IMG/VR virus record: IMGVR_UViG_3300048597_000118
Span: 1-64,000 of that record
Reading direction: 5' to 3' (one strand)
Source: a virus
Length of the DNA: 64,000 bases
Part shown: piece by piece, positions 1 through 64,000 of the stretch
Layout of the letters: each line of letters starts with the position of its first letter
How positions within the stretch are numbered: position 1 is the stretch's first letter
Notes under the pieces: model-generated
What the model was told of the DNA's origin: nothing
Database searches by the model: none
What the model saw: the letters and a program-made list of their open reading frames with translations, nothing else
Position numbers and translations under genes: made by a program

Positions 1-3000
1 CTAATGGTCTAGAGGTAACAGCAACCTCAGCCCCCTTAATGTCTTTCGGCAATGTAGGGGACTTAAGATAGTTATCTTCTCTTTTGTTCTTAGCAGTGTC
101 ATTTGATATTGTTCTAGGTGAAAGCAACTCAGAGCTATCTAATGCTGATAAGGTAGAACCGCGCCTAAAGCCCGCAACATTATTCTTTGGCGTAGAAGAC
201 TCTGGAGTAACTATTTGTGTAGTGGTTGTTTTACTGGAAGTTGCTGTGTTAGTGGTCGCAAATGCTACTTTTTGTCCGCCTGAGTGTCTAGATAAAGCTT
301 CAACTCGACGTTGTTCTTTCTCTACCTTTTTCTTCTTATATTTCCCGCTAAAGTCAAATACTTCTACGGCATCACTGGCGCCATGCTTGTTCTGTTTAAC
401 CCAGTCTCTACCTACCTTTTCACCGTATATAGAGCCGGCTATAGAGCCGACTACAGACCCTACTTGAGAACCTATCTTAAAGCCGACGGCAGCACCAGCT
501 GCTATGCCAATACCACCAAAGAAAAACCCGATGGCAGCACCTGCGGCAGCACCTAATAAACCTCCTGCCACCCAGCCAACACCTTGTCCTACAACATTGC
601 CAGCTAAACCACCTAATGCTCCGCCTACATCTTCTTTAGCTTTCTGGTATTCTTCTGCAGTAGTAGCAGTGTTAAGCCTATAAGCACCGTATCCTAGGGA
701 GATAGCGTCAGCAGCATAGTTAAGATAAGGTAGTGCTTTAGTAGCTTTAAGCCCTCCCTTTAGAGTTAAGTAAGTTGTAGCGTAGCCAGCACCAGACTGA
801 GACAGATACTCAAAACCATAGGATTTCTGAAAGTCAGTAGTATCCTTCTTAGCTAAAGTAGTTACCCCTCTATAAAGGTTGAAAGTTGCCATACCGGCGC
901 TAAGACTACTACTGGCATACGTAGACCTCGTTTGCCAGTCAGCTTCTTTAACTTTATCTATAGTATTACCTACTAAGCCACGGCCGGAGCGCCCCATTAT
1001 AGTAACCGGGTCGGAGTATTGAGGGGCGCCGCCAATACTACCCCGATTTTTGTTGCTTGTTATATCATCAACATCAATAGAAGGAGCTACACTTTTAGGT
1101 AAGTCTTTTTGCAAAGTAATATCTGATGACTTAGTCAAAGTCACTTGCTTCTGTACATCAGATGGCAAGTCGGCAACGGTGTATAACGGTTCGCCCCACT
1201 TTTGGTAATCACTTAGATGTTTTTTATATTGTTGCAGCACTTCGTCTGATTGAGAGCCGCTCATATCCATAAGCCCCTGTAAATCAGAACCTACGGTTCT
1301 AGGTCCAAGACTTCCATCTTGGTTAGGTACAGAAGTAAAGTCACCACGTTTAACAGATTCTACAGTGACCTCATCGCTGAACATAGAGAACGCTTCACTT
1401 TGTTCTGCAAATCTGGAGTAACCAAAGTCTAATACCATGGTCTCACCGCCTGGTCTGACCATTACGTTCCTGCCGTGTACGTCCCCGTGTACTATACCCT
1501 GTGAGTGTAACGACGCCAGCTTTTTAGCCATAGATAGTCTGGCGGCGCGCCTAACTTCTACACCACTAATATCATCACTAATATCATCAAAAGTAACACC
1601 GTAGTGCTTGCCCATATCAAAGCTGCGCTCATCAATACCATAAACAGGAGGAGCTAAGTTCGTCTCGGCTGCTAACTTTTGTATATTGGCTTCTACTTGT
1701 ATTGTGTTGGCTATCTGTTTATTTACTCCAGACTCTAACAAGGTTTTTCTTATTAGAGTCCGGCCACCGACTTCAACTTCTGTCAAAGTGCCATTTCTAC
1801 CAGACATGGGTCCTGACACCTGGTTAGTAGGTATACTAGGTGCCTCACTACGAACAGTACCGCTTGAAGCTTGTGACTCTATAACTGAGGGAGGTGCTTG
1901 TGGATTAGTAACCGTAGCAGTGCCACCGCTGCCGCCGCCTCCAATAGGGCGACCGCCACCGCCGCCGGGTTTGGGACTACCACCACTCTTATTATCTCTA
2001 TCTATACTGGGCTGCTTTGGAGAAATAACGCCTTCTTCTCCAATTGACACGTCAGACGATACGCCAGGGCTAAGATTTTCTAATATGCCTTTAGCTCCTG
2101 AAAAATGGTCACGCAGACGCTTAAACATCTTATTAGCACCTACGTTTAATGCAACATGGGCCGCCGCCCATATATACCCAGAAGGCCCAACACCATAAAT
2201 CAAGTCGTCGACCATACCCTCGCGACCATATTCATCCCCTTCGCCCTTCAAAATATTCCGGGACCTATGCCGGGCAATATTAGTCTTGGCTATACTCTGA
2301 GTCCGCACACCAGTAGCCAAACTGGTGGCAGCACCTTGCACCATACCAACTGGTCCACCAGTAAATAAACCAAACGCGGTATTAATAGCCACGCTGGCTA
2401 TCAGCGCCCCCAAACCGACTGCCTTGTCAGGAGCACTAATACTAGTCAAATACTTCTTGGAAGCCCTGTTAGCTCGAGCCAAATTCCTACTGCTGAGGTC
2501 TAAGTCTTCTCTATTCTCTTTAATCCAGTTACGTTCAGACCTTACTTCCCACGTGTCAAATCCTTTAGATACAGTACTCTGAACGAGGTTATAGCCAACA
2601 GCACTCATAGCCAGCTTAAAGATACTGGAAGACCCAGGCAAGTAAGAAGCATACAAACCTTCACTTGCTTTACTATAAGCACGACGAGACATAGCCGTTG
2701 ATTGTAAATATTGGGCTACACTCATGCGCCCGGCCCCGTATCTATTAGACTGCTTCTCTATTTCTTTCTGTGCTCCTTGAGCTGAGAAATGATATTGCAC
2801 TAAGGGTAATAAATGCGTCCCTGCCTCGGCACCTACAGACAAAACAGATAATACTTTTTGGCCTGCGGTCATGGCGGCGGCATTACCCACCGCCCTACCT
2901 GGTATAGCAAAACTAGGCTTGACATGTTGTCGGAATGTTATTCCCTTACCTGCTTGATACTTGAAGTTAGTTAAAGCATATGTAGTAGCACCAGCAACAC

Positions 3001-6000
3001 CTTGTATACCACTGGCATAAGTTACATACTCTCCATATTTATTATTTAGCTCCCGGTCCTGAGCGGCGTGTGTCATTTCTTCCGTGATAAACCGGGAGTT
3101 CAGACTGCCCAAACTGATGCCAGCCCCAGCAGAATTCTTTCTTAGTTGATTACGAGCATTAAATGCAGCCGGGTTTTGCAATTGCCATTGCATTCTATTC
3201 TGCATAGTATCCTTCCAACTATCAGGAACATACGACCCGCTCTCTATCCACTTCTCCCTCTCTAACCACTGCTTGGCGGATATCCCGTCCTTATACTTTT
3301 CTATACCCTGACCTAGCGAATACTGGTAACCAAAGAAGCTAGTAGCCGCCGCAGCAGTAGCCCCAGATAAAAGCACATAGGCTCCTTTACTGAAGGCCTG
3401 ACCTACGCTGGTGGGAATCTTACCTTTAGTGACCGCCAAGGTACTCAAAGTGATAGCTGCCCCAGCTCCGATAAGCCCCCAACCTAAAGTATCTTCTGCA
3501 GCTTCTCTTTGGATTAAATTCTTAACATAGACGTCCTTGATTCCTGCCTCACGCACAGCTAAGGTGTGCCTTTTAGCAAAGTACCGGTCAGTGTGGTCCA
3601 TAGCAAAAGCGGATGCTGTAAGAGTACCTACTGCTAAGGTTCTTAAAGCAAGACTCTTGTTGCCAGCGCTAGGTGTTTTAGACATCAGCGCCAACACAGC
3701 ACCACTGAATAACGCCTGCTTACCTAAATCACTACTCTTTTGACCTGCTAAATAGTTAGGGTTAGTGCCACTATATTGTTGTCTATCCTGACGCCAGGTT
3801 TCTTGCCAGTTATAGGTCGTGATAGCTGACTGGGCTACAGGTAGGATATGCGGCGCTACTTTGTTAGATACGCTTGCCCATTTACTGGAACCAAACCAAC
3901 CAACTTTATAGTAAGACGCCGTAGCAATCCCACTAATTGCTAGAGCTCCTAGTCCGGCAACGGAGTCTTTATTAAGATAACTGTCCCGACCTTGACGTTG
4001 CTCTGTCAATAAACGCCCAGAGTATAGGTCTTTAGCAGCCCATTCTTCGGCATTGCGACCGACTATTTCATTAACCTGACTAGTGATTAAAAGGGTGCCG
4101 ACCAAGCCAACTTTATTTTCTCCTTGGCTGAATGCACTCAACACACTACTAGTAGCCGTCATAGCCGCCGCTTGGTAATAAGCACGATAAGACTCCTTAT
4201 AGTTGCCCATATGGTCTTTTGGGTCTACCTTTGCAAATCTATGATGGGCAGCGGTAATAGTAGCCACGTCCAGCACAAACGGAGCCAGTTTTGTAGCATG
4301 GCTGCCTATAGTTCCCCATTTACTAGACCCACCTTCTTTTAATGCCTGGTTAGCCAGTTCTCTTTCGTCAAAGGCTAATAGCTCAGCTCTGGTAGGACTA
4401 TTATTGTTTTGGCTATCTACCAGCTTATTAAGAGAGTCTACAGACCACCGGGCAAGATCGCCCCATTTACCTTTAGATTTATAAATGTTCGTCCAACTGA
4501 TACGTAAGAAGTCAGTTAACGAAAACCCTTTAAACCAATAAGGAGCTCCTAGGGTAACTGGAGTAAGTATATTTTTAATCGCAGTGCGAGCATTAAACTG
4601 TATGGCTTTCCAGCCTACTTCCTTAGTTTGGTCTTTTACAGACTTTTTCAGTATGTTCTTAGTGACTGCATTACTTAGCTGAGTCACTAAGTCTTTACCA
4701 CGAATCATGTTGTAGGCATAACCGCCGGCCATGGCAGCAGCAACGCTACTACTTGCAAACTCATAGGCTTGGGCTTTAGTCCTGCCTTCTGAATCATCTT
4801 CTAGATTTAGTCCGGCATAACCAATGTTAAAGATACCTTTGGGTATGAAGCCAGCTACATCACTGTTTAATAACACCTTACTTAACTTAAATACAGCCAA
4901 AGTAGTCACGCCAAAAGTTGCTAGTTTGGTGGTAAACCCGGTAGCTTTACCAGCCCAAGAACCGGCAACGTCAGGTTTCATACCTGCTCCGATGCGAGCT
5001 AATAACGATACACCAGCAGTAACACCTATAGCTGCAAGCCGACGGCGGTCTAAGAATTTACGGTCATCTTCGTCCTCCTGATCGCCTATCCACCCAATCA
5101 TGTCATCAAGTGCAGGACTTAATAATGCTGTAGCTCCAGCAATAGCTACGCCACTATAAGCAGTGTTAGCAGCTATCCTCGACCAAGACCTGGTTTTGGC
5201 CCATTGCGTTGCTAGAGCTAACCCCGCCTTTACTCTTTTATGGGCCCATATGCCAGCTCCTACAACGGAATTACTTATGAAGCCAAAGTTTATCTTGCGT
5301 ACTTGTCTTATAGACTTACTGATTAGATGGTCTTGATTCCCTATGTAGTTATAAGCAGCGCCGGCATAGGGTCTAGCTAAAGCACCAGTAACACCAGCCC
5401 CCACTTGTAACCCCAACACATGCCAACGTTTGTCTTTATCTTCAGACCAACCTAATTTATTGGCTAGAATAGACGCCCCTATAACAGCAGTGGCAGACCA
5501 TACAAACATTTGATTATTAGGGGCGGCACCGGCCCCACCTATTGGCTTAAACACCACTCCCTTAACTTTGTCTAATATTTCGCCAGCCTTGATAAACGAG
5601 TCGATAGTTATAGCAGCGCTCTTACCTGCTACATCCATAGGTGCTTGAATAAGACTACCAGTGCTAAACAAGCTGTATCGCATTACGTTAGTAGCTTGGG
5701 ATAACCAGGGTGCTGCCGATGGTCTAGTCTTAGGCACTAAAGGTCCTAACAGTGCATTACCGTAACTATCTATTTCCTGTTGACGACGTTTGACTGCTAA
5801 ATGAGTGAGAGGAGATACATAGCTGTATCCCATGTGCTCACTGGATACTCGACCAGCCCCTTTAGTTAGCCGTTCCATGGTCAAGGAACCTATTATCGTA
5901 GTAGTCGGTTTACCTTGAAGGAAACTGGACATCAGTTCAGTAGTGATGCCGGCGTTAAGTTGTCCACCACGACGACGCCGGGACTCGATTCTATTCTTAC

Positions 6001-9000
6001 GGTCTTGTTCTATTTCTGCCCGGGTATATAGCCACATCCTGGGTCCATACGCTGTTTGCTCTGGTGCCCGTTCTGACCAACGGTCGTAGAATGACTCTTT
6101 AGTCTCAGGGACAAACAGGTCAGCTAAGAAACTAACCCCCGGCATTTGTGCCGCCCTACGACGCATATTAGTAAACATAGGGTCTAACCCAGCAGTTATT
6201 ACCCTTAATGGAGATAACAATGCCTGCACTGGGGCCAGACTACCTATGGCATCTAATGAGCTAGCTGTAGCTCTAATAGATGGTCTTACTATATTTTTGT
6301 CTAGCCATTTAAACTTAGGCTTGAAGAACCCAGTCAAATTCTTACGAAACCCTTTATTAGCATAAGCAACACTGCCTACAGCTACTGCCGCCACCATAAC
6401 TGATACAGCCAGTGTGGGGTTTTTAGTTAGAGTGCCTAGTATTACTTGGGCCGGTATTATCATCCCAAAGGTTTGGAATAGACTGGCAGCGGCGGCATAG
6501 GATGACCGGCGGCGTTCTAATTCATCCATTGGGTCTGATGCTGCCGCTGCATAACTTATAAATTCGTACCCTGCTTTAGCATCAAACAAAGCAAAGGATG
6601 CTCGGAATAACCCACCCGTCGCCTGTTTAAATAACCCAGAGTATCCTTCTGTGTCTATAAGATTTCGAATACTCTCAGAATTAGCACTAATATCTGGAAT
6701 TTCTACAGAACGGTTCACTACAAGCGATTTATTTACAGGGGCTTTGTCTAAGGCTTTAAAAGAGCCAGTCTGACGTAAGACCTCCATTTTGTTCTGTAGA
6801 TGTCTTTGGAGTAGAGTTTCAATCTCCTGACGACGTATGTCATCACCTTTAGCATTGCGTAAGACGTTAGTCAATCCTTCTACTAAGGCGTCGTCTGTGA
6901 CATCGTAAATGCCTTTAATCATTTGTTCAAAGGCATCGCCTTTGCCTTTCATGCCGTAGCCAATTTCTAGTTGAGCCACGCTCTCTTTAAACTTTGACCT
7001 AATTTCATTAAGGATTTCAGTTATTTGTGGTGCTTGGTCTGAGCTTAAAGCAGCTAATCTACCAGAAAATGTGTCTAAAGACTTGCTGAAATTCTGTAAT
7101 GAGCCGACGGCGTTATGCTTACCAAATACTGCATTCAGTGCTGATATAGCTTCGTCACTGACCGGTCCACTCATAGACAATTCAGACATCACTGAACCCA
7201 CTTGTTTAATCAAGCGGTCTCCATCAGCAGTGAATGACGTACTTCGTAAAGCATGGGTCACATTCTCTCTGGCCTGCCCCAAACTCCGAGAAGAATCTAC
7301 TAATGTCCCATATACCTGTAATGCTCCTAATGCGCCTAGACCTTGAACAATAGAAGTTATACCGGTACCGGCTAACATACCAGTTAACCCTACTGCGCTA
7401 AACGCTAGGGCAGCTGCCGGTACAATGTTGTGATAATTGGCTCCATACTCATCTAAGGTACGGTCATAGAAGGTGCCAAAGGCGTAGTCCATAATACCGC
7501 CGAAGTACCCAGTAACAGGATTGGGTCCTTTATCTTGTACCCGTTCAGAGTCATACAACAAAGAATTTAGGTCTTGTTGGGTAGACCGACCTTTAGCCAT
7601 GGCGTACATTGCACGGGCAAATTCAGCATTAGTCTGCACACTAAATCTAATAGGATTACCCGAGATATTTGTTGACTCAATTCGGAAGTTATTACCTACA
7701 TAGTCATAAATTGTGGCGATGCTTGGCGATATAAAGTTTGTAGTTGCTTCTGTTTTAATACGACCTGCGCCGGCCATTACGGTCATTAGGTCTAACATAT
7801 GACCTTCACCACTCTGCCATGCTAGTCTTCTAATTTCATCGCTACGACGACCAATGGCCATCTGTAAGGTTGGGCTGGATATAGCAGCAGACTCACCGGC
7901 ACTTATGTTGTTCTTATACGTGGCGCGGGACTTTCTCATTAAAGTAGCTCTATATAAAGCCACTACCCTGGAAGCCGGCATGTTCGGGTCTTTCTGAGCT
8001 GCTGCTAATAAAGGTCCTATAGATTTAGCATTATTAAACTCAGATGCCATGGCAGGCATTAAGTAAAATGACCCACTAACGTCTGCCGCCACAGACTGAG
8101 ACTGCATATACGATTTAACCATGTCCTGTTGAGCAGATACCCCCAACGGACCACCTATACCTAAGAAGGGCGACGGCGCATCTTGATAGGTACCCATTGA
8201 CTTAGATGGGTTACCCATAAAGAATACAGACCGTAAAATATAATCTCCTACATTAGCTATGGCTTCGTTTACATTTTTAGGTTGGTATCTGGCACCACGG
8301 ATACCCAAGTTAGTGAGCATGGCTTTCTGCTCTCTAGTCATTTGAGCGCCACGGCCAGTGTCAGTCACCGCCCTTAATAGGTAACTGAGAGGATTAGAGT
8401 GGTCGTAAAAGTCCGTTAAGGATAAAAACTGGGCAGCAATAAAAGAGCCTAATAGAATAGGAGCTAATACCCTAGAAGCCATTCCTAACCTGGCGGCACC
8501 AGATTGTAATAAAGGTAGTTCAGTCCTACGGAACTGTCTGAGTAAGGGCTCTACAACTTCATCTGATTGACCTTCTTTAATGGCTAGCATTAACGCTTTT
8601 TTACTGTCGGCAGCGGCTTCTATAGTGATTCCGTTGTTACTGAGGTGTTGTTGATATGCCTTATATATCTCTTGCTTTTTACGTCCTATATACCCAGTGC
8701 CAGTTTCATTAGCCCAATCAGTCACAGATTCAAAGGCGCCGGATGCCATTAATGCGCCGCCGAAGCCTGCTGCTCCTATAGCAGTACCCAAAGCGTAATT
8801 AGCTAAATGATTTTGCTCTAATTTGATAGTGTTAGTAGTGTCTCCTTTAATAAGACTGCCTACCAAAGCATCCATGTGGTCACTTTGATGCTCAGTGGTT
8901 GTCTGTCCAGGACGTAACATGCCAGCTACTAACATAGCGCTTAGGTAGAAAGGCATTAACTTTCTAGCCATGGGGCCGGCTTTAAATAAAGCCTGCTCTC

Positions 9001-12000
9001 CTCTACCTAAGAAGGCAGTTATTGAGTGAGTAAGATAATTAACACCGACAAAACTTAGAGAGTAGGCCCCTCTGGTTAACTGGTCTGTTACAGTCAAGCC
9101 TGTGCTTGTCAGACTATAAAGCCCTTTATAGTTTTCTAACTCTCTGTATATAGGAGAATTCTTATCTAGACGACCGACAACTTTGCTTAATGATTGTTCA
9201 GCGCTTTGTAGAGCAGTCAATCCGCCTATGAACAACACAGGCCGGTAATCAAAGGTTGGGTTTAGCCCAGACCCTAAGGCTAAAGAAAGGATGCCAGAGG
9301 AAGCCTTAAGTGTGCTATAAGCTTCTTTACGCTGTTCTACGTCAGAGTTATCACCTATAAGACCTCTTTGATTCATACCAGGTTGGAGGTCAGTCAGTTG
9401 ATTGATTAAGAATCGTTCAGCTACAGACGGGGTATATTTAGTAGCTGGGTTAAACATAGAAGGCACCATAAAGCCGACCCCAGATAAGGGATAAAGCTGT
9501 AAACCAGACTGCATAGATATCTGGTTGGTGCTGGGGTCTAGTTTGCCAACCATAGCAAACTGATAAAATGGCGCAGCTATCTGTGTAGCAAACGGGTAAA
9601 ATAACCGCCCTGGTTGTTGGTCACTTACTGTATATGCAGAGGCTAATAACCCAGCGACCACCATGCTACTTCTAGATACATAGTCCATATCCTTAGTAGC
9701 TTTCTCTGCTGATTGTCTATGAGCTTTAGCAAAGATAGCGGCAGCAGAACCTTTAATAGGGTCTAGCTCTATGCCTTTACGGGGGTCATGCCACCGTTGC
9801 CTGAAGATAGTATCTCCTAGGGCTATCAAAGGCTCTAAAGTAGATGCGGCTACAGAAGTAATAGCTTGTGTAGCTAATAGGGCCAAAGAGGCTCCTACAA
9901 AAGCACCGGCATAGCCAAACCGTAACTTATTGGACCCCCAGAATGCGTTGGAGCCTGCTCCTTTAAGCAAACCAGTTAATTCTTCAGCGTTCTTAGTAGC
10001 AGATATACCTTCAACACCGTTTACAACACCAGATGCTACTTGAGTGATTAACTTGACTTGGTCTTCAGAGAATTGTGACCCGTATTTGGCAGAAGTCCAG
10101 TATCTTAGATGGCTAGACTGATGATAGACAGAAGGAAAGACTAAACCACCTAATACATAACCAGCAGTAGCCGCCGGGTATTTTAAGATTGCTGGAGCGC
10201 TATGACTGTAATTCTGGCTATAGCCAGCTAACACCTTAGCGTCTGCTTCCCTACCTTCTACTTCGGGAGACTTAGTGCCAAAGATATGGCTCATTATGCT
10301 GTCTCCTATGTCTAAACCTTGCGGTTTGACGAAGAAGTGGTCAATAATACGGTCTGCGATCAGGACCGCACCGGTGCTGAATAAGAATTTACGGAACCCA
10401 GCATAAGCATCATCTCCAGGAGGGCCAAGGTCACTATGCCCAGTGGCGTATTTTATACCTGGTGTGTCATTGATTTTTGTTTGAATATCAATATGTAGTT
10501 GTTTTAACTTAACTACGTCTTCTTCGCTAATGCCAGAGTCTGGGCTTGTTAACTTATTAATAAAGGCTTGTAATACATCATCGAACTTTACATTAGCTGC
10601 CCCTCCTTGAGCACTGCTCAACACGTTAAAGGTGTCCTTAAACGACTGGGCTACTTTCAGCTCAATAACAGACGCCTGGCTTTGTAATTTAAACGTCTCC
10701 AGGGTATCAGTTACATATTTACCTACACCTACTGAGGCAATATTCCCTATAGTCCGGGCCACTTCTCCTTGTAGGGAAAGTAGTCCAGTAAAACCAGGAC
10801 CGATTAACTGTTTAAAGTTTCGGCGGTTACCTATTATGTCATCTTGAGATTTACCTTGAACTACCTCATACCGGTTAAAAGCGTCTCTTATTGGTTTTAT
10901 CCACAATAAAGGATTAGCAGGTAGGTATTCAGCTAGGCTATCAAAGGTACGAGCTAAGTCTGTTAAACGGTCATAACCGTAGTGAAGTATTCTATTGACT
11001 TGGTCTTTTTGGGCGCTGGAATCAAAACGTAGCACAGGTTTAGCCCGGGCTAAGTCTATTAATTCTTCTCTTGCTTTTATATACCCAGCTTTTAATTTAT
11101 CTGTTGGTATGTCTACCGCGTTATCTAAAAACGGTAGGAACATGTTAGCCAAGTTAGCGCTGTCTAAGCGACGTACAGCCCCTAAATTCTTGAAGCCTAC
11201 AATATCAGGTATGTTGGGAGCTCCAGGATTAGGGTTGTCTAGAGAACGCGCTAGGTCTATGCTACCGCTAATTCTATGGGTGTCTTTATCTATAGCAAAG
11301 GTTATGCCTGTTTCTCTAAGTACTTCTCTAAAAGTAGCCTCAAACTTCTCTGGTGTTAGGTCGTCTGCTGACTTACTCTTAAGCTTCTTACGTACCAAGC
11401 TTATTAAATCATCTTTAAGATCTGTGTTGGTGTTAGACCTGTTATATATGTCTTCTAAGAACTTAAATAATTCTTCTTCTACCCCTGCTAATGCCTGTGC
11501 ATTTGCGCCTGTTCGGGCAGTATACCAATCAAAAAGACTGTTCTTGGCTCCTGTTACGTTCTTACCGGCTGCAAAATCCTGTACAGTCAGTAAATACTCT
11601 CCTAGAGCTAAACCTTCTTTTGCCGGCGTAAGGGCTGCACCAGTACTTCGCGCCAGACGGTCTAGTGTCCTTGCTTGCGAGAACATTCTTCTGTGACCAG
11701 TGTCTAACATCAAAACACCCGTGTAGTCACTTCCTTGTTCTGCTACTTTAGTTACTACGTCTACTACAAAACGAGACCCACTCTCTTCAATTTGAGACTT
11801 GGCTATAGAATAAGCGTGGGTCACACCAAAGTAACTAGCCATAGACAAAGACGTCTCAGCAATAGTCGTAGTTACGGTATTGAATAGATTTTCAAAGAAG
11901 CCCCGCTGCTGTTTGTCTCTAAAATACTCCTGCTCAATAATCTTCTGTTGGTACTCACCTATAGAGCCAGACAAATCTCCTTCGTGTTGTTTCTTAATGC

Positions 12001-13978
12001 GTTGCATCGTATAATGCCCGCTGACAGTGTCAAAAACACGACCAATACCAGACGCTAAGAACCCAGCTAAACCCTCTCCTGGAGTATAAAGGTCGTCTTG
12101 TCTAAACAGTTGGTTAAGGCTCATACCTAACCCGGGCGCACTTAATTTGGAATCAAGTCGCGAGAGTACATAACCCTGAATACCCTTAGCTTTAGTACCG
12201 TATAACGCCTGGTACCGGTCAGAGTAAATGCCTGTCGAGATGCCTTGGTGGTACTCATAAAAATCAGCGGGCATTTTATTAGGCATTACTGGCAACAGGC
12301 CTAACTCTTGGAAGTTGCCGCTTTGTATGTCTCTATAGGTAGGCTTATAAAAAGAAGATAGGTCGGCGCCACTTGGTCCTTGGTAAACGGCATCTTTGCG
12401 TAGTCTATATACGGCTCCTACATTTAGTACACGACCAATAGAACCCATAATGGCGTTAGTGTAAGCATCCGGTGCCGTGTCTAAGTCAACCATCATCCCT
12501 AACTCGTAAGCAAGGGACCCAATTACGCGGGCAGTGCCTATATTAAGAAAGCCGACTATACTGCCGTCGAAGTCTTGAGGGATTAGATTATCTTCTTTAA
12601 ACCTTTTAGCTAACTCAGACTCTTTGTTTAGATTAGGTATAACTAACCCAGACACGTTATGGTGCGCTGCTTGTTTACCAACCCATGTATGGGTCTGGAC
12701 TATATACGCATCTTCTAATAGACGCCGCTTTTCTCTAGGGTCTATATCCATACGGTCAATATCTGTATGGAGCACTGTCTTAACCCCTAGCTTTTTCAGG
12801 GTATTAATCTGGTCTAATGTTTGCTTGACTTGTTCTCGTCGTATGCCAGCCACTGTATTGTCAGCTAAGCTGGTCTCTGAATAACCCATAGCAGGGCCAC
12901 CCATGAAATACATGGCTCCTGAATTCTGCATCTCTTGCTGAATGGTGTCTAAATCTGCATGGAGTTCGTCTCGTATTTTGGCTAAGTCTTCATTGGTAAT
13001 AGAGTTAGAGTCACCTAGTCTTTCAGCAGTGGCAGACCTAGGCGCAGCCGCCCGAATAAACCTGTCAGTTTCGCTAATTGCTTCTTCGTGAACAGAAACG
13101 TTCCGTAATAACTTGACTCCTTCTAAATCCTTTTGGCCTGGCGCTGTATAATCTTCACTTTTAAAAACACCTCTGGTGGCGTATTTATCTTCAGCCCAGT
13201 CGTCCAGCATTCGATTATACCGAGGGTCTTCTATATGAAAAGAAGTGTCAGTATACCCTTGTCGGTATACCCCTCCCCAAAGGTTAGTAGTGCCGTCGTC
13301 ATGACGTTTAAAGGATACAGACCCACCTACTATGCCCGGCGCCATCCAGAATTGGAAGTTACCGTACATAGCTGTAGTTTGTACAGCCACTTTAGTAGGC
13401 TGCTCTACTAAGTTATTATCGCTGTCCCGTATATCAGCGTATTGAGCTGCACTTTCAGCACTAATTTCCCCAATGCTAAGTTTGAAGTGCATTAACTTCT
13501 GTTGTATTTCTTCAGGTAAGTTAGGGTCTATACCTGCGCTTGATACTTGTGGAGCTGGCATCCCTGACCTAGGGTCGTGTCGCTGAGTAAAATAACTATT
13601 TAACTTTTGAATATTCAGGGTTTCTGCTGGTGCGTCAAAAAGATTCTTACCTTGCTTAAAGGAGAACTCACTTTGAGTAGCTCTTTTAATGCCAGCATCA
13701 CCTAGAACCTGAGCCTCATTTTTACCGAAGAGTTTATTGAACCACCCTTGAGGCGGAGCTGTAATCAAAAAGTTATCTGTTTCTACAGTGCCTCGCCTAA
13801 ACCTAGATAATGACCTTTCTAGGTTAAATACAGTGTGAGTCTCACTGTAGACTACATAGGGATTATCTCCAGACTCAGGACTAGTCTGACCAGTCCTAGC
13901 TGAACTAAACCGGTCAGGCACATTAAAGCGGAGCTGGTGGTCATTGCTGACACTGCTAAACCCAAAAGTCCCGGCCAT
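1..13978 (-). CDS. Giant (>4,659 aa, 3' end outside window) virion/tape-measure-like multidomain protein with kinase-like domain
   Basis: ATG at 13978 follows an in-frame TAA and reads MAGTFGFSSV. The frame stays open to the window edge (...VAVTSRPL). The ORF track has no minus-strand ORF below 13852, as expected if there is no stop. Contains many Ala/Gly-rich hydrophobic helices, a HGDVHGRN...DFG motif and a glycine zipper. Confidence 0.9.
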   Translation of the reverse strand, partial: MAGTFGFSSVSNDHQLRFNVPDRFSSARTGQTSPESGDNPYVVYSETHTVFNLERSLSRFRRGTVETDNFLITAPPQGWFNKLFGKNEAQVLGDAGIKRATQSEFSFKQGKNLFDAPAETLNIQKLNSYFTQRHDPRSGMPAPQVSSAGIDPNLPEEIQQKLMHFKLSIGEISAESAAQYADIRDSDNNLVEQPTKVAVQTTAMYGNFQFWMAPGIVGGSVSFKRHDDGTTNLWGGVYRQGYTDTSFHIEDPRYNRMLDDWAEDKYATRGVFKSEDYTAPGQKDLEGVKLLRNVSVHEEAISETDRFIRAAAPRSATAERLGDSNSITNEDLAKIRDELHADLDTIQQEMQNSGAMYFMGGPAMGYSETSLADNTVAGIRREQVKQTLDQINTLKKLGVKTVLHTDIDRMDIDPREKRRLLEDAYIVQTHTWVGKQAAHHNVSGLVIPNLNKESELAKRFKEDNLIPQDFDGSIVGFLNIGTARVIGSLAYELGMMVDLDTAPDAYTNAIMGSIGRVLNVGAVYRLRKDAVYQGPSGADLSSFYKPTYRDIQSGNFQELGLLPVMPNKMPADFYEYHQGISTGIYSDRYQALYGTKAKGIQGYVLSRLDSKLSAPGLGMSLNQLFRQDDLYTPGEGLAGFLASGIGRVFDTVSGHYTMQRIKKQHEGDLSGSIGEYQQKIIEQEYFRDKQQRGFFENLFNTVTTTIAETSLSMASYFGVTHAYSIAKSQIEESGSRFVVDVVTKVAEQGSDYTGVLMLDTGHRRMFSQARTLDRLARSTGAALTPAKEGLALGEYLLTVQDFAAGKNVTGAKNSLFDWYTARTGANAQALAGVEEELFKFLEDIYNRSNTNTDLKDDLISLVRKKLKSKSADDLTPEKFEATFREVLRETGITFAIDKDTHRISGSIDLARSLDNPNPGAPNIPDIVGFKNLGAVRRLDSANLANMFLPFLDNAVDIPTDKLKAGYIKAREELIDLARAKPVLRFDSSAQKDQVNRILHYGYDRLTDLARTFDSLAEYLPANPLLWIKPIRDAFNRYEVVQGKSQDDIIGNRRNFKQLIGPGFTGLLSLQGEVARTIGNIASVGVGKYVTDTLETFKLQSQASVIELKVAQSFKDTFNVLSSAQGGAANVKFDDVLQAFINKLTSPDSGISEEDVVKLKQLHIDIQTKINDTPGIKYATGHSDLGPPGDDAYAGFRKFLFSTGAVLIADRIIDHFFVKPQGLDIGDSIMSHIFGTKSPEVEGREADAKVLAGYSQNYSHSAPAILKYPAATAGYVLGGLVFPSVYHQSSHLRYWTSAKYGSQFSEDQVKLITQVASGVVNGVEGISATKNAEELTGLLKGAGSNAFWGSNKLRFGYAGAFVGASLALLATQAITSVAASTLEPLIALGDTIFRQRWHDPRKGIELDPIKGSAAAIFAKAHRQSAEKATKDMDYVSRSSMVVAGLLASAYTVSDQQPGRLFYPFATQIAAPFYQFAMVGKLDPSTNQISMQSGLQLYPLSGVGFMVPSMFNPATKYTPSVAERFLINQLTDLQPGMNQRGLIGDNSDVEQRKEAYSTLKASSGILSLALGSGLNPTFDYRPVLFIGGLTALQSAEQSLSKVVGRLDKNSPIYRELENYKGLYSLTSTGLTVTDQLTRGAYSLSFVGVNYLTHSITAFLGRGEQALFKAGPMARKLMPFYLSAMLVAGMLRPGQTTTEHQSDHMDALVGSLIKGDTTNTIKLEQNHLANYALGTAIGAAGFGGALMASGAFESVTDWANETGTGYIGRKKQEIYKAYQQHLSNNGITIEAAADSKKALMLAIKEGQSDEVVEPLLRQFRRTELPLLQSGAARLGMASRVLAPILLGSFIAAQFLSLTDFYDHSNPLSYLLRAVTDTGRGAQMTREQKAMLTNLGIRGARYQPKNVNEAIANVGDYILRSVFFMGNPSKSMGTYQDAPSPFLGIGGPLGVSAQQDMVKSYMQSQSVAADVSGSFYLMPAMASEFNNAKSIGPLLAAAQKDPNMPASRVVALYRATLMRKSRATYKNNISAGESAAISSPTLQMAIGRRSDEIRRLAWQSGEGHMLDLMTVMAGAGRIKTEATTNFISPSIATIYDYVGNNFRIESTNISGNPIRFSVQTNAEFARAMYAMAKGRSTQQDLNSLLYDSERVQDKGPNPVTGYFGGIMDYAFGTFYDRTLDEYGANYHNIVPAAALAFSAVGLTGMLAGTGITSIVQGLGALGALQVYGTLVDSSRSLGQARENVTHALRSTSFTADGDRLIKQVGSVMSELSMSGPVSDEAISALNAVFGKHNAVGSLQNFSKSLDTFSGRLAALSSDQAPQITEILNEIRSKFKESVAQLEIGYGMKGKGDAFEQMIKGIYDVTDDALVEGLTNVLRNAKGDDIRRQEIETLLQRHLQNKMEVLRQTGSFKALDKAPVNKSLVVNRSVEIPDISANSESIRNLIDTEGYSGLFKQATGGLFRASFALFDAKAGYEFISYAAAASDPMDELERRRSSYAAAASLFQTFGMIIPAQVILGTLTKNPTLAVSVMVAAVAVGSVAYANKGFRKNLTGFFKPKFKWLDKNIVRPSIRATASSLDAIGSLAPVQALLSPLRVITAGLDPMFTNMRRRAAQMPGVSFLADLFVPETKESFYDRWSERAPEQTAYGPRMWLYTRAEIEQDRKNRIESRRRRGGQLNAGITTELMSSFLQGKPTTTIIGSLTMERLTKGAGRVSSEHMGYSYVSPLTHLAVKRRQQEIDSYGNALLGPLVPKTRPSAAPWLSQATNVMRYSLFSTGSLIQAPMDVAGKSAAITIDSFIKAGEILDKVKGVVFKPIGGAGAAPNNQMFVWSATAVIGASILANKLGWSEDKDKRWHVLGLQVGAGVTGALARPYAGAAYNYIGNQDHLISKSIRQVRKINFGFISNSVVGAGIWAHKRVKAGLALATQWAKTRSWSRIAANTAYSGVAIAGATALLSPALDDMIGWIGDQEDEDDRKFLDRRRLAAIGVTAGVSLLARIGAGMKPDVAGSWAGKATGFTTKLATFGVTTLAVFKLSKVLLNSDVAGFIPKGIFNIGYAGLNLEDDSEGRTKAQAYEFASSSVAAAMAGGYAYNMIRGKDLVTQLSNAVTKNILKKSVKDQTKEVGWKAIQFNARTAIKNILTPVTLGAPYWFKGFSLTDFLRISWTNIYKSKGKWGDLARWSVDSLNKLVDSQNNNSPTRAELLAFDERELANQALKEGGSSKWGTIGSHATKLAPFVLDVATITAAHHRFAKVDPKDHMGNYKESYRAYYQAAAMTATSSVLSAFSQGENKVGLVGTLLITSQVNEIVGRNAEEWAAKDLYSGRLLTEQRQGRDSYLNKDSVAGLGALAISGIATASYYKVGWFGSSKWASVSNKVAPHILPVAQSAITTYNWQETWRQDRQQYSGTNPNYLAGQKSSDLGKQALFSGAVLALMSKTPSAGNKSLALRTLAVGTLTASAFAMDHTDRYFAKRHTLAVREAGIKDVYVKNLIQREAAEDTLGWGLIGAGAAITLSTLAVTKGKIPTSVGQAFSKGAYVLLSGATAAAATSFFGYQYSLGQGIEKYKDGISAKQWLEREKWIESGSYVPDSWKDTMQNRMQWQLQNPAAFNARNQLRKNSAGAGISLGSLNSRFITEEMTHAAQDRELNNKYGEYVTYASGIQGVAGATTYALTNFKYQAGKGITFRQHVKPSFAIPGRAVGNAAAMTAGQKVLSVLSVGAEAGTHLLPLVQYHFSAQGAQKEIEKQSNRYGAGRMSVAQYLQSTAMSRRAYSKASEGLYASYLPGSSSIFKLAMSAVGYNLVQSTVSKGFDTWEVRSERNWIKENREDLDLSSRNLARANRASKKYLTSISAPDKAVGLGALIASVAINTAFGLFTGGPVGMVQGAATSLATGVRTQSIAKTNIARHRSRNILKGEGDEYGREGMVDDLIYGVGPSGYIWAAAHVALNVGANKMFKRLRDHFSGAKGILENLSPGVSSDVSIGEEGVISPKQPSIDRDNKSGGSPKPGGGGGRPIGGGGSGGTATVTNPQAPPSVIESQASSGTVRSEAPSIPTNQVSGPMSGRNGTLTEVEVGGRTLIRKTLLESGVNKQIANTIQVEANIQKLAAETNLAPPVYGIDERSFDMGKHYGVTFDDISDDISGVEVRRAARLSMAKKLASLHSQGIVHGDVHGRNVMVRPGGETMVLDFGYSRFAEQSEAFSMFSDEVTVESVKRGDFTSVPNQDGSLGPRTVGSDLQGLMDMSGSQSDEVLQQYKKHLSDYQKWGEPLYTVADLPSDVQKQVTLTKSSDITLQKDLPKSVAPSIDVDDITSNKNRGSIGGAPQYSDPVTIMGRSGRGLVGNTIDKVKEADWQTRSTYASSSLSAGMATFNLYRGVTTLAKKDTTDFQKSYGFEYLSQSGAGYATTYLTLKGGLKATKALPYLNYAADAISLGYGAYRLNTATTAEEYQKAKEDVGGALGGLAGNVVGQGVGWVAGGLLGAAAGAAIGFFFGGIGIAAGAAVGFKIGSQVGSVVGSIAGSIYGEKVGRDWVKQNKHGASDAVEVFDFSGKYKKKKVEKEQRRVEALSRHSGGQKVAFATTNTATSSKTTTTQIVTPESSTPKNNVAGFRRGSTLSALDSSELLSPRTISNDTAKNKREDNYLKSPTLPKDIKGAEVAVTSRPL

Positions 13979-14017
13979 TTAGTCCCCATAGACGTTTGTA
14001 TACCTCTAATATTTAAC

Positions 14018-14638
14018 CTAAGCGCGACGCCTAGATAAGTCCTTGATCGAATCAAACCTTAATTCGTCATCATCTACTATATCTGCTAAAGTCAATGCTG
14101 GTTGAAATACAACCCTGACATATTCTCCGGGCACTGGGGTTTGTCCAGGCCAACTCAACACATTATAGTTAGCACTCCATAAGTGGTCTTGATTACCTTT
14201 TACTGACCTAACTAACCAAACGTTAGTGGGTAATTCATAAGGATTAGCCCCAGTATAAACAAAGTCATGGCTCGATTCCATACCATCAAACTCAGGAACC
14301 AGCCACCGCTGGGTCAATAACGGCGCTCGGGCACCCTTACGATGATAATCAACAATGTAATGACCATTAGGTAAGTCAGCACAACTGGAGGCCAACTGTA
14401 ACCTAATAAAACCGTCGGGCGGCACTTCCAAAACAAATGGCTCTGGGATTATGTTTTGTACGCCTCTATGGACCACCGCAGGTGGGTGGACTTTGAGGTA
14501 GTACTGACTCGGAGATTGGACTTGGGAACCGTCTGGGGCTAACGCCGGTGGCCTGAAGTGAATGACTATAGGTGTATATTTTAGTTGACCGGCATTGAGC
14601 GACCGGGCATATATATCCATTTGGTTAAAGTTAGGCAT
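14018..14638 (-). CDS. Hypothetical protein (206 aa), possibly virion-associated
   Basis: Co-oriented ORF filling the gap between terL and the giant gene; AT-rich start context. Confidence 0.7.
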   Translation of the reverse strand: MPNFNQMDIYARSLNAGQLKYTPIVIHFRPPALAPDGSQVQSPSQYYLKVHPPAVVHRGVQNIIPEPFVLEVPPDGFIRLQLASSCADLPNGHYIVDYHRKGARAPLLTQRWLVPEFDGMESSHDFVYTGANPYELPTNVWLVRSVKGNQDHLWSANYNVLSWPGQTPVPGEYVRVVFQPALTLADIVDDDELRFDSIKDLSRRRA

Positions 14639-14665
14639 ATTATTATCTATAGGTGTTTCGAAGGA

Positions 14666-17600
14666 TTAGAAACCAAAGCCGCCGTCATCAAAGTCATCGG
14701 TGAAGCTTTGCCCCTTAGTTCTAGCTTGTCTTACTAATGAACGTCGCTGGGAATCAGAGCCCCAGTCGCGCACTTTATTCCTCATAACCGACGGTCTACC
14801 TACCATCTTAGGCAGTGCTTTAGTAGTCATAGGAACCCCAGCTATTTCCCAGGCTACTGAACATACTGAGTCAATTAGGTCTTTAGAGTTATGTACTATA
14901 ACCCCAGCAGCCAACGCAAAGTTATCCCACTCATCTACTTCTAAGTCATATACGTCTACAGGTTCTAGAAGAGTGACTTTTATAATTTCGCGAACCTTAT
15001 GGTTTTCGCCCAGCCCACCCTTGACAAAATCATTCCAAGTCTCATAACCATTTCTCTTAAGAATGATTCTTAGAGTGGATACAGAACACTGCAGCTCTGC
15101 GGCAACATCCTTCATCATAGAGAGCCCAGACTGTACTGCGCCGTGTATATCTTGGATACTTACCTTAGGCGACCTGGTTCTATCAGAATCAACCATAATA
15201 ACTTTTCCTTTAAAGGAAAAAGTGCCTGCTTTAGTGTCTTTTCTGTCTATGTATTTATTTTCAAACTCCTGCCAATCAGAAAAGCCCTCGTCTCTTAAGA
15301 CTCGAGTGATAGTATTTCTGGACTCATCTAAAAAGATAGCAGCTTGGTATGCATTAGACGCACCATGCTCTAACGAACGTAGTAGAGAGTCTAAAGTAAC
15401 ATTTGCTCTGAAGAAACTAGCTTTCCTGTTCCTCTCCACATAGAACTCTTTAGGCTGGCTCTTCATATACGCTGACCTTTTTGCTCTCGTCTCAGGACGC
15501 TTATTAAATTCGATAGTCCCTTCAGAGAGCTTTTTACGGAACTCTAAGTCATTATTATGTGCGAGAGTGGAGTGATATGAGCAGTGTTCACTATGGTCTA
15601 ACACCTCTAGGTTTTCGGGTCTGTTGTCTGTTTTAATATGGTTAATATGATGGACAATTTTACCTCCTTTTAAATCTGGGTAGTTTAAGGACATATGGTG
15701 AGTTAAGTATCTGCCTTGTATAGAAGATACCTTTTCATATCCTCCCTGAACTGGCCATTGAAAGTTTATAGGCATCAACCGTGTAAACCCAGGCACTATA
15801 TCCTCAGCTTTTATATAATCTCCATTTCGTAACATAAATGGGTGCTCAGGGGTACATCTGATTACAGCTCCACTATCTAGAACTACATCAAGTAACTCAG
15901 TCACTTGTTTAGTCTTTCTGCCTCGCGCTTTGCCAGGCACAATTGTACCATCAGGTTTGGCCGAATACACCCATACCTCTTTGCCCTCTAGCTCAGAAAT
16001 CATAGGTCTAGTTCCGTCCAATAAAGGTATTCGAGTTTCCCCTACAAAACAACCATCTGGTGGGTGCATAATCTTACCGCGTTCTGTGTCATGGATGATG
16101 CCCATCATTTCTGACTTCAATAACGCTGTCCAATAGGAGTCTTTAGGTAATATCAGCCGACCTTCGTGGACTAATTTCCTTGTAAAGTCATATATTTCTA
16201 CTTGGACTCTATTACTCCAGAAACGGCTACTAGCGTTAATGCCAAGCAACCTTAACCGTTGAATAGTTTCATGTTGTTGAGCGTGGTCAGTAGTCAACTT
16301 ATATATAGGTCTAGAGGCGTGAATGGTGGTGATGATGTCATAGACATTAAGGATACTAACTACAGAACCTCCTTCTGGTTCCCAAGCGGCTAATCCATCA
16401 ATAACTACTACGTCTTGGTCATCGCGTCGCTCACCGTGACCAAATGCCATAGCATAGGCATCTTTGACGAATGCCGGGTCTAAGTGCATGTAAGTGTGAT
16501 GGCTATAATTCTTTTCTAGACTGTGTAGTTGTAACCTGACCATTTTGTCAGGCATTAACTGCATAGGCTCTAACTTGATTACTGACCGTCCTGTAGTTGC
16601 TTCTAACACCTCAGTTTCACTGAAGTAGGTAAAGGCTGAAGTGGTGCGGTCCCCTTCAAATTCAAGACGGGCTGAGGCAGGGTTGAGGGTGTACTCAGAG
16701 GCGACGATAGGATTGTTGCGGTTCATTAAAGGATTCAAATCCCAAGTGCGGAATCTGAAGCCAATCCAAGAGTCTTCTGCCATAGCAGCAGTGTATAACC
16801 TCTGTATGGCATCTCCATCACGCCAGGCACTACTAATAGCCACGCGGCGGGCATGTTCTCCAAAAGTAATACCAGATACACCGATGTTAGACCAGAGTTC
16901 TAGTGCGTTAGATTTACCGTCTTTATTTTCAAAACGGGCGACTTCATCCATGACTAAAAGTATTACCCTAGACCCTACTTGACTAGAGCCTTTAGAGTTA
17001 CCTGCGTATATGTAGAGTAGTTTGTCGTGATATTTAATCTCTTCTTCACCGATAATTATGCTTTTGTTATCTATAAGACGTTTTACTTTAGGGATATAGT
17101 TAAGGAATGCCCGCGCTTGACCAAAGATAGTCTTTTTTACCTGACTGGCTGCTGGAGCCAAGCAATATATACTAATAAGAGTTGAGCTGGCTACACCGAA
17201 GAATTGTTGGGGATTCGGCAGCATACATAGCTTATACCACTCATAACCTATAATGATTGCCCCTAGGAAGGTATTGTGATTGGTCATACCCTGAGCTACG
17301 TACTGCTGATGTCCTGGAACCCAAAGGTCCACACAGAATGCGGTCGACTCCTCTACAGAAACTACAGGAGTATAAAAATAATCACAGTCTAGTAAGTGTT
17401 GAAAGTGCTTTACAGCTTCTTGGTCAGAACTATACTGCTCTACCAGAGGCAAAAATCTCTCAACTCGCTTAGAGCTTAGCTTTTCCCCAGTAGATTTTTT
17501 GATGGCATTGCCAACTATAGCCCTATATTCAGAGCGGACATTAGGTGGGTCTCCTGGTTTTTTATCAAAATACTGCCCAGTATTGTCTGGTAGAGAACCC

Positions 17601-19066
17601 CTTAATCTTTGTAGCCAGTGTATCTGATAGGGAATAGCATTTACTTCACTAGAAGACTTAGAACTGCTAGAACTAAAATAATTAGCTATTCTGGTAGCGC
17701 GCCGCTGTACTCTCAGCCCGGCTTCTTCCATAAAGATTCTTAAGCTATCCTTACCAATGATGGTTAACTGATAATAATCCTCTTTATTAACAGTAGAAGT
17801 AGTTATAGAAGACACCACCCCAAAGTTAAGTAAAATTAACTGGGTCTCTCTAATGAGGTCTAAAGAGGCTGAACTCAAGCTTAAGTTATGCCCTCTCTTA
17901 TCAACAAATCCATCACCGTCGAACAATCCTGATAGATAAGCTGCTTGCACGCTTTTAGGTGAGCTACGTATAACCCATGGTGTCAGCTTAGTTTTCGGTT
18001 TAGCCTGCAATGAGTAGCCCAGATAGTCTAAGAAATCTCTGACCTCTACACCATAATAAGTTAGAGCCCTCCCAAAGGTAGAACGTTTATCAACACTATA
18101 TGTTGGAGATAATCCACAATCTGTAAATGCCTTGGTAGCGTTCTCCACATCCTCTTCGTGGCAGGATATCTGTAGCCTATTAGGCTGCGTCCATAACCCA
18201 TCAGCTACTAGCAGTCCTATTAGATATCCCCAAGCTTCGTTTATTACAGGTGGCGGTGTAAAAGACTTCTGATTGTTTGTAGCTTGATGTCTTTCTTTAG
18301 GAGTCCACCCATTAGGGATTACATACTCTGTAGGGAACAAGTTAGTGTTCTTATGGATAGCTATGTAGTCACCGACCTCAATATCGCTAAAGTACTTCCA
18401 AGCAATCACCCCGTCTTGAGTAAGAACTTTTACTCTGTGCTCCGGTGTGCCTTCTATGTTATAACCGGCCTTAGTAGTGATCTTTTTAGTCTTGCTTAAT
18501 CCTTTAACAAAAAAACGTCCTGTGTTAGCTCGTTTAGATTTGCCTTCTAACGCTACTCCTTTGATATACTCAAAGTCTTTACCTACAATACCCAGTTGCT
18601 GCGCTATGCTCTGTGCTTCCTGTGCAGTCTGAGTTATAGTAAATAGCTGGCTACCTAAAACTTCGTTAAGTATCTCGTAGCCTCGCTTAATTCCATCGGA
18701 CAGAATAAAAGTAGTGCGAAAATCGGAACACTTTGAACCGTTGCGGCCACATTCCAAGACAAAAGACTGACGTTTTTTAGGCCCTACATCTAAATCATAA
18801 GTAGTCCTGCCTAGCGCCTTCCAAGCTTGCATTAGAGCTATCTCGTTATCCTCTAAAGGCATCCCATCATAAGCTTTTAGTAAAGTTAGCTGCCTTTCAT
18901 TTAAAGCGCCGCCGGGACCCAACCACGCTTCTATATCTACCTCTGTCTCTAAAAACTCAATGATGTTACTAGCTCTGTAGTTAGCAGAAAACTCCTGACT
19001 TAAATCCTCTAAAAAGTCACCAAAGAAGTCGTCTGTTAAACTATCAAAGCCTTTTACACTAGCCAT
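14666..19066 (-). CDS. terL: Terminase large subunit with two inteins (about 592 aa after splicing)
   Basis: Walker A GRNGSK|T, Walker B LLVMDEVA, nuclease motif HLDPAFVKDAYA and C-terminal SKDLIDSV. Confidence 0.92.
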   Translation of the reverse strand: MASVKGFDSLTDDFFGDFLEDLSQEFSANYRASNIIEFLETEVDIEAWLGPGGALNERQLTLLKAYDGMPLEDNEIALMQAWKALGRTTYDLDVGPKKRQSFVLECGRNGSKCSDFRTTFILSDGIKRGYEILNEVLGSQLFTITQTAQEAQSIAQQLGIVGKDFEYIKGVALEGKSKRANTGRFFVKGLSKTKKITTKAGYNIEGTPEHRVKVLTQDGVIAWKYFSDIEVGDYIAIHKNTNLFPTEYVIPNGWTPKERHQATNNQKSFTPPPVINEAWGYLIGLLVADGLWTQPNRLQISCHEEDVENATKAFTDCGLSPTYSVDKRSTFGRALTYYGVEVRDFLDYLGYSLQAKPKTKLTPWVIRSSPKSVQAAYLSGLFDGDGFVDKRGHNLSLSSASLDLIRETQLILLNFGVVSSITTSTVNKEDYYQLTIIGKDSLRIFMEEAGLRVQRRATRIANYFSSSSSKSSSEVNAIPYQIHWLQRLRGSLPDNTGQYFDKKPGDPPNVRSEYRAIVGNAIKKSTGEKLSSKRVERFLPLVEQYSSDQEAVKHFQHLLDCDYFYTPVVSVEESTAFCVDLWVPGHQQYVAQGMTNHNTFLGAIIIGYEWYKLCMLPNPQQFFGVASSTLISIYCLAPAASQVKKTIFGQARAFLNYIPKVKRLIDNKSIIIGEEEIKYHDKLLYIYAGNSKGSSQVGSRVILLVMDEVARFENKDGKSNALELWSNIGVSGITFGEHARRVAISSAWRDGDAIQRLYTAAMAEDSWIGFRFRTWDLNPLMNRNNPIVASEYTLNPASARLEFEGDRTTSAFTYFSETEVLEATTGRSVIKLEPMQLMPDKMVRLQLHSLEKNYSHHTYMHLDPAFVKDAYAMAFGHGERRDDQDVVVIDGLAAWEPEGGSVVSILNVYDIITTIHASRPIYKLTTDHAQQHETIQRLRLLGINASSRFWSNRVQVEIYDFTRKLVHEGRLILPKDSYWTALLKSEMMGIIHDTERGKIMHPPDGCFVGETRIPLLDGTRPMISELEGKEVWVYSAKPDGTIVPGKARGRKTKQVTELLDVVLDSGAVIRCTPEHPFMLRNGDYIKAEDIVPGFTRLMPINFQWPVQGGYEKVSSIQGRYLTHHMSLNYPDLKGGKIVHHINHIKTDNRPENLEVLDHSEHCSYHSTLAHNNDLEFRKKLSEGTIEFNKRPETRAKRSAYMKSQPKEFYVERNRKASFFRANVTLDSLLRSLEHGASNAYQAAIFLDESRNTITRVLRDEGFSDWQEFENKYIDRKDTKAGTFSFKGKVIMVDSDRTRSPKVSIQDIHGAVQSGLSMMKDVAAELQCSVSTLRIILKRNGYETWNDFVKGGLGENHKVREIIKVTLLEPVDVYDLEVDEWDNFALAAGVIVHNSKDLIDSVCSVAWEIAGVPMTTKALPKMVGRPSVMRNKVRDWGSDSQRRSLVRQARTKGQSFTDDFDDGGFGF
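14888..16051 (-). mobile_element. Intein (388 aa) with HNH endonuclease, in the TerL nuclease domain
   Basis: Junctions G|CFVGETRIPLLDG and GVIVHN|S; block B IRCTPEHPF; HNH motif VHHINHIKTDNRPENL. Confidence 0.93.
17273..18730 (-). mobile_element. Intein (486 aa) with LAGLIDADG endonuclease, in the TerL Walker A
   Basis: Junctions K|CSDFRTT and GMTNHN|T; block B GTPEHRV; motifs LIGLLVADG and YLSGLFDGDG. Confidence 0.93.
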
Positions 19067-19899
19067 CAGGTAATAAGTCGTTGAAACTCAAAGGTCACAC
19101 TCAAATAAGCACTGTAGACGTTTTCTGGTAAGACCAGGCTATTAACTAACAGTCTTAGGTCTTCTTCCGGCGTAATAACGTCTAACGGGTTATCTAAATA
19201 CACTCTATTGGTATATTCGCTGGTAGCAAGTAGAGCTTGGTTGTCTAATATCTTTGTGGTTTCTTGTTCTGGGTCATAAGTAGCCAGTGTAAAATTGCCT
19301 TCGCCTAAGCCATTAAACTGTAGCTGTACACTAAGTACCCGCACCGCTATTACTTTTGGTGTGTGTACAACAATAGCCGGCAAATCTTCAACGTCTGGCT
19401 CTTCTGGGTATTGAGCGCTATTAAGATAGAAAAGTTGGCTGGCTTGAAATGAACTTAAAGACTCTACTTGTCTAGTGTCTAAGAAGCCAGCGCGGTCAAT
19501 ATCTGGGTTAAAGGATATAACATTAGAACCTAATGTTAACTGAACACCCCAGATGATAATTGGCGGCGTGTCAGGAGAATTTTTAGGAGACCCTACGTAT
19601 AGCTTTGTATTGCTTAGATTTGTAGTAGAGGTAACGCTGACAATTAAATAGTCCTTGTTGAGAGTAGTAATAACCGGCGCGTCCACTATGTTAAAAACTG
19701 ACACGTCGTCTTCGTCATAGACGTATACTCTGTCTCCTAGTGATATGCGGTAGGCTCTAAAATCGTCGGGGCTATAGGTGCGGTGGGTGTGGGCATTGTA
19801 TTTACGGAATGCCTGCGCCGTATCATCGGCACCTTGCCCTGTAGCTGGGTTGCCTATGATGATTTGTGGTGTAGTGGACAGTGGATTTAGGTAGTCCAT
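19066..19899 (-). CDS. Virion/baseplate-fibre connector-like protein
   Basis: N-terminal IIIGNPATGQGADDTAQAFRKYNAH resembles the T4 gp9/gp10-type N-terminal motif (IxIG..xxGxGD.l..aF.K.N). Confidence 0.5.
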   Translation of the reverse strand: MDYLNPLSTTPQIIIGNPATGQGADDTAQAFRKYNAHTHRTYSPDDFRAYRISLGDRVYVYDEDDVSVFNIVDAPVITTLNKDYLIVSVTSTTNLSNTKLYVGSPKNSPDTPPIIIWGVQLTLGSNVISFNPDIDRAGFLDTRQVESLSSFQASQLFYLNSAQYPEEPDVEDLPAIVVHTPKVIAVRVLSVQLQFNGLGEGNFTLATYDPEQETTKILDNQALLATSEYTNRVYLDNPLDVITPEEDLRLLVNSLVLPENVYSAYLSVTFEFQRLIT

Positions 19900-19902
19900 A
19901 GC

Positions 19903-20385
19903 TTAAGGTTGTCCTCTGATTACCGAGACAAAATCAACAGGCAGATTAAATTCTTGCGCTTGATTAGCCCATTCATTACGGTGTTCTGTCGTAACTTCTA
20001 AAGCTTGACAAAAATAATTCCAATAAGCACCAAAACCACTACCGCTAACACCAACATCAGCAACTTTTCCGTACCGTTCCACAATGCCAGGAACTAGAAA
20101 TGGGTTGGCACTAGAAACGCCCAGTCCATACGCAACAAATGAAGGATGGGTTAATAGATAAAAATTAAAATTTTCCCACTGTGGCGGTGGTATTTCCTCT
20201 ACTGGTTCAGGGTCAGGTACTATCTCCAACTCAGTGCCGCTATCAAGAAACTGTTGCCAACTGTTTTGCAGAACTGACAGTGTTGGTTCCGTAAAACCAG
20301 AAAAATCAGGTTCACCATTTACCCATGGAATGGGAGTAGTAGCACCGGGGGACACGAGGAATAAAGTAGTTGAATTTCTAATCAT
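19903..20385 (-). CDS. Putative tail fibre assembly/chaperone protein
   Basis: 160-aa ORF overlapping the stop of the fibre gene; call rests on position. Confidence 0.5.
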   Translation of the reverse strand: MIRNSTTLFLVSPGATTPIPWVNGEPDFSGFTEPTLSVLQNSWQQFLDSGTELEIVPDPEPVEEIPPPQWENFNFYLLTHPSFVAYGLGVSSANPFLVPGIVERYGKVADVGVSGSGFGAYWNYFCQALEVTTEHRNEWANQAQEFNLPVDFVSVIRGQP

Positions 20386-23195
20386 ATTATTGTTCTATAT
20401 TTTAATTTAGCTCTAGTCATACTAAGAGTTCCTTCTGGAGGAAATCCTACGGCAGTAAGCGTGTACCTCAGTCCCTTAAAATGAGCGAATTGAAATGTTC
20501 CTAAATCAAGCAAAACTACTTGGTTTATAGGCACAATAACGTTGAAATCCCCAATCGCCGTTCGTCCTGCGTAAGATCTGCCGTATAGATCACCAACGCC
20601 CGTAAAGGTGTTATAAGTAGGAATTGTCCCAAAATCAACCCAACCTCCTGTGTTCTGAATAAAGGACACGTTAACAAAATGGTGATTTGAAATATTAATA
20701 TTATCAAAATAAGAATAGCTATAGAGAATAAATTCAGTAGATACAATTAGTGCTGATTCTTGTAAAGGTAAATATACTCTAAGATCAGAGAGTGAACCAG
20801 ATGCGTCAGAGGTTATAACTTTTTCTGCGCTCAACCAATAAGTGCCATTCCACCACCACTCAGTCCCATCATCAGTTTTATACCATCTATCACCAGCCAC
20901 CAAAGCGGAACTATCACCCCTTACTGTTGGCTTAGTAGAACGATAAAAATGCTCCACTCCATTGATGCGAGAATTATCGGGGAGGATAAGGGGAGAAGTA
21001 AAGGTCTTTTTCCCACCAATACTTTGGTCCCCAGTTAACTGCACTGCATTATCTGCTTTAGCGCCTTGTGCCGCTAAAGCATAATTACTGGTGTCAGTTA
21101 ATGCTGCACTACCGAAATTGGGTTTATCTAATATGTCTCCCCACTCTGGCCCCACACGCAACGCCGGCACCGTTAAATCTATAATCCTCCAATCATCGCC
21201 AACAAGACTAATAATTACATTGGCGCCGCCAGCGTCTAACACCAAATCATCCTCGCCACCAGCAATGGTCTGTGCCCCTTGAGGTACCAAAGTAACCGGG
21301 TTTACCCCAAACCCAGTGTTTATGTCAGTTCCTACTACGTCTACTATCTTCAAAGACCCAGTGGTGGGCAGCGTAATAGTAAATGAGCCGCCGCTAGAAT
21401 CACACGGGACTAAAGTCTTAGTTACTGCTGTATGGTTACTAGTAACAGTAGGAACAGGCAAAAAGTATAGCGAGGCTACTTTAGCTTTCTCAGTATCATC
21501 GTAAGCATTAGTATTAGGCTGAGCTTCATACAGTGATTTTATTTGTGACCCTGTTTGGACTGCGCTATCAGCTTTGCTTAAACTAGTATTGACTCCAGTA
21601 GACAGTTTAGCTGTGTCAATACTAGCGTCTTTGACTATACCAGTTATATTTTGACCGGTCAGAGTAAAGTCGATAGTGCTGGAGTCTGTGACACTGACTG
21701 CAGAGTGACGAGCGGCAGTATTAGCGGCTACGTTTGTGTTTGTGGTGACAGCTGACTGAAAGTCAGAAATAGTAGAAGACGTTTGAGTACCAGTATGATT
21801 ACTCCTGGCTCGATTAGCAGTATCTCTGTTGTTTAACTGCGTAGTAGTCTCAGTGTTAGACAGCTTTGTTTTTTCCGCATCTGTAAAAACGTTAGTATCT
21901 TCTTGGGACTCATATAAGCTCTTTATTTCTGCCCCAGATACTTCTACTACGTCGCTCCAATTAACTTTGGAACTAGCCCGCCCATATATAGTCTCCCAGC
22001 TACTACCCCCTATCTTACTTAGGATTATGTAGTCACCAACGTTAGATAGAACAATGTCGTCTGTAGAACCGTTAATACTTACACCGGTGTCAGGGTGAAT
22101 TCTACATTCTCCACTACCCTTCTTTAAGATAGTGACCTTATATCTATCATGGATATTGCTGTCCTCTTCCGTCGGGACTATATACTCTATATCACCTGAG
22201 TTATCTTTAACCAACAGCCAATTATCGTGGCGCTGCTCTAAAGTATACTCAGAGTCCCAGTTGACTGTTTCCCTATATTGATACTTAATGTTATGGCGAC
22301 TGGTTTGTATCTCACCGGCTACTCCGCCACTTAACGAATCAGTCGTATAACCAGCAATTTGTGCCTCATCATATACGACAAAACGCCTGGTACCATCTCT
22401 TAGAGTTCCTTCAAAAGAACCAAACTCTACTTTGGCGCTGTCTTCTAAATTGATTAAAGAGTAAAAATTAGCCTCTACGAAGTTTATATAGTAGACTTTG
22501 GCTATTACGTCATCTTGGGCGTATAGAAAGTCACCGTTAGAGTTTACATTCAGCTCATTGCCTACAACTGTACAGTCTTCTATGTCAAGTCTTGTGGCGC
22601 CGCTTAAATATAGACAACGACACTCACCGTACTGAGGCAGCTCAAATTTGATTTCTTCTATATCTAACTCATACTGCCCGTAGGACCTAAAGGCTGAAGT
22701 CCAATACCAATGGTCGACTGCATCATTATCGTGGGTGATGACAAAGTTTTGGAAAGAGACTACTCCAGTAGCGTTCCTTATAATAAAACCGTAATCATAA
22801 GAGCCCTCTACAAATCTAACTACTGTAGTGTCCCAATCATCCCCTCTTATGGATAGCTCTCTGCACCGCGAAGGAGGTACAACAATCCACCCATTTTCAG
22901 GTACGTCGAAGGTGCCTTCAAAATTTATGGTTATTCGATACCCGTTGGCGTCTAAAGTAGAGAGTATAGAAAAAGCTTTATCTAAAGTAGCAAAAGCTTC
23001 GCCAGAAGCCCGGCCTGAGTTAGAGTCGTCTCCCGAATCTGAATTAACGTAATAACTCCGATTAGCAGTCAGAATATCATACTCAAGCTTAGTGAGATAA
23101 TAGCTGGGTAACTGACCACCTAAGCGTTCTGAATTATCGACAACACCAGAGTTGTCGACGTCCATTTTAGATACTGGAGAGTAATACTGACCCAT
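20382..23195 (-). CDS. Tail fibre/tailspike (937 aa, mosaic)
   Basis: YYVNSDSGDDSNSG..AFATLDKA followed by beta-helix-like sequence; repeated IKSLYExQxxTNxxxDxEK; fibre motif QLTGDQSIGGKKTFT. Confidence 0.8.
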   Translation of the reverse strand: MGQYYSPVSKMDVDNSGVVDNSERLGGQLPSYYLTKLEYDILTANRSYYVNSDSGDDSNSGRASGEAFATLDKAFSILSTLDANGYRITINFEGTFDVPENGWIVVPPSRCRELSIRGDDWDTTVVRFVEGSYDYGFIIRNATGVVSFQNFVITHDNDAVDHWYWTSAFRSYGQYELDIEEIKFELPQYGECRCLYLSGATRLDIEDCTVVGNELNVNSNGDFLYAQDDVIAKVYYINFVEANFYSLINLEDSAKVEFGSFEGTLRDGTRRFVVYDEAQIAGYTTDSLSGGVAGEIQTSRHNIKYQYRETVNWDSEYTLEQRHDNWLLVKDNSGDIEYIVPTEEDSNIHDRYKVTILKKGSGECRIHPDTGVSINGSTDDIVLSNVGDYIILSKIGGSSWETIYGRASSKVNWSDVVEVSGAEIKSLYESQEDTNVFTDAEKTKLSNTETTTQLNNRDTANRARSNHTGTQTSSTISDFQSAVTTNTNVAANTAARHSAVSVTDSSTIDFTLTGQNITGIVKDASIDTAKLSTGVNTSLSKADSAVQTGSQIKSLYEAQPNTNAYDDTEKAKVASLYFLPVPTVTSNHTAVTKTLVPCDSSGGSFTITLPTTGSLKIVDVVGTDINTGFGVNPVTLVPQGAQTIAGGEDDLVLDAGGANVIISLVGDDWRIIDLTVPALRVGPEWGDILDKPNFGSAALTDTSNYALAAQGAKADNAVQLTGDQSIGGKKTFTSPLILPDNSRINGVEHFYRSTKPTVRGDSSALVAGDRWYKTDDGTEWWWNGTYWLSAEKVITSDASGSLSDLRVYLPLQESALIVSTEFILYSYSYFDNINISNHHFVNVSFIQNTGGWVDFGTIPTYNTFTGVGDLYGRSYAGRTAIGDFNVIVPINQVVLLDLGTFQFAHFKGLRYTLTAVGFPPEGTLSMTRAKLKYRTII

Positions 23196-23200
23196 GGCGT

Positions 23201-23665
23201 TTATTTATACCTCAAACTAATATGGACAGGATTAACAACCGCAGTGGTGTTGTTGTCTGCTAATCCTGCAGTAGCAGCTATAGTCAAACCTGTAGTAAAT
23301 ACTTCGTGAGGCACACCAGAGGGTTCCATATAAAATGCACCAGGCACCACAGTGTTGCCCGGCGGAACCATTAATGTCAGCTTAGGAAGCGTAGTGCCGA
23401 CTACTACGTTGACGGCCAGTGCATCATAGAACTTGATATAAGAGCAAGTCGTATTTGGGTTGATAATATTCCAAGCAAACAGTTCTGTGGCTCCGGCTTT
23501 AATTTGTGCCGGTGTAGCAGTCAAGTTAGTCTGACGAGCACTTAATATGCCCGGGAACTCCTGTTGGAAGACAGACACATACGGGTCTTCTTCTACACCA
23601 GTGCCTTGGGCTTTAAGATAGACAAGGCTTACATTATCAACGTCTATAGCCTTTATGTTAGCCAC
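23201..23665 (-). CDS. Hypothetical beta-rich virion protein (154 aa)
   Basis: Tightly packed in the tail module; GTG start. Confidence 0.65.
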   Translation of the reverse strand: MANIKAIDVDNVSLVYLKAQGTGVEEDPYVSVFQQEFPGILSARQTNLTATPAQIKAGATELFAWNIINPNTTCSYIKFYDALAVNVVVGTTLPKLTLMVPPGNTVVPGAFYMEPSGVPHEVFTTGLTIAATAGLADNNTTAVVNPVHISLRYK

Positions 23666-23917
23666 TTAGAAGACCCTCCTTAACAAACTGTTACGCGCAG
23701 AGAAATTCATAATGAATGATGTCCGTTGCATTACTAACTTAGTCTGACCGGAGTAATCAACGAATAAACTATTTAAAAGCGCGCCGGCAGCTAGAGCCTC
23801 CGCTTCGCTCTTATATAAAGGTAGATTTATCGTATTTACACCGGCAGGGTCATCTAGATAGATATTGACTAGCCTAGTTGTATAACCTGGGTCTGGGGAT
23901 AAATAAACATCAATCAT
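23666..23917 (-). CDS. Hypothetical protein (83 aa)
   Basis: Packed ORF whose C-terminus resembles that of the 850-aa baseplate protein. Confidence 0.65.
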   Translation of the reverse strand: MIDVYLSPDPGYTTRLVNIYLDDPAGVNTINLPLYKSEAEALAAGALLNSLFVDYSGQTKLVMQRTSFIMNFSARNSLLRRVF

Positions 23918-24254
23918 CTGTATATCCTTGGCTAGTGGTGAATGTGCCAGCTATCAAATAATATTCTTTGCCTAATGGGGTAAACATCTTTAAGTCATAA
24001 GTGCCTACTGTGGGAAGTAAAGCAGTCTGATCACTAGTCAAACTAAGTCTTATAATTCCTATATTTAAGTCCAATATATCTACCGTCACATCCATATATT
24101 TGGTCGACCTTTGACGGTCCCATAGTTGAGCCATGAACGTATTACCAGTCAAATCCATAGGTTCCTCAGCACCGAGGTGTGAGTAAACTCGAATGACCTC
24201 ATCCCAGTCACTACGTCTGATTATTTGTATGGAGACAACACTAGGTCTAATCAT
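23910..24254 (-). CDS. BppU-N-like Ig-fold tail/baseplate adaptor
   Basis: PMDLTGNTFMAQL...GIIRLSLTSDQTALLP...YDLKM...GTFTTS pattern, typical of this small virion domain. Confidence 0.65.
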   Translation of the reverse strand: MIRPSVVSIQIIRRSDWDEVIRVYSHLGAEEPMDLTGNTFMAQLWDRQRSTKYMDVTVDILDLNIGIIRLSLTSDQTALLPTVGTYDLKMFTPLGKEYYLIAGTFTTSQGYTDD

Positions 24255-24263
24255 GATGCAGTG

Positions 24264-24503
24264 TTACGGTTTGGGAGGAGAAGGAGCTTTACGTGTAGCA
24301 CGTCTTTTAATAGCCAAACTAGGGTCTGTATATTTATAAGCAGTGCCGCCAAGTGCAGCTAAACCAGTACCACCTAAAATTAAGTCTCTTACTTGATCAG
24401 GGGGATTAGGTTTAAACGCAATAATTAGACCGGCGGCAACCATAACTAATGCCCCACAGCTTACTGCTACAACTGGAAATACATTGTCTGAGTTAATCAT
24501 CAC
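24264..24503 (-). CDS. Small membrane protein, holin-like
   Basis: Two hydrophobic segments and a basic C-terminal tail (KRRATRK). Confidence 0.45.
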   Translation of the reverse strand: MMINSDNVFPVVAVSCGALVMVAAGLIIAFKPNPPDQVRDLILGGTGLAALGGTAYKYTDPSLAIKRRATRKAPSPPKP

Positions 24504-24542
24504 TATCCGCCTTTATAACGTCACCTACAAACAACTTAGGTC

Positions 24543-27095
24543 TTACCAGGCTCGCCGTAACAACGTGTAATGAGAAGAGAAGTTTAAGTAGAACGAGGTC
24601 CTAGGAGTAGTAATCCTGAAATCTCCTAAATAAACCGATTTATTTAAGTGATATAAAAAGACGTCTTTGTGTATAACTCGGTAAGATACACCAGCAGTTA
24701 TCAATTTGCTCAATATAGGCTTTAAGTCAGGACCAGCTGGTCGGTCTAATACTATCTCTAAGACAGGCACAAACTGCTCTAAGGGTTTAATGAGCATTGT
24801 CCCATCCTTAACATACAGGTCAGGGTTGGTCCATTCTGGGTAAGAGCAGTCTATCTCATTGTTAGACGCTAACGTACCAGGTGGATACATTAACCTTGGC
24901 ACTGTAGCCAATTCATCATATTCAACGCTCAAGATAGTTTCTGGAGCGGCTAATTCAGTACTTGACACCAGTTGGTTACGGTAAGGAAACCCTGGTCGTC
25001 TTCTAGGAGCTAATCCTCCCCAGTCATTAATCAAAACACCACTAGCTGAATTAGGCGTGGAAGTTCTATTAACTAACTGCCTCGGCGCTGGACGGTATAC
25101 AATGCACCGCCGCTCCAACTCATTAAATGCTTGGTCACCACGTAATTGATTGACTTCTACTGTATAGTTGTCCAGCCCATCGCTGACTAGCTCGTCATCT
25201 ATGAGCAGACTATATGGACGTGGCTTAAGATAGTTGACCTCTGCCCCTAAATATCCTAAAGACTGTCTAATAAATAACTCAATGTCAGCCTTATTGCCGT
25301 TTATATAGTCATCTACATAATCATTACCGAACTTATCTGTAACTAAATGCTCAGAGTCTGCAATGGTATATAAGTCTAACCAACCTTTGCTATATTGACC
25401 TTGACTACGACTCAGGTAATTAGCGTCATCTGTTAAACACTTAGTCAAATAGTAGTCAAAGTATAGCCACGCTTCAGCCTTAAATAAAGAACCCAGAAGA
25501 GATGTAGTAGAGTTAATGACTTCGACTGTACCCCAGCGCAAGCCAGTGGGCCACATTCTCCTTAATTGACTTAACACCCATTGAACTAAAGCCTCGGCTT
25601 CATGCGCCTTCAGGTCAAAGTTTGCTGGAGCTTTTAATGAGTAGTCATAGATTAAACACGTTAATGGTAAGTATTCTTTAGTATGCAACCCAGCAGATAA
25701 CCCTAAAGCATATTCTTCAGGTGTTTCGAGCCATACCCAACTAGGCACAGGTTCTGAGGCATACTGTTTGGTCATATACCACAGATAAGAAGATAGTGAA
25801 CGACCATAACCAGTTAGTTCACTTCCATCACCATAATTATCCTGAAGGTATTCGTGAGCTTGCTTAGCCTTACCTTCTATCTGCCATAACCACCAAGCTC
25901 TGTCTGCTATTGCTTGAACATCCGTATCTTTAAACAAGAACGGGTCTAAATCATTAGACTCCGGGTCATACTCATATAAAGCAAGGTGTATTTTAGCCGC
26001 CTGTAAGTGAATGTATTGGTCATAGACTAGGGGTAATAGCTCGTTAAAGAATATAGCCGACCAATAGGTGCCCGACTTTGAACAAACTCCGTAGTTATAA
26101 ACACCATACTCTACGGTGTCTGCACACCAACCAAGTCCGTCTACTACAGCGCCAGCACATAACTCCCCAAGGTTTAATAGTAACTGTCTAACACCAAGTA
26201 AGAAGGTGTCGTATGTGCCTCTTAGTAAATATGGATTTAACGGACGTTTATCATTCAGGTATCGTATAGCGTGACAAATAGCCCAACCAAGTACGGCGTT
26301 AGACCTTATTTCCCTTCTTTGGTCGTCTTGTGTAGCACCCGGCACAAAAGTCTCTTCAAAGCCTGGTGACCGGCGGTTATTCTCAGCTACTAATCCTTTA
26401 AGTGTGTGTAAGACCAGCAGTTTGTTGTCTAAGCAACAGGCAGTTAATAACCCCCAAGCAACACTAATAGGTGTTCTAGCAGTAGTGTCATGACTTATTG
26501 TGGGCGCCGCCAGTAACCCATCATTGCTAGATGGTATGTCTAATCTGACTGCTACACGCCTTGGGTTTGTTAAGCCTTCTGGTTCTTCTTCATCAGTTAG
26601 TGTCTCAGTTACTTCTAGAGCCACACCACGAACGTCGGGAATAGACCCGATGATACGTTGACAATACTCACTAGTGTCATCAGAACCTACAGCAATATGT
26701 TGATTATCAGGAGTCCCTACTTCTACTGTCCGGCTATTAACATATATCTCGTATTGTTCTGGCGGAGTATAACTAGCTGTTCTTATCTGTGTTGGGTCTT
26801 CTGAAGATTCAAAGTCTATCGTGTATCTACTACACGTTAAAATCGACCTGATTTTGGCACCGCCATTTACCCTTAAGGGGGCTCTTACTTTTACTTTGCT
26901 GGTGACAGGCTGGAACTCTAGTCTTTGAAATCGTTCTAAATTGCGCCGGTAGTTTAAACATAATGCCCTCACACCAGCAGAGTATGAACTTAACTCCCAG
27001 TCTATGTATAAAGTAGGCGCTAGATTCTCGTCTATCCCCAAGTGGGTAAATAGATAATCAATAAAACCTGACTTAGGAGGGCTAGATACGCTCAT
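24543..27095 (-). CDS. Large baseplate wedge protein (C-terminal gpI/Mu gp48-like region)
   Basis: Follows baseplate J; motifs LRRMWPTGLRWG and LSKLITAGVSY. Confidence 0.5.
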   Translation of the reverse strand: MSVSSPPKSGFIDYLFTHLGIDENLAPTLYIDWELSSYSAGVRALCLNYRRNLERFQRLEFQPVTSKVKVRAPLRVNGGAKIRSILTCSRYTIDFESSEDPTQIRTASYTPPEQYEIYVNSRTVEVGTPDNQHIAVGSDDTSEYCQRIIGSIPDVRGVALEVTETLTDEEEPEGLTNPRRVAVRLDIPSSNDGLLAAPTISHDTTARTPISVAWGLLTACCLDNKLLVLHTLKGLVAENNRRSPGFEETFVPGATQDDQRREIRSNAVLGWAICHAIRYLNDKRPLNPYLLRGTYDTFLLGVRQLLLNLGELCAGAVVDGLGWCADTVEYGVYNYGVCSKSGTYWSAIFFNELLPLVYDQYIHLQAAKIHLALYEYDPESNDLDPFLFKDTDVQAIADRAWWLWQIEGKAKQAHEYLQDNYGDGSELTGYGRSLSSYLWYMTKQYASEPVPSWVWLETPEEYALGLSAGLHTKEYLPLTCLIYDYSLKAPANFDLKAHEAEALVQWVLSQLRRMWPTGLRWGTVEVINSTTSLLGSLFKAEAWLYFDYYLTKCLTDDANYLSRSQGQYSKGWLDLYTIADSEHLVTDKFGNDYVDDYINGNKADIELFIRQSLGYLGAEVNYLKPRPYSLLIDDELVSDGLDNYTVEVNQLRGDQAFNELERRCIVYRPAPRQLVNRTSTPNSASGVLINDWGGLAPRRRPGFPYRNQLVSSTELAAPETILSVEYDELATVPRLMYPPGTLASNNEIDCSYPEWTNPDLYVKDGTMLIKPLEQFVPVLEIVLDRPAGPDLKPILSKLITAGVSYRVIHKDVFLYHLNKSVYLGDFRITTPRTSFYLNFSSHYTLLRRAW

Positions 27096-27097
27096 CT

Positions 27098-28192
27098 CTA
27101 ATAAATTTGATAGTTGACTTCAACGTTGCCTAGCATAGCCCGCTCCTCTACCCCTACATATACATCAGACTTAGGGTCAGCTAAAGTAATTTGCGGGGCT
27201 AACGGCTTCAATAAAGTAAGCAGTGGTGCAGACTGAAAGTCTTGGTTAAGGTATTGTTGGTTAAAATAAGCAGCGCACAAATCCCTAATCCTAGTAGATA
27301 AAAGGTCTAGATTGGCGTTGAAGAAAGGCTTTACATCAAAGCGCAAGTCAACATATTTGCGGACTATATCTCCGATAGTTATAAAGATACCTTCAGAGAC
27401 TACAGGACGTAGCCACTGAGTCAACTCTAGTTGTTGCTGGGTATTCATTCTTTGTCCTACTGGCAGTCCCATGTCCACCCAAATCTCTAACACGCCGCCA
27501 GCTTTAGTCCTGGTATAAGCGTTAGTGACACCAGGAAAACTAAGCACACGCTGCATAATATTATTTCTAGCAGTAGTAGACCTAGACGAAAGCCAATCAG
27601 CAATTCTTTGTCTATATGAATCATCTGACTCCCTAGCACGTCCTCCAGTCAAGTCTCCATAATACGCGTTATCAGGCGTATGGGAGTTACCAATAATAAA
27701 CTGAATAGACGAATGTCTGCTGCTATATAATCTGGTGCCGGCGGCTAAGTTAGCTGCCGTAGTGCTTTCAATAGATTGAACAGGTATAAGAGACTCTAAA
27801 TAACCGACTCGTACCGGCGCAGTGTTAGTGGTGCGGTATTGTATAGCCGTTTGAGGTTCTGTTAATACTGTATCAGGAGCTATAGTCTCACTACGGGTAG
27901 TATTAGATATAGCCAGAATAGAGCCCGTTGCTTTGGCTGCTGCTATACGACTTATGCCGTATGAAGAATAGGCGTCTAAGTCTATCCCCTTGGCTTTAGA
28001 CAGAGTGATTGATTCTGCTAAACGTTTTAGGTCTACACCTTGGGTGGCTGCTACAGCGGCAGAACTCCGTGCCAGGGCATATAACACGGACCCTTGTGTA
28101 ACATCGAATGCAAGACCAGAACCAGCGTCGGCTAATGCTCGTATGTACTCACTTTGATATTCTTCTACAGACCTAGGATTATATAACACCAT
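27098..28192 (-). CDS. Baseplate J-like wedge protein
   Basis: A.G.DLD...GISRIAAAKATG, GGRARESDDSYRQRI and FPGVTNAY motifs. Confidence 0.9.
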   Translation of the reverse strand: MVLYNPRSVEEYQSEYIRALADAGSGLAFDVTQGSVLYALARSSAAVAATQGVDLKRLAESITLSKAKGIDLDAYSSYGISRIAAAKATGSILAISNTTRSETIAPDTVLTEPQTAIQYRTTNTAPVRVGYLESLIPVQSIESTTAANLAAGTRLYSSRHSSIQFIIGNSHTPDNAYYGDLTGGRARESDDSYRQRIADWLSSRSTTARNNIMQRVLSFPGVTNAYTRTKAGGVLEIWVDMGLPVGQRMNTQQQLELTQWLRPVVSEGIFITIGDIVRKYVDLRFDVKPFFNANLDLLSTRIRDLCAAYFNQQYLNQDFQSAPLLTLLKPLAPQITLADPKSDVYVGVEERAMLGNVEVNYQIY

Positions 28193-28707
28193 TAATTTAG
28201 ACCCCCTAAGGGTAGAACAAACTGGTAATTGGTATTTACAGTGCCCACAGGCAACCCATTTAAATCAAACTCACCTACAGTAACTGTCTGGCTTGGTTCA
28301 GGCTCTACACTGCTGTATAACTGAAGCTTAACTTCACTCATCTCTACGCCAGTGATGTTTCCTTGGGTAGTAGCTATTCTGGGGTCTTGTAACGCTGTCT
28401 TTTCTGCTTCTTCGACTACAGCAGATAAGAATTCACTGGTTATAGGGGCTGATAAATAAGTCATAAGATATGACCCATAGTTAGTATCAACGGCTCTATA
28501 ACCATTAACAGTCTTAACCATCCTAGTAAAACCTTGAGGCGTGGTTGTTAGGCGACGTCTAAGACTAGTGGCTACAGTTCTAGGACCTACGACTGCCGCT
28601 AAATCAGGCTCATACGTATCTAACGTTAAGTCTTTAGTTCCGTCTAACAACAAGTCCACGCCATAGGCCTGGTCTAATTGAGAGATGGGTAAAGTGATGC
28701 TAGCCAT
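28192..28707 (-). CDS. Baseplate wedge/sheath initiator (gp25/gpW-like)
   Basis: SLRRRLTT.PQG...NYGS.L...ALQDPRI pattern; directly upstream of J. Confidence 0.8.
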   Translation of the reverse strand: MASITLPISQLDQAYGVDLLLDGTKDLTLDTYEPDLAAVVGPRTVATSLRRRLTTTPQGFTRMVKTVNGYRAVDTNYGSYLMTYLSAPITSEFLSAVVEEAEKTALQDPRIATTQGNITGVEMSEVKLQLYSSVEPEPSQTVTVGEFDLNGLPVGTVNTNYQFVLPLGGLN

Positions 28708-28723
28708 AATATTTAATTTAAAG

Positions 28724-28900
28724 ACCTATTAAAACCCTAGTGGGTGAACTACCCAGCGCTGACCTTGGGGTACAGCGTAGGCTTCCCAATTCATCGGCAA
28801 TTGCCGCCAGAACACCGTAGCTCTTTTGGTCTTACATTGCCTCCAAGGGCAGGAGTCCTGGTTCCCAAGACCCAATTCTTCTCTTGCAACACGTCCCGTT
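28724..28900 (-). ncRNA. TnpB omegaRNA (reRNA)-like scaffold plus flanking guide
   Basis: GGGAACCAGGACTCCTGCC..GGAGGCAATGTAAGACC..GGCAATTGCCGATGAATTGGGAAG..TTCAC, typical of tnpB 3' ends. An extended -10 TGCTATGAT lies at 28944-28952. The 5' boundary is approximate. Confidence 0.6.
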
Positions 28901-29021
28901 TAGCTTGGTTTTCGCTTAGGGAGTTAGTGGTCAAGATTTGTTTATCATAGCAAAAGTTAAGCTTGCTATCATCCCACCGCCGAACCAAAGATTACGGCGT
29001 GGGGCTTCTCGCTCGCAAAAG
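28744..29021 (-). mobile_element. 278-bp non-autonomous IS200/IS605 derivative (MITE-like)
   Basis: Left end: TTAG|CTTTTGCG..AAGC plus hairpin CCCACGCCG..CGGCGGTGGG. Right end: GAAG plus hairpin ..ACGCTG..CAGCG.. ending in TTCAC. Both guide/cleavage pairs fit the IS608 pairing rules. Confidence 0.85.
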
Positions 29022-29303
29022 CTAAAACACTTTAACGGCGTACATGCGCGATACCACTTCGGTGCCCTCAGACCTTTTACTCAATAAAGCTAAGGAGTCT
29101 TTGGTTTTACCAGAGTTTCTAATAATAATCCCACGGTATACCTTCTCTCCGTTATAAAAAAAGTCCACTAATTCTCCTAACCCCAGAGCAAAACTAACAG
29201 TCGCATATTGTCCTGACAGCTCTTTTACTGAATAAGTAGGTGTTGGCTTTAGTCCCGGGTCAGTATCGTCTTGTAGATGAGCGGGCAAATAAATATTATC
29301 CAT
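29022..29303 (-). CDS. Hypothetical protein (93 aa)
   Basis: Packed ORF; its TAG stop forms part of the MITE target TTAG. Confidence 0.7.
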   Translation of the reverse strand: MDNIYLPAHLQDDTDPGLKPTPTYSVKELSGQYATVSFALGLGELVDFFYNGEKVYRGIIIRNSGKTKDSLALLSKRSEGTEVVSRMYAVKVF

Positions 29304-29308
29304 CGTTA

Positions 29309-31555
29309 TTAAGAGGCTGGGTATATAGGACTAGTGACAATACCATTGTTAGGCTGTGCCACAGGGGCAGGTAACGGAGACTTAGGATAATCTAACAGGG
29401 AGTAAGGAGTAGTTATAAAACCAGGGGTTGGTTCTGGGCTTTGCTCTACTACTACAGCATACTTAATTAATGGTCCTTCAGTTTCTATTTCTTCTGTTGG
29501 GGGCTCTTCTACTTCTATAGGTATTGCTCCTTCAGCAGGTATAGAATCTATTGAACCTAAAGGCTCGGGTCCCATAACTTCAGGCGGACCTTCTACTCCG
29601 ATAGGTGTACCTCCTCCTGCTGATACGTCGTCTATGCCTGCTAAGTCTTCAGGCGGACCTTCTACTCCAATAGCTTCTCCTACTTCTCCTGATATGTCAT
29701 CTATAGGAGCTAAGTCTTCTACTGTAGTAACAAATAGCTCAGGTAGGCGCATTAAGTCAGGATTTTCTACCTGTGTTAATCCAACTATACTTTCTTGCAT
29801 ATAGGTAGGGCCTTCTCCAATGTAAAACTGGATAGGTTGCGGGCTACGGAAAATAATTTCTTTAGCATCTAAGATTAACTGCCCATCTCTACAAGTGATA
29901 TTTAAGTTGTCCGTTGATTCTAAAGCTAACTTTTCTGCCGCCCGAATAAAGATATCTTTGGTGGCATCTAATACTATATCTGTAGCGAGAGCCAACACAG
30001 ATTCTTTAGCTTTAACCAATAAGCGCCCTAGTAGACTGAATAAGTTTACGTTTCCTGTGGCACTAAGTGTGTAATTGGCCTTAACTGGCTCTAATGGCTC
30101 CAATGTTTCTTCTCCATCGACTGGCACTTCACCTTCCAAACCTTCTTGCATACTAGCTGGTCCATTCATACCATCCTCTACCGCCCCTGCTACCGCTCCT
30201 GCTCCTGCTCCTGCTACAGCCCCTGCTCCTGCTCTTGCTGAAGCAGGTCCGCTCATACCATCATCTACAGAAGTAGCACCGCCAGCTGCCCCGGCTGAAG
30301 CAGGTCCACTCATGCCGTCATCTGTTGTAAGTGCTTCTTCTTCGTTACCGCTTTCATCAGACTCACCTCCAATAGACGAGCCTAGGCTAGAAAGACTAAA
30401 CCCACCTATACGGACATCCACGCCGTCTAAATACTTGTAGGTAGCCACGTTATATACTTCGTTCAACGCGTTGCCACCATTAACTACTTGGTGAGTGGCG
30501 TAGTTATATAAGTTCTTAGTTTGGTTGACCATGGCATCTTCTGCGCGATGCCATTGATAAAAACAGCTGAGTTGGTCTATACCTGTTTGTCTAAACGTGG
30601 CCGACGATGATTGTTGAATTAAATATTCAGTGTTAATCATCGTAGTTGGGGCATAAATGTCAAACACTGTACCAGAGTTAAATCTGTGACTCTGAGCTGA
30701 AGAGTTATAAGCATTGGAACTTTGTACGACTACGCTACCTTTATTAGTGAAGTCATACTTCTTCATAATGAAGCCGAGTCGGGACATAGAATACGCCAAA
30801 GTAGTGGAATATTCGCCTATCTCACTAGCTACGCTTAAGTCTCCTACTCCAAGTCCAGTCAACCATAGTCTCAACTTCAGCATCTCATCTGCTTTATGGC
30901 TGCCATTTAATAAATTAGTTAATCCGTTATACCTAGATACTGCTTCTTTAGCCGCCCCTCTTAAAGGCTCTTTGCGTAAAATATCATCTTTAGCTTCAAT
31001 AGGTACTTTGCCTGAAGCGGCTAAATCACCTAATAAAGAACCGGGACTTGATTGACCTCCACCACCTGCGGCACTTAAAGCAGAACCAGCTTGAGTATAC
31101 AAACCGACAAGTTCTTCAGAAGCCTGATTAGCTTGGTAAGGAGGCAAACTAGGGTATGCTCCGTCACCGACAGGCAAACTATTACTCTCAGCATCCAGGT
31201 AATTTACTACCACTTGTGAGCCGTCTTTGAAATCACTGGGTAGTCCAGGGCTAATTCTGAATGTATTTGGCTGATCAGTGGGTTGTATATTATCTATAGG
31301 CAGTCTTACAGAAGTAGTCTGGTCAGGACTAATAGCAGTGACTGTAAAATTGTTAGTGTTTGGCAAGGCACTAGTGTCGCCTAATATGCTTACATTTATA
31401 GTGTTATCTGTGGCACCTTTTACTAGCGGCACGTCAGTAGAAGAGCTAACTGTAATTCCGGTGTCAGGACCTACTGTGCCATAAGTTAATGGCGCACCAC
31501 TATCTCCAGGAAATAATAATTCGTTTAAGTCGTAAGTTTGGGGTAAGACTGCCAT
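29309..31555 (-). CDS. Spike-associated protein with gp5/VgrG C-terminal-like beta repeats and acidic Pro/Gly repeats
   Basis: Periodic segment LLVKAKESVLALATDIVLDATKDIFIRAAEKLALESTDNLNIT; low-complexity repeats. Confidence 0.55.
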   Translation of the reverse strand: MAVLPQTYDLNELLFPGDSGAPLTYGTVGPDTGITVSSSTDVPLVKGATDNTINVSILGDTSALPNTNNFTVTAISPDQTTSVRLPIDNIQPTDQPNTFRISPGLPSDFKDGSQVVVNYLDAESNSLPVGDGAYPSLPPYQANQASEELVGLYTQAGSALSAAGGGGQSSPGSLLGDLAASGKVPIEAKDDILRKEPLRGAAKEAVSRYNGLTNLLNGSHKADEMLKLRLWLTGLGVGDLSVASEIGEYSTTLAYSMSRLGFIMKKYDFTNKGSVVVQSSNAYNSSAQSHRFNSGTVFDIYAPTTMINTEYLIQQSSSATFRQTGIDQLSCFYQWHRAEDAMVNQTKNLYNYATHQVVNGGNALNEVYNVATYKYLDGVDVRIGGFSLSSLGSSIGGESDESGNEEEALTTDDGMSGPASAGAAGGATSVDDGMSGPASARAGAGAVAGAGAGAVAGAVEDGMNGPASMQEGLEGEVPVDGEETLEPLEPVKANYTLSATGNVNLFSLLGRLLVKAKESVLALATDIVLDATKDIFIRAAEKLALESTDNLNITCRDGQLILDAKEIIFRSPQPIQFYIGEGPTYMQESIVGLTQVENPDLMRLPELFVTTVEDLAPIDDISGEVGEAIGVEGPPEDLAGIDDVSAGGGTPIGVEGPPEVMGPEPLGSIDSIPAEGAIPIEVEEPPTEEIETEGPLIKYAVVVEQSPEPTPGFITTPYSLLDYPKSPLPAPVAQPNNGIVTSPIYPAS
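29577..29720 (-). repeat. Coding repeats EDLAxIDDxS...IGVEGPPE
   Basis: caggcggaccttctactcc twice and gctaagtcttc twice. Confidence 0.8.
30152..30322 (-). repeat. Three coding repeats (D/E)DGM(S/N)GPAS with AG linkers
   Basis: gctgaagcaggtcc(g/a)ctcat(a/g)cc(a/g)tcatct occurs twice, plus one diverged copy. Confidence 0.85.
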
Positions 31556-31563
31556 AAAATTGG

Positions 31564-32685
31564 TTAGTTAAAAAAGTTAAGTCTGTATTGACTAGAGTCT
31601 AAATCTAAGTCTGGTTTGTCGAGTCCGGCTAATCTCAACCACAAAATAAGATTTTCATTACGCTTAAATAGCTTACTGTCCTTAACAACGTCAAAGTAGT
31701 TCTGTATATAACGCGCGTCAGCAATTAAAGCCCATAACCCGGCTATATGTGACTTGACTGCTGCCGGTAAGGTATCTAACTTGTCTTGCTGTAGGTTTTC
31801 TGTTAAGGTCTCTCCTATCTCTAATAATGTCTCTACTATTACTGCTTGTAGTATTTGTCTTAGCCCGCCAGGTTTAGTTAAACTTAACAGACTATTACTG
31901 ACTCTATGGAACTCACGACGTATCTTATCGGGAGCTTCAGACATGATTAAATCCCAGCTATAAGAGTCATATTCGCCCAGTAAAAATCTTTGCTTAATTA
32001 ACTCTGGCTTAGTCAGTACCCCAGCTTGTCGTAAATTTGATTGTATTTCAGGGTATTCCCAATACGCAGTTAATGCCTCTTCAAAGACATCTAAAGTTTG
32101 GCTGGTGAGCCTTATCTTCCATTCAAATAGGTCTGTGAGTCTTTGATTAGCGTTAATCTCACTGGGATAACGATGTCCTACGGTAGCCCATATAATCTTC
32201 AAACACCCTTTAATTAATGACAGCCAATCATAGTCATTACTACTGTTAGACCCTAGATGATAGCAATAAAACGCAATGGACCCTAAAGGTCCCCAGCCGT
32301 TGGCTAAATTAGGTTCTTGTTGTGGTTCGTAACCTGGCCATAATTCTCTGTAGTCATACCTTGTCCATACTTTAGTGGCATGTCCAGTAAGCGTCTCATT
32401 AATATAATATTGAGTGTTATGTAAAGATTCAGATAAGACTAGTGAGAAGATGTAATCCCTATATTGTATAAGAGCTGGTCGTCCCATACCCTGTCTATAA
32501 GATTCAGCGTATTGCGTAGATAGTTTACTTAATACCCCAATGCCCCTTAATACATCTAAGGTGCGGTCTCTATCTAACTTGTAAGCGTTGTTAGAGTCAT
32601 AGCCTACTCGTTGTGCTTTAGGGTCTATAGCCAACCCGGCTAGCTTAGATAACTCAGGCTCCTTAACTTTTGTGATTTCAAGCAT
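31564..32685 (-). CDS. Hypothetical protein (373 aa)
   Basis: Packed ORF in the baseplate region; no motif recognised. Confidence 0.75.
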   Translation of the reverse strand: MLEITKVKEPELSKLAGLAIDPKAQRVGYDSNNAYKLDRDRTLDVLRGIGVLSKLSTQYAESYRQGMGRPALIQYRDYIFSLVLSESLHNTQYYINETLTGHATKVWTRYDYRELWPGYEPQQEPNLANGWGPLGSIAFYCYHLGSNSSNDYDWLSLIKGCLKIIWATVGHRYPSEINANQRLTDLFEWKIRLTSQTLDVFEEALTAYWEYPEIQSNLRQAGVLTKPELIKQRFLLGEYDSYSWDLIMSEAPDKIRREFHRVSNSLLSLTKPGGLRQILQAVIVETLLEIGETLTENLQQDKLDTLPAAVKSHIAGLWALIADARYIQNYFDVVKDSKLFKRNENLILWLRLAGLDKPDLDLDSSQYRLNFFN

Positions 32686-32689
32686 TGAA

Positions 32690-33325
32690 CTACTTTCCTT
32701 CGGTAGACGTAAATAACCTTAGCATAGTAGCTCCTAGTGTCTTAGGTATCTTGTCCTGACCCATAGACAACAATATAGACTCTATAAAAGCTCTACACCC
32801 ATAATGATGAAAAGGGTACAACCCCTTTAGTTGATATTGATACCCAAGTGTGTCTGACATCCAGTCTATATACATTCTAGGATTGTCTATGACTGACAAA
32901 GGGTCAACAAAATGGGTGTACCCAAACCAAGTTGATATAAGGTCTAAGTCTTGTTGTTTTGTTAAATGTGCCCGCTTAAGGTTTTCTATTTTTGGCAATC
33001 CTTGTTGGTATGCGGTAGTCAGTAAACTTGGCTCAAGTAAAGCCTCTAAGTCAGCTAGCTCTTTTTGCGGTTCTCTACCAAGTAATACCATCAGAGCTGA
33101 GCAACAATAACGTTGACCAAAGTTACCAGTCAACTTAACTAGATTAATTAGGTCGTATAGTGAATGAGTAGCGTGATAGTCAATTAATACGAGCGCTGTT
33201 TGAAAACCTCCTGGTATGCCTGCTGTGTGCATGGCCATACAGAACCTTAATTCGTCGTTAGATTGTCTCGTAACTGTATTTATAGGCTGCCCAGTGGGTA
33301 AAAACATAATATTATTCGAATTCAA
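32690..33325 (-). CDS. Hypothetical protein (211 aa)
   Basis: Packed ORF overlapping the upstream stop. Confidence 0.75.
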   Translation of the reverse strand: MNSNNIMFLPTGQPINTVTRQSNDELRFCMAMHTAGIPGGFQTALVLIDYHATHSLYDLINLVKLTGNFGQRYCCSALMVLLGREPQKELADLEALLEPSLLTTAYQQGLPKIENLKRAHLTKQQDLDLISTWFGYTHFVDPLSVIDNPRMYIDWMSDTLGYQYQLKGLYPFHHYGCRAFIESILLSMGQDKIPKTLGATMLRLFTSTEGK

Positions 33326-35156
33326 ACTGGCTAATGGTTTCTGTGGGCACGGTATAGTCTGACGTATTAGTTATAGGAGGTGGTCCTCCATTAGTTGGGT
33401 CAAATATAGGTAGCTTAGTGCCGTCAGTAGAAACAGCACAAGATAAGTAAGACGTTGATGTAATGACCTTAGGTTCTAATGGTAGCCCTAAAGACTCTAA
33501 TAACCCACTGAATAGCGAACCTATATTTAACTCTTCCCATAGAGCGAGGGCCAGCATCTGAAGTGGCTTTGGTAGCTGGTTAAGTAAACCACCAACAAAG
33601 TTTTGTAACTGCTGTGTAAGCATTTCCATAAGGTCCATAGGGTTAAAGGACAGCATCTGTTCTGGGTTACTTAGGTCTAAGGTTAACGGACCTACCTTAA
33701 TAACTGGAGCGCCATTAGCCCCAAAACTATAGCTTATTCCCATACCGGGCGGTAACTGACTATTTAATTCACTTAAAGGCCCATCTACTACGTTACCTAT
33801 CTGATTTACAGCTATTTCAGTTAAATTGACTACTTCAGAGTCTCCTATCATAACTCTCAAACCTCCATCTTCTCCCATTACAATATCTAATGGTCCTACG
33901 CCTCTAGACTCTCCAGGACCTAAGCCCTGCATTTCATCAAAGTAGACTATGTCATCTCCTAAACCTATAGAATCTGGTGTTATATTTACACCTAGGAAGT
34001 CAGGAAGCATGCTATTCAGCTCTGCTAATGGTTTTTGTAGTGCGGCACCAAAAACCTTACCGTCAAAACCTATTTGTCCTGTTTCAGTGTTTATAGCCAA
34101 TGGACCAACTTGTATATTGCCATCTTCTACACCTACCTGTAAGAAATCAGGTAACACAGAATTAAGCATGTCTAGCACTGCGTCTACTAAAGGACCATCT
34201 AGACCGAATAAGTTTCCTAGTATTTGACCAAAAGGACTTACACTTTCATCTACGTTCTGTCCTATACAGGCTAATAAAAACTTGGCATGGTCTGACTCAA
34301 CCTGAGCTTCTTCTAAAATCATCTCAGGTGTTTTAACAGGAAACACTTCTTGAGACTTTTGGATTAGAAAGTCGAAGTGTAGCTGTGTCCCTTTAGGACC
34401 TACAGGGTAATCCACTTCCTCCCATTTATAATCAAATGTTGGTTGTAGTCTTAAAGGGTACTCCATCTCTTCGCTGACCTTTAAGACTTTAATCTTGTCG
34501 TTGGCCTCGGCAAACGGACTTAATACAGGGTCAGTAGATTCAGCCGGTGCTCTGACTATGTGTTGTATCTCTGTAGATTTAATAGCAAAAGTGTGTGATG
34601 GGTAATGAAATTCATTACCTAATGAATCTACCCAATGTGCTCCTATAGGATGGTAATTAGAATGGAACGGGTCGTCTGGACCAAACCGCATCCGATGTAC
34701 CGTGCCACTAACCTGAAAATTATTATTGATGGCACCTGGTATAGTTCCTTGTGGTGCAGTACTGGGTAAATTAGGATTGCCTGATACGTCAGACTCTACT
34801 CCTATAGTAGGAATAATATCGTTTAATAACTCAGCTTCACAGTTATGGTGCGGTATGGTAGTTATCACCACAGGACGTTCCGACTTGCCATTAACAAAAG
34901 CTATTAATACATGGTCGCCTTCGTAATAGTCCCTAGTCTCCCCTACGAAGTAAGAACTATAAGGGCCAGAGGCATCACATTTAAGGATGCTATGTAAGTC
35001 CGGTACCCTAACATTTACAGTCCCATTAACTCTATTTAAAGGCGATATAGTCTGTACAACACCTGAGTATAAGACGTTATTGCGCTGGTCTTGCTGTGGC
35101 CAACGCTGCATCTCAGTAAACTTATTATCGAAGAAAATCTCGTCTGCTATAGCCAT
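33312..35156 (-). CDS. Baseplate spike protein with gp5/gpV OB-fold N-terminus
   Basis: GTVNVRVPDL...YEGDHVLIAFVNGKSERPVVITTI; follows the hub genes. Confidence 0.8.
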   Translation of the reverse strand: MAIADEIFFDNKFTEMQRWPQQDQRNNVLYSGVVQTISPLNRVNGTVNVRVPDLHSILKCDASGPYSSYFVGETRDYYEGDHVLIAFVNGKSERPVVITTIPHHNCEAELLNDIIPTIGVESDVSGNPNLPSTAPQGTIPGAINNNFQVSGTVHRMRFGPDDPFHSNYHPIGAHWVDSLGNEFHYPSHTFAIKSTEIQHIVRAPAESTDPVLSPFAEANDKIKVLKVSEEMEYPLRLQPTFDYKWEEVDYPVGPKGTQLHFDFLIQKSQEVFPVKTPEMILEEAQVESDHAKFLLACIGQNVDESVSPFGQILGNLFGLDGPLVDAVLDMLNSVLPDFLQVGVEDGNIQVGPLAINTETGQIGFDGKVFGAALQKPLAELNSMLPDFLGVNITPDSIGLGDDIVYFDEMQGLGPGESRGVGPLDIVMGEDGGLRVMIGDSEVVNLTEIAVNQIGNVVDGPLSELNSQLPPGMGISYSFGANGAPVIKVGPLTLDLSNPEQMLSFNPMDLMEMLTQQLQNFVGGLLNQLPKPLQMLALALWEELNIGSLFSGLLESLGLPLEPKVITSTSYLSCAVSTDGTKLPIFDPTNGGPPPITNTSDYTVPTETISQFEFE

Positions 35157-35162
35157 GGTGTT

Positions 35163-36746
35163 TTAGAAACAGCTTAATAAAGTTAGTTCGGTGTAATATC
35201 CTTCAGTACCATCATTAAACCTGTCTACCACTCCTTCCACGCGCCACATAGTAGGAGGCTCAGGTTTGAACATAATAGTGTTTCTATACAACTCTTGGCG
35301 CTCTTGAGCCGCTAAAGTTAACACTTCAGGCATATCAGTCGCATTCGGTGTCGTTTCTAGTTTTACTGGTCCTCCATTAGCATCGTCAGCAACTAGTAAA
35401 TCTATCAACTCCTTAGCCCCACCTTTATCTGAGGCGACTTCCTCTCCTTTTATCCCTAACATTGACCCTAACTGATTTAACCACCCGCCACCGCCGCCGC
35501 CGCCACCGTCGCCCCCTTCACTTGGAGCAGCTGCTTTAGCTGTAGCTGCAGTCTCTGTTCTCACTAAATCAGCCATTCTCTTATACGTGTCTTCATAAGC
35601 TTGATTCATACTGAAGAATACTTGACGGTCAGCAGCTATCTTATCTGGGTCAGTATACCCCTGGTGCATAGGTGAGCCTATTACCTGTATAGCCTCCCCT
35701 GGGATGATGCTCGGGTCCCCTAACATAGTTGCTGCAGCTGCTTTTACTTCCTTGCTTAATACCCTGGCATAAGCAAAAGCTACAGCTATAAGCGCCCCTG
35801 GGCTGTCTACAGCAGTATCATCAGTAACTGTAAAATAGCTACACGCAAAGGCTCGGTCTCTCCAACCGTGCGGAATTATGGACAAGTGGATTAAATTGTT
35901 CTTCTCACCATTGTTGTCACTTATAGAATGACTCTGAACGATAATATTAGTTCTCATGCTTATAGCTGAACGCTCTTCCCTAAAAGAATGCAGCATAGTA
36001 GCCATATGTGGGGCCTTACCAGCTGGGTATTGTCTAAAGTAATAAGTCCTGTTAAATCTAGACGAGTCAGTTAGCCCACTAATGTCTAGTCCGCGCACTA
36101 CATACCAATACTCTCCGGTGCGACTATCAGCAAATACTATGGTCGGCCATGGCTCTTGTTGACTTAAGAACTTGATAAACTCTAATGGTCCGCGCTCAGT
36201 CACTACAAAGTTGGTACCAAAATAGGATTCTACCTGGCTTTCATACGCAGTACGCCCTGTGACAATATTAAACTTCAGCTCTTTACTCACCGCTTTATTT
36301 CTAGTGCTACCCTGTAAAAATGCAGAATAGCTCAGCTGAGTAAAATTGTTATTCTTATCAGCTGTTGTTAGCGGTACTGACGAGTTTTGATTGGACAATA
36401 TGTAGTTGCTAAAGTCCTCTTTAGTGATGGCAGCTATATCCTTGTTGTAAAACTCAGCAATATTTTCTAGTAAAACATTGTTCTTTCCTTGTGCCTTTTG
36501 GGTAACCTGGTCATCCATTACATCTTCGTAGTATTCCTCGAAGTTACCAGCGTTAGGGTTTAGAATGACGGCGTTCTCTGTTTCGTTAGTCATCACAGAC
36601 TCATTATTAGAGTCTATTGTGACGTTGGTAGACTTAGTGCTTGAGCCGCCTGCCTTCCAAGGTATAAAAGGGTCAAAGCCGCCGGCCTCTAGTTTCTTTG
36701 CCGGGGTTACTGCTGGTGTTTCGGTAGTAGTTGGTTGTTCTGCCAT
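35163..36746 (-). CDS. Baseplate hub (gpD/gp27/Mu gp44-like), C-terminal part
   Basis: TMLGDPSIIPGEAIQV and WRVEGVVDRFNDGTEGYYTELTL. Start placed at MAEQP (36746), downstream of GAGGT. Confidence 0.7.
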   Translation of the reverse strand: MAEQPTTTETPAVTPAKKLEAGGFDPFIPWKAGGSSTKSTNVTIDSNNESVMTNETENAVILNPNAGNFEEYYEDVMDDQVTQKAQGKNNVLLENIAEFYNKDIAAITKEDFSNYILSNQNSSVPLTTADKNNNFTQLSYSAFLQGSTRNKAVSKELKFNIVTGRTAYESQVESYFGTNFVVTERGPLEFIKFLSQQEPWPTIVFADSRTGEYWYVVRGLDISGLTDSSRFNRTYYFRQYPAGKAPHMATMLHSFREERSAISMRTNIIVQSHSISDNNGEKNNLIHLSIIPHGWRDRAFACSYFTVTDDTAVDSPGALIAVAFAYARVLSKEVKAAAATMLGDPSIIPGEAIQVIGSPMHQGYTDPDKIAADRQVFFSMNQAYEDTYKRMADLVRTETAATAKAAAPSEGGDGGGGGGGGWLNQLGSMLGIKGEEVASDKGGAKELIDLLVADDANGGPVKLETTPNATDMPEVLTLAAQERQELYRNTIMFKPEPPTMWRVEGVVDRFNDGTEGYYTELTLLSCF

Positions 36747-36775
36747 GTTTAAAAAATACCTCATACATTTTGTAA

Positions 36776-38227
36776 TTAGCCAGAGCTATCAGCTTTATCT
36801 TCGTCACTAGCACTAGTATTTTCTTCGGTCTCACTTTTTTGCTCTGGTACATAATCAGAGATATCTAAGATAAAACCTTTTTCTATAAACCTACCGCCAA
36901 CATTGTAGTCCCCTAAATCTCCTATACCCGTCCGCGCTATATAAATGATGGCCAGCGACCTACTATTCTTTAATTGTGTCGGCTCTACTTTTGGCGCTCC
37001 ATTCTTTGCATTGTTATCACCAGCGCCGCCGCCGCCGGTATCATCACCAGCACTACCAGCACCACCTTCTGCTGGTATACCCGGCTTTTGAGCTAAGATA
37101 TCCCCTATTAACAAGTCATTATTGGCAGCAGTGTTAAAGGACCCAAGAGTATCCATTAAATACTTTAAGCGGTCTCTACACTGTACAGTCCATACTATGC
37201 CAGCTGATGCCCCACCACTTTTAGTTACAGTGTCAACTACCCAAACCCCGCGCCGTAATAATCTATTCTCAGCTATATCCTTCTGAGTAACAGGACGCAT
37301 GGTGTCTAAATAACCGAAGAAGATACATACCTCGTCTAATATGTCTAAAGGGGGAGCCTCTATTTCATCTTGGGTGGCTACTTTTTGTACTTCGGCCTGC
37401 TCCGCACTTTGTTCTACTTCGCTAGCTGCGCTGAAGAATTGCGACAAGCTAGAATTTTTGTCACCTAAAACCGTCTGTATATTCTCTTTAGAGACGACTT
37501 TACTAACCTCTCCATTAACAGATGTTCCCAACTCCTGTAATTCTTTTACCAGGTCTCGTATTACCGGCGTATATTGTTTCTTTCCTTCCTCGTCCAATCC
37601 ATCTTGAGAAGTACCTTCTTCTATCCCAGGCAGTCTGTTTATAAACAAGTCTTGGATACGGCTTATAGGAATACCTACTATCTTCCCGCCTTGGTTTCCA
37701 GGTTCGGTGTATTCCCTGTAAAGGCTGTCATTTAATAGTTCTAACTTGAGCTCTTCCGCTCTTTTCGGGCCATACCTTTTAGCTAACGTCTCTCCTGCTT
37801 GACTAGCGTCTGAGAATTTAACACCACCACTAAAATTCTGTCTATTCAGCATATGTCTAGCTATGCCACCAGGACTAGGAGGGATATCAGTGGTTGTATC
37901 TGTGGCAGACAGCGTACATTGAAAGAAGGCGGTTGATGCGTCCCAATAATTGTTGATATTCGTTCTAGCCTTAAGCACAACCCATTCACCAGCTTTATTG
38001 GTGTTGCTCATTATAATCTTGTTCTCTAAGTCTGTAATGGCACAGACTGGTACCGCCGCAGGCCTTTGTTGATGACAAAGCGCCCCAAAAGACGGAGCAG
38101 AATTACCTTTGTCGTCAGTAGTATACCCATAAAAATACGGCGCAAGTTTATTAGGTTTAGCTACTTGTTCCGTCTTCTTTTCTGTAGATGGCGGCGCTGG
38201 AGGAGTAGTATTAGGTTGAGTAGCCAT
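36776..38227 (-). CDS. Baseplate hub, N-terminal part
   Basis: DEVCIFFGY...GVWVVDTVTKS...WTVQCRDRLKYLMDT, typical of hub N-terminal barrels. Confidence 0.65.
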   Translation of the reverse strand: MATQPNTTPPAPPSTEKKTEQVAKPNKLAPYFYGYTTDDKGNSAPSFGALCHQQRPAAVPVCAITDLENKIIMSNTNKAGEWVVLKARTNINNYWDASTAFFQCTLSATDTTTDIPPSPGGIARHMLNRQNFSGGVKFSDASQAGETLAKRYGPKRAEELKLELLNDSLYREYTEPGNQGGKIVGIPISRIQDLFINRLPGIEEGTSQDGLDEEGKKQYTPVIRDLVKELQELGTSVNGEVSKVVSKENIQTVLGDKNSSLSQFFSAASEVEQSAEQAEVQKVATQDEIEAPPLDILDEVCIFFGYLDTMRPVTQKDIAENRLLRRGVWVVDTVTKSGGASAGIVWTVQCRDRLKYLMDTLGSFNTAANNDLLIGDILAQKPGIPAEGGAGSAGDDTGGGGAGDNNAKNGAPKVEPTQLKNSRSLAIIYIARTGIGDLGDYNVGGRFIEKGFILDISDYVPEQKSETEENTSASDEDKADSSG

Positions 38228-38245
38228 AGGTTATGTTTATACGGC

Positions 38246-38273
38246 AAAACGCTGAGCTATTACTAGTCAGCGT
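38246..38273 (-). terminator. Putative intrinsic terminator after the tail tube gene
   Basis: Hairpin ACGCTGACTA-GTAA-TAGCTCAGCGT followed by a short T run. Confidence 0.55.
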
Positions 38274-38298
38274 CTTACATTACATATTAGCTTATAAG

Positions 38299-39054
38299 CT
38301 ATTGCCCTACAGTGGGCACAATTAGGTCTTGATATTCGTTTAACCAAGAAGGAGCTGTATTCTCAAAATCACCGGTGGCGCGAATGACGTTATCAGCTTC
38401 AATTTGATTACGGTCATAAGCGTAATTAGTGTCACGATCACCAAGGTCAGTTTGACCTGTTTGGATACCAGCCCAACCACTGACTTCGTCAGACCGGTAA
38501 ATACCTTCACATAATCCTTCCCAACGGTTAGCTACGACAGAACCACCAGCCATAGCACCGAATGTTAACGCGTCAGTCTTAGCATAAACTAAGCGGATAC
38601 GACCCTTGGCCATCCGAGTAGAACCACTAGCACCTGCGTCATTATCAGTGCCAGCTTTTACATACGCCACGCTTCCATCAATGGGGTTACCATCCAGTTC
38701 CGGCGCATTCATTTCCAAAGTGATTTGGAAACGAGGGCTTCGGTTAACACGAAGTTCCCTACCAATAGAACGGAACCCAAAGGTTTGTTCAACAAACCGA
38801 ACATCTAAGCAACCACGTTCTAATACCCAACCAAATTGGAATACACCGTCTAATAGGCGGGGCACACGTTGATTTAATTCTAGATAGGGTTCAGTGGCAT
38901 TCCGCATGGTGAATTGGAACGAGGTAAAGGAGCCTGCCAGAACCTGAACACCAGTAGCTTGGTCTTGTACAAATACGTCAATGTCAAACCCTTGAAAAGG
39001 GTCTAGGATGGCGTTGTTAATTGCCGCCCGAGAAATAATATTGCCAGTAGCCAT
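38299..39054 (-). CDS. Tail tube protein
   Basis: Directly after the sheath; beta-rich, with GSFTSFQFTMRNATEPYLELNQRVPRLLDG. Confidence 0.8.
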   Translation of the reverse strand: MATGNIISRAAINNAILDPFQGFDIDVFVQDQATGVQVLAGSFTSFQFTMRNATEPYLELNQRVPRLLDGVFQFGWVLERGCLDVRFVEQTFGFRSIGRELRVNRSPRFQITLEMNAPELDGNPIDGSVAYVKAGTDNDAGASGSTRMAKGRIRLVYAKTDALTFGAMAGGSVVANRWEGLCEGIYRSDEVSGWAGIQTGQTDLGDRDTNYAYDRNQIEADNVIRATGDFENTAPSWLNEYQDLIVPTVGQ

Positions 39055-39068
39055 ATAATTTTAATCCG

Positions 39069-39109
39069 AAAAAGTAAATGGGGCAGGCACCGCAAGATAC
39101 CTACCCCAT
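39069..39109 (-). terminator. Hairpin plus U-tract between sheath and tube
   Basis: ATGGGGTAGGTATC-TTGC-GGTGCCTGCCCCAT followed by TTACTTTTT. Confidence 0.65.
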
Positions 39110-39132
39110 AACTAGAACAACAGATACTCTAT

Positions 39133-42100
39133 TTAGAACTGGTCGACACGAGGTCCAGGCAGTGCATTAATAGTTAGGGAAGAACGGAAGTCTAAAATGT
39201 CCGTAACCTTCAGATAATCTCCAGGGAAGATAGGACGAGCTTGAATCAAAATGTTGATGATACCCCGGCGGGCATCGTCTTCAGAGTTGTTTCGCGCATC
39301 ACAAATGGTTGGCTGGTAAGCAGACAACATTTCATTCCGTACAAACTCAGCCAGCACAGCGTCACAAGCACTTGCAATACGACTTAGTAACTGAGGGCTG
39401 ATGTTCTGAGAGCGGTAGCTCAACAAAGACTTGTAGATGCGGTCACGTGCTTGGTCCCAAGAGTGGACTACAGACACATGACGTAACAAGTTATTGGTGG
39501 TAGAGCTAATACCGTTCAAGAACTTAAACACATTCAATCCGGGGTCTAAGTAAAAGACTTCAGTGCCGGACTGAGTGTAAGCTTCTAAGTTAGACGGAGT
39601 AGGATTGATAGAGCTATAAGTAAAGCCGATTACAGAACGTTCACCGTAGGTAGACGCGGGGCTCAAGTGAGGTCCACGGCTAGCACCTAGTCCGATGTAT
39701 GCACCAACTACGGGCTCACTACGATAAGCAATACCGCTCATGCTCCGACCTTGAGCCATCCCTGCAATTTGGATGAACCGAGGAGAGTTAACTTGGGTAC
39801 GCATGGTACCGGCAGAACGAGGAGTAACCGTAGGAGATAACTGGACTACCGCCCGACGGAAACCACCAGTAGAAGGTCCGCTAGAATCTACAATCTCTTT
39901 GAGCTTCTCAAAGACTTCTTTGTAGTCATTGTCGCCGTAGTAAATACCTACGACACCAATCCAAGTAACGTCAATAGAGCGGACTAATTCTAACGCTTCT
40001 AAATAGCCGGCCTTACGGGCTTCAATAGCAGACGTTGCATCTCCAGCTGCCGAGAAGTTAGTTCCTTTACGAAGGAACACATCTGAAATAGTAGAAGACC
40101 CTTGAGCTCCAAATCGAGTAAACCCAGTGGAGTAGGAATTGTCCTGAGCTTCTAGCGCAGGAGCTAAGCGTAGAGGTAGCTGAGTGTAAATGTCAGGTGT
40201 TAACCGTGCAGCACGCACTATAGGATTACTAGGCTCAATAGCAGGAATCAAGTAAACTCGAACCAAGTTAGAAGTTTCGGTCTCTACATAAACACCAGTG
40301 TCAGTGTTGACAGCTTTGTTATCCAGGTAGAAAGACTCTACTTTGGGTCCGCCTAAGCTTACTTCAGCAGAGGTATCTTCTACTTGTAAGTAAAACCGAG
40401 CACTGCCTTCGCTTACTTCATCTGGGATAATGGTCACGCGGATGTTATTACCATAATCACCAGGGCTTAAAGCTTGTATACGGACTAAAGGGCGCCCGTC
40501 TAAAGCGTAGAAGTCACGGTATGCAAAGGAGCCGCTGTCCCGTCCACCCGTATAAGCATAATACTTATCAGGACCATAGTTATCCTGAGTGTAAATGCCG
40601 TCTTTAGTTAGAGACATCAACACATCACGAGTTTGGTCTTGACTTTCTAAACTAATAAGAGCTCCAACGTATAACTCGTCAGAGAATGCGCTCTGAACTT
40701 CAGAGGGCATGTCAAACTCTACATAATTGGTGCTAGCTGCACTAATGGGGTAGTAAGTACCGTTAAAGGTTACGCCGTAGTCCTCGTAGTTGTTAATAAC
40801 AACATTAGACACAGACTCGACCATGAACTTGTCATCGTCCATTGCTGAAAACACTAGCTCAGGTCCAGCAACATAACGAACTAAATTCCACAAGCACCGG
40901 TTAGATTCCAATCCAGTGATGCTGGGTCGCACTTGGAACATGTACGGCGTCATACCAATGACATTTTCTACCGCACTAGTCATAGAAGAGAATGCCGGGT
41001 CAGCGTAAATGGCATACTCTAAGTCCCGCATAATGTTAGCCAGTGGAGTGCCTTTTGCATACGCTTCTGGGGTACCGGCTCGACCACCTACAACAACTTG
41101 AGTCCGCACAAAAGGTACGGTCCATTGCGTGCCCTGAGTTAAGTTCAGGCGACTATCATTAGGAAGTCCATAAAGGATTTTAATGCCGACAGATTCCTGA
41201 CCTAAGACAGTAGCAGTGGAATAAGATAAAGGCGCTACTAAGTATTTGAACTCGATAGCTTTATTGCCGTTACCTTCAGTTAACACATAGTAAGCGTCAG
41301 CACCGGTCAGGTTAGGCACTTTGAAGTAGTTGTAGCCATCCTGTTGTGCAGACAAGTTGGCGAAAGTATCAGTCTGTACATATCCATAGGAAACTAAGAT
41401 TTTACTCTTAGAAGGAAAATGTACACGGAAAGGTTTAGTTACAGCGGCGGTGTTGGGCGCAGTTAACACAATGTAATCATTTACTTTGGTTTTTTCTGCG
41501 ACGTTGCCTGCTACAGTAACGGTAACCAACCCAGTAGTGGCTACATAAGGAGTAGTAACGGAATCAACTACAAAGGTTTCTTTAGAGTGACCAAAGGTTA
41601 ATTTAGTTCCTACTACAATAGTTGAGCTAGTTAAACCTTTAATAGCAACCGTAGAAGTCGTGGCTCCAGGAGTAATTGAAGCAACTCGTGGTGCGATAGT
41701 AACCCTAGAGTCTTCCTCCACTGTGGAGCTTAAGTTGTTACCAAGTTCCAAAGTTACCGATGCATCGGTGTTAGCAGCGCTTTCAATTAGATATACAGAC
41801 TCGTTAATTAACAATGCCGAGTCTTCTAAGATAGTCAGCTGATCAGCAGTAGGTTCCCAATCTGCTCCTAACGCACCAAAAGTGGCGTCAAAGGTAATCT
41901 CACGTAGTCCAGAAATGGAAGTTACAACACCGTTAACAGTGGTACTGGGGCTAAAATGACCAGTTACTACGATGCCTTTTAGTCCAGCGTCTTCGTTAAT
42001 GTAAAAGGGCTGTGAGGCAATAGTCAGTCCTTCTTGCTGCCCATTTTCGCTAGATAGTAGTGAGAAACCAGGATTAAGGAAATTCTCAACGTAGGCGTTG

Positions 42101-42732
42101 TTGCCTTCAGTGTAAGAAACAATCTGGTACTCTTCAGGTGCTGTATTACGAACAGTCATTTGTAGAGCCTGTACAGAGTCTTCATACACTACAGGCTCAG
42201 CAAAGTTACCCTTTTGAATATATTGAGCATTAAAGTTAAATTGACCGCGCCCAAAGAAATTGGGGTGGGTCACATGACCAGTTTCAGTACGCAACTCTCC
42301 GTAATGAGTCACAGCACTTACCGGGCTGCCAATATAATCAAAAGTCAGTCTAAGACCTGTAGTGCGGTTGAATACGTCTAATACGTTAGTAGTGCTGACG
42401 CCAGACTCAAAACCAGTCTTAGGAACTACGTTGGGGTCTTCACCGGCCAAATAAAACCGGAGATAGCCAGGCTGGGTGCTGGGTACAACACGAATAGCAG
42501 TAGCGTTGGCAGCGCCCTGTTGTAAGGCTTGCTGTAACGCAATAGAACCAGAGCTACTATCTTCACCAAAAAGAGAGGCTAAAACAGAACGTTGTTTAGA
42601 AGTTACAGGGCGCAAAGGACCACGGTTAAATTCCCCGATGATAGCGTAACCATCACGCCAGGGAGCAGTAGAAGGAACGGGGCCTAAGATCCGAGAATCA
42701 AAAGAAATATGTGGGAAAGTATAATCAGCCAT
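39133..42732 (-). CDS. Contractile tail sheath protein (1199 aa)
   Basis: N-terminal FPHI..AIIGEFNRGP, middle ALSPGDYGNNIRV, C-terminal ICDARNNSEDDARRGIINILIQARP. Confidence 0.92.
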   Translation of the reverse strand: MADYTFPHISFDSRILGPVPSTAPWRDGYAIIGEFNRGPLRPVTSKQRSVLASLFGEDSSSGSIALQQALQQGAANATAIRVVPSTQPGYLRFYLAGEDPNVVPKTGFESGVSTTNVLDVFNRTTGLRLTFDYIGSPVSAVTHYGELRTETGHVTHPNFFGRGQFNFNAQYIQKGNFAEPVVYEDSVQALQMTVRNTAPEEYQIVSYTEGNNAYVENFLNPGFSLLSSENGQQEGLTIASQPFYINEDAGLKGIVVTGHFSPSTTVNGVVTSISGLREITFDATFGALGADWEPTADQLTILEDSALLINESVYLIESAANTDASVTLELGNNLSSTVEEDSRVTIAPRVASITPGATTSTVAIKGLTSSTIVVGTKLTFGHSKETFVVDSVTTPYVATTGLVTVTVAGNVAEKTKVNDYIVLTAPNTAAVTKPFRVHFPSKSKILVSYGYVQTDTFANLSAQQDGYNYFKVPNLTGADAYYVLTEGNGNKAIEFKYLVAPLSYSTATVLGQESVGIKILYGLPNDSRLNLTQGTQWTVPFVRTQVVVGGRAGTPEAYAKGTPLANIMRDLEYAIYADPAFSSMTSAVENVIGMTPYMFQVRPSITGLESNRCLWNLVRYVAGPELVFSAMDDDKFMVESVSNVVINNYEDYGVTFNGTYYPISAASTNYVEFDMPSEVQSAFSDELYVGALISLESQDQTRDVLMSLTKDGIYTQDNYGPDKYYAYTGGRDSGSFAYRDFYALDGRPLVRIQALSPGDYGNNIRVTIIPDEVSEGSARFYLQVEDTSAEVSLGGPKVESFYLDNKAVNTDTGVYVETETSNLVRVYLIPAIEPSNPIVRAARLTPDIYTQLPLRLAPALEAQDNSYSTGFTRFGAQGSSTISDVFLRKGTNFSAAGDATSAIEARKAGYLEALELVRSIDVTWIGVVGIYYGDNDYKEVFEKLKEIVDSSGPSTGGFRRAVVQLSPTVTPRSAGTMRTQVNSPRFIQIAGMAQGRSMSGIAYRSEPVVGAYIGLGASRGPHLSPASTYGERSVIGFTYSSINPTPSNLEAYTQSGTEVFYLDPGLNVFKFLNGISSTTNNLLRHVSVVHSWDQARDRIYKSLLSYRSQNISPQLLSRIASACDAVLAEFVRNEMLSAYQPTICDARNNSEDDARRGIINILIQARPIFPGDYLKVTDILDFRSSLTINALPGPRVDQF

Positions 42733-42984
42733 GAGAGTGCTACTAGCGTGATGTTTATTACACTACAAAGGGTTATTAACCGTTCACAAAACCTGTAGAA
42801 ATACGAGGTAATGCTTTTAGATTGGATTAACCAATTTAGGGCACAACGGCTGGGCCTCTATCAACTCGGAGATAATCTCGTCGCTGAATACTTTTAGTGT
42901 GATGTTAATGGAATTACGTTGTGTAACCCCTATTCATATAATTAGTTGATTTTCACTGAATATCAGTCCGTGAGCCTAAAATCC

Positions 42985-43827
42985 TTACGGCACAAAGGAT
43001 TCCACATTGTCTATTTCTGGGTTACCAGACTGCAATACAAAATTCGGCTTCGGTAAGACATAGTCTTCGGCGCGGGGCGGCTCGTATAAATCATACGATA
43101 CCAACATATACGCAGAGTGGAATACTAAGTTCAACTTATCATTACCTTCCCAGTTAGGAGTCTCGTAATTCACAGACATAATGTTAGGATTGCGGACTGT
43201 AAAAGGTTTTAATACGTTGATGTCTCGTATGACGCCGCGCAATATAGCCATCCAATTCCTTAATATCTCCTCCCCGGGTAAGATGTTAACCTGTAACATC
43301 TTTTGCTCTACAAAATGCGTCTCAGGTAAATGCTCTTGTAATGTATCTCCTGGTAGATCTACAGGAGTGTCAAACCCTTCTTTATACTGCAGTATCCTAC
43401 CATGAGGTAAAGCGTTGACTATATCATTGATAGGATTAGACTGTTCAGAATAGATAATACTTGGAGCGTTGTAGCTAGACTCCCGATAATATAAGTGGAC
43501 GACTAAGCGCACGGTGGCCTTAACAGACCACTCCTTCATAGATGCATTACCCAGATTATGGTTCTCATAGGTTATTGCCCGCCCTAATCCTTGGTTAGTT
43601 CCAGGCAAATATACAGATAGCGTTAGCCCATCTTCTATATACTCAGTACCTGCAAAAGTACGATATGAGGCTAACGGTATCTTACGCGCTATATTACGGT
43701 CACCTGTGATATACGGGTAATAAACATCAGCGTTGGCTATGTCTCTATGGTTAGCTATGGCGTTAATTAAGGCTCTTACTATTTGCCCCTCAGTGGGGTA
43801 TAAAGATTTGATTCTAGGGTATCCCAT
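42985..43827 (-). CDS. Putative neck/tail-completion protein
   Basis: Position immediately upstream of the sheath. Confidence 0.5.
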   Translation of the reverse strand: MGYPRIKSLYPTEGQIVRALINAIANHRDIANADVYYPYITGDRNIARKIPLASYRTFAGTEYIEDGLTLSVYLPGTNQGLGRAITYENHNLGNASMKEWSVKATVRLVVHLYYRESSYNAPSIIYSEQSNPINDIVNALPHGRILQYKEGFDTPVDLPGDTLQEHLPETHFVEQKMLQVNILPGEEILRNWMAILRGVIRDINVLKPFTVRNPNIMSVNYETPNWEGNDKLNLVFHSAYMLVSYDLYEPPRAEDYVLPKPNFVLQSGNPEIDNVESFVP

Positions 43828-43832
43828 AATTA

Positions 43833-45551
43833 TTAGAGCCTAAAGTCCTGTACAGATTCGTGTTCGTCCACAATGGCCCGCCATAAGTTATTTGGCTTAC
43901 GACTTACTAATTTAACTGTCTCATTAGCAGCCATAGCACCTAATTCTTGGAAGTAACTGCGGGATTTAACAGAAATCACTAAACTCCTGGGTTTACTACT
44001 AAACGGCGTTCTAGGTCCAACGTAGTCACCAGTAGCTATTTCTATGTCCGGCGGCACTTTGATAATATCCATGGTGATGTGAGACATACTTTTGGTCAAA
44101 GACCAACCAACTAACTCTACAGCAGACATAGGTTGAGCTACTTCTGTTGGGTCATTCCGTATGATGGCCCCCGTAGCTTTAGTCTTAAGATTTATGCGCG
44201 CTAACCCTTCTAACAATTGCAATGCTATCTGTGAGAACCTAGAGTTGTCTAAGTTTAATTGTTCTGTAGCGTCTCCACTGCCATCCATAATCCTGTCAAA
44301 GGTCTCTTCTAGCAGAACTGGTTCTTCATCTACTTCAGATAGATTAGGCTGCCAAGGTTGCAGTCTATAAGCAAACTCAGTCATCTGTAAGGGCGGCGCA
44401 TCTCCTTCTTCGTACACCTTCTTATTACGGAAATACAAGACTATAGGTGTATAGGCTTCATTTAACTGCTTAGCGTTGAGGGAAGACGCACGGTTAAAGT
44501 AAAGGATGATTATAGAGCCATTTACTGGATAGTCCTGTAAAGACTCAGGAGAGGTGCCCCATCTAAAAGGAGGTTTACCAAAAACAGACCCGCTAGGATC
44601 AGTCTTGGTAGCGCCAATTACTAATTGCTCAGTGTCAGGAGTGGTTATAGGTTTAGTCTGTATCCTGACATTAATAGAATGACCCACTACACCATTGATA
44701 GGCCTCCGGGGATAGAAAGATAGAGCGTGGCATTTACCTTCATTAACTACGTCCCTACCTCCTAACTCAGCTATAGCTAATAGCGCGCCATCAACACTCT
44801 GAATCGTATATTGGTTTATGCAATCAGCTAAATCAGACACTAAATGCCAAGTAGATACACTACCTCTATAAGTTTGGACAACAGACCAAGCAGTGGTAAA
44901 CGAAGGGCAGTACCACTCAAGGACTAATTCTCTATCGTTAGGCAATTCAAAGTCGGCAGGTACAAAATAAAACGCTACTGGCGGTTTGTCTTCGTCTTTA
45001 GCTGTAGACCCACCGCCTGTAGACGCTTCAGACCTTTGATAGGTGACTACAATACGGTCTATATCCGCAATGGCGTCAGCTCTTAGTTCTGATGCATATT
45101 CTCGTTGTACTTCCGGTAACTTAGCCAGTAAAGTAGCGGCAGTTAAAGCGGCGCTAGCCCTACGAATACCATCAGAAAACAAGGTCATATTCAACTTGTT
45201 CTGGTTGATGGCCCCTGCTGCTCTATTTGGGTCGCCAAACATCAGAGTTTGAATTTCATCTAACCCTGAAAATACATTGTTGTTGGTGTTTTTATCTTTA
45301 GCCCCTGCTAACTTCAAAGCAATCTTAGGGTCTGACTGCTTAGTGATTACGTTAAATATTTCTAAGGTACGGGTTCTATTAAGCAAGACTGAATAATCCC
45401 TGACCATCTGGGCCATGGTGGCCAGTTCTGGAGAGACTGCTTCTAAATCTGCGTCCTCTAGCTCTTGGGCAGTAGAAAAAGAGATACCAGACCCTACACC
45501 GTCTGCCTCGGGGTAGCTAAATCTATTTCCAAAGGAGTAGTTAGTGCTCAT
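43833..45551 (-). CDS. Putative head-tail adaptor with large C-terminal extension
   Basis: Position; helical IRRASAALTAATLL...ELRADAIADIDRI resembles Mu gp36-type adaptors. Confidence 0.45.
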   Translation of the reverse strand: MSTNYSFGNRFSYPEADGVGSGISFSTAQELEDADLEAVSPELATMAQMVRDYSVLLNRTRTLEIFNVITKQSDPKIALKLAGAKDKNTNNNVFSGLDEIQTLMFGDPNRAAGAINQNKLNMTLFSDGIRRASAALTAATLLAKLPEVQREYASELRADAIADIDRIVVTYQRSEASTGGGSTAKDEDKPPVAFYFVPADFELPNDRELVLEWYCPSFTTAWSVVQTYRGSVSTWHLVSDLADCINQYTIQSVDGALLAIAELGGRDVVNEGKCHALSFYPRRPINGVVGHSINVRIQTKPITTPDTEQLVIGATKTDPSGSVFGKPPFRWGTSPESLQDYPVNGSIIILYFNRASSLNAKQLNEAYTPIVLYFRNKKVYEEGDAPPLQMTEFAYRLQPWQPNLSEVDEEPVLLEETFDRIMDGSGDATEQLNLDNSRFSQIALQLLEGLARINLKTKATGAIIRNDPTEVAQPMSAVELVGWSLTKSMSHITMDIIKVPPDIEIATGDYVGPRTPFSSKPRSLVISVKSRSYFQELGAMAANETVKLVSRKPNNLWRAIVDEHESVQDFRL

Positions 45552-45582
45552 ACAGGGTCTGGTTATCTATGTTGTTGGATTA

Positions 45583-46161
45583 TTATTCTTCAACAGTAGG
45601 CTCAACTTCAGCCCCTTCTGTTTTAAGGATGCGGTCACATTCACGCACTACGGCCTGCATGGTATCAAACCCTTCTTTGATTTCCCGAATGGCGTCATAG
45701 TCAATAGGAGTCTCGTCTTCTAGCTCTAGAACACGAGAGCGAACCTTAGACCAATGAGCTTTAGGATCTAGACCAGCTATTAACTCTGCTTCTTCTGCTT
45801 CAATAACAGGTTCGGGTTCGGGCTGGGGTTCCGGTTCAGCAGGAGCAGAATACTGAGAGTTAGGGTCAGCTAAAGTCCCAGGAGCGTAAGGAGTAGCCCA
45901 TTCAGCATGTTTAGTAATCTTAGGTACTTCTACCTTAGGTTTTACTACTGGACTAATATTGCGTTTATGAATAGTTAAAGGAGTGCCTTGAGCAGAAGAG
46001 GATACTAGACGGAAGTTACCGCCAGCTTCTGACCCTAAAATGGCTCGGGCTTCGTTATCTGGTAATAGCAAGGATTCCCCCACATTTTCGTTGGTAAATT
46101 GATAAGTTTTGCCCGCTACAGTGACCTTAGTCGGGGCGGTGATAATAAGTCGATACGCCAT
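45583..46161 (-). CDS. Hypothetical protein (192 aa)
   Basis: Packed ORF with a PE-rich linker. Confidence 0.75.
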   Translation of the reverse strand: MAYRLIITAPTKVTVAGKTYQFTNENVGESLLLPDNEARAILGSEAGGNFRLVSSSAQGTPLTIHKRNISPVVKPKVEVPKITKHAEWATPYAPGTLADPNSQYSAPAEPEPQPEPEPVIEAEEAELIAGLDPKAHWSKVRSRVLELEDETPIDYDAIREIKEGFDTMQAVVRECDRILKTEGAEVEPTVEE

Positions 46162-46184
46162 AATACTTTCTAGTCTAAGTGGTT

Positions 46185-46222
46185 ATAAGAGAATGCCCAG
46201 CCCTATTCAATAGAGCTGGGCA
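46185..46222 (-). terminator. Hairpin after the capsid/decoration genes
   Basis: TGCCCAGC.CTAT-TGA-ATAG.GCTGGGCA followed by TTCTCTT. Confidence 0.6.
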
Positions 46223-46251
46223 AACTCCCAAGGCTATTCTAAGTTATTAGC

Positions 46252-47301
46252 TTATACAGCTAATACTCCGTGAACATCAAGTAAGTCACTCTTATTCCGG
46301 TCGAACAAGTAGAAACGACCAGCAGTTTGAGGCTCGATCACAAACACAGCATCAGTCATATTACCAGTCAGGTTGGCAGCCACCGTTACGGTGTTGCCAG
46401 TAATGCCAGTAACGTTACTAGATACAGTAGCGGGACTACCTGCAAAAGCAGCGGTGGTGTGGGTGAGCTTAACAGCCAAATTACTTACGTTGCCGGCAGC
46501 AGCGACCATATCGGCCAAGATGGCGGCGGTATCATCATCTACCAGCAAGTCATTATCACCAGATACACCAGTAGCTACAACGCTAAGGGGCAAGGTGTAA
46601 TAGTAGAGGCTTAACCGACCTAACTCTAAAGAAGCGCCCGCACGGAGCAGTGCTTTAGAAGCAGAGTTGGTGTAAGGAGGATAGTTGGGCTCGATGTAAA
46701 CCCGTTTCTCTAAGGCGCCAACAGTAAAGTTAGTAGCAGCCACAGTAGGCAACATGTCATTGCCGAAACTACGGTTCTTACCTTTTTGAGCAGGCAGAGA
46801 AGGAGCACTGAAAATGGGGTTGAATTGTTCCCAATTAGCCCCGTCATACTCGTAGAATTTGGTGGCACTGAGGTAGTCACCGAAGTCAATGCACTCAGCG
46901 TATTGAGCGCCTTTACCCACAGAAGCACCATTGAGATAAGTAGTGGGAGCAGAGTCGCCCATAGGAACAGGTTGAAGTACCCGAGTGGGGTTTAGATAGA
47001 TGTAATAGTCGTTAACACCGTTAACCGGGGGCATAACAGACAGAGGAGCAACAGTGACGTTAGCGCTAGAGGCTAATACTGCTAGCTCACCGTCTAAATA
47101 CGCTTTGCCGGCGGCTACGGCAACTGTGTAGCTAGGAGTGGCTACGGGTCCAGCGGCGGCGGGTTTAGACCAGCTTAAGCCGAGACCAGAGAGGATCTCA
47201 GTGTACTGAGAGTAGTAGCTGAGACCTCCAGTCCGACCAGAGGGCCATAGCTGCCATAGAAAGCGGTACCCGGGCGTGCCATTGAGTGGAATAGTAGGCA
47301 T
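46252..47301 (-). CDS. Putative capsid decoration/cement protein
   Basis: Directly after the MCP, with similar high-expression-like codon usage; beta-rich. Confidence 0.55.
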   Translation of the reverse strand: MPTIPLNGTPGYRFLWQLWPSGRTGGLSYYSQYTEILSGLGLSWSKPAAAGPVATPSYTVAVAAGKAYLDGELAVLASSANVTVAPLSVMPPVNGVNDYYIYLNPTRVLQPVPMGDSAPTTYLNGASVGKGAQYAECIDFGDYLSATKFYEYDGANWEQFNPIFSAPSLPAQKGKNRSFGNDMLPTVAATNFTVGALEKRVYIEPNYPPYTNSASKALLRAGASLELGRLSLYYYTLPLSVVATGVSGDNDLLVDDDTAAILADMVAAAGNVSNLAVKLTHTTAAFAGSPATVSSNVTGITGNTVTVAANLTGNMTDAVFVIEPQTAGRFYLFDRNKSDLLDVHGVLAV

Positions 47302-47346
47302 GATTAATTATCAGTTAGTCGAAGAATAAGAAACAGGAGAACGAGT

Positions 47347-48642
47347 TTAGAAGGTACCGAAGCTGAGGTCAGACTGGAGAATCTGATTAGCACGGATATC
47401 ATCGGGCTCGCACACATCCAAGATGCAAATCCACTCAGGATATACAGCAAACGGTAAGAACGCGTCACCCATTTGCATAACCCGTCCAGGAGGTGCGGGA
47501 GGCTCTTGGGTTCCACTAATCCGAACGTATACGCCGGGGTTACCATCTTCAGCTTCACCCACACAATGTTGAGTCATACCCAACTTCGCACTGGGGTCAT
47601 TCATGTGCTGAGCAGCAACTAAAGCAACCTTATGAGCAGGCCACCAATGCTTAATAGTGTTGTCTACAGGGTCACGATACAGACCGTTAACTACCCGAAT
47701 CCGGAGACCACCTAAGGAATAAAGGTCGCCGCCAGGACCCAAGGTTACAAAAGAGCTGGGGGGTTGTTGATTAGCAGTAGCAAAATCAGCACTGCCATTG
47801 TTCATAAACAAAGCAGCCGGAATACCCATGTAAGACTTGACGAGGTTATTCTCTTGGAGAATGGTCAACAAGTCAGAGTGCATGATGATCTCAGTCACCA
47901 TGTTTTTGTTGGTGTTGAGCAACCACTGCTTCAACTGACGGATAGTGTAAGCGAGGTCAGCTCTATCATCAGTCCAGGGCACACCAAAGCGCTCATCAGT
48001 AGACCGGAATAAAAACGCTTCAGGGCGTCCTTTATCGTTGGTCATAGTTTGGTTAGCAGTGTAACCATGGAATAGACCACCGGAAGCGATATCACCGCTA
48101 AACCCTTTATAGGAGAAAAAGTTGTGCGCGGGAATCTGGGTGCTGACATCAATGGAGTAGTTAGTCCGAGGGTCAGTGTAGCTTACTCCGCCTAAGAGGA
48201 TTTTGGCACGGAATAAGTCAACGGTACGACGGTGACGGTTAACAAGTTTTTGAATCCGACGTTCAATAATTTGTTGAGGACTCCACTGGCTATTCATGGT
48301 GCCAGGTTGACGGAGTTGGTTAATGAAAGACTGTTCGATGAAGTCTTCTTCACGTACAACTACAGGAGTAATCAACCGACGTTGAATCCGGTCGTCTTCG
48401 ATGAAGCCGCCGCCGGGCACACCGAAGCGGACGATGGGCATAATACCCAGTCCTTCTACGATTTGCTCGATGACGATGGTGCGTTCGTTGATCATCGTAG
48501 AAGGGAATAGGTCGTCAAATTGACCCTGCTCTACAATGTCAAAGCCCCGCGCTAGCATAGTCAGCTGGAGACTACCTAAAGAATGTAGGTCTCCAACGTA
48601 ACTGTAATCTGTAATCTCAGGATGAAACTCTTGGACTGGCAT
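47347..48642 (-). CDS. Major capsid protein (lambda gpE-like, HK97 fold)
   Basis: Follows the protease/scaffold; FDDLFP..GIMPIVRFG..IQKLVNRHRRTVDLFRAKILLGG. Confidence 0.88.
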   Translation of the reverse strand: MPVQEFHPEITDYSYVGDLHSLGSLQLTMLARGFDIVEQGQFDDLFPSTMINERTIVIEQIVEGLGIMPIVRFGVPGGGFIEDDRIQRRLITPVVVREEDFIEQSFINQLRQPGTMNSQWSPQQIIERRIQKLVNRHRRTVDLFRAKILLGGVSYTDPRTNYSIDVSTQIPAHNFFSYKGFSGDIASGGLFHGYTANQTMTNDKGRPEAFLFRSTDERFGVPWTDDRADLAYTIRQLKQWLLNTNKNMVTEIIMHSDLLTILQENNLVKSYMGIPAALFMNNGSADFATANQQPPSSFVTLGPGGDLYSLGGLRIRVVNGLYRDPVDNTIKHWWPAHKVALVAAQHMNDPSAKLGMTQHCVGEAEDGNPGVYVRISGTQEPPAPPGRVMQMGDAFLPFAVYPEWICILDVCEPDDIRANQILQSDLSFGTF

Positions 48643-48681
48643 TGCTTTAACTGATTAGGAAGAAAGGATAGGATTAAACTA

Positions 48682-49851
48682 CTAAACAGGGAGATTAAAC
48701 TCTCTACCTAAGTCAGTAGCACGCTGCTTGAGTCGCTCAAGAGTGCTCAAGTAGGGAGTCATTTCTACCGTGGTAGATTTAGCGGTAGGAGCACCATTTA
48801 CATTGGTGAACTTGTGGGCTTCAGAGGTAGACAGCTGATTTAACAGTTGCCACATCATTTCTTCAGACTCAGGGCTCATACCAGCATTTAGCTTATTGGT
48901 GTACAGCTCTTTAGTCTCAGCGGAGATGTTCAACTTATTAAGACGTTGCAGCTTAGCGTTGGTCTCTTGACGACGGAAGGTTTCCGTATGCTCGTTAAGA
49001 GTGGTTTCTAAGTTGGAGAACTTTTCTAACAATTCGGAATACTTACGGTCACGGTCTGCGAGCTCTTGGCGGAGAACTAAGTTCTCTTCTTTAAGAGTTT
49101 CAACATCAGCAGCAGGGTCGGCTACAGCGCCACTAAACGCTTGGACGGAACCTTGCTCGTTGACTTCAGTATTAGTAATCGGGGCTGTAGAGCTTTGCTC
49201 GGCCGCCGGCGTAGTAGTAGGCGTAGTAGACGTCGTAGTCATAATAGAGGGTTGAGAAAATACTTCTTCTTCTTTAGATATAGTAGATTGTTGAGTAAAT
49301 ACAAAACGCACTGTTTCAGTAGGCTGTGTAAACGCTTCAACTTCAACTACTTCTACCCTAGGTAATTTGGTAAAAAAAGGCTCATTTGTCAAAGCGTGAC
49401 GCTCTAGTACAGTGCCTACTTTCTCTCCATTCTCACGATTAACAGCATTACGGGCTAACTCAGGACTGGCATATCTATACTTCCCAGATTCCACGTCATT
49501 TAATGCTTGCTCATCTACAGGGTCATATAACCCAAATAACGCTTCGCCTTCCTGCACAATGTTATCTAAAAAGGCTACTGCGGGCGTTCCCCCAGAACTA
49601 AAAACATTATTAGGGTGACCAAGATACAAAGGCGGTTCATAACCTAAGACCCCAGATTCCCAATTACTGATAATCTGGTCAAAGTCTTTCTGGTCTTCTA
49701 CTACCTGACCGTATTTAGGGTGTTCCCACGAGCCAATACGACTGATAGGCACCTTGATTAATTTCTTGCCCTTAGACTCAACCACCTCAGCAGCAGGAGC
49801 CGGGCTAAGCACTTCTAAATTTTCCATGGGTGATTCCACACTATTAGGCAT
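48682..49851 (-). CDS. Mu-like prohead protease/scaffold
   Basis: IGSWEHPKYG, YLGHP, YRYASPE and ALTNEPF motifs; coiled-coil C-terminus. Confidence 0.88.
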   Translation of the reverse strand: MPNSVESPMENLEVLSPAPAAEVVESKGKKLIKVPISRIGSWEHPKYGQVVEDQKDFDQIISNWESGVLGYEPPLYLGHPNNVFSSGGTPAVAFLDNIVQEGEALFGLYDPVDEQALNDVESGKYRYASPELARNAVNRENGEKVGTVLERHALTNEPFFTKLPRVEVVEVEAFTQPTETVRFVFTQQSTISKEEEVFSQPSIMTTTSTTPTTTPAAEQSSTAPITNTEVNEQGSVQAFSGAVADPAADVETLKEENLVLRQELADRDRKYSELLEKFSNLETTLNEHTETFRRQETNAKLQRLNKLNISAETKELYTNKLNAGMSPESEEMMWQLLNQLSTSEAHKFTNVNGAPTAKSTTVEMTPYLSTLERLKQRATDLGREFNLPV

Positions 49852-49864
49852 AACTGATTACCAC

Positions 49865-50542
49865 CTATTCCAAAAAGGCGTTGTCTAAATTACCGTGTTT
49901 GGACTCATACGCCCGACGGTAACGCAGCTTTAGAAACTCATCGGCATACGCACTCCGAGTACTAAACCTTTGGACTACTACATCCAAAGCCTCAGAAGCC
50001 AAGTCCCCATCACTAAACTTTTCTAAAATAGGCTCGTAAGCCTCCGCTGCCTTAGAAATACTACTGTCTTTACTGCCGGTTTCTAACGGTTCTAAACTCT
50101 GAGCTTCCTTAGGTTTCTCAAAATACTCAGTAGTCTTTACAGGCTTAAGCTCAAAGTCCCCGCAAGAATAAAGATGGTGATTGGGAAAAGAATGTAACTT
50201 ACATCCGCCATAGTCGTCGTAAGCACAATTTCCACAAGCCTGTGCTGGACCGTAACCATTAGGAATAGCTCCGACCAGGTTATAGCCAAATTTCTCTACC
50301 TCTTTAGCAGGTGTAGTGACTGTTACCTTTGGTTGAGATTTTACTTCAGTCGTTGGAGCGGGAGGTTGTGATTCTGGCTCTACATTACTAAACTTCTGAG
50401 TTTGTGCGGGTGCTAGAGTAGTAGCCCTACGAGTATCGTAATTAGTAGAGTTAGCTACTCCTAAGTTACTAATCACATCCTTCGGAGGCTTAACGTTTGT
50501 CGTAGACAACTCTCGGAGCACATTAAGTTCATTACTGCTCAT
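49865..50542 (-). CDS. Head-associated protein with four-Cys motif
   Basis: CGNC-x7-C-x12-C motif and C-terminal SAYADEFLKLRY. Confidence 0.65.
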   Translation of the reverse strand: MSSNELNVLRELSTTNVKPPKDVISNLGVANSTNYDTRRATTLAPAQTQKFSNVEPESQPPAPTTEVKSQPKVTVTTPAKEVEKFGYNLVGAIPNGYGPAQACGNCAYDDYGGCKLHSFPNHHLYSCGDFELKPVKTTEYFEKPKEAQSLEPLETGSKDSSISKAAEAYEPILEKFSDGDLASEALDVVVQRFSTRSAYADEFLKLRYRRAYESKHGNLDNAFLE

Positions 50543-50608
50543 TTGTTCCTAGCTTGGGGGAGTGGTACAAAAAGAAATTAGACAAGGCAACCAAAACGAT
50601 TATCAACC

Positions 50609-51238
50609 ATGGAAAGTAACAATCCTACGTACCTATTAGCCACTTTAGACCAACTACGCTCATATCTAACAATTACAGAGTCCTCTTTCAGTGAAGGAGC
50701 TTTCAACTGCTCTCTAATAACCCGCAACACTAAAGTAGCACCTCTTAAATTTCAAGCCCTTGAATTAGCGAAGAAATTAACCTATGAGTGGGACCAACTA
50801 AAGACTAGAGTCAACGTATATCAAACATTAACCGACTTACCGGAGTCAAAAGACTTGGCTAGTGCCGCCTGCTTTTATTACTGCCACAGTCTTATCCTTG
50901 ACTCTGTGGGTTGGGCTAATTTTGTCTCAGGAAAGCTACGGTACCGCATATATGGTACCCCTTATATGCGAGAAGAATCAGAATTGTTAGACCGTAAAAC
51001 CGTAGTAGGTGCAGCAGCAATATTATACGGGCTGTCCATAAATGAATATATAGGCTCCCACTACACAGTCAAAACACCAGAGGGGAAAGAACACTTCCTT
51101 CGTGGGGCAGAAAATCATTGCTCTTGTAGTAGATACTCAATAGGACCCAATGGATTCTGCGAGCATTCTGCTTTAGGTAAAGTCTATTGTGATAATAGAG
51201 CTTTGCTGGTTAATACTGGTTTAGCCTCCTTCTTTTAG
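50609..51238 (+). CDS. SWIM zinc-finger protein
   Basis: YTVK...HCSC-x10-CEH; a 209-aa ORF that fills the gap between minus-strand genes. Confidence 0.8.
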   Translation: MESNNPTYLLATLDQLRSYLTITESSFSEGAFNCSLITRNTKVAPLKFQALELAKKLTYEWDQLKTRVNVYQTLTDLPESKDLASAACFYYCHSLILDSVGWANFVSGKLRYRIYGTPYMREESELLDRKTVVGAAAILYGLSINEYIGSHYTVKTPEGKEHFLRGAENHCSCSRYSIGPNGFCEHSALGKVYCDNRALLVNTGLASFF

Positions 51239-52708
51239 GTTCTTTTTGGGGTTGCCGGCGGCCGGCTTAGCTGGCTGTCGGTCTTGTTGTTGAGGCTTGA
51301 CATTACCAGTAGGTCTACCAGGCTCTGCTTTCTTAACCGCTTCACCTGTGGGCTTTTGTAGTGGCTCAATTAATATCTGTTTAATGAACTTAACGTCAGC
51401 AGAAGTTTGTTCACGCTCGCTAAGACCAGCCATTTGACGCACCATGGCCCAGTCCATACTATCCAATGGGTTAAGATAAGCCTTCTCAGTTAGACCAGTT
51501 ACTACTTGCATAGTAGCTACCCGGTCTTCAGGTCGGTCACTATATTGATTAGCAAAAGTAGGCGGTATCTTAGCCGAAGCCCTATTAAAATTCCATTGCT
51601 GTACAGTCATTAGACACTTCTGTACAACATGGTTGATTAAAGCCCGCCGCTCATTATAAATGGTCTTAAAGTAAACCTCCATACGACGCTCACGAGCAGC
51701 CTCTAAGGAGTTAGTGTCCATAATCAGAAAGTATGGCACTATATGCCGGATAGACTCAGCATCTACAAACCGGAGGGTGTTTAGAAACACATCACCAAAG
51801 TTGTCACTAGAAGGAATAGAACCAATTTCCGGCTTAAAGTCGTTACCAGCCTGAAGTTGCGGCAGTAGTATATGCCGTAAGTCTTCTTGGTTAATTTCTA
51901 GCTGCTCTTGGATATACTCCAGAGTAGTCTTTGGTCTTTCATTACCAGTGGCTGGGTCTAATATCATCTCATCTCCTAAAGAAGTAGAGGGAGACCTAAT
52001 CCAGGTAACACGTTTCCCTACGTCATTCATAGCGCTGACCATCATTTCGACCAGCACCTCTTTTAACCGGAACCACTTATACGAGGGCGCCACTAAAGAA
52101 TGACCATAGTAATTCCCATACTCAGAGTTAGACGCCAGATAGATATGCTTCCACATCTGTAATTGACGTTCACCCCTAGGGTCTAAAGTATGATGTTGGA
52201 AGATGCCAGACTTATGACCGCTTAACGTCTTAGAGCCTTCAGTTAAGAGCCCATCTTTATCCGGGTAAATAGTAATAGTGGTTGGATGATAAGTTAAAAC
52301 ATCTTTTAAGGTGAGCGCCCCAAAGGTTAAGTTATAGCAAACCTCAGATACAGAGAAGCCCGCCCAGTCCTTAGTAAACTGTATTTCCCGTAAAACTTGT
52401 TCCCATGCTTTTCCAGAGTGGTCTTCTAAGGCTAATAGACTATTACGGTGGAACTCTTGAATTTCTTCATCTGGATGAACTGGAAGCCCAATAGACCCAA
52501 CAATAGAGTTAACTCTTGTCTGTTCTGCTGAGTGAATGGTTAAGTCTTGTCGCACCATCTTTTCATAGGTACGGAGCTTAGCTTGTAGCGGTCGGTTTAA
52601 TAATAGTTGGTTAAACTGGCCTTGTTGTTGTAGTTTGTACCGTGCGCTGCGTCTATCTGCGTAGCGTATATCACCGGCCGGGAACGGATTAGTAGGTTGA
52701 GTAGGCAC
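51221..52708 (-). CDS. Portal protein (Mu gp29/DUF935-like)
   Basis: YEKMVRQDLTI..AGFSVSEV.Y..NYYGHSLVAPSYKWF; first gene of the head module. Confidence 0.88.
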   Translation of the reverse strand: MPTQPTNPFPAGDIRYADRRSARYKLQQQGQFNQLLLNRPLQAKLRTYEKMVRQDLTIHSAEQTRVNSIVGSIGLPVHPDEEIQEFHRNSLLALEDHSGKAWEQVLREIQFTKDWAGFSVSEVCYNLTFGALTLKDVLTYHPTTITIYPDKDGLLTEGSKTLSGHKSGIFQHHTLDPRGERQLQMWKHIYLASNSEYGNYYGHSLVAPSYKWFRLKEVLVEMMVSAMNDVGKRVTWIRSPSTSLGDEMILDPATGNERPKTTLEYIQEQLEINQEDLRHILLPQLQAGNDFKPEIGSIPSSDNFGDVFLNTLRFVDAESIRHIVPYFLIMDTNSLEAARERRMEVYFKTIYNERRALINHVVQKCLMTVQQWNFNRASAKIPPTFANQYSDRPEDRVATMQVVTGLTEKAYLNPLDSMDWAMVRQMAGLSEREQTSADVKFIKQILIEPLQKPTGEAVKKAEPGRPTGNVKPQQQDRQPAKPAAGNPKKNLKEGG

Positions 52709-52756
52709 AAGAATAGGAGTTTGTTTACTAAGCTCTACTGTTAATATTAGTTTATT

Positions 52757-52790
52757 GGCTAGCCCAGACTAACGATAAGCTGGGCTAACC
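52757..52790. terminator. Stem-loop between the portal start and the IS right end
   Basis: TAGCCCAG-N12-CTGGGCTA. Confidence 0.4.
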
Positions 52791-52821
52791 TATAAATAGT
52801 AGTACCGAGTCTGTTAAGCTC

Positions 52822-52995
52822 CTTGCTAAGGACCACTTAACTTGACATCCTCCACTTCCCTAAAGGGAAGGGATTCCTACGAAGCAAACAGATTTAACTG
52901 AATAGCTTTTCGGTGGGTTGACGCTTCACAGGATGCCGCTACCGAAGTAGTCTTACGCTTTCCTCCACGTCCGTTTTCAGTCTCCGAACGTCCTA
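52822..52995 (-). ncRNA. TnpB omegaRNA-like scaffold plus flanking guide
   Basis: Reads as a tnpB tail (GRSETENGRGGKRKTTSVAASCEASTHRKAIQLNLFAS*) running into the right-end hairpin and TCAA. Confidence 0.65.
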
Positions 52996-53553
52996 TGAAC
53001 TTACAGATACAATATTTGACCCCTGACATCGACTTTTGTGGCGGGACCAACCGTTAATTGTACTCAAAGGAATATCTAAATTTCTTGATATATCACTTTG
53101 CGTAACGCCTTCGTTTAAGAGACTTAACACAGTAGTGATGGTGGAGTCTCTATATTTACATTTACCGTGTTTTTCCCCCGTTACATATTTAGCTCGACCA
53201 TTCTTTAACTTATGGTCTGTGTTTGCTTGGGGCGTTACCCATTCCAGGTTAGAGACGCAGTTGTTTAATGGGTTTGAGTCTATATGATTCACCTGTAAAT
53301 TAGAGCTTATCGGTCTGCCGATAAACGTTGTGGCTACTAGCGTATGGACACATATATGCTTTTTGACAGCATTCTTACTTAAAGCTACGCAAGGATAACC
53401 TTTTCTAAGAGTAGGACTTAACTTTTTGCGTGGAGCATGTCTGTAAGAGCCTCCTTTAGCCTTAACCATCTTGTCCGTAGCGTAAATTGACCCATCAGAC
53501 CCGCACTCATAGAGTCCCTCATAACCTGCTATCGGTCTAAATTCTATTTCCAT
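52993..53553 (-). CDS. NUMOD4-HNH endonuclease with C-terminal HTH
   Basis: FRPIAGYEGLYE; VHTLVATTF..QVNHIDSNPLNNCVSNLEWVT..N; TQSDISRNLDIPLSTI. Confidence 0.92.
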   Translation of the reverse strand: MEIEFRPIAGYEGLYECGSDGSIYATDKMVKAKGGSYRHAPRKKLSPTLRKGYPCVALSKNAVKKHICVHTLVATTFIGRPISSNLQVNHIDSNPLNNCVSNLEWVTPQANTDHKLKNGRAKYVTGEKHGKCKYRDSTITTVLSLLNEGVTQSDISRNLDIPLSTINGWSRHKSRCQGSNIVSVSS

Positions 53554-53581
53554 AATTAATAGTTTAAGTCGTGATTATGTT

Positions 53582-53603
53582 ATTATAACAATCTGTACGT
53601 ACA
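53582..53603 (-). promoter_or_regulatory. Extended -10 promoter for HNH/omegaRNA and adjacent palindrome (putative RHH operator)
   Basis: TGTTATAAT on the minus strand at 53582-53590; perfect palindrome TGTACGTACA at 53594-53603. Confidence 0.5.
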
Positions 53604-53613
53604 TTGGCTACCC

Positions 53614-53751
53614 ATGGCAAAAGAAAGATTAAACCTGCGAATAGAAGTAGGGCGTTTAGATAAGTTAAGGAAGCTTGCGTCTAAGAAGAAAAAGACAATG
53701 ACACAGATAATAGAAGATTGGCTTGATACTCTTGATATAGATAAAGATTGA
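53614..53751 (+). CDS. Ribbon-helix-helix protein (45 aa)
   Basis: MAKERLNLRIEVGRLDKLRKLASKKKKTMTQIIEDWLDTL; below the ORF-track length cutoff. Confidence 0.8.
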   Translation: MAKERLNLRIEVGRLDKLRKLASKKKKTMTQIIEDWLDTLDIDKD

Positions 53752-53950
53752 GTTTCCGCCCAAGTTGTCTGTATCGCAAATAGTAAATGCCCTCAAGGGT
53801 GTCTCTAGTCGTCGCTATGGACAAGCTAATTTACCAAAGCCATACGGTAAGGATGCCCTCTGGAGTCCGTCTTATTTTGCTTCTAGTGTTGGCGGCGCAC
53901 CCATTAAAACCATTAGACTGTACATAGAAAACCAATTAAAGCCGTCCTAA
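53747..53950 (+). pseudogene. tnpA: 5'-truncated IS200/IS605 transposase
   Basis: EFPPKLSVSQIVNALKGVSSR..LWSPSYFASSVGGAP..YIENQ; the HUH motif and N-terminus are missing. Confidence 0.9.
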
Positions 53951-53998
53951 AGGACGGGGTTTTAAACCCATTCTTTTGATAATTAGGATTTCTCCTCA

Positions 53999-54802
53999 AT
54001 GAATCGTCTACCAGAAACTATCACTATCAGCCGTGAAGACCTTCCCTCCGGCGAGTATGATGTGATCCTTAAATGCCCGTACTTTGGAGATTGGCGTAAA
54101 GCTCGTAAACTTTACCCCAACGATATGGACTCCCAAGGTCGTCGCAAAAGCCCTGGTTATGCCGCCGAAGAACTCCTGCTCTGTCAGCAGATTGTTGATG
54201 TTGTAGACAAAGATAATCGCTCTGCTATGGGTCGCCGCCCTAAAGATGTTATTGACCGTCTTAAGTTATTCACTATCCCAGACCGTCAAGCTCTTCTAAC
54301 CATCTTTTTGGAATTGTTCTGGGTAGGTGCAGACCAGGCTAAACAAGCCCGCGATTTAGCCAATGAATTCATGGTGACTGCTGCTCTTACTTACACTATC
54401 GAAGCAGATAAAATGCCCATGGCTGGGGTCAGCGTTACCTATAATGCTGTTAACACTGGTACTCAAATGGCGGCAGACCGCCGTTATATCGGAGTGCAAG
54501 AACAAGGTTGCACCCTAGAAGAACTTCTATTTGCTACTTGTGTGGCAGCAGTAGATGGTGACCCAGTAGAGCAACCTAAAGACAGTATCAGTCTGTTAGA
54601 TGAATGGACTATCTCTGATGTTCAGTTTGCTAAGTTGGTCTTTGTTAACCAATTTACTTTAGATGAAGCCGGAGAAGACCGGGCAAAGGAAGCGGGAAAG
54701 CGCTACTTGGAAAAACTTGGTTTGAGCAAGCTCGCTTCAACGCCCGCACCCAAACCCAAGCAAACCTCCAAGCCGCCGGCCAACAATGTTCAAGAATTGT
54801 AA
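53999..54802 (+). CDS. Tail assembly chaperone (gpG-like)
   Basis: Two tandem similar halves (EELLLCQQI / EELLFATCV); slippery heptamer near the 3' end; precedes a giant ORF. Confidence 0.8.
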   Translation: MNRLPETITISREDLPSGEYDVILKCPYFGDWRKARKLYPNDMDSQGRRKSPGYAAEELLLCQQIVDVVDKDNRSAMGRRPKDVIDRLKLFTIPDRQALLTIFLELFWVGADQAKQARDLANEFMVTAALTYTIEADKMPMAGVSVTYNAVNTGTQMAADRRYIGVQEQGCTLEELLFATCVAAVDGDPVEQPKDSISLLDEWTISDVQFAKLVFVNQFTLDEAGEDRAKEAGKRYLEKLGLSKLASTPAPKPKQTSKPPANNVQEL

Positions 54803-55275
54803 ACTCCGCTCTTCTAATTAACCCCGGTTTATTCGAGTGTGGTGTAGCCTCATACGACCCAGAAATACCTACTGCAGGTAGATTCTGGATTTTACCCACA
54901 GGCTACCCACATCGACGCTGGGATATCACCGAAGACCAACTAAAGAATCTATCTATTGTTAGGTCCCGGGTAAATGAAGACGCAGCTAAAATTCTTAGCC
55001 AGAGATACCAAATAGCCAATTGGCTCTCAGTTAGTCAGTTAGCCCCAGTATCGTTAGCAGAATGGTTAGGCGTTAGTGAAGACCCTTTTATAAGACAATA
55101 TGGCTATCCCATGTTGATTATAGAAGCAGTCAAAATGGAAGTAGAGAACCTAAGCCGCAAGATTAAGCAAAAGCAAGCTGAACAAGAACAAAGACTAAAA
55201 GAAGCCGTCCATAATCCTACCTTGTCTGCCCTAGGAGGAAAACACGGTGACCCGCTATCTAAAGTCTTCCGTTAA
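54694..55275 (+). CDS. -1 frameshift extension (gpT-like); gpGT fusion about 425 aa
   Basis: G GGA AAG at 54694-54700 in the correct phase. The -1 frame is open from 54667 to 55275 and has no early ATG. Confidence 0.85.
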   Translation, partial: GKALLGKTWFEQARFNARTQTQANLQAAGQQCSRIVNSALLINPGLFECGVASYDPEIPTAGRFWILPTGYPHRRWDITEDQLKNLSIVRSRVNEDAAKILSQRYQIANWLSVSQLAPVSLAEWLGVSEDPFIRQYGYPMLIIEAVKMEVENLSRKIKQKQAEQEQRLKEAVHNPTLSALGGKHGDPLSKVFR

Positions 55276-55283
55276 GTTTGCCG

Positions 55284-55316
55284 AGCCCGACTCAACTAGA
55301 GCCGGGCTTCTTTTTT
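55284..55316 (+). terminator. Intrinsic terminator after the chaperone genes
   Basis: AGCCCGACTC-AACTA-GAGCCGGGCT followed by TCTTTTTT. Confidence 0.7.
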
Positions 55317-55363
55317 AGAAGTAGAGTAAGACTATAGCCCCCTCTATTTGAAGCGCCCTTACC

Positions 55364-58300
55364 GTGTCAGATTTTACTTACACTTCAGACCCGGCTCTAC
55401 AAAAACTTATAGAGCTTCTAAAAAACCAAGAAATAGTCCAGGCAGTTAAGGAGAAGCTTGCTGCTAGTGGACCGGCTATGACAGCCACTATCTTCTCAAG
55501 ACAGTTAGCACAAGCCTTAAATGAAGTAGTAAGTGATAAAGGACTTCAAGCTGAATATAGTATCACAGTAGAGCTGGTAGACGCCTATTTAAAATCGGAG
55601 AACAGAGAAAGAGATGTTTTTCCAGAACAACAGGCACAATGGGCGCGGCTTAGATCCAACGTAGCTGGACATTCTATAACCGCCGACTTTGTAGAAGATG
55701 TACACACTAAGCATTTAGACCCTTACAAAGCCATAAAGGACTTCTCAGATAAGTTCAAAGGCAATGTAGAGACTAAGGGGTTTGCTTCTAGCATCGGAGC
55801 CCGTGGACTAAACGTAGACCAAAGTTCTGAGCGGACGTTTACTTACTATGACGACAATGCCAGATTCCAGGGTAATAGACTAGCTGAGTCTATAGATAGT
55901 GACGGTAGGTTTAGTAGGCAACTAAAACTTACTTCTGATAGTTACGCTACCCCGCAAGGGTATATCAGTAGACCAGCTACCCAAGATTATTACAACCTAT
56001 TTGCCGATAAAGAGCGGTCTGGTATGGGCTTTAGAGGCTCTATCTTCCAAGTTCAAGAGGCGGGCTTTATGTCGGGTATAACACAGCGCACTGGCAGTAC
56101 TGAGTTAGTCACCCAAAGATTATCTTCTGTACAAGTCATATCAGCTGCATATGACAAAGAGGAAGAAGCTTCCAGCCCTATGAACTTATATGGATCTAAC
56201 GATGTCAGCATATATGCTTCTGAAGTCTTAGCCGAGCGTCACAAAAGACCATTAAAAATGATGGGCATAGAAATGCCCGGAGGGTCTGTACACGCTAAAT
56301 TGGGTTACTGGTATAAAGAAGGTACAGCCGGCGATGTAAACGATGTGCAGTCTTTCTTCATCAGCTCTCAGAACTTAACCCATACTTTATCTCGGTCTAA
56401 CACAGTAGAAGACATGCTGTTGATTAATAGACCGTCTGACGAAGCAGGGCTGTCTACTTTTAATTCTGTAGCTAAAGAATTAAAGATAGCCGCCGATGCT
56501 CTGATTAGTGTCGCCAGAGACCAAGCTCAGAATAATACTGCTATAACTAGCCTTTCTGATATATCAGCCTCTAGGAGCTTCTTCAGACGTTTTACAGACA
56601 ATATAACGGCAGCAGCGGGTACAGAGGTTAACAAAGAAAACCGGACTATCTTCGCTAACCAAGAGATTAAAGGTCAGTTTAGCCGTATGTTTAAGGAAGC
56701 TGCTGAGTCTAAGTCTAACAAGCTTATCATTACACAACAGTACTTTGAGCAGTCCTTAATAGGCAGAGAAGGAGATTTTGGCTCAACATTACTATCTGAC
56801 TCTGATGTTGGTTATTTACAAAGTTTGGCGTCTAGAGGCGGCATCAAAATTGGTGTGACCGGCTCTAGTATGGGCGGCGACTCCCAAGGTCTTTTTAGTT
56901 TGTTAGATAAGTTCGAAGCTGCAAAACCTGGAAAGCTGACTGGGTCTCAGCTAAAGCGGTATAACCTGCTTAAAACATTAATTAGTGGTCAGCCTGGTCA
57001 GGAAAGTGCCTTCACCTTAATGCCGAGCCAATATCTACATAGTAAGTCTATGGCTATGTTTAGTGGCTCTGGAAGACTATTGGAGTACGCGTTGGGCTCT
57101 GCCAACTTCAGTGAAAAAGCTCTGGTGCCAGCGTCGAGGCAAGAGCCATCAGATGAATTTGGGTTAAAGACTACAGACAACATAGAAGTAGCTGGTTTCT
57201 TTAGGACTAAAAACAATAGTCTGAGTCTGCTATCCAAAGCTGACCAACAGCGTATAAAAGACAATTACTTCTACGGCATAGGTAGATACCAAGAAGGAAA
57301 AGAGTCAGAGGAAGAGATAGACGACCCTAACGGTCGATTAATTAACAGGTATGGTCGTGATTTACGCCACCGCTATCAAGGTGCCCAAGTACAGCAAAAA
57401 GGCAGCGCTAAATTCGTTAAGTCTGCCATAGAAATGATAGAAGGTATGGGCGGCAAAGAATATTCTGCTGAAGGGTCTTCAGATGCACTGTTCAGGTATA
57501 AAAAAGAATATATCCTCGACTCCCAGTCTGACTCTGGGTACAGATTAGTAGGGCTGAAATTAAACATAGCCCAGCCAATTTCAAGTGGCAAAGACTACTC
57601 TATTAGTCTAACCATAGGTTCAGAGTTCAAATCTATACAAACTGGTCGTGGTGGAGGGTATAAGACTGTAGAGTCGCCTATGGTCTACATCAATAAGACC
57701 CAGCGCTTTATGACTGGTGCAGTCTTTAAAAACGCCACGGATACTACCTTCCATTTCATGCGCTACAACGAACTGGATGGAAAAATAGGTTTGGCGGCGC
57801 TCAAACCACAAGAAAGTTATGAAGCTAACTCTTTAGATGTGTTGGGTGGCTTCCTAACTACCATGCAAACCAGCATGAATTACGAAGCTAAAGTCCGTGG
57901 TATTGCTTATACCTATGAAGCATTAGGCGCAGACATAATGAAAAAGTCCGCCGAGAGGGTAATTGCAGAAAAAGTAACTGCTTTATACCTATACTCTTCT
58001 GCTGGTGAAACACCTACAGAAACCCAAATAAGGACTGTACTCGACGCCAGACGACAAGGGCTAGGTGCTTTGTTGTCGTTGGTCCAAAAGAGTGGACGAT
58101 TAGGCGACGTACTTCAAAATACACAATACGACTTCTCTGGCAATATCACTAAATCGGACATCATACCTAATAACTGGGGTGACTCTTCCGCAGTCAGACG
58201 TGAAAGGAGAGTAGGTTTACAAAACATATTTAAAGATGTTATTCGCGACGCCAACTCTGCTAACACTCAAGACTTAGCAAAAAAACTAGTCAACAACTTT

Positions 58301-61300
58301 AATGCCGCCCTACAGAAATCCGTCGGACTTCTACCTGACGACATACGAGACTATACTTCCGGCTTCACTGGGCAATATAACGACATCATCATGCAGATAT
58401 TTGCTGCCACTCCAGTAGGCATGCAGATTTATAAGGATGCTGTTAGCGCCGGTTATAGCGAATCTTACTCCAGACAAGTAGACGCTTATTCTCAACCACA
58501 CACCGAAAACTATAGCCACGGTCAGTCCTTGCACTCTAAACCAGTGGTAGGTATCACTCCAGAGAATATGGACCTATTCCGCTTAGTTTCCCCTATGTTA
58601 GGAGCTAACCCTGATGCTGTGGGCGGTAAAGTTGGTGGTTTAATCCTTAATCCTTATCCTTTAAGTCATGGAGAACAGTTAGGTAATAGCACCGGCGGAC
58701 AATATCTACGCACAGTAAGTAAGTCAGTAGGGCGTGCCCAGGTCCAACCATTTACACAACAAATAGGTGGCCTCACTAAGATTCAAGGCGGCGCCCCAGT
58801 CGTCTATAACATGCTTGGCGTGGCCAGCTCTATGCCCACACTCCAAGCTATAGACCGCCAAGGGTATAAGGAGAGGTCTGCCCAAGTCTTGTCAAAAATG
58901 GGACTCAAGGACGCGGAGGCAACTAACATAGTTAAGAGCTTAGAATCTCAAACCTTTGACCCTGTATTTGGTGGGAAAAGTAAAGAAGAAGACGAAGAAG
59001 CTAAAGAGTACGACCTGCTCTACTACTTCCCTTATGCCAAGACAGAGCAAATCATGCAACGGATGAAGAACCTACTCTCCACCCGTCCTATGTTTGACGC
59101 TTCTAGGGAATTCATAGACTACTCTTATTCTCTAGGGCTTTTAGGTCGTTATTCTAATTACCAAATGGAAGGGGGTGATAAGAAAGACTTCTTAACCTCT
59201 CCATCTGACCTGATCGGTGGTCGGCTCTTAGATAGCATGCCAATCCAACAATTTGAATCCATAGTAGCCAGAACTGAGGCTAAATACACAGACAAGCAAA
59301 GAGAAGCAGCAACTGAATATAAAAAGATACTTAGTGACCCAAAGGCTAGTCGTGAACAAAAGATAGCTGCCGGTCGAGCATTACAGGAAATAGACCAGCC
59401 TATAATGCTCCAACTGGCTAAAGACAATGCTATTGATGTCTATGCAGTTGGCAAAGGGTATATGGGTAGTGAGCGCCCACGACTTAATATCCTTGTGGCC
59501 GGAGCTACTCAATTAGCAGACTACGGGATATATAACACTAGTTACCGTAAAGACACCTATAAATATGGGATGAAGTTGTTAAAACCTCACCCAGTTCAAA
59601 CGAATATCACTTTGAGTGGGGGGCAGATAGGTCCGGCGTCTTTACAGAGCGCAGTTCAGAAATATCTACAACCTGGTACTGTCTTCATCGCTAGAGATAC
59701 CACCATACAACACACGCAAGTAATTCAAGCCTTTAATGAGCAACTTAAGGATGCTTTAGAGGTTTCAGTTAAAGAAGTAGGTGTCACTAAAGGTCTGGAG
59801 GCAGTGAAGTTTAGTGTAGACACCAGTAGTAGTCTTACTAGACAAAGCATTAGGCAGAGTATAGTAACGGCTTTAGGGAGCGCAAATATAGACAACACTG
59901 AGATAGATGCTATATACAAAGGTGCCGTAGCTAAACTAAGGGGCGAAAACCAAGGTATTCGTGTAATAACTGACTACAAGACCGGGCAAGTTGGGTATGT
60001 TTTGGGTCGTGGGGCTTACCAAAGCGGACGCCAAGTAGGGGAAGTATCTTCACTAAATACCACTAACGTCAAAATAGGGGATTTAGACCCTGGGGACGCC
60101 GCATTTAAGATGTGGGGTTTTATGTCTTATGACGGCGGACATGCTCAACCTCTACAAATTAGAGTGCCTGCTATTACTGGGGATGAACTTAACTCCATAA
60201 GTGTTTTAGGTGAGACTACCGTTATAGCTATGACAGGTAATACTGCCACTATAGATACCCAGTTCTACAACGTAGAAGATTTTATGAGTGGTATGCGGGC
60301 CGGCTCTATCATTCCTAAAGGACCTATGAAGGGCGGTAAGAGAGAGTTATTCGAAGCCGCTGTTGGTCTAATAGGTCAAGAGTCTATTAACTTACTTCCG
60401 TCTACGGTAAAAGGACCTGGCGAGACTAGTATCAAAGCCGAAGATGTTTACTCTATGATCAGCCCTTCTCAAGTCAAAGCCTTTAACTTTGAGATTGGTT
60501 TGATGATGCTTGCCGATAAACAAGAGAGTGGCATCTATAAACGTCTGACTGACGCTGATACGGGCGGCGTTAACGTGGCCATGGCGCTGTCTATGCTATT
60601 CCTTAACTCCAAAGCAGATGATATTGGAGGTAAAGATAATCTGGCTATGTTATATGACCGTCTCAGTAACACTTTATCTAGTGAGCAAAGAGATGGTAAA
60701 AGTGCTTATGGTAAGCAATATGCCGCCGCCCTACGGGCTAAAAAGTCTCTATTAAAGTTAGGGCAGACAGACTCAACTACAGCCTTTACTTCTTTTAGTA
60801 GTGCGCCAGGCTCTGCATCTTTAGCTATGTTCAGTGCTTTGGCGGGCTTTGGTAAATGGACTAGTGACTCTGAAAGTATAGAATCAGCACTTCTAAATCA
60901 AATCATTACAGCCTTAGGTACTGATAAGAAAGAGGCTGAAGCTGCTCAAAAGAGACTATCTGACGCAGCTAAAGGTCTGATGGACTATGCCTTTGCTGAA
61001 AAGTCTCGGGGTGGTGTCATTATAGAAGACTTTGAGACTAAGCCTTTAGGGCTATTGTCGTTCTTAACTAAAGCTAGTGCTGATATTTATAGAGACTTAG
61101 ATAAAGAACAGTTGAGGAAAACCCGCGCCTTGGGCGAAGTTATTCTCAGCAGCAAAAGCCTATTTACCTCGCCAGAGAGTCTAATAGTTGATGTTGATGG
61201 TTTAGATGAGACTTATAAAAAATCCAGGGATTCCGTTCTGGTAGCCCTGAGTAATCTATTCTCTGTAGGAGAATCTACTTCTCGTAGGAAGCAAATACAA

Positions 61301-64000
61301 GTAGAGATGCAGCGCCGTAAGGCTTACTTGTTAGCAGGAGAAATCCATAAGATATCAGGGGGTGATATAGATGCGGCACAGCGAATACTTAATCCGACCC
61401 TAAGCGTAGACGAATTCTTAACTAGAGCAGGTATAGCACAGCAACGTAGGATTCTACCTGAAGGTATGAAGCCCCGCACAGGGTTAGAATCCCGCTTTGC
61501 TACTGTAGACCTCTGGAGCTCCATGCAGAGTATGTATGCTAAATCAGGGTCGGAACCAAGTCTAAAACAGCTGGGTGTCAGAGAGTTTAATCCTTACTTA
61601 GAAGCCATCAATCAATTAGTAGGCAAAGGTCAAACTCAAAGGTCTGTCTTAGATGACCTTATTGCTTCTACAGGAAGTACCGCTACAGATTCTCAAAAGA
61701 CGTTGCGGTCTAATTTCGAAGACACCCTCCGCAAATTAGTTGTTCGACGTAGTGCTATGGGTCCACAACTCCTTGAAGTGCAGGAAAGATTGGAGAAACT
61801 GGGTATTACCGACTTTTCTGCTAATTCTGAATTTGGCAAGCTACTAGGTTCTTATCAAGAAGGAATAGTGGAGTCTATAGACACCTATGAGGTATCTAAG
61901 GTATCTACAGTAGACGCATTGATGGGCTTTTATAGTTCTACAGAAGCCTACGCCGGTTTAGCTGATGAGACTATACAGAAGGCTATGCTGACACAAGCTC
62001 AACGTATGGGATACTCTTTGCCTAGTCAAAAACTAATCAGAAGCATACTAGATAAAATCAGTAAGAGCACCCAAGATTCTGACATTACAGAAGGTGAGTA
62101 CCGGGCGTTAAAAGAAGTGGAGTTGGTGTTTGAAGGTATTACGGCGGCTATTCAGCAGGCCCGCACCATTACTCTACCAATGGAGACTAACTTCAGCAAA
62201 ATTAGCACGCCGGCGGGTAGTAAAGACTCTACGGCCCTAGAAGGTCATCTTAGTCGTTCTATGACTGAGCGGCAGCTAAAACAGTATACTTATGCGCTGG
62301 AAGAGTTTGCTGATTTAACCTCCGTACAAAACGCTCTGATGAGTCTTACTAAGGCTTACTACGGCTCTATACCAAACGCTAAACAGCGACAGTCTTTAAT
62401 CAGTATGGACTTGTCTAACATCAATTCTTGGCGTTGGAATGACTTAGAACGTAATAAACAGGGCAAATTGGTTAGGTCTCAAGGTGAGGCTAAAGGTCAA
62501 ACACAGGACGCTCACTCTAAACAGTTCCTATGGGATTACTTGGCTAATTACAACAGTCTTTATCGTAATGCACTACCTGGAGAAGACAGTGAAGTCGGCT
62601 TCTCTCGCATAAGCATAGACAATTTTATTAATACGGGTAGGGCTCAAACAGATGTTATGAGCACAATGGAGCGTATTAATATCATCGCCTACGGTCCAGC
62701 TGGTAAGTCTGATGACCCTGCTGAAGAATTACAACGCCGTGCCACTAATTCAGCCACGTTTACTTTTGATGAGCTCAGTGAAGGTATTTCACGTAAACGC
62801 ACTACGGATAAACTCGTTAAATTGGCTTCTTCTGGTTTAGACCAGTATCTAGCATATATAGACAGTACCGATTTACCTGAATCAGATAAAAAGGCAGTAA
62901 GTGAGATACTAGCTAAAGAAAGAGGGCTATATAAGTCTCAAATAAACTACTTTGTCGCAGAGAGTATTAAAGGGAAAAGGTCTAAAGATGAAATTCTTGG
63001 CGATGATATATTCAGACAAGGTATAGATGACGCAGAAGTGCAGCGTATTAAACCATTTATTCCTGGAGATAGAGGGATATTAGGTTACTTCAACTTCTTA
63101 GAAGAGTCACTAACGCCATTGAAGGAAAGCGAATCTAAGACTTGGCTGTCTACTGTTTTAAGTGGTGATTCTGCAAGAGCTAACGCCAAACTGCGTCAAG
63201 ACGAGATAGAACGACTGGCGGCGCCTGGTGGTAACATACACCAGAAAATACAACACGCCCAGGCACAAGACCAAGGCGCTGCGTATTTAGAAGGAATGAA
63301 AAGTATATATAAGACCCTTCAAGGTATGCCTACAGGCAGGAAGTCTGTTAGCACACGAGGCAGACGTATAAATGCACTAAAACGAAGCATTGAAAAAACA
63401 CAGTTTATATCGCTCTACTCCTATGAAATAGCTTCTACTGAAGGTGGGCTACTAAGACTACAGCACCGCACTAACATGCGCGGCGAGAAGTACAGTGAGA
63501 CCGGTTTAATCTTAGGGTTAGATGTCTTAGAGAAGATGTCTCTACTATTCCAAAACAGCAGTCACGAGGCCTTGGTAGCTCAACAGGATTTGGTGACTAA
63601 GTTAGCTGCTGCTAAAAACATCATTGACCGCGTAGAAACTGGTTTAGTTAAAGGTTATCTAGGCGAAGAGGTAGATGTTAAGGCCACTGGTGTCACTCAA
63701 GAAGAATGGCAGCAGTTACGCGACCTTCAACAGGCCATGATGGCGTCCAAAATAACCGCTGTCAGTATTTTGCAGAATGAGAACAGTATTAGACAAGCCA
63801 CTGGCAACCGTCTTAATATGATGGGCTCTTCTTTCATTGCCATGAATAGCTTCTTAGTAGGCGCTACTGAAGTGGCATTAGGGGCACGGTTTGATTCCGC
63901 TGCTGGTGTAACTACAGCCGGTGGGTATATGCGGTTTATGGCTAACGTAGCGCCGCGCACCAGAGATATGGATAAATACCTTTTGGTAGACCCAGACCAA
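55364..64000 (+). CDS. Giant (>2,879 aa, 3' end outside window) protein in the tape-measure position, with twin PLD motifs and putative two-barrel RNA polymerase motifs
   Basis: GTG at 55364 follows an in-frame TGA and reads MSDFTYTSDP. The frame is open to the window end. PLD motifs are VHAKLG..ISSQN and LHSKSM..LGSAN. Confidence 0.9.
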   Translation, partial: MSDFTYTSDPALQKLIELLKNQEIVQAVKEKLAASGPAMTATIFSRQLAQALNEVVSDKGLQAEYSITVELVDAYLKSENRERDVFPEQQAQWARLRSNVAGHSITADFVEDVHTKHLDPYKAIKDFSDKFKGNVETKGFASSIGARGLNVDQSSERTFTYYDDNARFQGNRLAESIDSDGRFSRQLKLTSDSYATPQGYISRPATQDYYNLFADKERSGMGFRGSIFQVQEAGFMSGITQRTGSTELVTQRLSSVQVISAAYDKEEEASSPMNLYGSNDVSIYASEVLAERHKRPLKMMGIEMPGGSVHAKLGYWYKEGTAGDVNDVQSFFISSQNLTHTLSRSNTVEDMLLINRPSDEAGLSTFNSVAKELKIAADALISVARDQAQNNTAITSLSDISASRSFFRRFTDNITAAAGTEVNKENRTIFANQEIKGQFSRMFKEAAESKSNKLIITQQYFEQSLIGREGDFGSTLLSDSDVGYLQSLASRGGIKIGVTGSSMGGDSQGLFSLLDKFEAAKPGKLTGSQLKRYNLLKTLISGQPGQESAFTLMPSQYLHSKSMAMFSGSGRLLEYALGSANFSEKALVPASRQEPSDEFGLKTTDNIEVAGFFRTKNNSLSLLSKADQQRIKDNYFYGIGRYQEGKESEEEIDDPNGRLINRYGRDLRHRYQGAQVQQKGSAKFVKSAIEMIEGMGGKEYSAEGSSDALFRYKKEYILDSQSDSGYRLVGLKLNIAQPISSGKDYSISLTIGSEFKSIQTGRGGGYKTVESPMVYINKTQRFMTGAVFKNATDTTFHFMRYNELDGKIGLAALKPQESYEANSLDVLGGFLTTMQTSMNYEAKVRGIAYTYEALGADIMKKSAERVIAEKVTALYLYSSAGETPTETQIRTVLDARRQGLGALLSLVQKSGRLGDVLQNTQYDFSGNITKSDIIPNNWGDSSAVRRERRVGLQNIFKDVIRDANSANTQDLAKKLVNNFNAALQKSVGLLPDDIRDYTSGFTGQYNDIIMQIFAATPVGMQIYKDAVSAGYSESYSRQVDAYSQPHTENYSHGQSLHSKPVVGITPENMDLFRLVSPMLGANPDAVGGKVGGLILNPYPLSHGEQLGNSTGGQYLRTVSKSVGRAQVQPFTQQIGGLTKIQGGAPVVYNMLGVASSMPTLQAIDRQGYKERSAQVLSKMGLKDAEATNIVKSLESQTFDPVFGGKSKEEDEEAKEYDLLYYFPYAKTEQIMQRMKNLLSTRPMFDASREFIDYSYSLGLLGRYSNYQMEGGDKKDFLTSPSDLIGGRLLDSMPIQQFESIVARTEAKYTDKQREAATEYKKILSDPKASREQKIAAGRALQEIDQPIMLQLAKDNAIDVYAVGKGYMGSERPRLNILVAGATQLADYGIYNTSYRKDTYKYGMKLLKPHPVQTNITLSGGQIGPASLQSAVQKYLQPGTVFIARDTTIQHTQVIQAFNEQLKDALEVSVKEVGVTKGLEAVKFSVDTSSSLTRQSIRQSIVTALGSANIDNTEIDAIYKGAVAKLRGENQGIRVITDYKTGQVGYVLGRGAYQSGRQVGEVSSLNTTNVKIGDLDPGDAAFKMWGFMSYDGGHAQPLQIRVPAITGDELNSISVLGETTVIAMTGNTATIDTQFYNVEDFMSGMRAGSIIPKGPMKGGKRELFEAAVGLIGQESINLLPSTVKGPGETSIKAEDVYSMISPSQVKAFNFEIGLMMLADKQESGIYKRLTDADTGGVNVAMALSMLFLNSKADDIGGKDNLAMLYDRLSNTLSSEQRDGKSAYGKQYAAALRAKKSLLKLGQTDSTTAFTSFSSAPGSASLAMFSALAGFGKWTSDSESIESALLNQIITALGTDKKEAEAAQKRLSDAAKGLMDYAFAEKSRGGVIIEDFETKPLGLLSFLTKASADIYRDLDKEQLRKTRALGEVILSSKSLFTSPESLIVDVDGLDETYKKSRDSVLVALSNLFSVGESTSRRKQIQVEMQRRKAYLLAGEIHKISGGDIDAAQRILNPTLSVDEFLTRAGIAQQRRILPEGMKPRTGLESRFATVDLWSSMQSMYAKSGSEPSLKQLGVREFNPYLEAINQLVGKGQTQRSVLDDLIASTGSTATDSQKTLRSNFEDTLRKLVVRRSAMGPQLLEVQERLEKLGITDFSANSEFGKLLGSYQEGIVESIDTYEVSKVSTVDALMGFYSSTEAYAGLADETIQKAMLTQAQRMGYSLPSQKLIRSILDKISKSTQDSDITEGEYRALKEVELVFEGITAAIQQARTITLPMETNFSKISTPAGSKDSTALEGHLSRSMTERQLKQYTYALEEFADLTSVQNALMSLTKAYYGSIPNAKQRQSLISMDLSNINSWRWNDLERNKQGKLVRSQGEAKGQTQDAHSKQFLWDYLANYNSLYRNALPGEDSEVGFSRISIDNFINTGRAQTDVMSTMERINIIAYGPAGKSDDPAEELQRRATNSATFTFDELSEGISRKRTTDKLVKLASSGLDQYLAYIDSTDLPESDKKAVSEILAKERGLYKSQINYFVAESIKGKRSKDEILGDDIFRQGIDDAEVQRIKPFIPGDRGILGYFNFLEESLTPLKESESKTWLSTVLSGDSARANAKLRQDEIERLAAPGGNIHQKIQHAQAQDQGAAYLEGMKSIYKTLQGMPTGRKSVSTRGRRINALKRSIEKTQFISLYSYEIASTEGGLLRLQHRTNMRGEKYSETGLILGLDVLEKMSLLFQNSSHEALVAQQDLVTKLAAAKNIIDRVETGLVKGYLGEEVDVKATGVTQEEWQQLRDLQQAMMASKITAVSILQNENSIRQATGNRLNMMGSSFIAMNSFLVGATEVALGARFDSAAGVTTAGGYMRFMANVAPRTRDMDKYLLVDPDQ

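Follow-up and report, generated by a model that had tools for sequence, protein, structure and literature searches.

That some polyvalent phage proteins carry kinase domains was predicted by Iyer et al. (2017; PMC5512222), who expected such proteins to be packaged and to enter the host along with the DNA, and proposed that they modify host proteins. [quoted passage not shown] A related design, which is also an experimental precedent for delivering an enzyme within an ejected giant protein, is seen in gp96 of Thermus phage P23-45, a tape measure of 5,002 aa fused to a virion RNA polymerase that is active in the host (PMC10770324); it carries an M23 wall peptidase at 3159-3249. T7 gp16 (a lytic transglycosylase) and N4 gp50 (vRNAP) likewise pass through the tail into the host, and are large, cysteine-free proteins that combine envelope-crossing functions with an enzyme. 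Finally, the T7 Ser/Thr kinase gp0.7 phosphorylates host proteins at the very start of infection (cited in PMC5512222), but the phage makes it as an early protein once its DNA has entered, and it is not a virion component.

The DNA analyzed here, a window of 64,000 nucleotides (positions 1 to 64,000 of IMG/VR virus record IMGVR_UViG_3300048597_000118), belongs to an uncultured myovirus (contractile-tailed) of ~200 kb that is distantly related to cyanophages of Microcystis and Microcoleus. The original prediction held that a protein of more than 4,600 aa contains a protein-kinase-like domain, which looked like an inserted module because a Gly/Pro linker precedes it, and inferred that such a kinase travels in the virion, enters with the DNA and serves host takeover or counter-defense ahead of transcription. 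Translation of positions 2-2500 recovered every motif that had been named, in canonical order on the minus strand and at the coordinates listed below, within a single open frame (2-13978) of 4,659 codons. The linker was found as described, with a second, Ser/Thr/Pro-rich linker after the domain; flexible linkers on both sides and the absence of the domain from more distant relatives agree with an inserted module. The carrier protein is laid out as follows.

2..13978, minus strand: giant ORF of 4,659 codons, stop-free, with its ATG at 13978 and its frame truncated by the contig end
2048..13978, minus strand: conserved N-terminal scaffold, residues 1-3977, 65% identical to the orthologue in viral contig G001
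2363..2419, minus strand: hydrophobic segment VGLGALIASVAINTAFGLF, residues 3854-3872, the last before the kinase
1808..1990, minus strand: Gly/Pro/Ser-rich low-complexity linker, residues ~3997-4057, GGSPKPGGGGGRPIGGGGSGG...
1199..1807, minus strand: predicted minimal protein-kinase-like domain, residues 4058-4260, nearest to PRPK/Bud32 and RIO
1004..1198, minus strand: Ser/Thr/Pro-rich post-kinase linker, longer and different in G001
2..1015, minus strand: conserved post-kinase region, residues 4322-4659, 60-67% identical to G001
422..625, minus strand: glycine-zipper hydrophobic cluster, residues ~4452-4519, GGLLGAAAGAAIGFFFGGIGIAAGAAVG...

Because the ORF runs off the start of the contig, the C-terminus of the carrier is missing. 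The full-length orthologue in G001 has 6,114 aa, so the window lacks ~1,100 C-terminal residues, an expected VanY domain among them, and the whole carrier would have about 5,800 aa. Taking the G001 orthologue as a guide, the order of parts is a scaffold with hydrophobic segments, the kinase, the glycine-zipper cluster and a VanY cell-wall peptidase, the last of which lies outside the window because the contig ends first. The hydrophobic segments of the scaffold (residues 1-3977) are periodic and Ala/Gly-rich, and parts of the scaffold are recognizable in G002 (6,952 aa) and G003 (4,155 aa). No Pfam model matched the scaffold, and the PDB yielded no match to it or to the whole giant protein, whether by sequence or by profile; a tblastn search of phages with 2,201 aa of the scaffold and a blastn search of cultured phages with window positions 1-8000 each returned zero matches. 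Compared with itself, the giant protein showed no repeated stretches, and it gave no sign of being a paralogue of a second giant protein, likewise cysteine-free. At the pre-kinase linker G001 has an additional coiled-coil-like stretch, with ~215 extra residues in total. Beyond the kinase, residues 4312-4583 match phrog_1047, ‘tail associated lysin’ (E 8.5e-9), and the glycine-zipper cluster, which separates the kinase from the hydrolase end, may insert into a membrane.

Conservation of the kinase motifs was judged in an alignment of 10 sequences (A1), recognized kinases among them.

1784..1804, minus strand: degenerate Gly-rich loop SGRNGTL (MSGRNGTL in translation)
1745..1747, minus strand: beta3 Lys K4078 (LIRKT), present in at least 90% of A1
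1691..1693, minus strand: alphaC Glu E4096 (QVEANIQ), present in at least 90% of A1
1466..1489, minus strand: catalytic loop HGDVHGRN, with H4164, D4166 and N4171 invariant in A1
1421..1429, minus strand: DFG with the Mg-binding Asp D4184, its D and G invariant in A1

Judged by sequence, the set of phosphotransfer residues (K4078, E4096, H4164-G-D4166, N4171 and D4184-F-G) is complete and apparently intact, and an LAPPVYG motif lies between the alphaC Glu and the catalytic loop in the same translation. At the Gly-rich loop the window has SGRNGT, G001 has RGRNA and stand-alone phage mini-kinases have GEGxxG, and the counterpart of DFG is DYG in both G001 and the mini-kinases. A degenerate loop and fast evolution (the domain is 46% identical to its G001 counterpart, versus 95% for the capsid protein) could hint at a pseudokinase, catalytically dead and kept as a structural or binding module. 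We consider this highly improbable, as the G001 copy keeps K, E, HGD..N and D[Y]G despite the 46% identity, the residues of catalysis are also kept across the mini-kinase group, and Bud32 and RIO, whose Gly-loops are equally degenerate, are nevertheless active.

Like the kinases described by Iyer et al. (2017), the domain is a reduced member of the Ser/Thr/Tyr-kinase superfamily with an apparently intact active site, set in a very large multi-domain phage protein. Two features that define the 2017 family are nonetheless absent, and we rejected membership: H-G-D is contiguous in both copies, with no His-Asp insert; the strand that should hold the Gln reads SFDMGKHYG here and SFVMRKVTG in G001. 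As to the C-lobe, which that family has lost, it is reduced in the present model to the size seen in Bud32, with helices 98-120, 154-171 and 190-220 remaining. The carrier is also different, being tape-measure-like, equipped with wall hydrolases and encoded by a cyanophage-like myovirus. Since the insert and the Gln are lacking, recruitment of the kinase would have been independent.

Profile and structure comparisons indicate that the domain is a minimal module of the protein-kinase-like (PKL) superfamily, ~200 residues long and of Bud32/RIO grade. The kinase match exceeds chance, with 984 matches at E<=1e-3 to the domain when 1.84 billion representatives were searched. For the isolated domain, Pfam Pkinase (PF00069) scored E 5e-7 and 29.9 bits, below its gathering threshold of 31.7, while APH (PF01636) scored E 6e-6 and 26.8 bits, above its threshold of 23.2 with ~40 residues around the catalytic loop aligned; ABC1 (22.4 bits, cut-off 22.9), Kdo (17.8 bits) and RIO1 (15.8 bits, cut-off 22) followed. 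The best NCBIfam models were those of Bud32 (E 8e-8), the Bud32 equivalog TIGR03724 reaching 32.1 bits against a cut-off of 125. A single-sequence AlphaFold2 model (pLDDT 35) was discarded for one based on A1, which has a two-lobed protein-kinase-like fold (pLDDT 83.8, pTM 0.80) and, it should be noted, was built on an alignment containing recognized kinases. Foldseek connected this model to kinases with a probability of 1.00. With VIA-align the Z score was 15.1 against PRPK (rmsd 3.3 A over 172 residues), 14.4 against Bud32 and RIO1, 13.5 against PknB and 13.0 over 200 residues against COQ8A; the Bud32/PRPK and RIO structures together ranged from 15.1 to 13.8 (rmsd 2.7-3.6 A, 160-173 residues), and the kinase alignments (Z 13-15) cover model residues 15-221. 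The earlier assignment to the PKL superfamily, for which an AlphaFold model had been named as a check, is thus upheld by a predicted fold with Z of 14-15 to PRPK/Bud32 and RIO and by the presence of all catalytic residues.

Bud32/PRPK and RIO1/RIO2 resemble the domain in size, in the degenerate Gly-loop, in the HGD..N catalytic loop and in having no activation segment, although its scores are far under their family cut-offs and it is embedded in a phage protein rather than in a Kae1/Cgi121 or ribosome context. Because Bud32 and RIO work mainly as ATPases, and because APH is above its cut-off, a protein substrate is not implied. One alternative is that the module is an ATPase switch like Bud32, RIO or UbiB/COQ8 rather than a protein kinase, and that it drives or gates a conformational step of the ejected protein, which might open or close a membrane channel, free the protein from the membrane or be coupled to DNA entry. 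The top matches in structure and in profiles (Bud32/PRPK and RIO), the COQ8A alignment and the ABC1 score just under its cut-off are in keeping with this, as are the His at D+2 of HGDVHGRN, where Ser/Thr kinases have Lys, the resemblance of the loop to ABC1-type loops among the matches (for example FHADVHAGN in P0079), a model in which neither an activation segment nor a substrate-binding lobe is recognizable, and hydrophobic segments on both sides of the domain. Phosphotransfer and hydrolysis use identical residues, so that sequence cannot tell the two apart; we consider the switch unlikely, given that Bud32 and RIO operate in defined complexes (KEOPS and pre-40S ribosomal particles), for which no counterpart is apparent here, and that the stand-alone phage mini-kinases are annotated, by prediction, as Ser/Thr kinases.

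The APH match also raises the question of an enzyme of the APH/ChoK/Kdo-WaaP type, a kinase of small molecules, lipids or envelope precursors. It would act where the phage enters, on some component of the membrane or cell wall or on a small molecule that is inhibitory. APH is the sole Pfam model above its gathering score, Kdo/WaaP matches as well, and neighboring domains of the carrier act on the cell envelope; moreover, APH-like and ChoK-like kinases from Synechococcus phage S-CBWM1 are among the nearest viral models, and tblastn of the kinase against phages gave weak matches to kinases of this cyanophage and nothing else. Such an enzyme is in our opinion very unlikely, as the APH match is confined to those ~40 residues, the structural comparison places Bud32, RIO and PknB over any APH or ChoK chain, and there is no ATP outside the cytoplasmic membrane.

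The kinase is found in the window and in G001 only. Pattern scans for further copies returned G001 alone from viral contigs and none from metagenome or genome contigs, which brings the kinase-bearing copies in the contigs scanned to two, and the kinase region found no match when proteins of the giant and near length classes were searched by word index. P0002 was considered as a third orthologue and rejected, being the G001 protein with a later start. G002, G003 and P0157 share the scaffold and are without the kinase; the module is particular to one lineage and sits in the C-terminal third of the protein, which is variable. Its likely source is the stand-alone phage mini-kinases (160-250 aa; P0038, P0108, P0109, P0128 and P0134), which align over the whole domain and have GLAPxV, DM, LHxxGIxHxDLHxxN and IDYG in common with it; the His at D+2 of the catalytic loop is nearly invariant among them. 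Unlike the domain, they are encoded by small genes of their own; their N-terminus is in many cases very basic, and they are 23-28% identical to the domain. Their Atlas cluster has 325 viral members, and the nearest language-model clusters to the domain are Uroviricota kinases.

Two genes precede that of the carrier.

14018..14638, minus strand: ORF of 206 aa, of unassigned family, directly upstream of the giant gene
14666..19066, minus strand: large terminase subunit (TerL) with two intein-like inserts, 27 nt upstream of the 206-aa ORF

With TerL upstream on the same strand, the giant gene is placed at the end of the late structural string, which it closes: the genes for portal, protease, capsid, sheath, baseplate, fiber and TerL all share its strand. 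The arrangement of the 206-aa ORF is conserved in G001 (209 aa). No tRNA genes were found in the window, and a scan for promoters and terminators stayed at or below shuffle expectation.

The late-operon position, C-terminal hydrolases, hydrophobic segments and absence of cysteine make it plausible, if indirectly, that the carrier is an ejected virion protein, and in our view it probably travels in the phage particle and is driven into the host. Domains of cell-wall hydrolases (VanY, M23, DPBB, beta-lactamase-like) form the C-terminal end of each of the four full-length relatives. In G001, whose protein also has the kinase, this end is a VanY domain (116 bits), and the more distant relatives carry four to five wall hydrolases (SLT (weak), M23, VanY, beta-lactamase2 and DPBB_1 at the ends of G002 and P0156/P0157). 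Microcoleus phage My-WqHQDG, a distant cultured relative, encodes the same kinds of hydrolase as separate genes within its tail module. The carrier has no cysteine in 4,659 residues, against 0.3-2% in other proteins of this phage, and the family count is 0-2 across proteins of 4,155-6,952 residues. The same is true of proteins proven to be ejected (N4 vRNAP, 0/3500; T7 gp15, 0/747; T7 gp16, 0/1318; P23-45 tape measure, 0/5002), whereas cytoplasmic enzymes of these three phages contain 1.4-2.2%; cysteine depletion is correlative evidence.

P23-45 gp96 and the carrier share a layout, both being giant cysteine-free proteins with a cytoplasmic-side enzyme (predicted in our case) N-terminal to a wall peptidase. 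By contrast, gp96 carries an RNA polymerase and is encoded in the tape-measure position by a siphovirus whose tail is 800 nm long; no sequence similarity between the carrier and gp96 was found. T7 gp16 and N4 gp50 are head-internal proteins of podoviruses, with no kinase and no homology to the carrier. Of the traits of a tape measure, the family has the length, the hydrophobic segments and the C-terminal peptidoglycan hydrolase(s), but not the gene position between tail tube or chaperone genes and baseplate hub genes, as the giant gene comes after the fiber gene, TerL and the 206-aa ORF at the operon end. A classical polyvalent anchor such as MuF was not found in the carrier by profile searches.

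This gene position allows for a role in the producing cell instead, late in infection, in which the kinase would act on itself, on virion proteins or on host factors, for example in assembly control. The giant protein might then not be ejected or even be part of the virion, but serve as a membrane-anchored protein of lysis or envelope remodeling. A gene in the late operon implies that its product is in the ATP-rich cytoplasm before assembly, the flanking Ser/Thr-rich linkers are possible cis substrates, and wall hydrolases encoded outside the tail module could serve lysis. We find this quite unlikely, since the near-absence of cysteine fits ejected proteins and not cytoplasmic phage enzymes, and since endolysins are small while hydrolases on huge proteins with hydrophobic segments typify virion-associated lysins and tape measures (as with phrog_1047 and P23-45 gp96).

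Based on this analysis we can propose how an ejected kinase might work. The giant protein would become part of the virion, either in a tape-measure-like role or as an internal ejection protein, and would leave through the tail when the phage infects. The hydrolases at its C-terminus would then open the peptidoglycan, and the hydrophobic segments would enter the cytoplasmic membrane. Our guess is that the kinase ends up on the cytoplasmic side of this membrane, because ATP is found only there. Its substrates, phosphorylated before phage gene expression starts, could be a host protein, the kinase itself or the Ser/Thr-rich linkers of the ejected proteins. T7 gp0.7 provides a functional model for what an injected kinase might do, although it has 8 Cys in 359 aa and no specific sequence relation to the domain was seen. 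For the account as a whole, a minimal kinase module on a giant protein that is built into the virion, ejected and active in the host, we see about an even chance. As the carrier is probably carried and ejected, the kinase would be a new example of the design predicted in 2017 and not a new type of system.

A bolder variant places the kinase, once the protein has inserted into the membrane, at the cytoplasmic mouth of the DNA channel, where it would phosphorylate host defense or regulatory proteins. That this is the first protein kinase on a tape-measure-like, hydrolase-bearing ejection protein, recruited independently and serving counter-defense from the channel mouth before transcription, is possible but doubtful. 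A kinase delivered with the DNA would be active in the first seconds of infection, when many bacterial defenses settle the outcome, and ahead of anti-defense genes that depend on transcription. If so, a protein kinase would join the RNA polymerases, ADP-ribosyltransferases and wall hydrolases shown or predicted on ejected giant proteins, with cargo being exchanged, like toxin cassettes, in the C-terminal third of a scaffold that is itself conserved. The lack of cysteine, for its part, may offer a cheap sequence marker for proteins that pass through phage tails.

The window covers the initial 64 kb of a linear IMG/VR virus contig (101,169 b, an estimated 68% complete). The giant ORF starts with the ATG at 13978, reads on the minus strand without a stop for 4,659 codons and is still open at base 2, where it leaves the contig. 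Translation of its last 833 codons, from which the motif positions were read, recovered every kinase motif that the original prediction had named, each where it had been placed.

Kinase motifs in the translated giant ORF
1804-1784, minus strand: SGRNGTL
1747-1745, minus strand: Lys codon of LIRKT
1693-1691, minus strand: Glu codon of QVEANIQ
between QVEANIQ and HGDVHGRN, minus strand: LAPPVYG
1489-1466, minus strand: HGDVHGRN, the catalytic loop
1429-1421, minus strand: DFG

In Pfam, the isolated domain (residues 4058-4260) scored 29.9 bits against Pkinase (cut-off 31.7), 26.8 against APH (cut-off 23.2), 23.1 against PK_Tyr_Ser-Thr, 22.4 against ABC1 and 17.8 against Kdo, with all alignments centred on the catalytic loop and DFG. 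Bud32 models ranked highest in NCBIfam (32 bits, far under the 125-bit cut-off), and the top PDB match was plant Bud32 (8k20_B, phmmer E 4e-4). An exhaustive search with HMMER through 1.84 billion representatives yielded 984 matches at E<=1e-3; the only one below 1e-30 was P0002, the orthologous giant protein that we also reached independently via the related virus contig G001. Among the weaker matches were the stand-alone mini-kinases P0038, P0108, P0109, P0128 and P0134 (160-226 aa), which aligned across the full domain and share GLAPxV, DM, LHxxGIxHxDLHxxN and IDYG.

In an alignment of 10 kinase sequences, P71, G88, H119, H125, D127, N132, D145, G147 and R188 are invariant, and at least 90% of the sequences retain K39 and E57; since the catalytic residues are conserved, the domain is unlikely to be a pseudokinase. 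Modeled as a single sequence, it reached a pLDDT of only 35; with the alignment, AlphaFold2 gave a pLDDT of 83.8 and a pTM of 0.80. Foldseek returned kinases at probability 1.00 for this model, and VIA-align matched it to human PRPK (Z 15.1, rmsd 3.3 A over 172 residues), to yeast and archaeal Bud32 and RIO1 (Z 14.4), Rio2 (Z 13.8), PknB (Z 13.5) and COQ8A (Z 13.0). Of the viral models, kinases from the cyanophages S-TIM5 and S-CBWM1 matched best, and the closest language-model clusters were small Uroviricota kinases. At the level of the predicted structure, the proposed PKL fold, for which AlphaFold had been named as a check, is therefore established. Taken together, the profile scores, conservation and model comparisons point to a Bud32/RIO-like grade, with a minimal C-lobe that appears to lack an activation segment, and to membership in none of the specific kinase families compared. 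As ATPase is the main activity of the Bud32, RIO and UbiB relatives, the domain could instead serve as an ATPase switch, and the APH score above its cut-off would fit a small-molecule or lipid kinase.

The domain had also been proposed to be an inserted module preceded by a Gly/Pro linker, and both points were borne out. The N-terminal Gly/Pro-rich linker is present and of low complexity, a Ser/Thr/Pro-rich linker follows C-terminally, and the kinase profile matches the window and G001 giants only, the two copies in the searched collections. These giants share 65% identity over residues 1-3977 and 60% over residues 4322-4659, vs 40-46% in the kinase region. Because the G001 orthologue is 6,114 aa long and our ORF runs off the contig, the window copy lacks about 1,100 C-terminal residues. 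Similarity to the giants of the related contigs G002 (6,952 aa) and G003 (4,155 aa) is patchy and confined to the first ~3,600 residues, and a word-indexed search of 5.8 billion proteins found only three long homologues: P0002, P0156 (the G002 giant) and P0157 (6,860 aa). From its restricted distribution, the kinase is thus best described as a lineage-specific module within the variable C-terminal third. The G001 giant has about 215 extra residues between scaffold and kinase, including a coiled-coil-like stretch (~4090-4200, L027) not in the window copy, and a longer linker after the kinase; the cargo region changes through insertions and deletions at linkers.

The concept of an injected phage kinase is already published, as Iyer et al. 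(2017) reported a kinase family, monophyletic and carried by polyvalent proteins of Verrucomicrobia-Chlamydia and Bacteroidetes (pro)phages, and suggested that it acts like the T7 kinase once injected (PMC5512222). Three features define that family: an insert between His and Asp, a Gln in the N-lobe, and loss of the C-lobe (PMC5512222). Our domain is excluded from it, as it has neither the insert nor the Gln, and its modeled C-lobe is only partly lost. It represents an independent recruitment, probably from stand-alone phage mini-kinases. The closest of these (P0038, P0108, P0109 and P0128, all metagenomic) are cysteine-free; in P0038, P0109 and P0128, whose N-termini are complete, the sequence opens with a strongly basic run rich in Arg and Lys. 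Such proteins might be packaged in virions too. A 244-aa relative of the mini-kinases, likewise stand-alone, occurs in two jumbo-size viral contigs (for example at 7722-8456 of L054, contig IMGVR_UViG_3300029267_002788, 284 kb).

The giant gene comes last in a string of late genes that share one orientation, separated from TerL by a 206-aa ORF.

Late gene string, identified by PHROG and Pfam scans
51221-52708: portal, first in the string
after portal, before major capsid protein: prohead protease
47347-48642: major capsid protein
39133-42732, minus strand: sheath
between sheath and baseplate wedge: VgrG-like protein, 748 aa
27098-28192: baseplate wedge
20382-23195: fibre
14666-19066, minus strand: TerL

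The sheath, baseplate and other structural genes identify the uncultured phage as a myovirus. Its major capsid protein shares 30% identity with its counterparts in Microcystis phage Ma-LMM01 and Microcoleus phage My-WqHQDG; for G001, G002 and G003, near-complete IMG/VR contigs of 190-217 kb, the identity is 95%, 74% and 59%, respectively.

We infer that the giant is an ejected virion protein. Residues 4312-4583 match phrog_1047 'tail associated lysin'; in the G001 giant, a VanY peptidase domain (116 bits) follows the kinase at a distance of about 1,000 residues; and the G002 giant ends in SLT (weak), M23, VanY, beta-lactamase-like and DPBB_1 domains, the same wall-hydrolase families being found in P0156 and P0157. 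The family also has conserved Ala/Gly-rich hydrophobic segments spaced 350-500 residues apart, and in the window giant one (3854-3872) precedes the kinase, with a glycine-zipper cluster (~4452-4519) C-terminal to it. That the gene lies outside the tube-to-baseplate gene interval speaks against a plain tape measure protein; the scaffold (residues 1-3977) matched no Pfam family or solved structure. My-WqHQDG, a cultured but distant relative, has four adjoining peptidoglycan-acting genes in its tail module (L057, 25351-30992), for beta-lactamase-family, amidase, LD-endopeptidase and M23 proteins; in the window's group, domains of the beta-lactamase-like, M23 and wall peptidase kinds, separate there, form part of the C-terminal end of the giant.

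Cysteine content is consistent with ejection. The window giant has 0 cysteines in 4,659 residues and its orthologues 0-2 in 4,155-6,952, vs 0.3-2% in other proteins of the same phages. N4 vRNAP (0/3,500), T7 gp15 (0/747), T7 gp16 (0/1,318) and the P23-45 tape measure gp96 (0/5,002), all of which pass through tails, share this absence, vs 1.4-2.2% in T7 RNAP, T7 DNAP, N4 DNAP and T7 gp0.7 (N4, T7 and P23-45 counts from reference loci L058-L060). The correlation fits tail passage of the giant without proving it, and cysteine absence may be a simple marker of tail-translocated proteins. Each phage of the group has two mutually unrelated cysteine-free giants, here of 4,659+ and 5,173 aa with 0 Cys each; the second occupies 55364-64000 of the window, its ORF continuing to contig position 70885. 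A third, cysteine-rich giant (contig 85621-95976; 3,452 aa, 45 Cys) has a C-terminal RecD/AAA_30 helicase.

In the course of events that we consider most likely, the giant would be built into the virion and leave it at infection, the hydrolases at its C-terminal end would cut the wall, its hydrophobic segments would insert into the cytoplasmic membrane, and the kinase on its linkers would reach the cytoplasm, the site of ATP. We give this whole chain an even chance. Host proteins would be the default substrates, as with T7 gp0.7, and the Ser/Thr-rich linkers possible cis substrates. Alternatively, the kinase could act in the producing cell. A parallel for delivery is P23-45 gp96, a giant tape measure whose fused enzyme can work at the cytoplasmic face while the DNA enters (PMC10770324); there the cytoplasmic enzyme lies N-terminal to an M23 peptidase, as the kinase lies N-terminal to the VanY peptidase in the G001 giant.

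The sheath protein is unusually long (1,199 aa), its sheath-family match being limited to the last ~460 residues. TerL has 1,466 aa, vs 592 aa in G001, and carries two intein-like inserts, one splitting the Walker A motif (GR..K/C ... HN/TFLG, slashes marking the junctions) and the other (PPDG/C ... /SKDLID) with an HNH endonuclease match inside.

Follow-up and report, generated by a model that had tools for sequence, protein, structure and literature searches.

The sequence that we analysed is a window of 64,000 nucleotides (positions 1 to 64,000 of IMG/VR virus record IMGVR_UViG_3300048597_000118). On its minus strand, 4,659 codons without a stop run from an ATG at position 13978 to base 2, a frame already noted in a previous sequence-only reading, and retranslation found no in-frame stop in any of them. 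This giant open reading frame (ORF) is complete at its 5' end and cut at its 3' end, where the frame is still open because the window starts with the first base of a contig of 101,169 bp; the same circumstance explains why the ORF track missed it. A full-length homologue of 6,114 residues, 65% identical, is encoded by a 205-kb IMG/VR phage (G001). Residue 4659 of the giant aligns with residue 4995 of this homologue, and we estimate the full length at approximately 5,800 residues, so that the window holds roughly the first 80%. Given this relative and the finding that pN (0.16-0.44) was below pS (0.70-0.81) in every segment, we conclude that the giant is a real coding sequence. Its parts and its two upstream neighbours are as follows.

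2..13978, minus strand: giant ORF, 4,659 codons, 3' end cut by the contig end
12479..13978, minus strand: N-terminal head (aa 1-500), common only to closer relatives according to the conservation map
5729..12481, minus strand: family-defining conserved body (aa ~500-2750), mainly alpha-helical, with conserved hydrophobic helices
2039..5728, minus strand: lineage-variable region (aa 2751-3980), rich in Ala/Gly and Trp, with further hydrophobic segments
1829..2038, minus strand: Gly/Pro/Ser-rich linker (aa 3981-4050), seen in the translation
1199..1828, minus strand: kinase-like module (aa 4051-4260), from Pfam, a PDB profile search and motif conservation
449..661, minus strand: Gly-zipper/hydrophobic segment (aa ~4440-4510), conserved across the family
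2..448, minus strand: Lys/Ser/Thr-rich stretch up to the truncation point, seen in the translation
14018..14638, minus strand: small co-conserved partner, 206 aa, always directly upstream of the giant
14666..19066, minus strand: large terminase (terL), 1,466 aa, with an HNH/intein-type insertion, the conserved upstream neighbour of the partner-giant pair

The giant was said to lie downstream of terL, and it does, separated from this intein/HNH-bearing gene by the 206-aa ORF. The order gp25-like, gp6-like, p850, p277, terL, small partner, giant and then convergent genes was seen in G001, eight IMG/VR loci and Ma-LMM01/MaMV-DH01, and in every relative examined the tail/baseplate/terL operon ends with the giant. 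No terminator was found between terL and the giant, and in three relatives (L017, L019 and L020) the stop codon of the partner overlaps the start of the giant. An AlphaFold2 (AF2) model of the partner is all-beta (pLDDT 75.5); the structures most similar to it belong to small neck, collar and tail-tip proteins of phages, with middling Z scores of 7-8.6, and a Foldseek search of the PDB returned only generic sandwiches. We considered whether the partner might be a G/GT-type helical chaperone and rejected this because it is predicted to be all-beta.

Judged by its sequence, the giant is a member of an undescribed protein family of contractile-tailed viruses akin to Microcystis phages, the members of which are all annotated as hypothetical. 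The family comprises 24 cluster representatives, mostly of 3,500-7,900 residues, together with the 2,898-residue gp120 of Ma-LMM01, and its common features are the mainly helical body of approximately 2,250 residues, a near-zero cysteine content and the fixed gene order. Conserved signature motifs run through the body (PGLG..N, FEN..TA..YFGV, PANP..W, FATQI..P.FQF and YQD.P.PF..GP.G.S...Y.Q.QS...D.S), and it was through these that gp120 joined the family; it was found only with the family profile, its BLAST identity not being significant. Ma-LMM01 gp120 and its MaMV-DH01 counterpart ORF143 (PHROG 29513, ‘unknown function’) are genuine though distant members; they resemble the giant in synteny, body motifs and the absence of cysteine, but at half its size they lack a kinase, a hydrolase and any Pfam domain. 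A literature search found no proteomic or structural paper on gp120. Neither half of the giant matched any of 50,697 GenBank phages in tblastn searches at E ≤ 1e-5, and a scan of genomes representing 185,579 prokaryote species turned up no prophage or host relative.

An AF2 prediction for aa 500-1699 of the body gave a model of moderate confidence (pLDDT 65.8, pTM 0.55), 64% helical, in which these 1,200 residues form 46 helices, the longest of 51 residues, and small sheets. No fold match was obtained for it in the PDB (Foldseek TM 0.04-0.06) or BFVD (TM < 0.1); a VIA-wide search picked up nothing beyond a helical hairpin (model residues 1075-1157, Z ≤ 8.4), and a search of the ESM Atlas with aa 1-2000 of the giant found nothing (best score 0.77). 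Upstream of the body, the head carries an HxK motif at aa 164-166 that is invariant in seven close members and shares a MAFFT alignment column with the phospholipase D-like (PLD) HxK of distant members that match PF13091. An N-terminal PLD domain in the giant itself is not supported: there was no Pfam match, and the hhalign probability was 0.2%. Downstream, the lineage-variable region is under purifying selection (pN 0.27-0.31, pS 0.75-0.78), and the highest pN in the giant, 0.435, is that of the Gly/Pro/Ser-rich linker. The lineage-variable region also contains the KxxP[FHY] motifs that had been taken for recurring units. These are not repeats: a self-BLAST returned no internal repeats at E ≤ 1, and the four occurrences of K..P[FHYW] in the giant, against 0.93 expected, are a weak excess for a motif that was picked post hoc.

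The sequence-only reading also described interleaved enzyme-like modules. This was overstated: one kinase-like core, at aa ~4055-4200, held up, and no other module was detected in the part of the giant within the window. The module contains, in order, the beta3 lysine (IRKTL), the alphaC glutamate (IQVEA), the catalytic loop (HGDVHGRN) and LDFGYS, and all four motifs are invariant between the window and G001, where the module as a whole is 41-46% identical, and align with those of kinases in the PDB. It matched the Pfam Pkinase family at E 1.9e-5, with a score of 24.6 bits that is below the gathering score of 31.7, and a two-sequence profile retrieved 262 kinases from the PDB at E ≤ 0.01 (best 8k20_B, E 8.2e-6). 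From these motifs the module appears to resemble the small Bud32/RIO-type kinases, with a C-lobe reduced as in Bud32. Such a Bud32-like module with intact catalytic motifs is an addition in this phage and its closest relative, G001.

Beyond the position at which the window cuts the Lys/Ser/Thr-rich stretch, the G001 homologue continues for approximately 1,120 residues, which include a C-terminal VanY D-Ala-D-Ala carboxypeptidase (G001 aa ~5477-5603, E 2e-33); this strong peptidase match thus maps past the contig end, outside the part of the giant that the window holds. C-terminal enzyme cassettes differ between lineages, and cell-wall hydrolases predominate among them (VanY, M23, RlpA-type DPBB, S11-type peptidase and SleB-type). 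M23 was found in four of ten distant members, VanY in two and a SleB-type domain in one. The L015 giant carries PLD, M23, DPBB and a SprT-like domain (E 2.3e-6), the last of these found in L015 only and in neither the 4,659 residues of the window nor G001; the L013 giant carries M23; and the L014 giant carries M23, a beta-lactamase-fold/S11-type peptidase and a sub-threshold DPBB match. SNase nucleases are present in other lineages as well. Because Ma-LMM01 gp120 has no hydrolase or Pfam domain, cutting of the wall is not the core function of the family.

The Ala/Gly-rich hydrophobic character noted earlier was confirmed. Alanine and glycine make up 20% of the giant, and 12 moderately hydrophobic 19-mers (Kyte-Doolittle 1.4-2.0) lie between aa 1359 and 4492. 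The Gly-zipper segment, which in the family precedes the peptidoglycan hydrolases with which most members end, is covered by a PHROG 1047 match (‘tail associated lysin’, E 8.5e-9), and its counterpart in L015 matches Pfam Gly-zipper families. The giant has no cysteine in 4659 residues, against approximately 29 expected from neighbouring structural genes (0.62% Cys; P ~3e-13), and the family as a whole has about 9 in approximately 125,000 residues. Cysteine is likewise absent from the ejected T7 proteins gp15 (0/747) and gp16 (0/1318) and absent or nearly so from four tape measures (lambda gpH 0/853, P23-45 gp96 0/5002, T4 gp29 0/590 and P2 gpT 1/815), whereas cytoplasmic proteins of the same genomes as the family members contain 1.5-2.5%. 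Some ordinary virion proteins of Ma-LMM01 are also depleted of cysteine, so its absence is suggestive rather than specific. The Ala+Gly content of the giant (20.1%) is likewise in the range of lambda gpH (24%) and P23-45 gp96 (20.4%).

The giant had been proposed to be either the real tape measure or an ejected membrane-channel or cargo protein. The general class is supported by the late structural operon, the avoidance of cysteine, the Gly-zipper and hydrophobic segments and the C-terminal peptidoglycan hydrolases; a simple ruler acting over its whole length is disfavoured. We think it probable that the giant is carried in the virion and ejected through the tail, and that it would then cleave peptidoglycan, enter membranes and deliver the enzymes that it carries. 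That it also sets tail length is conceivable but rather doubtful, and we count this share inside the ejected-protein reading.

The closest competitor to an ejected protein of this kind is that the giant is the true tape measure, displaced from the tail module, enlarged by fusion to cargo in the manner of P23-45 gp96 and ejected later. We detected no canonical tape measure elsewhere. A hub-like protein comes immediately after the tube gene, and hub or spike proteins are encoded at window positions 36776-38227, 35163-36764 and 29309-31555. Every tail-module ORF was scanned against Pfam and PHROG, and the 483- and 533-aa proteins were searched against PDB sequences, in each case without a tape measure being found; PF10145 is absent from G000 and G001. 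The other cysteine-free ORFs of G001 are one tail fibre and one of no known kind, and no long, helical ORF without cysteine was seen there besides the two giants. PF20155 gave a single signal in the 205-kb genome of G001, within its giant (E 1e-3), although its 15.5 bits are far under the cut-off of 41. The giant also has the traits of tape measures, that is, no cysteine, Ala/Gly richness, hydrophobic segments and C-terminal muralytic domains (PMC10770324, PMC5380687), and the weak BFVD neighbours of the body model include many tape measures. Against this, in each of the 11 genomes or loci examined the gene comes after the fibre genes, terL and a small ORF, at the operon end and outside the tube-to-hub slot, and the partner upstream of it is all-beta, unlike a G/GT-type helical chaperone. 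The modelled 1,200 residues of the body form 46 short or medium helices (≤ 51 aa) and small sheets rather than one long helix, and the motifs of the body are specific and rich in proline and aromatic residues, which is unlike a ruler. At 0.15 nm per residue, the 2,899-aa ORF143 of MaMV-DH01 predicts approximately 435 nm, compared with a reported tail of 260 nm (PMC9927357), a mismatch that bears on a whole-length ruler in this relative and is separate from the question of a partial-length one; a 6,114-aa ruler would give approximately 900 nm. Taken together, a displaced tape measure seems to us possible but somewhat unlikely.

Two further explanations would take the giant out of the tail channel altogether. 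It could be made late and anchored in a membrane of the infected cell, acting outside the virion, for example in wall remodelling or lysis from within, superinfection exclusion or the organisation of assembly. In favour of this, hydrophobic segments occur together with peptidoglycan hydrolases, and the gene closes the late operon. However, endolysins and exclusion proteins are not 3,000-7,900 residues long, and the extreme, family-wide avoidance of cysteine fits ejected proteins and not cytoplasmic ones at 1.5-2.5%. The N-terminal PLD and SNase nucleases and the SprT-type zincin are typical of injected polyvalent proteins (PMC5512222), and the partner resembles virion neck and tail-tip proteins. 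We therefore regard a non-virion role as improbable.

Massive internal proteins occur in phages with large genomes, phiKZ and its relatives among them. The giant, which is helical and free of cysteine, could be packaged inside the head as an inner-body or scaffold protein, with a role in organising or pressurising the DNA and without itself being a conduit across the envelope; the second giant of the genome adjoins the portal gene. Yet the C-terminal wall hydrolases and Gly-zipper membrane segments are sensible only outside the capsid, and the gene is grouped with baseplate genes and terL rather than with the portal/protease/MCP block. An internal head protein thus seems highly improbable.

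Comparison with known systems places the giant near several of them. The Thermus phage P23-45 encodes gp96, a tape measure of 5,002 residues to which a virion RNA polymerase is fused (PMC10770324). Like the giant, it is very large, free of cysteine and approximately 20% Ala+Gly, has membrane segments and a metallopeptidase domain preceded by an enzymatic module, and is proposed to be ejected and to form a DNA pore. However, gp96 occupies the tape-measure slot of a siphovirus, and its approximately 5,000 residues match an extremely long tail, whereas the giant follows terL in contractile-tailed phages and has no sequence similarity to gp96, no RNA polymerase motif and no match of length to tail. 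The T7 ejection proteins gp14, gp15 and gp16 also invite comparison with the giant as we read it: they are helical, packaged and ejected, gp15 and gp16 lack cysteine, and they span the envelope; together they amount to approximately 2,260 residues, close to the conserved body. They differ in being three separate proteins of a podovirus, and in gp16, which has a peptidoglycan-cleaving domain (PMC5380687), the lytic transglycosylase is N-terminal, in contrast to the C-terminal hydrolases of the giant family. Homology to gp15 or gp16 was not detected in PHROG, Pfam or PDB sequence searches, nor in Foldseek and VIA searches with aa 500-1699.

T5 Pb2, other muralytic tape measures and the 246-kDa virion lysin gp181 of phiKZ are similar in that lysins are fused to long, membrane-active structural proteins (PMC5380687), but the T5 Pb2-type proteins and gp181 are 1,200-2,200 residues long, belong to tail modules, use other enzyme types and have no counterpart of the conserved body. 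Polyvalent proteins (Iyer et al. 2017, PMC5512222) are giants linked to late genes that carry several unrelated enzymes, and peptidoglycan hydrolases, DD-peptidases, truncated kinases, nucleases and, in L015, a zincin of the SprT/MPTase type are common to them and to the giant family, which combines multiple enzymes in a late gene in the same way (kinase-like and VanY in G001; PLD, M23, DPBB and SprT-like in L015). In contrast to them, the giant consists mostly of a conserved non-enzymatic helical and hydrophobic body, and no MuF, portal or other signature domain was detected in it. The description of polyvalent proteins makes no mention of cyanophages, VanY or transmembrane regions (PMC5512222).

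In our preferred reading, the giant would be packaged in the virion and expelled down the tail channel at infection as a single-chain ‘ejectosome’ that carries enzymes. Its C-terminal end may exit first and cut the thick cyanobacterial wall, after which the Gly-zipper and hydrophobic helices would enter membranes and prolong the tail tube as a conduit for DNA. Because the body has no recognisable fold, it is only the moderately hydrophobic segments that suggest this channel role. Upstream parts, including the kinase, or PLD or SNase in other lineages, might reach the cytoplasm and act on host targets, and the small beta-sandwich partner could be a component of the virion with a docking or capping function for the giant. 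A bolder version, in which, in this lineage of contractile-tailed cyanophages, one polypeptide of 3,000-8,000 residues from a gene outside the tail module would serve as tail ruler, wall-cutting tip, membrane conduit (a single-chain T7 gp14-16) and carrier of swappable effectors (kinase, PLD, SNase), strikes us as unlikely.

The second giant of the genome, which lacks cysteine and adjoins the portal gene, contains PLD and RNA polymerase-like motifs. Both giants have conserved counterparts in G001 and in Ma-LMM01. The two are not paralogues, as the family HMM gave E 5 against the second giant and E 0.12 against gp080 of Ma-LMM01. It is plausible that the two form a two-protein system, as the sequence-only reading had suggested.

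At 18.3 kb, the giant takes up approximately 9% of a 205-kb phage genome, and the two giants approximately 17%; if the four-job reading were true and extended to the second giant, approximately 17% of the genome would be spent on two injected mega-proteins. The family has a signature that can be tested, namely no cysteine, a fixed partner gene, a fixed position and a large body without a known fold, and since Ma-LMM01 is in culture and its gp120 is a member, direct testing is possible. Our findings bear on the whereabouts of the tape measure in Ma-LMM01-type phages and on how, in phages of bloom-forming cyanobacteria, a contractile tail passes DNA through the thick cyanobacterial envelope, and the swappable cassettes of the family (VanY, M23, RlpA-type, kinase, PLD and SNase) would constitute a natural catalogue of entry-associated effectors.

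The sequence-only reading had described a stop-free frame of at least 4,659 codons, Ala/Gly-rich with hydrophobic segments and located downstream of terL, and each of these features held. The minus strand from 13978 to 2 translates as a single open frame, Ala and Gly make up 20% of the product, 12 19-mers of moderate hydrophobicity (Kyte-Doolittle 1.4-2.0) fall within aa 1359-4492, and the order is terL, a 206-aa ORF (the small partner) and then the giant. The KxxP units that had been read as repeats were not borne out: self-BLAST gave no internal repeat, and the motif was observed 4 times against 0.93 expected. A purine-rich GGGGA stretch lies a few bases 5' of the ATG, 39 nt separate the stop of the small partner from the start side of the giant, and no terminator-like site was found from terL to the giant on the minus strand. 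Because the window covers bases 1-64000 of a viral contig of 101,169 bp, beginning at base 1, the giant gene is truncated where the contig stops.

Features of the giant gene and its upstream neighbours, all on the minus strand; domains were divided using the conservation map and alignments
14666-19066: terL, 1,466 aa, with an HNH/intein-type insert (HNH PHROG matches at aa ~1109-1268)
14018-14638: small partner, 206 aa, between terL and the giant
2-13978: giant ORF, ATG at 13978, 4,659 codons, stop-free
Giant aa 1-500: head, common to closer relatives only
Giant aa ~500-2750: family-defining body, made up of discrete blocks that bear specific motifs, with several hydrophobic helices conserved
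Giant aa 2750-3980: lineage-variable region, Ala/Gly/Trp-rich, with further hydrophobic segments
Between the lineage-variable region and the kinase-like module: Gly/Pro/Ser linker
Giant aa ~4051-4260: kinase-like module, present in the giant and its G001 homologue only
Giant aa ~4440-4510: family-conserved Gly-zipper, followed by the truncation

The giant is a genuine gene and has a genuine family of relatives. Its closest full-length homologue (6,114 aa, on the 205.5-kb IMG/VR contig G001) is 65% identical across ~4,000 aa, and aa 4659 of the giant aligns with aa 4995 of this protein, so ~1,100 residues are missing. Between the two, pN was 0.16-0.44 and pS 0.70-0.81 in each segment, indicating that the whole length is constrained coding sequence under purifying selection. 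An exhaustive HMMER search with aa 1-1200 of the giant yielded 24 cluster representatives, nearly all of 3,500-7,900 aa. No tblastn match to the giant was found in GenBank phages, and no relative in representative genomes of 185,579 prokaryotic species. The family profile did match gp120 of the cultured Microcystis phage Ma-LMM01 (2,898 aa, 'hypothetical') collinearly, with domain E values of 3e-12, 3e-9, 9e-4 and 5e-5, and this match is carried by body motifs rather than by a common accessory domain; our literature search found no paper that mentions gp120. A virion-borne, ejected, lysin-bearing giant protein is an already known kind; what is undescribed is the family, with its 2,250-aa body, its gene position, its partner and the kinase cassette.

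An AlphaFold2 model of aa 500-1699, built from 25 sequences, had moderate confidence (pLDDT 65.8, pTM 0.55) and was 64% helix, with 46 helices of at most 51 residues and a few small sheets; it had no meaningful structural match in PDB or BFVD. The kinase-like module retains the beta3 Lys, alphaC Glu, HGD..N loop and DFG motif in both the giant and the G001 homologue (41-46% identity). It scores under the Pfam gathering score; a two-sequence profile matched 262 PDB kinases, among which a Bud32-type small kinase ranked first (E 8e-6), and the module is similar to the kinases with a reduced C-lobe described by Iyer et al. among polyvalent proteins (PMC5512222). The G001 homologue carries a strong VanY domain (aa ~5477-5603, E 2e-33). 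Among ten distant members, five have an N-terminal PLD, four M23, two VanY, one a SleB-type hydrolase and one SNase. A 6,999-aa member combines PLD, Gly-zipper, M23, an RlpA-type DPBB domain and a SprT-like zincin, and in further members M23 stands by itself or is joined by a beta-lactamase-fold/S11-type peptidase and a sub-threshold DPBB match. C-terminal wall-cutting modules behind a membrane-active Gly-zipper are thus a recurrent theme. Since enzyme content varies by member and gp120 has zero Pfam domains, the enzymes are add-ons to a conserved core. At the N terminus of the giant, an HxK motif (MHFK; aa 164-166, 13483-13491, minus strand) is invariant in 7 closer members and shares a MAFFT column with the PLD HxK of distant members that have the Pfam domain. 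A PLD assignment lacked hhalign support (probability 0.2%), and the motif may be a very degenerate PLD or a coincidence.

The phage is a myovirus, with sheath, tube, gp25-like and gp6-like wedge proteins, VgrG-like spike, MCP, protease and portal; its sheath is 25% identical to those of Ma-LMM01-type Microcystis phages, a distant relationship. The order gp25-like, gp6-like, p850, p277, terL, small ORF, giant and then convergent genes is the same in G001, eight further IMG/VR loci, Ma-LMM01 and the related phage MaMV-DH01. The small partner is homologous among the IMG/VR loci (E 1e-9 to 1e-33), and in three its stop overlaps the start of the giant, which suggests translational coupling. It is predicted to be all-beta (pLDDT 75.5). 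In structural comparison it comes closest to small beta-sandwich proteins from the neck, collar or tail tip of phages, namely those of the lambda tail tip (Z 8.6), the XM1 neck (8.2), the A-1(L) neck (7.9), the Bxb1 tail tip (7.7) and the DEV collar (7.2). At these middling scores the resemblance is a lead, not proof. The length of terL, 592 aa in G001 and 594 to 1,238 aa in relatives, reaches 1,466 aa here because of the HNH/intein-type insertion, and mobile elements seem to have invaded the terminase of this lineage repeatedly. A 614-aa protein (33312-35156, minus strand) has, as judged by eye, a gpV/gp5-like OB-fold N terminus; its C-terminal region holds short motifs repeated three times (SVLPDFLQVGV, SMLPDFLGVN and SQLPPGMGI), which may form a repetitive element of a spike or needle.

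The sequence-only reading had left two roles for the giant, the real tape measure or an ejected channel/cargo protein, and we consider an ejected protein the more likely. The canonical tape-measure slot (36776-39054, minus strand) looks empty. A canonical tape measure could not be detected; 71 nt downstream of the tube gene (38299-39054, minus strand) comes a 483-aa protein with a gpD/VgrG-hub-like Atlas model (TM <=0.37, lead only), no G/GT-like chaperone pair is evident at the slot, PF10145 is absent, and the sole PF20155 signal in the 205 kb of G001, a weak one, lies inside the giant. These points favour a tape measure. The gene position, the all-beta partner, and the body architecture with its motif-rich conservation speak against one. 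So does the comparison of tail and protein length that had been proposed, made by arithmetic in MaMV-DH01: its 2,899-aa homologue predicts ~435 nm, against a reported tail of 260 nm (PMC9927357), and for 6,114 aa the same arithmetic yields ~900 nm. A ruler that uses only part of its length and carries cargo, as P23-45 gp96 does (PMC10770324), is a less likely but real possibility.

The genome encodes a second giant (5,173 aa, Cys-free; 55364-64000, plus strand), with a 5,341-aa counterpart in G001 (35305-51330). It is not homologous to the first (family HMM E 5), and neither it nor Ma-LMM01 gp080 is a family member by profile search. Together the giants occupy ~17% of the G001 genome, and Ma-LMM01 has the same pair (gp080, 1 Cys in 3,562 aa; gp120, 0 in 2,898 aa). 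Directly downstream of the second giant in G001 is a 689-aa Cys-free ORF (32565-34634, minus strand; 13565-15634 of IMG/VR locus L023), whose only match is PHROG 37225, a group of unknown function; this ORF may encode a further ejected protein or a partner of the second giant. A free-standing HNH endonuclease gene (52993-53553, minus strand; PHROG 59, E 5e-39) is placed between the portal gene and the divergent region of the second giant.

The data establish the family, its synteny and domain content, the cysteine signature and the purifying selection. For the giant we infer a virion location, an order of exit, a channel role and enzyme activity, in what we consider the most likely mechanism, one combining features of T7 gp14-16, T5 Pb2, phiKZ gp181 (PMC5380687), P23-45 gp96 (PMC10770324) and the polyvalent-protein concept (PMC5512222). 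The giant would be made late in infection and packaged into the virion, either assisted by the small partner or docked to it, and when the tail contracts it would be driven out through it. The C-terminal hydrolases would meet peptidoglycan first, the Gly-zipper and hydrophobic helices would then enter membranes and extend the tube into a conduit, and the upstream modules (the kinase here, nucleases in other members) would arrive in the cytoplasm.

The giant has 0 cysteine in 4,659 aa. At the mean Cys content of 25 neighbouring structural-module ORFs (0.62%), ~29 would be expected (P(0) ~3e-13), and the family as a whole has ~9 Cys in a total of roughly 125,000 residues. A survey of the whole G001 contig and of Ma-LMM01 from 55 to 140 kb revealed a stepwise fall; in G001, Cys makes up 1.5-2.5% of non-structural proteins, 0.25-0.9% of ordinary virion proteins and ~0 of the giants. 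Computed controls were likewise poor in Cys, both ejected proteins (T7 gp15, 0/747; gp16, 0/1,318) and tape measures (lambda gpH, 0/853; T4 gp29, 0/590; P2 gpT, 1/815; P23-45 gp96, 0/5002), against 1.4-2.3% in T7 enzymes. The signature is therefore a mark of proteins that exit via the tail channel and does not tell tape measures from other ejected proteins. Ma-LMM01 gp087, gp095 (metallopeptidase), gp105, gp107, gp112 and gp114 also lack Cys; these include a few ordinary virion proteins, so the signature is not exclusive to ejected ones. Stepwise Cys content could offer an inexpensive way to predict which proteins of this phage group are virion components or ejected.

Follow-up and report, generated by a model that had tools for sequence, protein, structure and literature searches.

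An Arc-type IS605 element of a cyanobacterial virus with an I-HmuI-like HNH endonuclease gene in place of tnpB

Introduction

Arc has been described in IS605-family elements as a repressor that binds a short intergenic bidirectional promoter (Moon et al. 2026, 10.64898/2026.09.24.754181). In such Arc-type elements, arc lies together with tnpA on one strand, the nuclease gene, tnpB, diverges from it, hairpins mark the left end (LE) and the right end (RE), and an omegaRNA is located at the RE. The same study remarked on arc genes adjoining homing endonuclease genes and gives no detailed description of an exchange of tnpB for an HNH gene. Furthermore, non-autonomous IS200/IS605 elements termed PATEs, which have no coding capacity, carry omegaRNAs that are used in trans (Meers et al. 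2023, 10.1101/2023.03.14.532601).

HNH nucleases are found in related settings. IscB/HEARO systems unite an HNH domain and an IS200/IS605 omegaRNA in one element; their HNH domain is inserted into a split RuvC, accompanied by a bridge helix as well as PLMP and TI domains, and the omegaRNA lies upstream. IStrons are chimeras of two selfish elements, a group I intron being fused to IS605 or IS607. I-HmuI of Bacillus phage SPO1 (PDB 1U3E) is encoded within a group I intron and shares with free-standing phage HNH endonucleases a NUMOD4-type N-terminal sheet, an HNH core, a helical linker, and a C-terminal helix-turn-helix (HTH).

Here, we describe an IS200/IS605-family element of 1137 bp (positions 52842-53978) from a cyanobacterial virus. 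Positions refer to the window, i.e., the analysed stretch of 64,000 nucleotides from IMG/VR record IMGVR_UViG_3300048597_000118. The element reads LE, C-terminal tnpA stub, arc, bidirectional promoter, HNH cargo, and omegaRNA/RE. It shares the divergent arrangement, the short intergenic promoter, the end hairpins, and the omegaRNA at the RE with the Arc-type elements of Moon et al. (2026); unlike in these, an I-HmuI-type HNH gene takes the place of tnpB in the nuclease slot, tnpA is cut to its C-terminal half, and the host is a cyanophage. As in the PATEs of Meers et al. (2023), transposase and TnpB are absent while the ends are intact and the omegaRNA scaffold is complete, and transposition as well as any use of the guide RNA would need proteins in trans; in contrast to PATEs, the element has two expressed-looking genes, arc and the HNH gene, in addition to the tnpA stub.

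Results

An exact empty site was found in a related phage (L094; portal protein 95% identical at the amino acid level) and reads AATTAT/GTTAA, the slash marking the insertion point. The L094 junction GAGGAGAAATCCTAATTAT/GTTAATTGG, read at the target as AATTAT/GTTAATTGG, corresponds in the window to AATTAT/CAAAAG...GATGTCAA/GTTAAGTGG, which encloses the 1137 bp of the element. Compared with this empty site, the insertion is precise, lies 3' of a short target, and shows no target duplication. It is intergenic, within the divergent promoter region between the cyanophage portal gene and a gene for a protein of 267 aa.

Table 1. Positions of the element's features and of the adjoining phage DNA within the window.
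Feature	Position	Strand	Remarks
Predicted guide GTTAAGTGGTCCTTAGCAAG	52822..52841	-	Phage sequence beside the RE; agrees with the L094 empty site
omegaRNA scaffold / right end, 151 nt	52842..52992	-	Closing helix starts at 52992
RE cleavage site TCAA	52842-52845		
RE hairpin	52852-52872		
RE guide GAAT	52873-52876		
tnpB remnant (last 38 codons and stop)	52877..52993	-	tblastn, 52880-52993
I-HmuI-type homing endonuclease, 186 aa, in tnpB slot	52993..53553	-	NUMOD4, HNH_3, C-terminal HTH
Bidirectional promoter/operator, native, 60 bp	53554..53613	.	Aligns with arc-tnpB intergenic regions of relatives
arc, 45-aa ribbon-helix-helix (RHH) repressor	53614..53751	+	Homologs with 50-70% identity; function per Moon et al. 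2026
tnpA remnant (Y1 transposase, C-terminal 68 codons)	53747..53950	+	Pfam Y1_Tnp 63-121/121, E=7e-14
Left end (LE)	53925..53978	-	Hairpin CCGTCC-TTTA-GGACGG 53942-53957; guide AAAA 53960-53963
Target/TAM TTAT	53979..53982	-	Directly 5' of LE; L094 empty site; relatives TTAC

The first-pass annotation had listed an IS605-family element with both ends intact, an RHH gene and a truncated tnpA pointing toward the LE, an intact phage-type NUMOD4-HNH-HTH gene with an extended -10 promoter exactly in the tnpB slot, a tnpB-type 3' scaffold abutting the stop codon of this gene, and a complete loss of RuvC sequence. All of these sequence features were recovered where they had been placed (Table 1).

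As is characteristic of IS200/IS605 members, each end has a subterminal hairpin and a guide tetranucleotide pairing with the respective cleavage site. The LE guide AAAA pairs with the target TTAT, while 9 of 10 relatives combine AAAG with TTAC; this difference is, judged from the alignment, a compensatory change that obeys the IS608 rule. Since TTAT is unlike the TTAC of the family, a host TnpB may reject it as a TAM. At the other end, the pairing of GAAT with TCAA is conserved in all relatives, and all of them diverge right after GGATGTCAA, i.e., past TCAA, where the variable guide would begin. The flank in the window already differs from the L094 site (GTTAAGTGGTCC in the window vs GTTAATTGGTACC in L094). 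The LE hairpin is common to arc-tnpB relatives, and LE and tnpA together are 72% identical to their counterpart in a Chroococcidiopsis IS605. GC content did not separate the parts of the element from each other.

The tnpA stub corresponds to residues 67-134 of an intact TnpA (L004; 78% identity, tblastn), so that the helix with the catalytic tyrosine is present and the HUH motif is gone; the element thus lacks the functional Y1 (HUH) transposase of an autonomous element. A hidden N-terminal half of tnpA was sought by tblastn and was not present in any frame. The tnpB remnant starts downstream of the RuvC-III motif DRDxNAA and shows 87% identity to residues 363-400 of an intact TnpB of 400 aa (L159, tblastn) and 94% nucleotide identity to a second relative (L087). 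Homology to tnpB elements begins at 52993/52994, at the HNH stop codon (blastn). The alignment was too weak to conclude that the HNH start is still preceded by the first approximately 6 codons of tnpB. Elsewhere in the phage record, which is approximately 68% complete, neither tnpA nor the TnpB domain PF07282, and hence no TnpB with a RuvC triad, was found; due to this incompleteness, either gene could sit in the missing part.

A small RHH gene lies on the opposite strand, and a short conserved promoter/operator separates it from the divergent nuclease gene, as in Arc-type IS605 elements. Homologs of the RHH protein with 50-70% identity occur in multiple copies in 48 of 401 cyanobacterial genomes, and at 20 of 30 loci a tnpB is oriented divergently to the homolog. 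Complete arc-tnpB elements with scaffolds 78-80% identical to that of the window were found in one cyanobacterial genome (L200) and on 2 viral contigs (L221 and L222). A consensus scan identified a minus-strand promoter composed of a -35 element TAGCCA (53610-53605), a spacer of 17 nt, and a TG-extended -10 element TATAAT (53587-53582; TGnTATAAT), while an operator-like sequence in the same intergenic region reads GGTAGCCAATG; the arc-tnpB intergenic regions of relatives read CTACCCAATGGCTACCC ... TGnnATnAT. By this conservation, the RHH protein is identified as the native Arc repressor of the element, with an equally native promoter/operator, and binding and repression of this promoter by Arc would follow by analogy with Moon et al. 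(2026). Since both are native, which the first-pass annotation had not recognised, the foreign DNA would be confined to the HNH open reading frame; the Arc homologs and the conserved promoter rule out that RHH and HNH arrived as a foreign two-gene cassette.

The protein encoded in the tnpB slot exceeds the Pfam cut-offs for both NUMOD4 (28.4 bits, cut-off 23.4) and HNH_3 (38.9 bits, cut-off 24.8), has a sub-threshold match to a C-terminal HTH, and matches PHROG 59 (E=5e-39). I-HmuI was retrieved by sequence (E=2e-9, 24% identity) and was the sole significant fold match of the AlphaFold model, at full length (E=3.6e-8 over 177 columns). The catalytic His/Asn residues of I-HmuI are conserved, with H90, N102, and N111 invariant across 45 homologs. 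Together with the NUMOD4-type N-terminal sheet, the HNH core (HNH_3), the helical linker, and the C-terminal HTH, all of which it has, these residues place the protein among I-HmuI-like enzymes, relatives of which occur in 1844 phage records. Unlike intron-encoded I-HmuI, it resides in the nuclease slot of a transposon and behind a transposon promoter. In the model, the protein is disordered from residue 176 (residues 176-186), and its closest relative (P0002, 69% identity) ends earlier; the final approximately 9 codons may already be derived from tnpB. The remainder is, as modelled, fully occupied by NUMOD4, HNH, and HTH, which leaves no domain to spare for RNA binding.

The fold of the retained scaffold begins 1 nt past the HNH stop codon. 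The scaffold overlaps the 3' end of tnpB, ends at the RE, and is followed by a variable guide, as is typical of TnpB omegaRNAs, and it is 90% identical to the scaffold behind the intact TnpB of L159. Its structure comprises 32 pairs in 6 helices, of which 90.1% are paired compared to 35-50% in slid controls. Double changes were observed at 17 pairs, a level reached by 0 of 500 shuffles, and all differences between the window and the nearest scaffold are located in loops or are compensatory. As single-sequence folding is unexceptional (z = -1.3), the structure rests on covariation, by which the retained 151 nt is a complete predicted omegaRNA fold. Four tnpB-less cyanobacterial derivatives (L164, L169, L172, and L089), including a PATE-like mini-element of the same lineage that consists of LE and scaffold (L164), have their breaks 149-165 nt from the RE end, and the break in the window lies similarly 151-153 nt from it. 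At the level of these alignments, such clustering shows where this omegaRNA family naturally begins on its 5' side.

Further copies of the HNH-scaffold junction at different loci, for which the first-pass annotation had proposed to search, were sought and not found: in the collections searched, the window is the sole instance of an HNH-scaffold or arc-HNH junction. The phage record itself contains no second copy of the element or the junction, and none was detected in viral contigs searched with the HNH protein, P0002, and a scaffold 20-mer, or in 401 cyanobacterial genomes searched with the HNH protein (best match 39-45% identity). None of the 144 loci of HNH relatives, a set that excludes the P0002 locus, has an adjoining scaffold or Arc; the sole match in this set, for which scaffold, Arc, tnpA, and tnpB were sought, is a distant HNH gene beside a full tnpB (L141). 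Conversely, a search for an HNH gene at 30 Arc loci, and at 5 from viruses, was negative. A metagenome scan with over-general peptide patterns returned distant HNH proteins only. The only close relative is P0002, on a contig of 1818 bp. In the region 52000-54500, Rfam detected no group I intron; its sole hit, to the rhtB sRNA, scored 27.5 bits, below the gathering score of 55, and is due to chance.

Discussion

Taken as a whole, this locus is probably a non-autonomous Arc-type IS200/IS605 element of cyanobacterial origin that carries a protein-guided homing endonuclease and is mobilised by host TnpA. It looks as if an RNA-guided transposon has been invaded by a homing endonuclease, resulting in nested selfish elements and not in a new nuclease-RNA pair. 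The element would have been placed 3' of TTAT, where comparison with the empty site locates it, by a Y1 transposase presumably supplied in trans, and the tnpB open reading frame has been exchanged, between a point close to its start codon and one shortly after RuvC-III, for that of an I-HmuI-like HNH protein; this swap may have occurred in situ in the phage. Judging from the anatomy of the locus, the HNH gene would be driven by the Arc-controlled tnpB promoter, and its product would most likely find DNA via its own NUMOD4 and HTH modules. It could then nick or cut alleles devoid of the HNH gene, either in element-free related phages or in intact tnpB copies, and repair would copy the gene into the cut allele.

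Any use of the scaffold would depend on a TnpB provided by the host in trans. That it survives can be ascribed to its being the right end, and it would also represent an omegaRNA module complete in itself. In this family, derivatives without tnpB generally retain such a module of approximately 150 nt, a point missed in the first-pass annotation; since these derivatives break at nearly the same point, its keeping requires no explanation through the HNH protein. At the same time, an almost open reading frame-precise swap with a scaffold 1 nt past the stop codon is tidier than a random deletion, which leaves room for selection on HNH gene and scaffold as a unit.

It is unlikely, yet deserves weight, that the locus is a one-off decay product, in which an arc-tnpB(-tnpA) element was inserted, illegitimate recombination later swapped a phage HNH gene for tnpB, and only the HNH gene is functional today, the IS ends, arc, and scaffold being fossils yet to erode. 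No collection searched yielded a second instance of the junction, tnpA is halved, and the approximately 68% complete phage record is without tnpA or tnpB elsewhere. However, arc is intact and its operator/promoter conserved, both end hairpins and guide tetranucleotides are preserved, the differences of the scaffold from its nearest copy spare the structure, and independent derivatives break at the same scaffold boundary. Of these points, scaffold preservation has to be weighed against its 90% identity to a live copy, as the insertion may simply be young.

The first-pass annotation had also considered a homing endonuclease that took over the retention role of TnpB and moves via TnpA in trans. 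The intact ends and the exact target are consistent with the second part, mobilisation by TnpA in trans, which our favoured reading of a colonised transposon adopts; the first part is much less likely. As a rule, free-standing HNH homing endonucleases (I-HmuI, T4 mob/seg) cleave naive genomes close to the position of their own insertion. Accordingly, an HNH protein that cuts the donor joint TTAT/GTTAAGTGG by protein recognition, and so restores or spreads an element moved by TnpA, would behave as is usual for this group, its gene has taken the place of tnpB behind the native tnpB promoter, and a related phage offers an element-free allele. A fixed specificity, however, cannot track the element to new sites, and therefore such a protein cannot replace TnpB in general; the L094 site already differs from the flank in the window. 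We thus regard this substitution as very unlikely.

A new RNA-guided pairing, in which the small HNH protein would associate with the retained omegaRNA and follow its 20-nt guide, is extremely improbable: while the scaffold is structurally complete and its position would put both on one transcript, the protein is homologous to I-HmuI over its full length and contains two DNA-binding modules of its own but no extra domain, tnpB-less elements without any protein keep the same scaffold length, the loci of the 144 HNH relatives (P0002 excluded) have neither scaffold nor Arc, and the scaffold evolved for WED, REC, and RuvC surfaces of TnpB that are absent here. This first-pass proposal found no support, whereas its exclusion of IscB/HEARO was borne out: split RuvC with inserted HNH, bridge helix, PLMP, and upstream omegaRNA are all missing, and, unlike in IscB, a stand-alone homing-type HNH protein of 186 aa, fully covered by its NUMOD4, HNH, and HTH parts, is found next to a TnpB-type 3' RNA. 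The resemblance to IscB/HEARO is limited to the co-occurrence of an HNH domain and an IS200/IS605 omegaRNA in one element. Likewise, the locus resembles IStrons as a chimera of two selfish elements with IS605 ends, but it is intergenic and without a group I intron.

The element is a base-exact natural case of one selfish nuclease gene replaced by another inside a phage-borne transposon, with the regulator, promoter, ends, and guide-RNA module all intact after the exchange. It provides no evidence for a new RNA-guided enzyme. Recruitment of the HNH protein to the TnpB-type omegaRNA, whether by direct binding or alongside a host TnpB that carries the guide from the phage, is scarcely credible; if true, it would amount to an RNA-directed HNH system occurring in nature, or to a gene drive between phages guided by both protein and RNA. 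The locus offers a ready test system for comparing the HNH protein with and without RNA, for host TnpB with the phage-borne guide, and for TTAT vs TTAC as TAM.

Together with the remark by Moon et al. (2026) on arc genes next to homing endonuclease genes, our finding suggests repeated invasion of OMEGA transposons by homing endonucleases. A specific and recurrent occupation of the tnpB slot in Arc-type IS605 elements by these enzymes, with the TnpA/TnpB/Arc transposon serving as a vehicle, is a tentative proposition and less likely than not. As the present element shows, the IS605 chassis, consisting of the ends, the Arc switch, and the omegaRNA, is modular and able to carry cargo other than TnpB.

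Boundaries and setting of the element

The limits of the element were set by comparing the window with a related phage locus, L094, which lacks it (95% amino acid identity in the portal protein, 73-76% nucleotide identity in the flanks). The empty site in L094 reads GAGGAGAAATCCTAATTAT|GTTAATTGGTACC and the minus strand of the window reads GAGGAGAAATCCTAATTAT|CAAAAGAATGGG...GGAGGATGTCAA|GTTAAGTGGTCC, so that a 1137-bp insertion lies 3' of TTAT without a target duplication. All 11 relatives with a full scaffold likewise end in GGAGGATGTCAA, directly after which the sequences part, and GAAT stands upstream of the right-end (RE) hairpin in every copy. In IS608, GAAT is the partner of TCAA, and guide and cleavage site follow a pairing rule. 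At the left end (LE), the window pairs the guide AAAA with a TTAT flank, where nine of ten arc-tnpB relatives combine AAAG with TTAC. This is a compensatory change exactly as the IS608 rule predicts, and it speaks for insertion of the element into the phage by a Y1 transposase. Both ends, described as intact and IS608-like (AAAA/TTAT, GAAT/TCAA) in the first-pass annotation, were thereby confirmed against the empty site and the relatives.

Features of the element, its surroundings and related tnpB-less scaffold copies
Feature	Window position	Strand	Remarks
Portal gene, Mu-type	51221-52708	-	adjoins element
IS200/IS605-family element	52842-53978		1137 bp
OmegaRNA scaffold	52992 to 52842		151 nt
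HNH ORF, 186 aa	52993-53553	-	NUMOD4 and HNH_3 above Pfam cut-offs, weak HTH
RHH (arc) ORF, 45 aa	53614-53751	+	RHH-like: DUF6364/CopG, sub-threshold
Y1 tnpA remnant	53747-53950	+	Y1_Tnp profile positions 63-121 of 121
267-aa gene	53999-54802	+	adjoins element
L164			LE hairpin fused straight to scaffold; PATE-like mini-element
L169, L172			tnpB-less scaffold copies; upstream sequence unrelated
L089			tnpB-less scaffold copy cut by apparent IS256-type element

The source record, a linear 101-kb IMG/VR virus that is about 68% complete, looks like a cyanophage from its matches, since the isolated phages offer only one relative, a Microcoleus phage that is distant, and the IS-related matches of the element are cyanobacterial without exception. 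The stretch from the guide to the portal start contains a strong hairpin (TAGCCCAG...CTGGGCTA, 52757-52790), which lacks a T-run on both strands and is missing from the equivalent spacer of the related phage. An rhtB sRNA match at this hairpin was rejected as a weak chance hit (27.5 bits against an Rfam gathering score of 55). In an isolated cyanophage, Microcystis phage Mic1 (L005:3000-3290; MN013189.1, about 23340-23625), two hairpins some 250 nt apart stand between two paralogous small genes: one is LE-like (AATTGGGTTTGAAACCCCGTCCTTCTAGGACGG) and shares 91% identity with the window LE, the other is of the GGACGG type. This unannotated pair may be a PATE-like IS605 remnant.

A homing endonuclease ORF in the tnpB slot

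When intact relatives were used as tblastn queries, the window retained only TnpA residues 67-134 (78% identity), beginning right behind the HUH motif, and TnpB residues 363-400 (87% identity), downstream of the RuvC-III DRDxNAA motif, with no further pieces of either gene in any frame. The arc gene of relatives extends into the LE hairpin and closes with ...EEKPS*; in the window, by contrast, the space between arc and LE is taken by the C-terminal half of tnpA. By blastn, homology to tnpB elements begins at 52993/52994, the HNH stop codon. These results bear out the earlier description of a truncated tnpA, a lost RuvC sequence and a stop codon abutting a tnpB-type scaffold, and the Pfam matches agree with an intact NUMOD4-HNH-HTH gene in the tnpB slot, the HTH being weak.

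The HNH protein matches PHROG 59 (E=5e-39) and I-HmuI, the HNH homing endonuclease of Bacillus phage SPO1 (PDB 1U3E; E=2e-9), and has relatives in 1844 phage records, every one below 60% identity. H90, N102 and N111 are invariant in 45/45 homologs. The sole significant fold match of its AlphaFold model (pLDDT 90.7) is I-HmuI, over 177 columns and thus the whole protein. Sequence and model together mark it as a typical phage homing endonuclease, with nothing left over in the protein for RNA binding. Residues 176-186 are disordered and P0002, the only close relative (69% identity), stops about there; the tail (...SNIVSVSS*) therefore probably stems from translation of junction or tnpB-derived DNA up to the first stop, which would account for the stop abutting the scaffold.

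The arc gene and its promoter

In some IS605-family elements the tnpA strand also codes for Arc, a small RHH repressor; tnpB is divergent from it, and Arc binds the intergenic bidirectional promoter (Moon et al. 2026, bioRxiv 10.64898/2026.09.24.754181). Of 401 sampled cyanobacterial genomes, 48 carry homologs of the window RHH (50-70% identity), frequently in multiple copies (up to 17 or more matches). At 20/30 fetched loci the homolog and a tnpB downstream of it are transcribed divergently, for the most part with about 55-110 bp between them. L200 joins such an arc to a tnpB with a scaffold at 80% identity to that of the window, and complete arc-tnpB elements of the lineage lie on three viral contigs (L220, L221, L222). 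The intergenic region, conserved in the relatives, holds an operator-like CTACCCAATGGCTACCC and then TGnnATnAT a few bases ahead of the tnpB start; the window version, GGTAGCCAATG ... TGTTATAAT, is the extended -10 promoter recovered by a promoter scan. The RHH gene and promoter, both noted before, are thus native to the IS605 element. This leaves little more than the HNH ORF as foreign DNA, starting no more than 28 nt ahead of its ATG and reaching to its last few codons.

At arc-tnpB loci such as L196-L201, no more than some 6-8 nt separate the -10 box from the tnpB ATG, a spacing that points to leaderless tnpB mRNAs; in the window, 28 nt separate this box from the HNH start. In three cyanobacterial genomes (L188, L189 and L205 in G075, G201 and G129), Arc homologs of about 53-62% identity diverge from a multicopy gene starting MYGCQQNR... 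(a 432-aa ORF in L188) without a tblastn match to the TnpB of L159, presumably a second, divergent TnpB-like lineage with the same Arc. An Arc homolog at L193:1694-2706 diverges from the reading frame of an IS630-like transposase, so other transposon types, too, are accompanied by this Arc lineage.

The scaffold is complete

The scaffold is 90% identical to the region behind the intact 400-aa TnpB of L159 and belongs to a family found in 53/401 cyanobacterial genomes. RNAalifold on 14 sequences gave 32 pairs in 6 helices, 90.1% paired against 35-50% with slid partners, with both-side changes at 17 pairs; none of 500 shuffles attained any of five measures. A long-range helix, 5' GGACGUUC with 3' GGAUGUC beside the guide, closes the fold, which is complete because its first paired base, 52992, lies 1 nt past the HNH stop. 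The omegaRNA scaffold is kept, as first proposed. Four other tnpB-less copies break 149-165 nt from the RE end, each with unrelated upstream DNA, and shorter stubs occur at L003, L091 and L093. Together with the PATEs of Meers et al. 2023 (10.1101/2023.03.14.532601), which carry omegaRNAs used in trans, these copies show whole-scaffold retention to be the norm among non-autonomous derivatives and not peculiar to the HNH element.

One of these copies (L086/L089:1-272, Cyanobacteriota MAG JBEAQB010000110.1) retains 149 nt up to the RE end, and the divergent ORF start upstream of the cut (MARKKQEPNRVDTLLDELLE) resembles an IS256-type transposase. The flank of this copy past TCAA, TGGCCCTCAGCAAG, matches 12 of 14 bases at window guide positions 7-20 (TGGTCCTTAGCAAG), which may be chance or target preference.

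Origin and possible function

In the best-supported account, a homing endonuclease ORF would have displaced tnpB from an arc-tnpB element of a cyanobacterial IS605 lineage, by either HEG-induced or illegitimate recombination, and host TnpA would have inserted the element at TTAT in the phage before or after this swap. The HNH would be expressed from the Arc-controlled promoter and work as a protein-guided homing nuclease, and the scaffold would persist as RE and as a module usable in trans. In principle, a TnpB of the host might take up the guide carried by the phage and cleave the allele without the element, with the caveat that TTAT differs from the family TAM, TTAC.

Alternatively, the element could be a mere fossil; neither tnpA nor tnpB was found elsewhere in the partial phage record or in a related provirus record. 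A second alternative is that the HNH substitutes for TnpB, though only here. Within its own record the element occurs once, viral contigs yielded no close HNH relative, and the nearest relatives besides P0002 are at most 51% identical (39-45% for the best match in the 401 cyanobacterial genomes). Neither scaffold nor Arc was found at 144 HNH-relative loci (859 kb), nor an HNH at any of 35 Arc loci, so the search for further HNH-scaffold junctions gave no second instance. A full tnpB lay beside the HNH at only one of the 144, L141:2454-4398 (IMGVR_UViG_3300031760_000290), where a distant 172-aa NUMOD4-HNH gene precedes a 363-aa tnpB of the same orientation by 335 nt. An RNA-guided HNH working with the omegaRNA has no positive evidence in its favour; of the first-pass reading, the mobilisable-looking IS605 element stands and the RNA pairing is unsupported.

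The tnpB-to-HEG swap joins known kinds. The element shares arc, the divergent nuclease slot and the promoter with Arc-type IS605, although its tnpB ORF is replaced by the HNH ORF; like PATE-like elements (L164 consists of LE and scaffold only), it keeps a whole scaffold without tnpB; and its HNH resembles I-HmuI in predicted fold over the whole length. No recurrent landing site emerged from the loci compared here. The remark in Moon et al. 2026 that arc genes adjoin homing endonuclease genes raises the odds that such swaps recur.

Follow-up and report, generated by a model that had tools for sequence, protein, structure and literature searches.

A 5,173-residue protein encoded beside the portal gene of this virus probably contains a new and very divergent single-chain virion RNA polymerase. 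Because motifs of the two polymerase barrels are found in order along one chain together with a DYDGD loop, its family probably represents a novel group of virion RNA polymerases that are injected. The two-barrel fold, the polymerase activity and the packaging of the protein in the virion are what we infer from the ordered motifs, their family-wide invariance, the lack of cysteine and the conserved position near the portal gene. Positions are those of the genome, the first 64,000 nucleotides of which (IMG/VR record IMGVR_UViG_3300048597_000118) form the window that was originally analysed.

Conserved motifs of the giant protein

The original prediction, made from the letters of the window, listed four motif strings in the order of β and then β′, and all four proved to lie in frame within a single open reading frame (Table 1), the start codon of which (VSDF...) is common to this gene and a 65%-identical homologue, P0004. 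As that prediction itself had cautioned, each match is weak. When scored with BLOSUM62 against E. coli β and β′, no motif scored higher than the top value obtained from shuffled versions of the giant, and the matches are therefore not significant as pairwise resemblances; indeed, other windows of the giant outscored the four motifs. They rise above chance because the family conserves them. Among 24–28 aligned relatives of 18–76% identity, all four cover residues that vary little or not at all (G1380, D1386 and N1391; R1645 and K1652-G-P; K1705 and G1712; R2810, G2821 and G2840), which yields the family patterns G..D....N, R..KGP, Q.K and R...(D/N)R....G.S.I. The predicted β-then-β′ order is thus a conserved property of the family, and the invariance of R..KGP and Q.K favors a polymerase.

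Table 1. Positions of the giant gene, its motifs and other genes of the virus
Feature	Position	Strand	Remarks
Baseplate_J gene	27098-28192	-	
VgrG-like (spike) gene	29309-31555	-	
Sheath gene	39133-42732	-	~13 kb from the giant
Portal gene	51221-52708	-	Giant diverges from the portal gene
Giant ORF	55364..70885	+	5,173 aa; GTG start; aa 1-2879 within the window (55364..64000)
First HxK motif, H310-A-K ... S-S-Q-N-L-T	56261..56398	+	H, K, Q, N, T conserved in the family
Second HxK motif, H559-S-K ... G-S-A-N-F-S	57011..57133	+	Conserved in the family
β-like module	59411..60736	+	aa 1350-1791; holds motifs 1-3; model ma76d3392467c
Motif 1	59480..59545	+	aa 1373 on; pattern G.S..SD[FY].Y.N..Y; G1380, D1386, N1391 family-invariant
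Motif 2, G-M-R1645-A-G-S-I-I-P-K1652-G-P	60290..60325	+	aa 1643 on; originally listed string 60290-60322; R and KGP invariant in the family
Motif 3, I-S-P-S-Q-V-K1705-A-F-N-F-E-I-G1712	60443..60499	+	aa 1694 on; originally listed string 60443-60478; K and G invariant
Motif 4, I-R2810-Q-A-T-G-N-R-L-N-M-M-G2821-S-S-F-I ... A-L-G2840-A-R-F-D	63788..63892	+	aa 2809 on; originally listed string 63788-63856
Variable helical insertion	64211-65563		~500 aa (~aa 2950-3400), between motif 4 and R3428.G.P
R3428-Q-G-M-P	65645-65659		In frame; 65 aa upstream of DYDGD
LGDYDGDSYQ; DYDGD (D3493-D3497)	65840-65854		DYDGD coordinates; in frame; 1.8 kb beyond the window
Helicase-bearing giant	85621-95976		TRSP...GDSDGDG and PIF1/RecD helicase; 45 Cys

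We propose that the basic residues of motif 2 are the counterparts of K1065 and K1073 of E. coli β, that motif 3 corresponds to β PSR1106, and that motif 4 forms the first strand of a β′-like barrel, the rest of which would lie beyond the window. Reading past 64000 for an in-frame R.P and DxDxD, the check recommended in the original prediction, recovered both an R.P-type sequence and an aspartate loop (Table 1). The loop is kept as LGD[YFN]DGD[ST][FY]Q in all relatives whose sequence extends over this region, with GD[YFN]DGD invariant, and DYDGD or its variants DFDGD and DNDGD are retained in ~36 relatives, which account for just 25 clusters out of 1.84 billion representatives. At the level of patterns, both the R.P-type motif and the first-strand R...G.R..S.I motif are present upstream of the loop. 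In compact members of the family, such as P0018, R.x3(D/N)R.x4.G.S.I stands only ~165 aa upstream of DYDGD. The R.G.P of the giant is placed upstream of the loop just as NRAP or R.P is in β′ and in QDE-1-type enzymes, a further point in favor of a polymerase. The common order of motifs (basic pair, P-S-(R/K), R.x.G.R..S.I, NR.P, D.DGD) is that of cellular β/β′ and of the multisubunit RNA polymerases of the jumbo phages phiKZ and AR9; unlike these enzymes, the giant is a single chain, contains no Pfam RNA polymerase domain and reaches no significant profile or fold score.

The original prediction had also supposed a PLD-like N terminus, and tandem HxK motifs are in fact conserved there throughout the family (for the first motif, H41, K43, Q67, N68 and T70 are invariant in alignment A8). 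Their half-sites are spaced more widely than in a canonical PLD (HKD) and the module had no match in Pfam or among PDB profiles, the one external indication being the name that BFVD/UniProt gives to the Ma-LMM01 homologue, 'PLD phosphodiesterase domain-containing protein'. At the other end, a conserved C-terminal domain includes one hydrophobic segment (aa 4897-4922). The giant as a whole lacks cysteine (0 of 5,173 residues), although ~45 would be expected from the 0.87% cysteine of the rest of the proteome, and the residue is likewise missing from all 36 metagenomic and virus-collection relatives that were counted (32 in one count and 4 in another). We take this composition as a point in favor of the polymerase reading.

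Members of the family are 3,000–5,300 aa long and come from cyanophage-like jumbo phages of freshwater that have contractile tails and genomes of ~155–217 kb. The major head protein of the source virus is ~30% identical to those of the Microcystis phages Ma-LMM01 and MaMV and of a Microcoleus phage, and the virus is a freshwater cyanophage-like jumbo myovirus, in keeping with the cyanomyovirus that had been predicted. Moreover, gp080 of Ma-LMM01 (YP_851094.1, 3,562 aa, annotated as 'hypothetical protein') belongs to the family (family HMM, E 1.7e-37). This homologue is missed by tblastn and was found only via a fold search, in which its second segment was matched with E 2.6e-05. It is shorter than the giant and very divergent, and R..KGP was not recognised in it, but it has LGDFDGDTF with R-S-P upstream, ISP..LK.YAF at the place of motif 3, the HxK motifs and only one cysteine, and its gene diverges from the head module, near the head gene cluster.

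Similarity searches and structural models

No significant sequence or profile similarity to any described RNA polymerase family was detected with Pfam, PHROGs, PF00623, the PDB or HHalign. PF00623 found nothing at E <= 10 in six frames of the genome, Pfam and PHROGs had no match in either half of the giant (E <= 0.1-1), phmmer of two giant segments against the PDB gave nothing relevant, and family profiles against the PDB returned only coiled-coil and helical noise. HHalign of the family against E. coli β was empty; the sole local match of the family profile to β′ (residues 320–500) coincided with motif 4, at a level that is not significant (Prob 0.3%, E 0.19). The ESM Atlas gave no usable match, and tblastn of the catalytic region had no match in 50,697 GenBank phages. 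PF00940 was not matched in the genome or in four relatives, a result that carries no information because control genomes were also without a match. The known giant virion two-barrel RNA polymerases are likewise without detectable similarity to other RNA polymerases (PMC10770324; bioRxiv 10.1101/2020.03.07.982082).

Structural modeling gave evidence in both directions. An AlphaFold model of the 1,200-aa core of a compact homologue had a pLDDT of 53 overall, and its β′-like region was helical with values <50, which counts against a polymerase; this low-confidence model places a long helix after the DYDGD loop, and long helices dominated the Foldseek and VIA searches in which it was used. The model of aa 1350–1791 (pLDDT 70) is beta-rich apart from a helical insert at aa 1451–1528. 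It re-aligns weakly, mostly to the second-largest RNA polymerase subunits of bacteria, archaea and eukaryotes, and weak matches in BFVD include the RNA polymerases of frog virus 3, pithovirus, mimivirus and vaccinia; in a wide VIA search, matches to the helical insert and ribosomal proteins ranked highest, and none of the first 50 entries was an RNA polymerase. The register of the weak structural alignments is that of the motif pairing, which supports the polymerase reading. The alignments stop at E. coli β 1056 and T. thermophilus β 831, opposite model residues 287 and 289, and their linear extension sets K1065 and K838, respectively, on R1645, while β 1105 lies opposite model residue 357 (aa 1706).

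With less probability, the giant might instead be a protein of the virion, ejected or internal, whose enzymatic modules are not those of a polymerase, for example a PLD-like nuclease or phospholipase. GDYDGD would then bind metal as an acidic loop in some unrelated fold, and the β/β′-like motifs would be coincidental. This explanation agrees with the failure of every sequence, profile and fold search to bring out an RNA polymerase family at a significant level, with the chance-level scores of the single motifs and with the unusual distance between the proposed barrels (~1,100 aa in the giant and ~580 aa in compact members, compared with a connector of ~140 aa in crAss-like phi14:2 gp66 and in QDE-1; bioRxiv 10.1101/2020.03.07.982082). 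It fits poorly with five separate motifs in β-then-β′ order, each on invariant residues, and with the shared register of the alignments to β subunits. The presence of D.DGD in calcium-binding loops would also suit this explanation, but an EF-hand is ruled out by the DYDGD loop itself, from which Gly6 and Glu12 are missing.

Gene order and proposed packaging

In all five related records that were checked, the portal gene lies within ~1–3 kb of the family gene, as it does in this genome. This conserved place beside portal and head genes, together with the lack of cysteine in the giant and its 36 relatives as against the 45 cysteines of the helicase-bearing giant of the same genome, makes it improbable that the protein is a cytoplasmic non-virion polymerase or a replication-transcription factory protein made after infection, on which point the RNA polymerase motifs themselves are silent. 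The original prediction had imagined a takeover system shared with a kinase-bearing giant, which has only the lack of cysteine in common with the portal-adjacent protein; the family HMM detected no homology to either of the other two giants of the genome.

The idea that the giant is a tail tape measure fused to an RNA polymerase, as advanced in the original prediction, did not hold up and is the least likely of the readings. The precedent that it invoked is real, since the tape measure protein of Thermus phage P23-45, gp96, carries a virion RNA polymerase (PMC10770324), and the giant resembles gp96 in its size (gp96 has 5,002 aa), its long helical stretches and its one C-terminal hydrophobic segment. 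However, its gene is on the strand opposite to the tail module, diverging from the portal gene at some distance from the sheath gene (Table 1), and ORFs of 483, 533 and 614 aa already fill the slot that runs from the sheath/tube genes to those for the VgrG-like spike and Baseplate_J. The portal-adjacent place is kept in relatives and is head-proximal in Ma-LMM01, and no tape measure family and no peptidase or lysozyme module was matched in the giant with Pfam or PHROGs (E <= 0.1-1). Finally, a tape measure extends over ~1.5 Å per residue; 5,173 residues would thus correspond to a tail of ~0.8 µm, while that of the related phage MaMV-DH01 is 260 nm.

Proposed function and relation to known systems

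A virion RNA polymerase therefore remains the favored reading of the giant, which we envision as a multidomain protein that the virion would carry and eject into the cell, with a two-barrel RNA polymerase as its central part. The β-like half (~aa 1365–1720) would contribute the basic residues R1645, K1652 and K1705 and would have a beta-rich insert at the site of the flap of β. The β′-like half appears to be split: its putative first strand (aa 2805–2845) would be followed by a lineage-specific helical insertion of ~500 aa and then by R3428.G.P and a predicted Mg-binding loop, D3493-Y-D-G-D3497. The tandem HxK (PLD-like) module (~aa 300–600) would lie N-terminal to the polymerase, and the conserved domain would form the C-terminus. 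Such a protein might be placed in the head close to the portal and exit through the tail with the DNA, whereupon it would transcribe the earliest genes of the phage with no need of the host polymerase. The helicase-bearing, cysteine-containing giant may be a non-virion partner.

Several giant virion proteins provide points of comparison. Like the giant, P23-45 gp96 is a very large virion protein with an aspartate loop (DFDGD) and no detectable similarity to other RNA polymerases (PMC10770324), and its phage encodes a second RNA polymerase besides (PMC10770324). Its polymerase is N-terminal (DFDGD at 779–783) in a siphovirus tape measure that also has metallopeptidase and membrane domains, whereas the giant has its loop at aa 3493, N-terminal HxK motifs, a portal-adjacent gene and a contractile-tail gene set. 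The gp66 protein of crAss-like phage phi14:2 (PDB 6VR4) similarly combines both barrels in the single chain of a large virion protein mostly without known homologues, and it is injected and transcribes the early genes (bioRxiv 10.1101/2020.03.07.982082). It differs in its size (2,180 aa), in belonging to a podovirus and in its DFDID loop, which is without glycine, while the giant has a canonical D.DGD and a beta-rich insert where cellular β has its flap. The coliphage N4 virion RNA polymerase (~3,500 aa) is also a giant that is packaged and injected, although its fold is T7-like and not two-barrel. More tentatively, the giant might stand for a third lineage of injected giant RNA polymerases that arose independently, a single-chain β-β′ fusion that is paired, as virion and non-virion proteins, with the R-S-P...GDSDGDG-PIF1/RecD giant. 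Because such a fusion would keep a flap-like insert, its closer kin might be RNA polymerases of the cellular type and not the YonO/QDE-1/crAss clade.

A two-barrel RNA polymerase concealed within a giant virion protein has been described in crAss-like podoviruses and in one Thermus siphovirus. If our reading is true, the present proteins would add a family without a detectable sequence link to either. The total lack of cysteine may serve as a simple sequence marker of ejected giant proteins. According to transcriptomic work on Ma-LMM01, every gene class relies on host SigA, the means of temporal control being left open (PMC5780444); the dependence on SigA was deduced from in-silico promoter prediction only. 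If the more tentative reading of a third lineage is right, cyanophages of the Ma-LMM01 kind would, contrary to this published view, manage at least in part without the host polymerase. Since gp080 is present in Ma-LMM01, a cultured model phage, the hypothesis lends itself to a direct test in a phage and host that are already available and are relevant to toxic Microcystis blooms.

Motifs and conservation of the giant protein

The IMG/VR record encoding the giant ORF, a candidate virion two-barrel RNA polymerase, comprises 101,169 bp and is 68% complete (CheckV); its bases 1-64000 form the window. Four strings that had been likened to E. coli RNA polymerase β (motifs 1 to 3) and β′ (motif 4) were found exactly where the original prediction placed them, all within this ORF. 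The observation was real, and its key prediction, a DxDGD motif past position 64000, was confirmed by the in-frame sequence F-M-G-L-G-D-Y-D-G-D-S-Y-Q (aa 3485-3500), with R-Q-G-M-P lying 65 residues upstream of DYDGD. Some 50 nt ahead of the GTG start, within window positions 55282-55363, lies a GC-rich hairpin with a T-run after it, resembling a terminator; no Shine-Dalgarno-like sequence is evident.

A profile search with giant aa 2790-3850 recovered only 25 clusters among 1.84 billion representative proteins, nearly all of 3,000-5,300 aa, and further family loci were found in IMG/VR (10) and in JGI metagenomes (4 more). Homology spans almost the full length of the giant, with a variable insertion at aa ~2950-3400 that is missing in compact members. 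In the compact fragment P0018, the motif-4 block lies only ~165 aa before DYDGD, a spacing comparable to that of the same two motifs in β′, which are separated by roughly 120 aa. In alignments of 24-28 members (18-76% identity), invariant or near-invariant residues match motifs 1 to 4 (G1380, D1386, N1391; R1645, K1652-G-P; K1705, G1712; R2810, G2821, G2840) and also include R3428, G3430, P3432 and L-G-D-Y/F/N-D-G-D.

Coordinates of the giant and associated features
Feature	Position	Strand	Remarks
First giant ORF	window 2-13978	minus	4,659 aa or more; continues past contig start; no cysteine
Structural block	14-53 kb	minus	large terminase with HNH insert, tail fibre, Baseplate_J, weak VgrG-like spike, tail sheath, major head protein, Mu-type portal
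Portal gene	51221-52708	minus	giant gene (plus strand) diverges from it
Giant ORF	55364 (GTG) to 70885 in full record	plus	5,173 aa; continues past window end
Motifs 1, 2, 3, 4	giant aa 1373, 1643, 1694, 2809	plus	read in ORF translation
Five D.DGD residues	genome 65840-65854	plus	translation past 64000
Conserved blocks	giant aa 95-890, 1005-1950, 2190-2490, 2610-2950, 3410-4080, 4790-5130
Third giant	genome 85621-95976 (locus L004:1621-11979)	plus	3,452 aa; 45 Cys
gp080 gene	Ma-LMM01 57700-68388 (locus L028:7701-18389)	minus	family member

Sequence and fold comparisons with RNA polymerases

Each motif, aligned pairwise with E. coli β or β′, scored within the range of shuffled sequences. No RNA polymerase match to the giant was obtained with Pfam or PHROGs, nor was an RNA polymerase found by a six-frame PF00623 search or by PDB sequence and profile searches with the giant and its family. 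HHalign returned no alignment of the family profile with E. coli β and a single local one with β′ 320-500 (Prob 0.3%, E 0.19), which reproduces the motif-4 pairing precisely, with a one-residue gap. RNA polymerase membership by sequence is therefore not demonstrated. The authors describing gp96, the P23-45 tape-measure protein that carries a virion RNA polymerase, likewise report that it has no detectable sequence similarity to other RNA polymerases (PMC10770324).

A 1,200-aa model of the core of compact homologue L014 (12 alignment rows) was poor (pLDDT 53; β′-like region < 50), and structure searches with it yielded nothing informative. The model of giant aa 1350-1791 (24 alignment rows) reached pLDDT 70.1 and pTM 0.55. 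For this model, no Foldseek row from the PDB reached E <= 0.001; BFVD gave one significant match (E 2.6e-05), to segment 2 of a Ma-LMM01 protein named "PLD phosphodiesterase domain-containing protein", and weak rows that include the RNA polymerases of frog virus 3, pithovirus, mimivirus and vaccinia. In the weak fold alignments β 1105 lies next to K1705, and their linear extension brings E. coli K1065 and Thermus K838 onto R1645; this register agrees with the motif pairing, and a β-rich insert of the model sits where β has its flap. The fold evidence is no more than suggestive of a two-barrel RNA polymerase.

Phage type, gene position and putative virion delivery

The minus-strand set of tail and head genes identifies a contractile-tailed phage. 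By head protein, its closest cultured relatives (~30% identity) are a Microcoleus phage and the Microcystis phages Ma-LMM01 and MaMV; the related records in IMG/VR measure 155-217 kb, with completeness of 88-100%. A tape-measure position had been proposed for the giant, and this we reject because the usual slot, from sheath/tube to spike/baseplate, holds other ORFs of 483, 533 and 614 aa, and the giant gene lies on the opposite strand. The 1,466-aa large terminase ORF (window 14666-19066, minus) contains an HNH endonuclease segment at aa ~1110-1270, suggestive of an inserted homing element or intein. Between the portal and giant genes lies a NUMOD4-HNH-HTH homing-type endonuclease gene (52993-53553, minus); it may be absent from the related record G001, since the corresponding gap there is only ~1.5 kb. 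The portal homologue of another relative, G005 (C1:106110-107558), has one in-frame TAA inside the match.

Cysteine is absent from the giant, from 32 relatives counted and from 4 further metagenome ORFs; ~45 would be expected in the giant, as other proteins of the genome average 0.87% Cys. The gene lies within ~1-3 kb of the portal gene here and in all five related records checked, down to 33% portal identity. Together, the missing cysteines and portal proximity provide indirect evidence of putative virion delivery. The giant has one hydrophobic segment (aa 4897-4922) and two HxK...(G/S)(S/T)(Q/A)N motifs (aa ~310 and 559), which are conserved across the family and were matched by none of the profile methods tried.

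Related giants and a cultured family member

The family HMM detected no homology in the first giant (E 0.037). The third carries T-R-S-P followed 65 aa later by G-D-S-D-G-D-G (aa 2119), a region conserved in four of five related phage records, and has at its C-terminus a PIF1/RecD-like helicase (AAA_19/AAA_30, aa 2970-3137); it is a candidate non-virion two-barrel polymerase-helicase fusion. Pairs of virion and non-virion polymerases have been described for other phages (PMC10770324), and the candidate virion polymerase together with the third giant would fit such a pair.

In Ma-LMM01, the 3,562-aa "hypothetical protein" gp080 matches the family HMM (E 1.7e-37); tblastn of the family catalytic region against a GenBank phage collection missed it. 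Its gene and the head and tail module are transcribed divergently. The protein possesses LGDFDGDTF, R-S-P ~55 aa upstream, ISP..LK.YAF, ALG.RFD and HxK, and its only cysteine lies close to the annotated start. Counter-evidence to a virion RNA polymerase comes from Ma-LMM01 transcriptomics, in which every temporal class was found to have SigA-like motifs upstream and dependence on the host polymerase was concluded. These promoters are in silico predictions, the paper itself notes that the temporal programme is left unexplained, and the passages concerned report no rifampicin test (PMC5780444).

RNA polymerase is the best available reading of the giant and probably the correct one, resting on the conservation and order of the motifs, on weak co-linear fold matches and on context, rather than on demonstrated homology or fold. 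Since Ma-LMM01 carries gp080, a phage already in culture is available for testing this reading.
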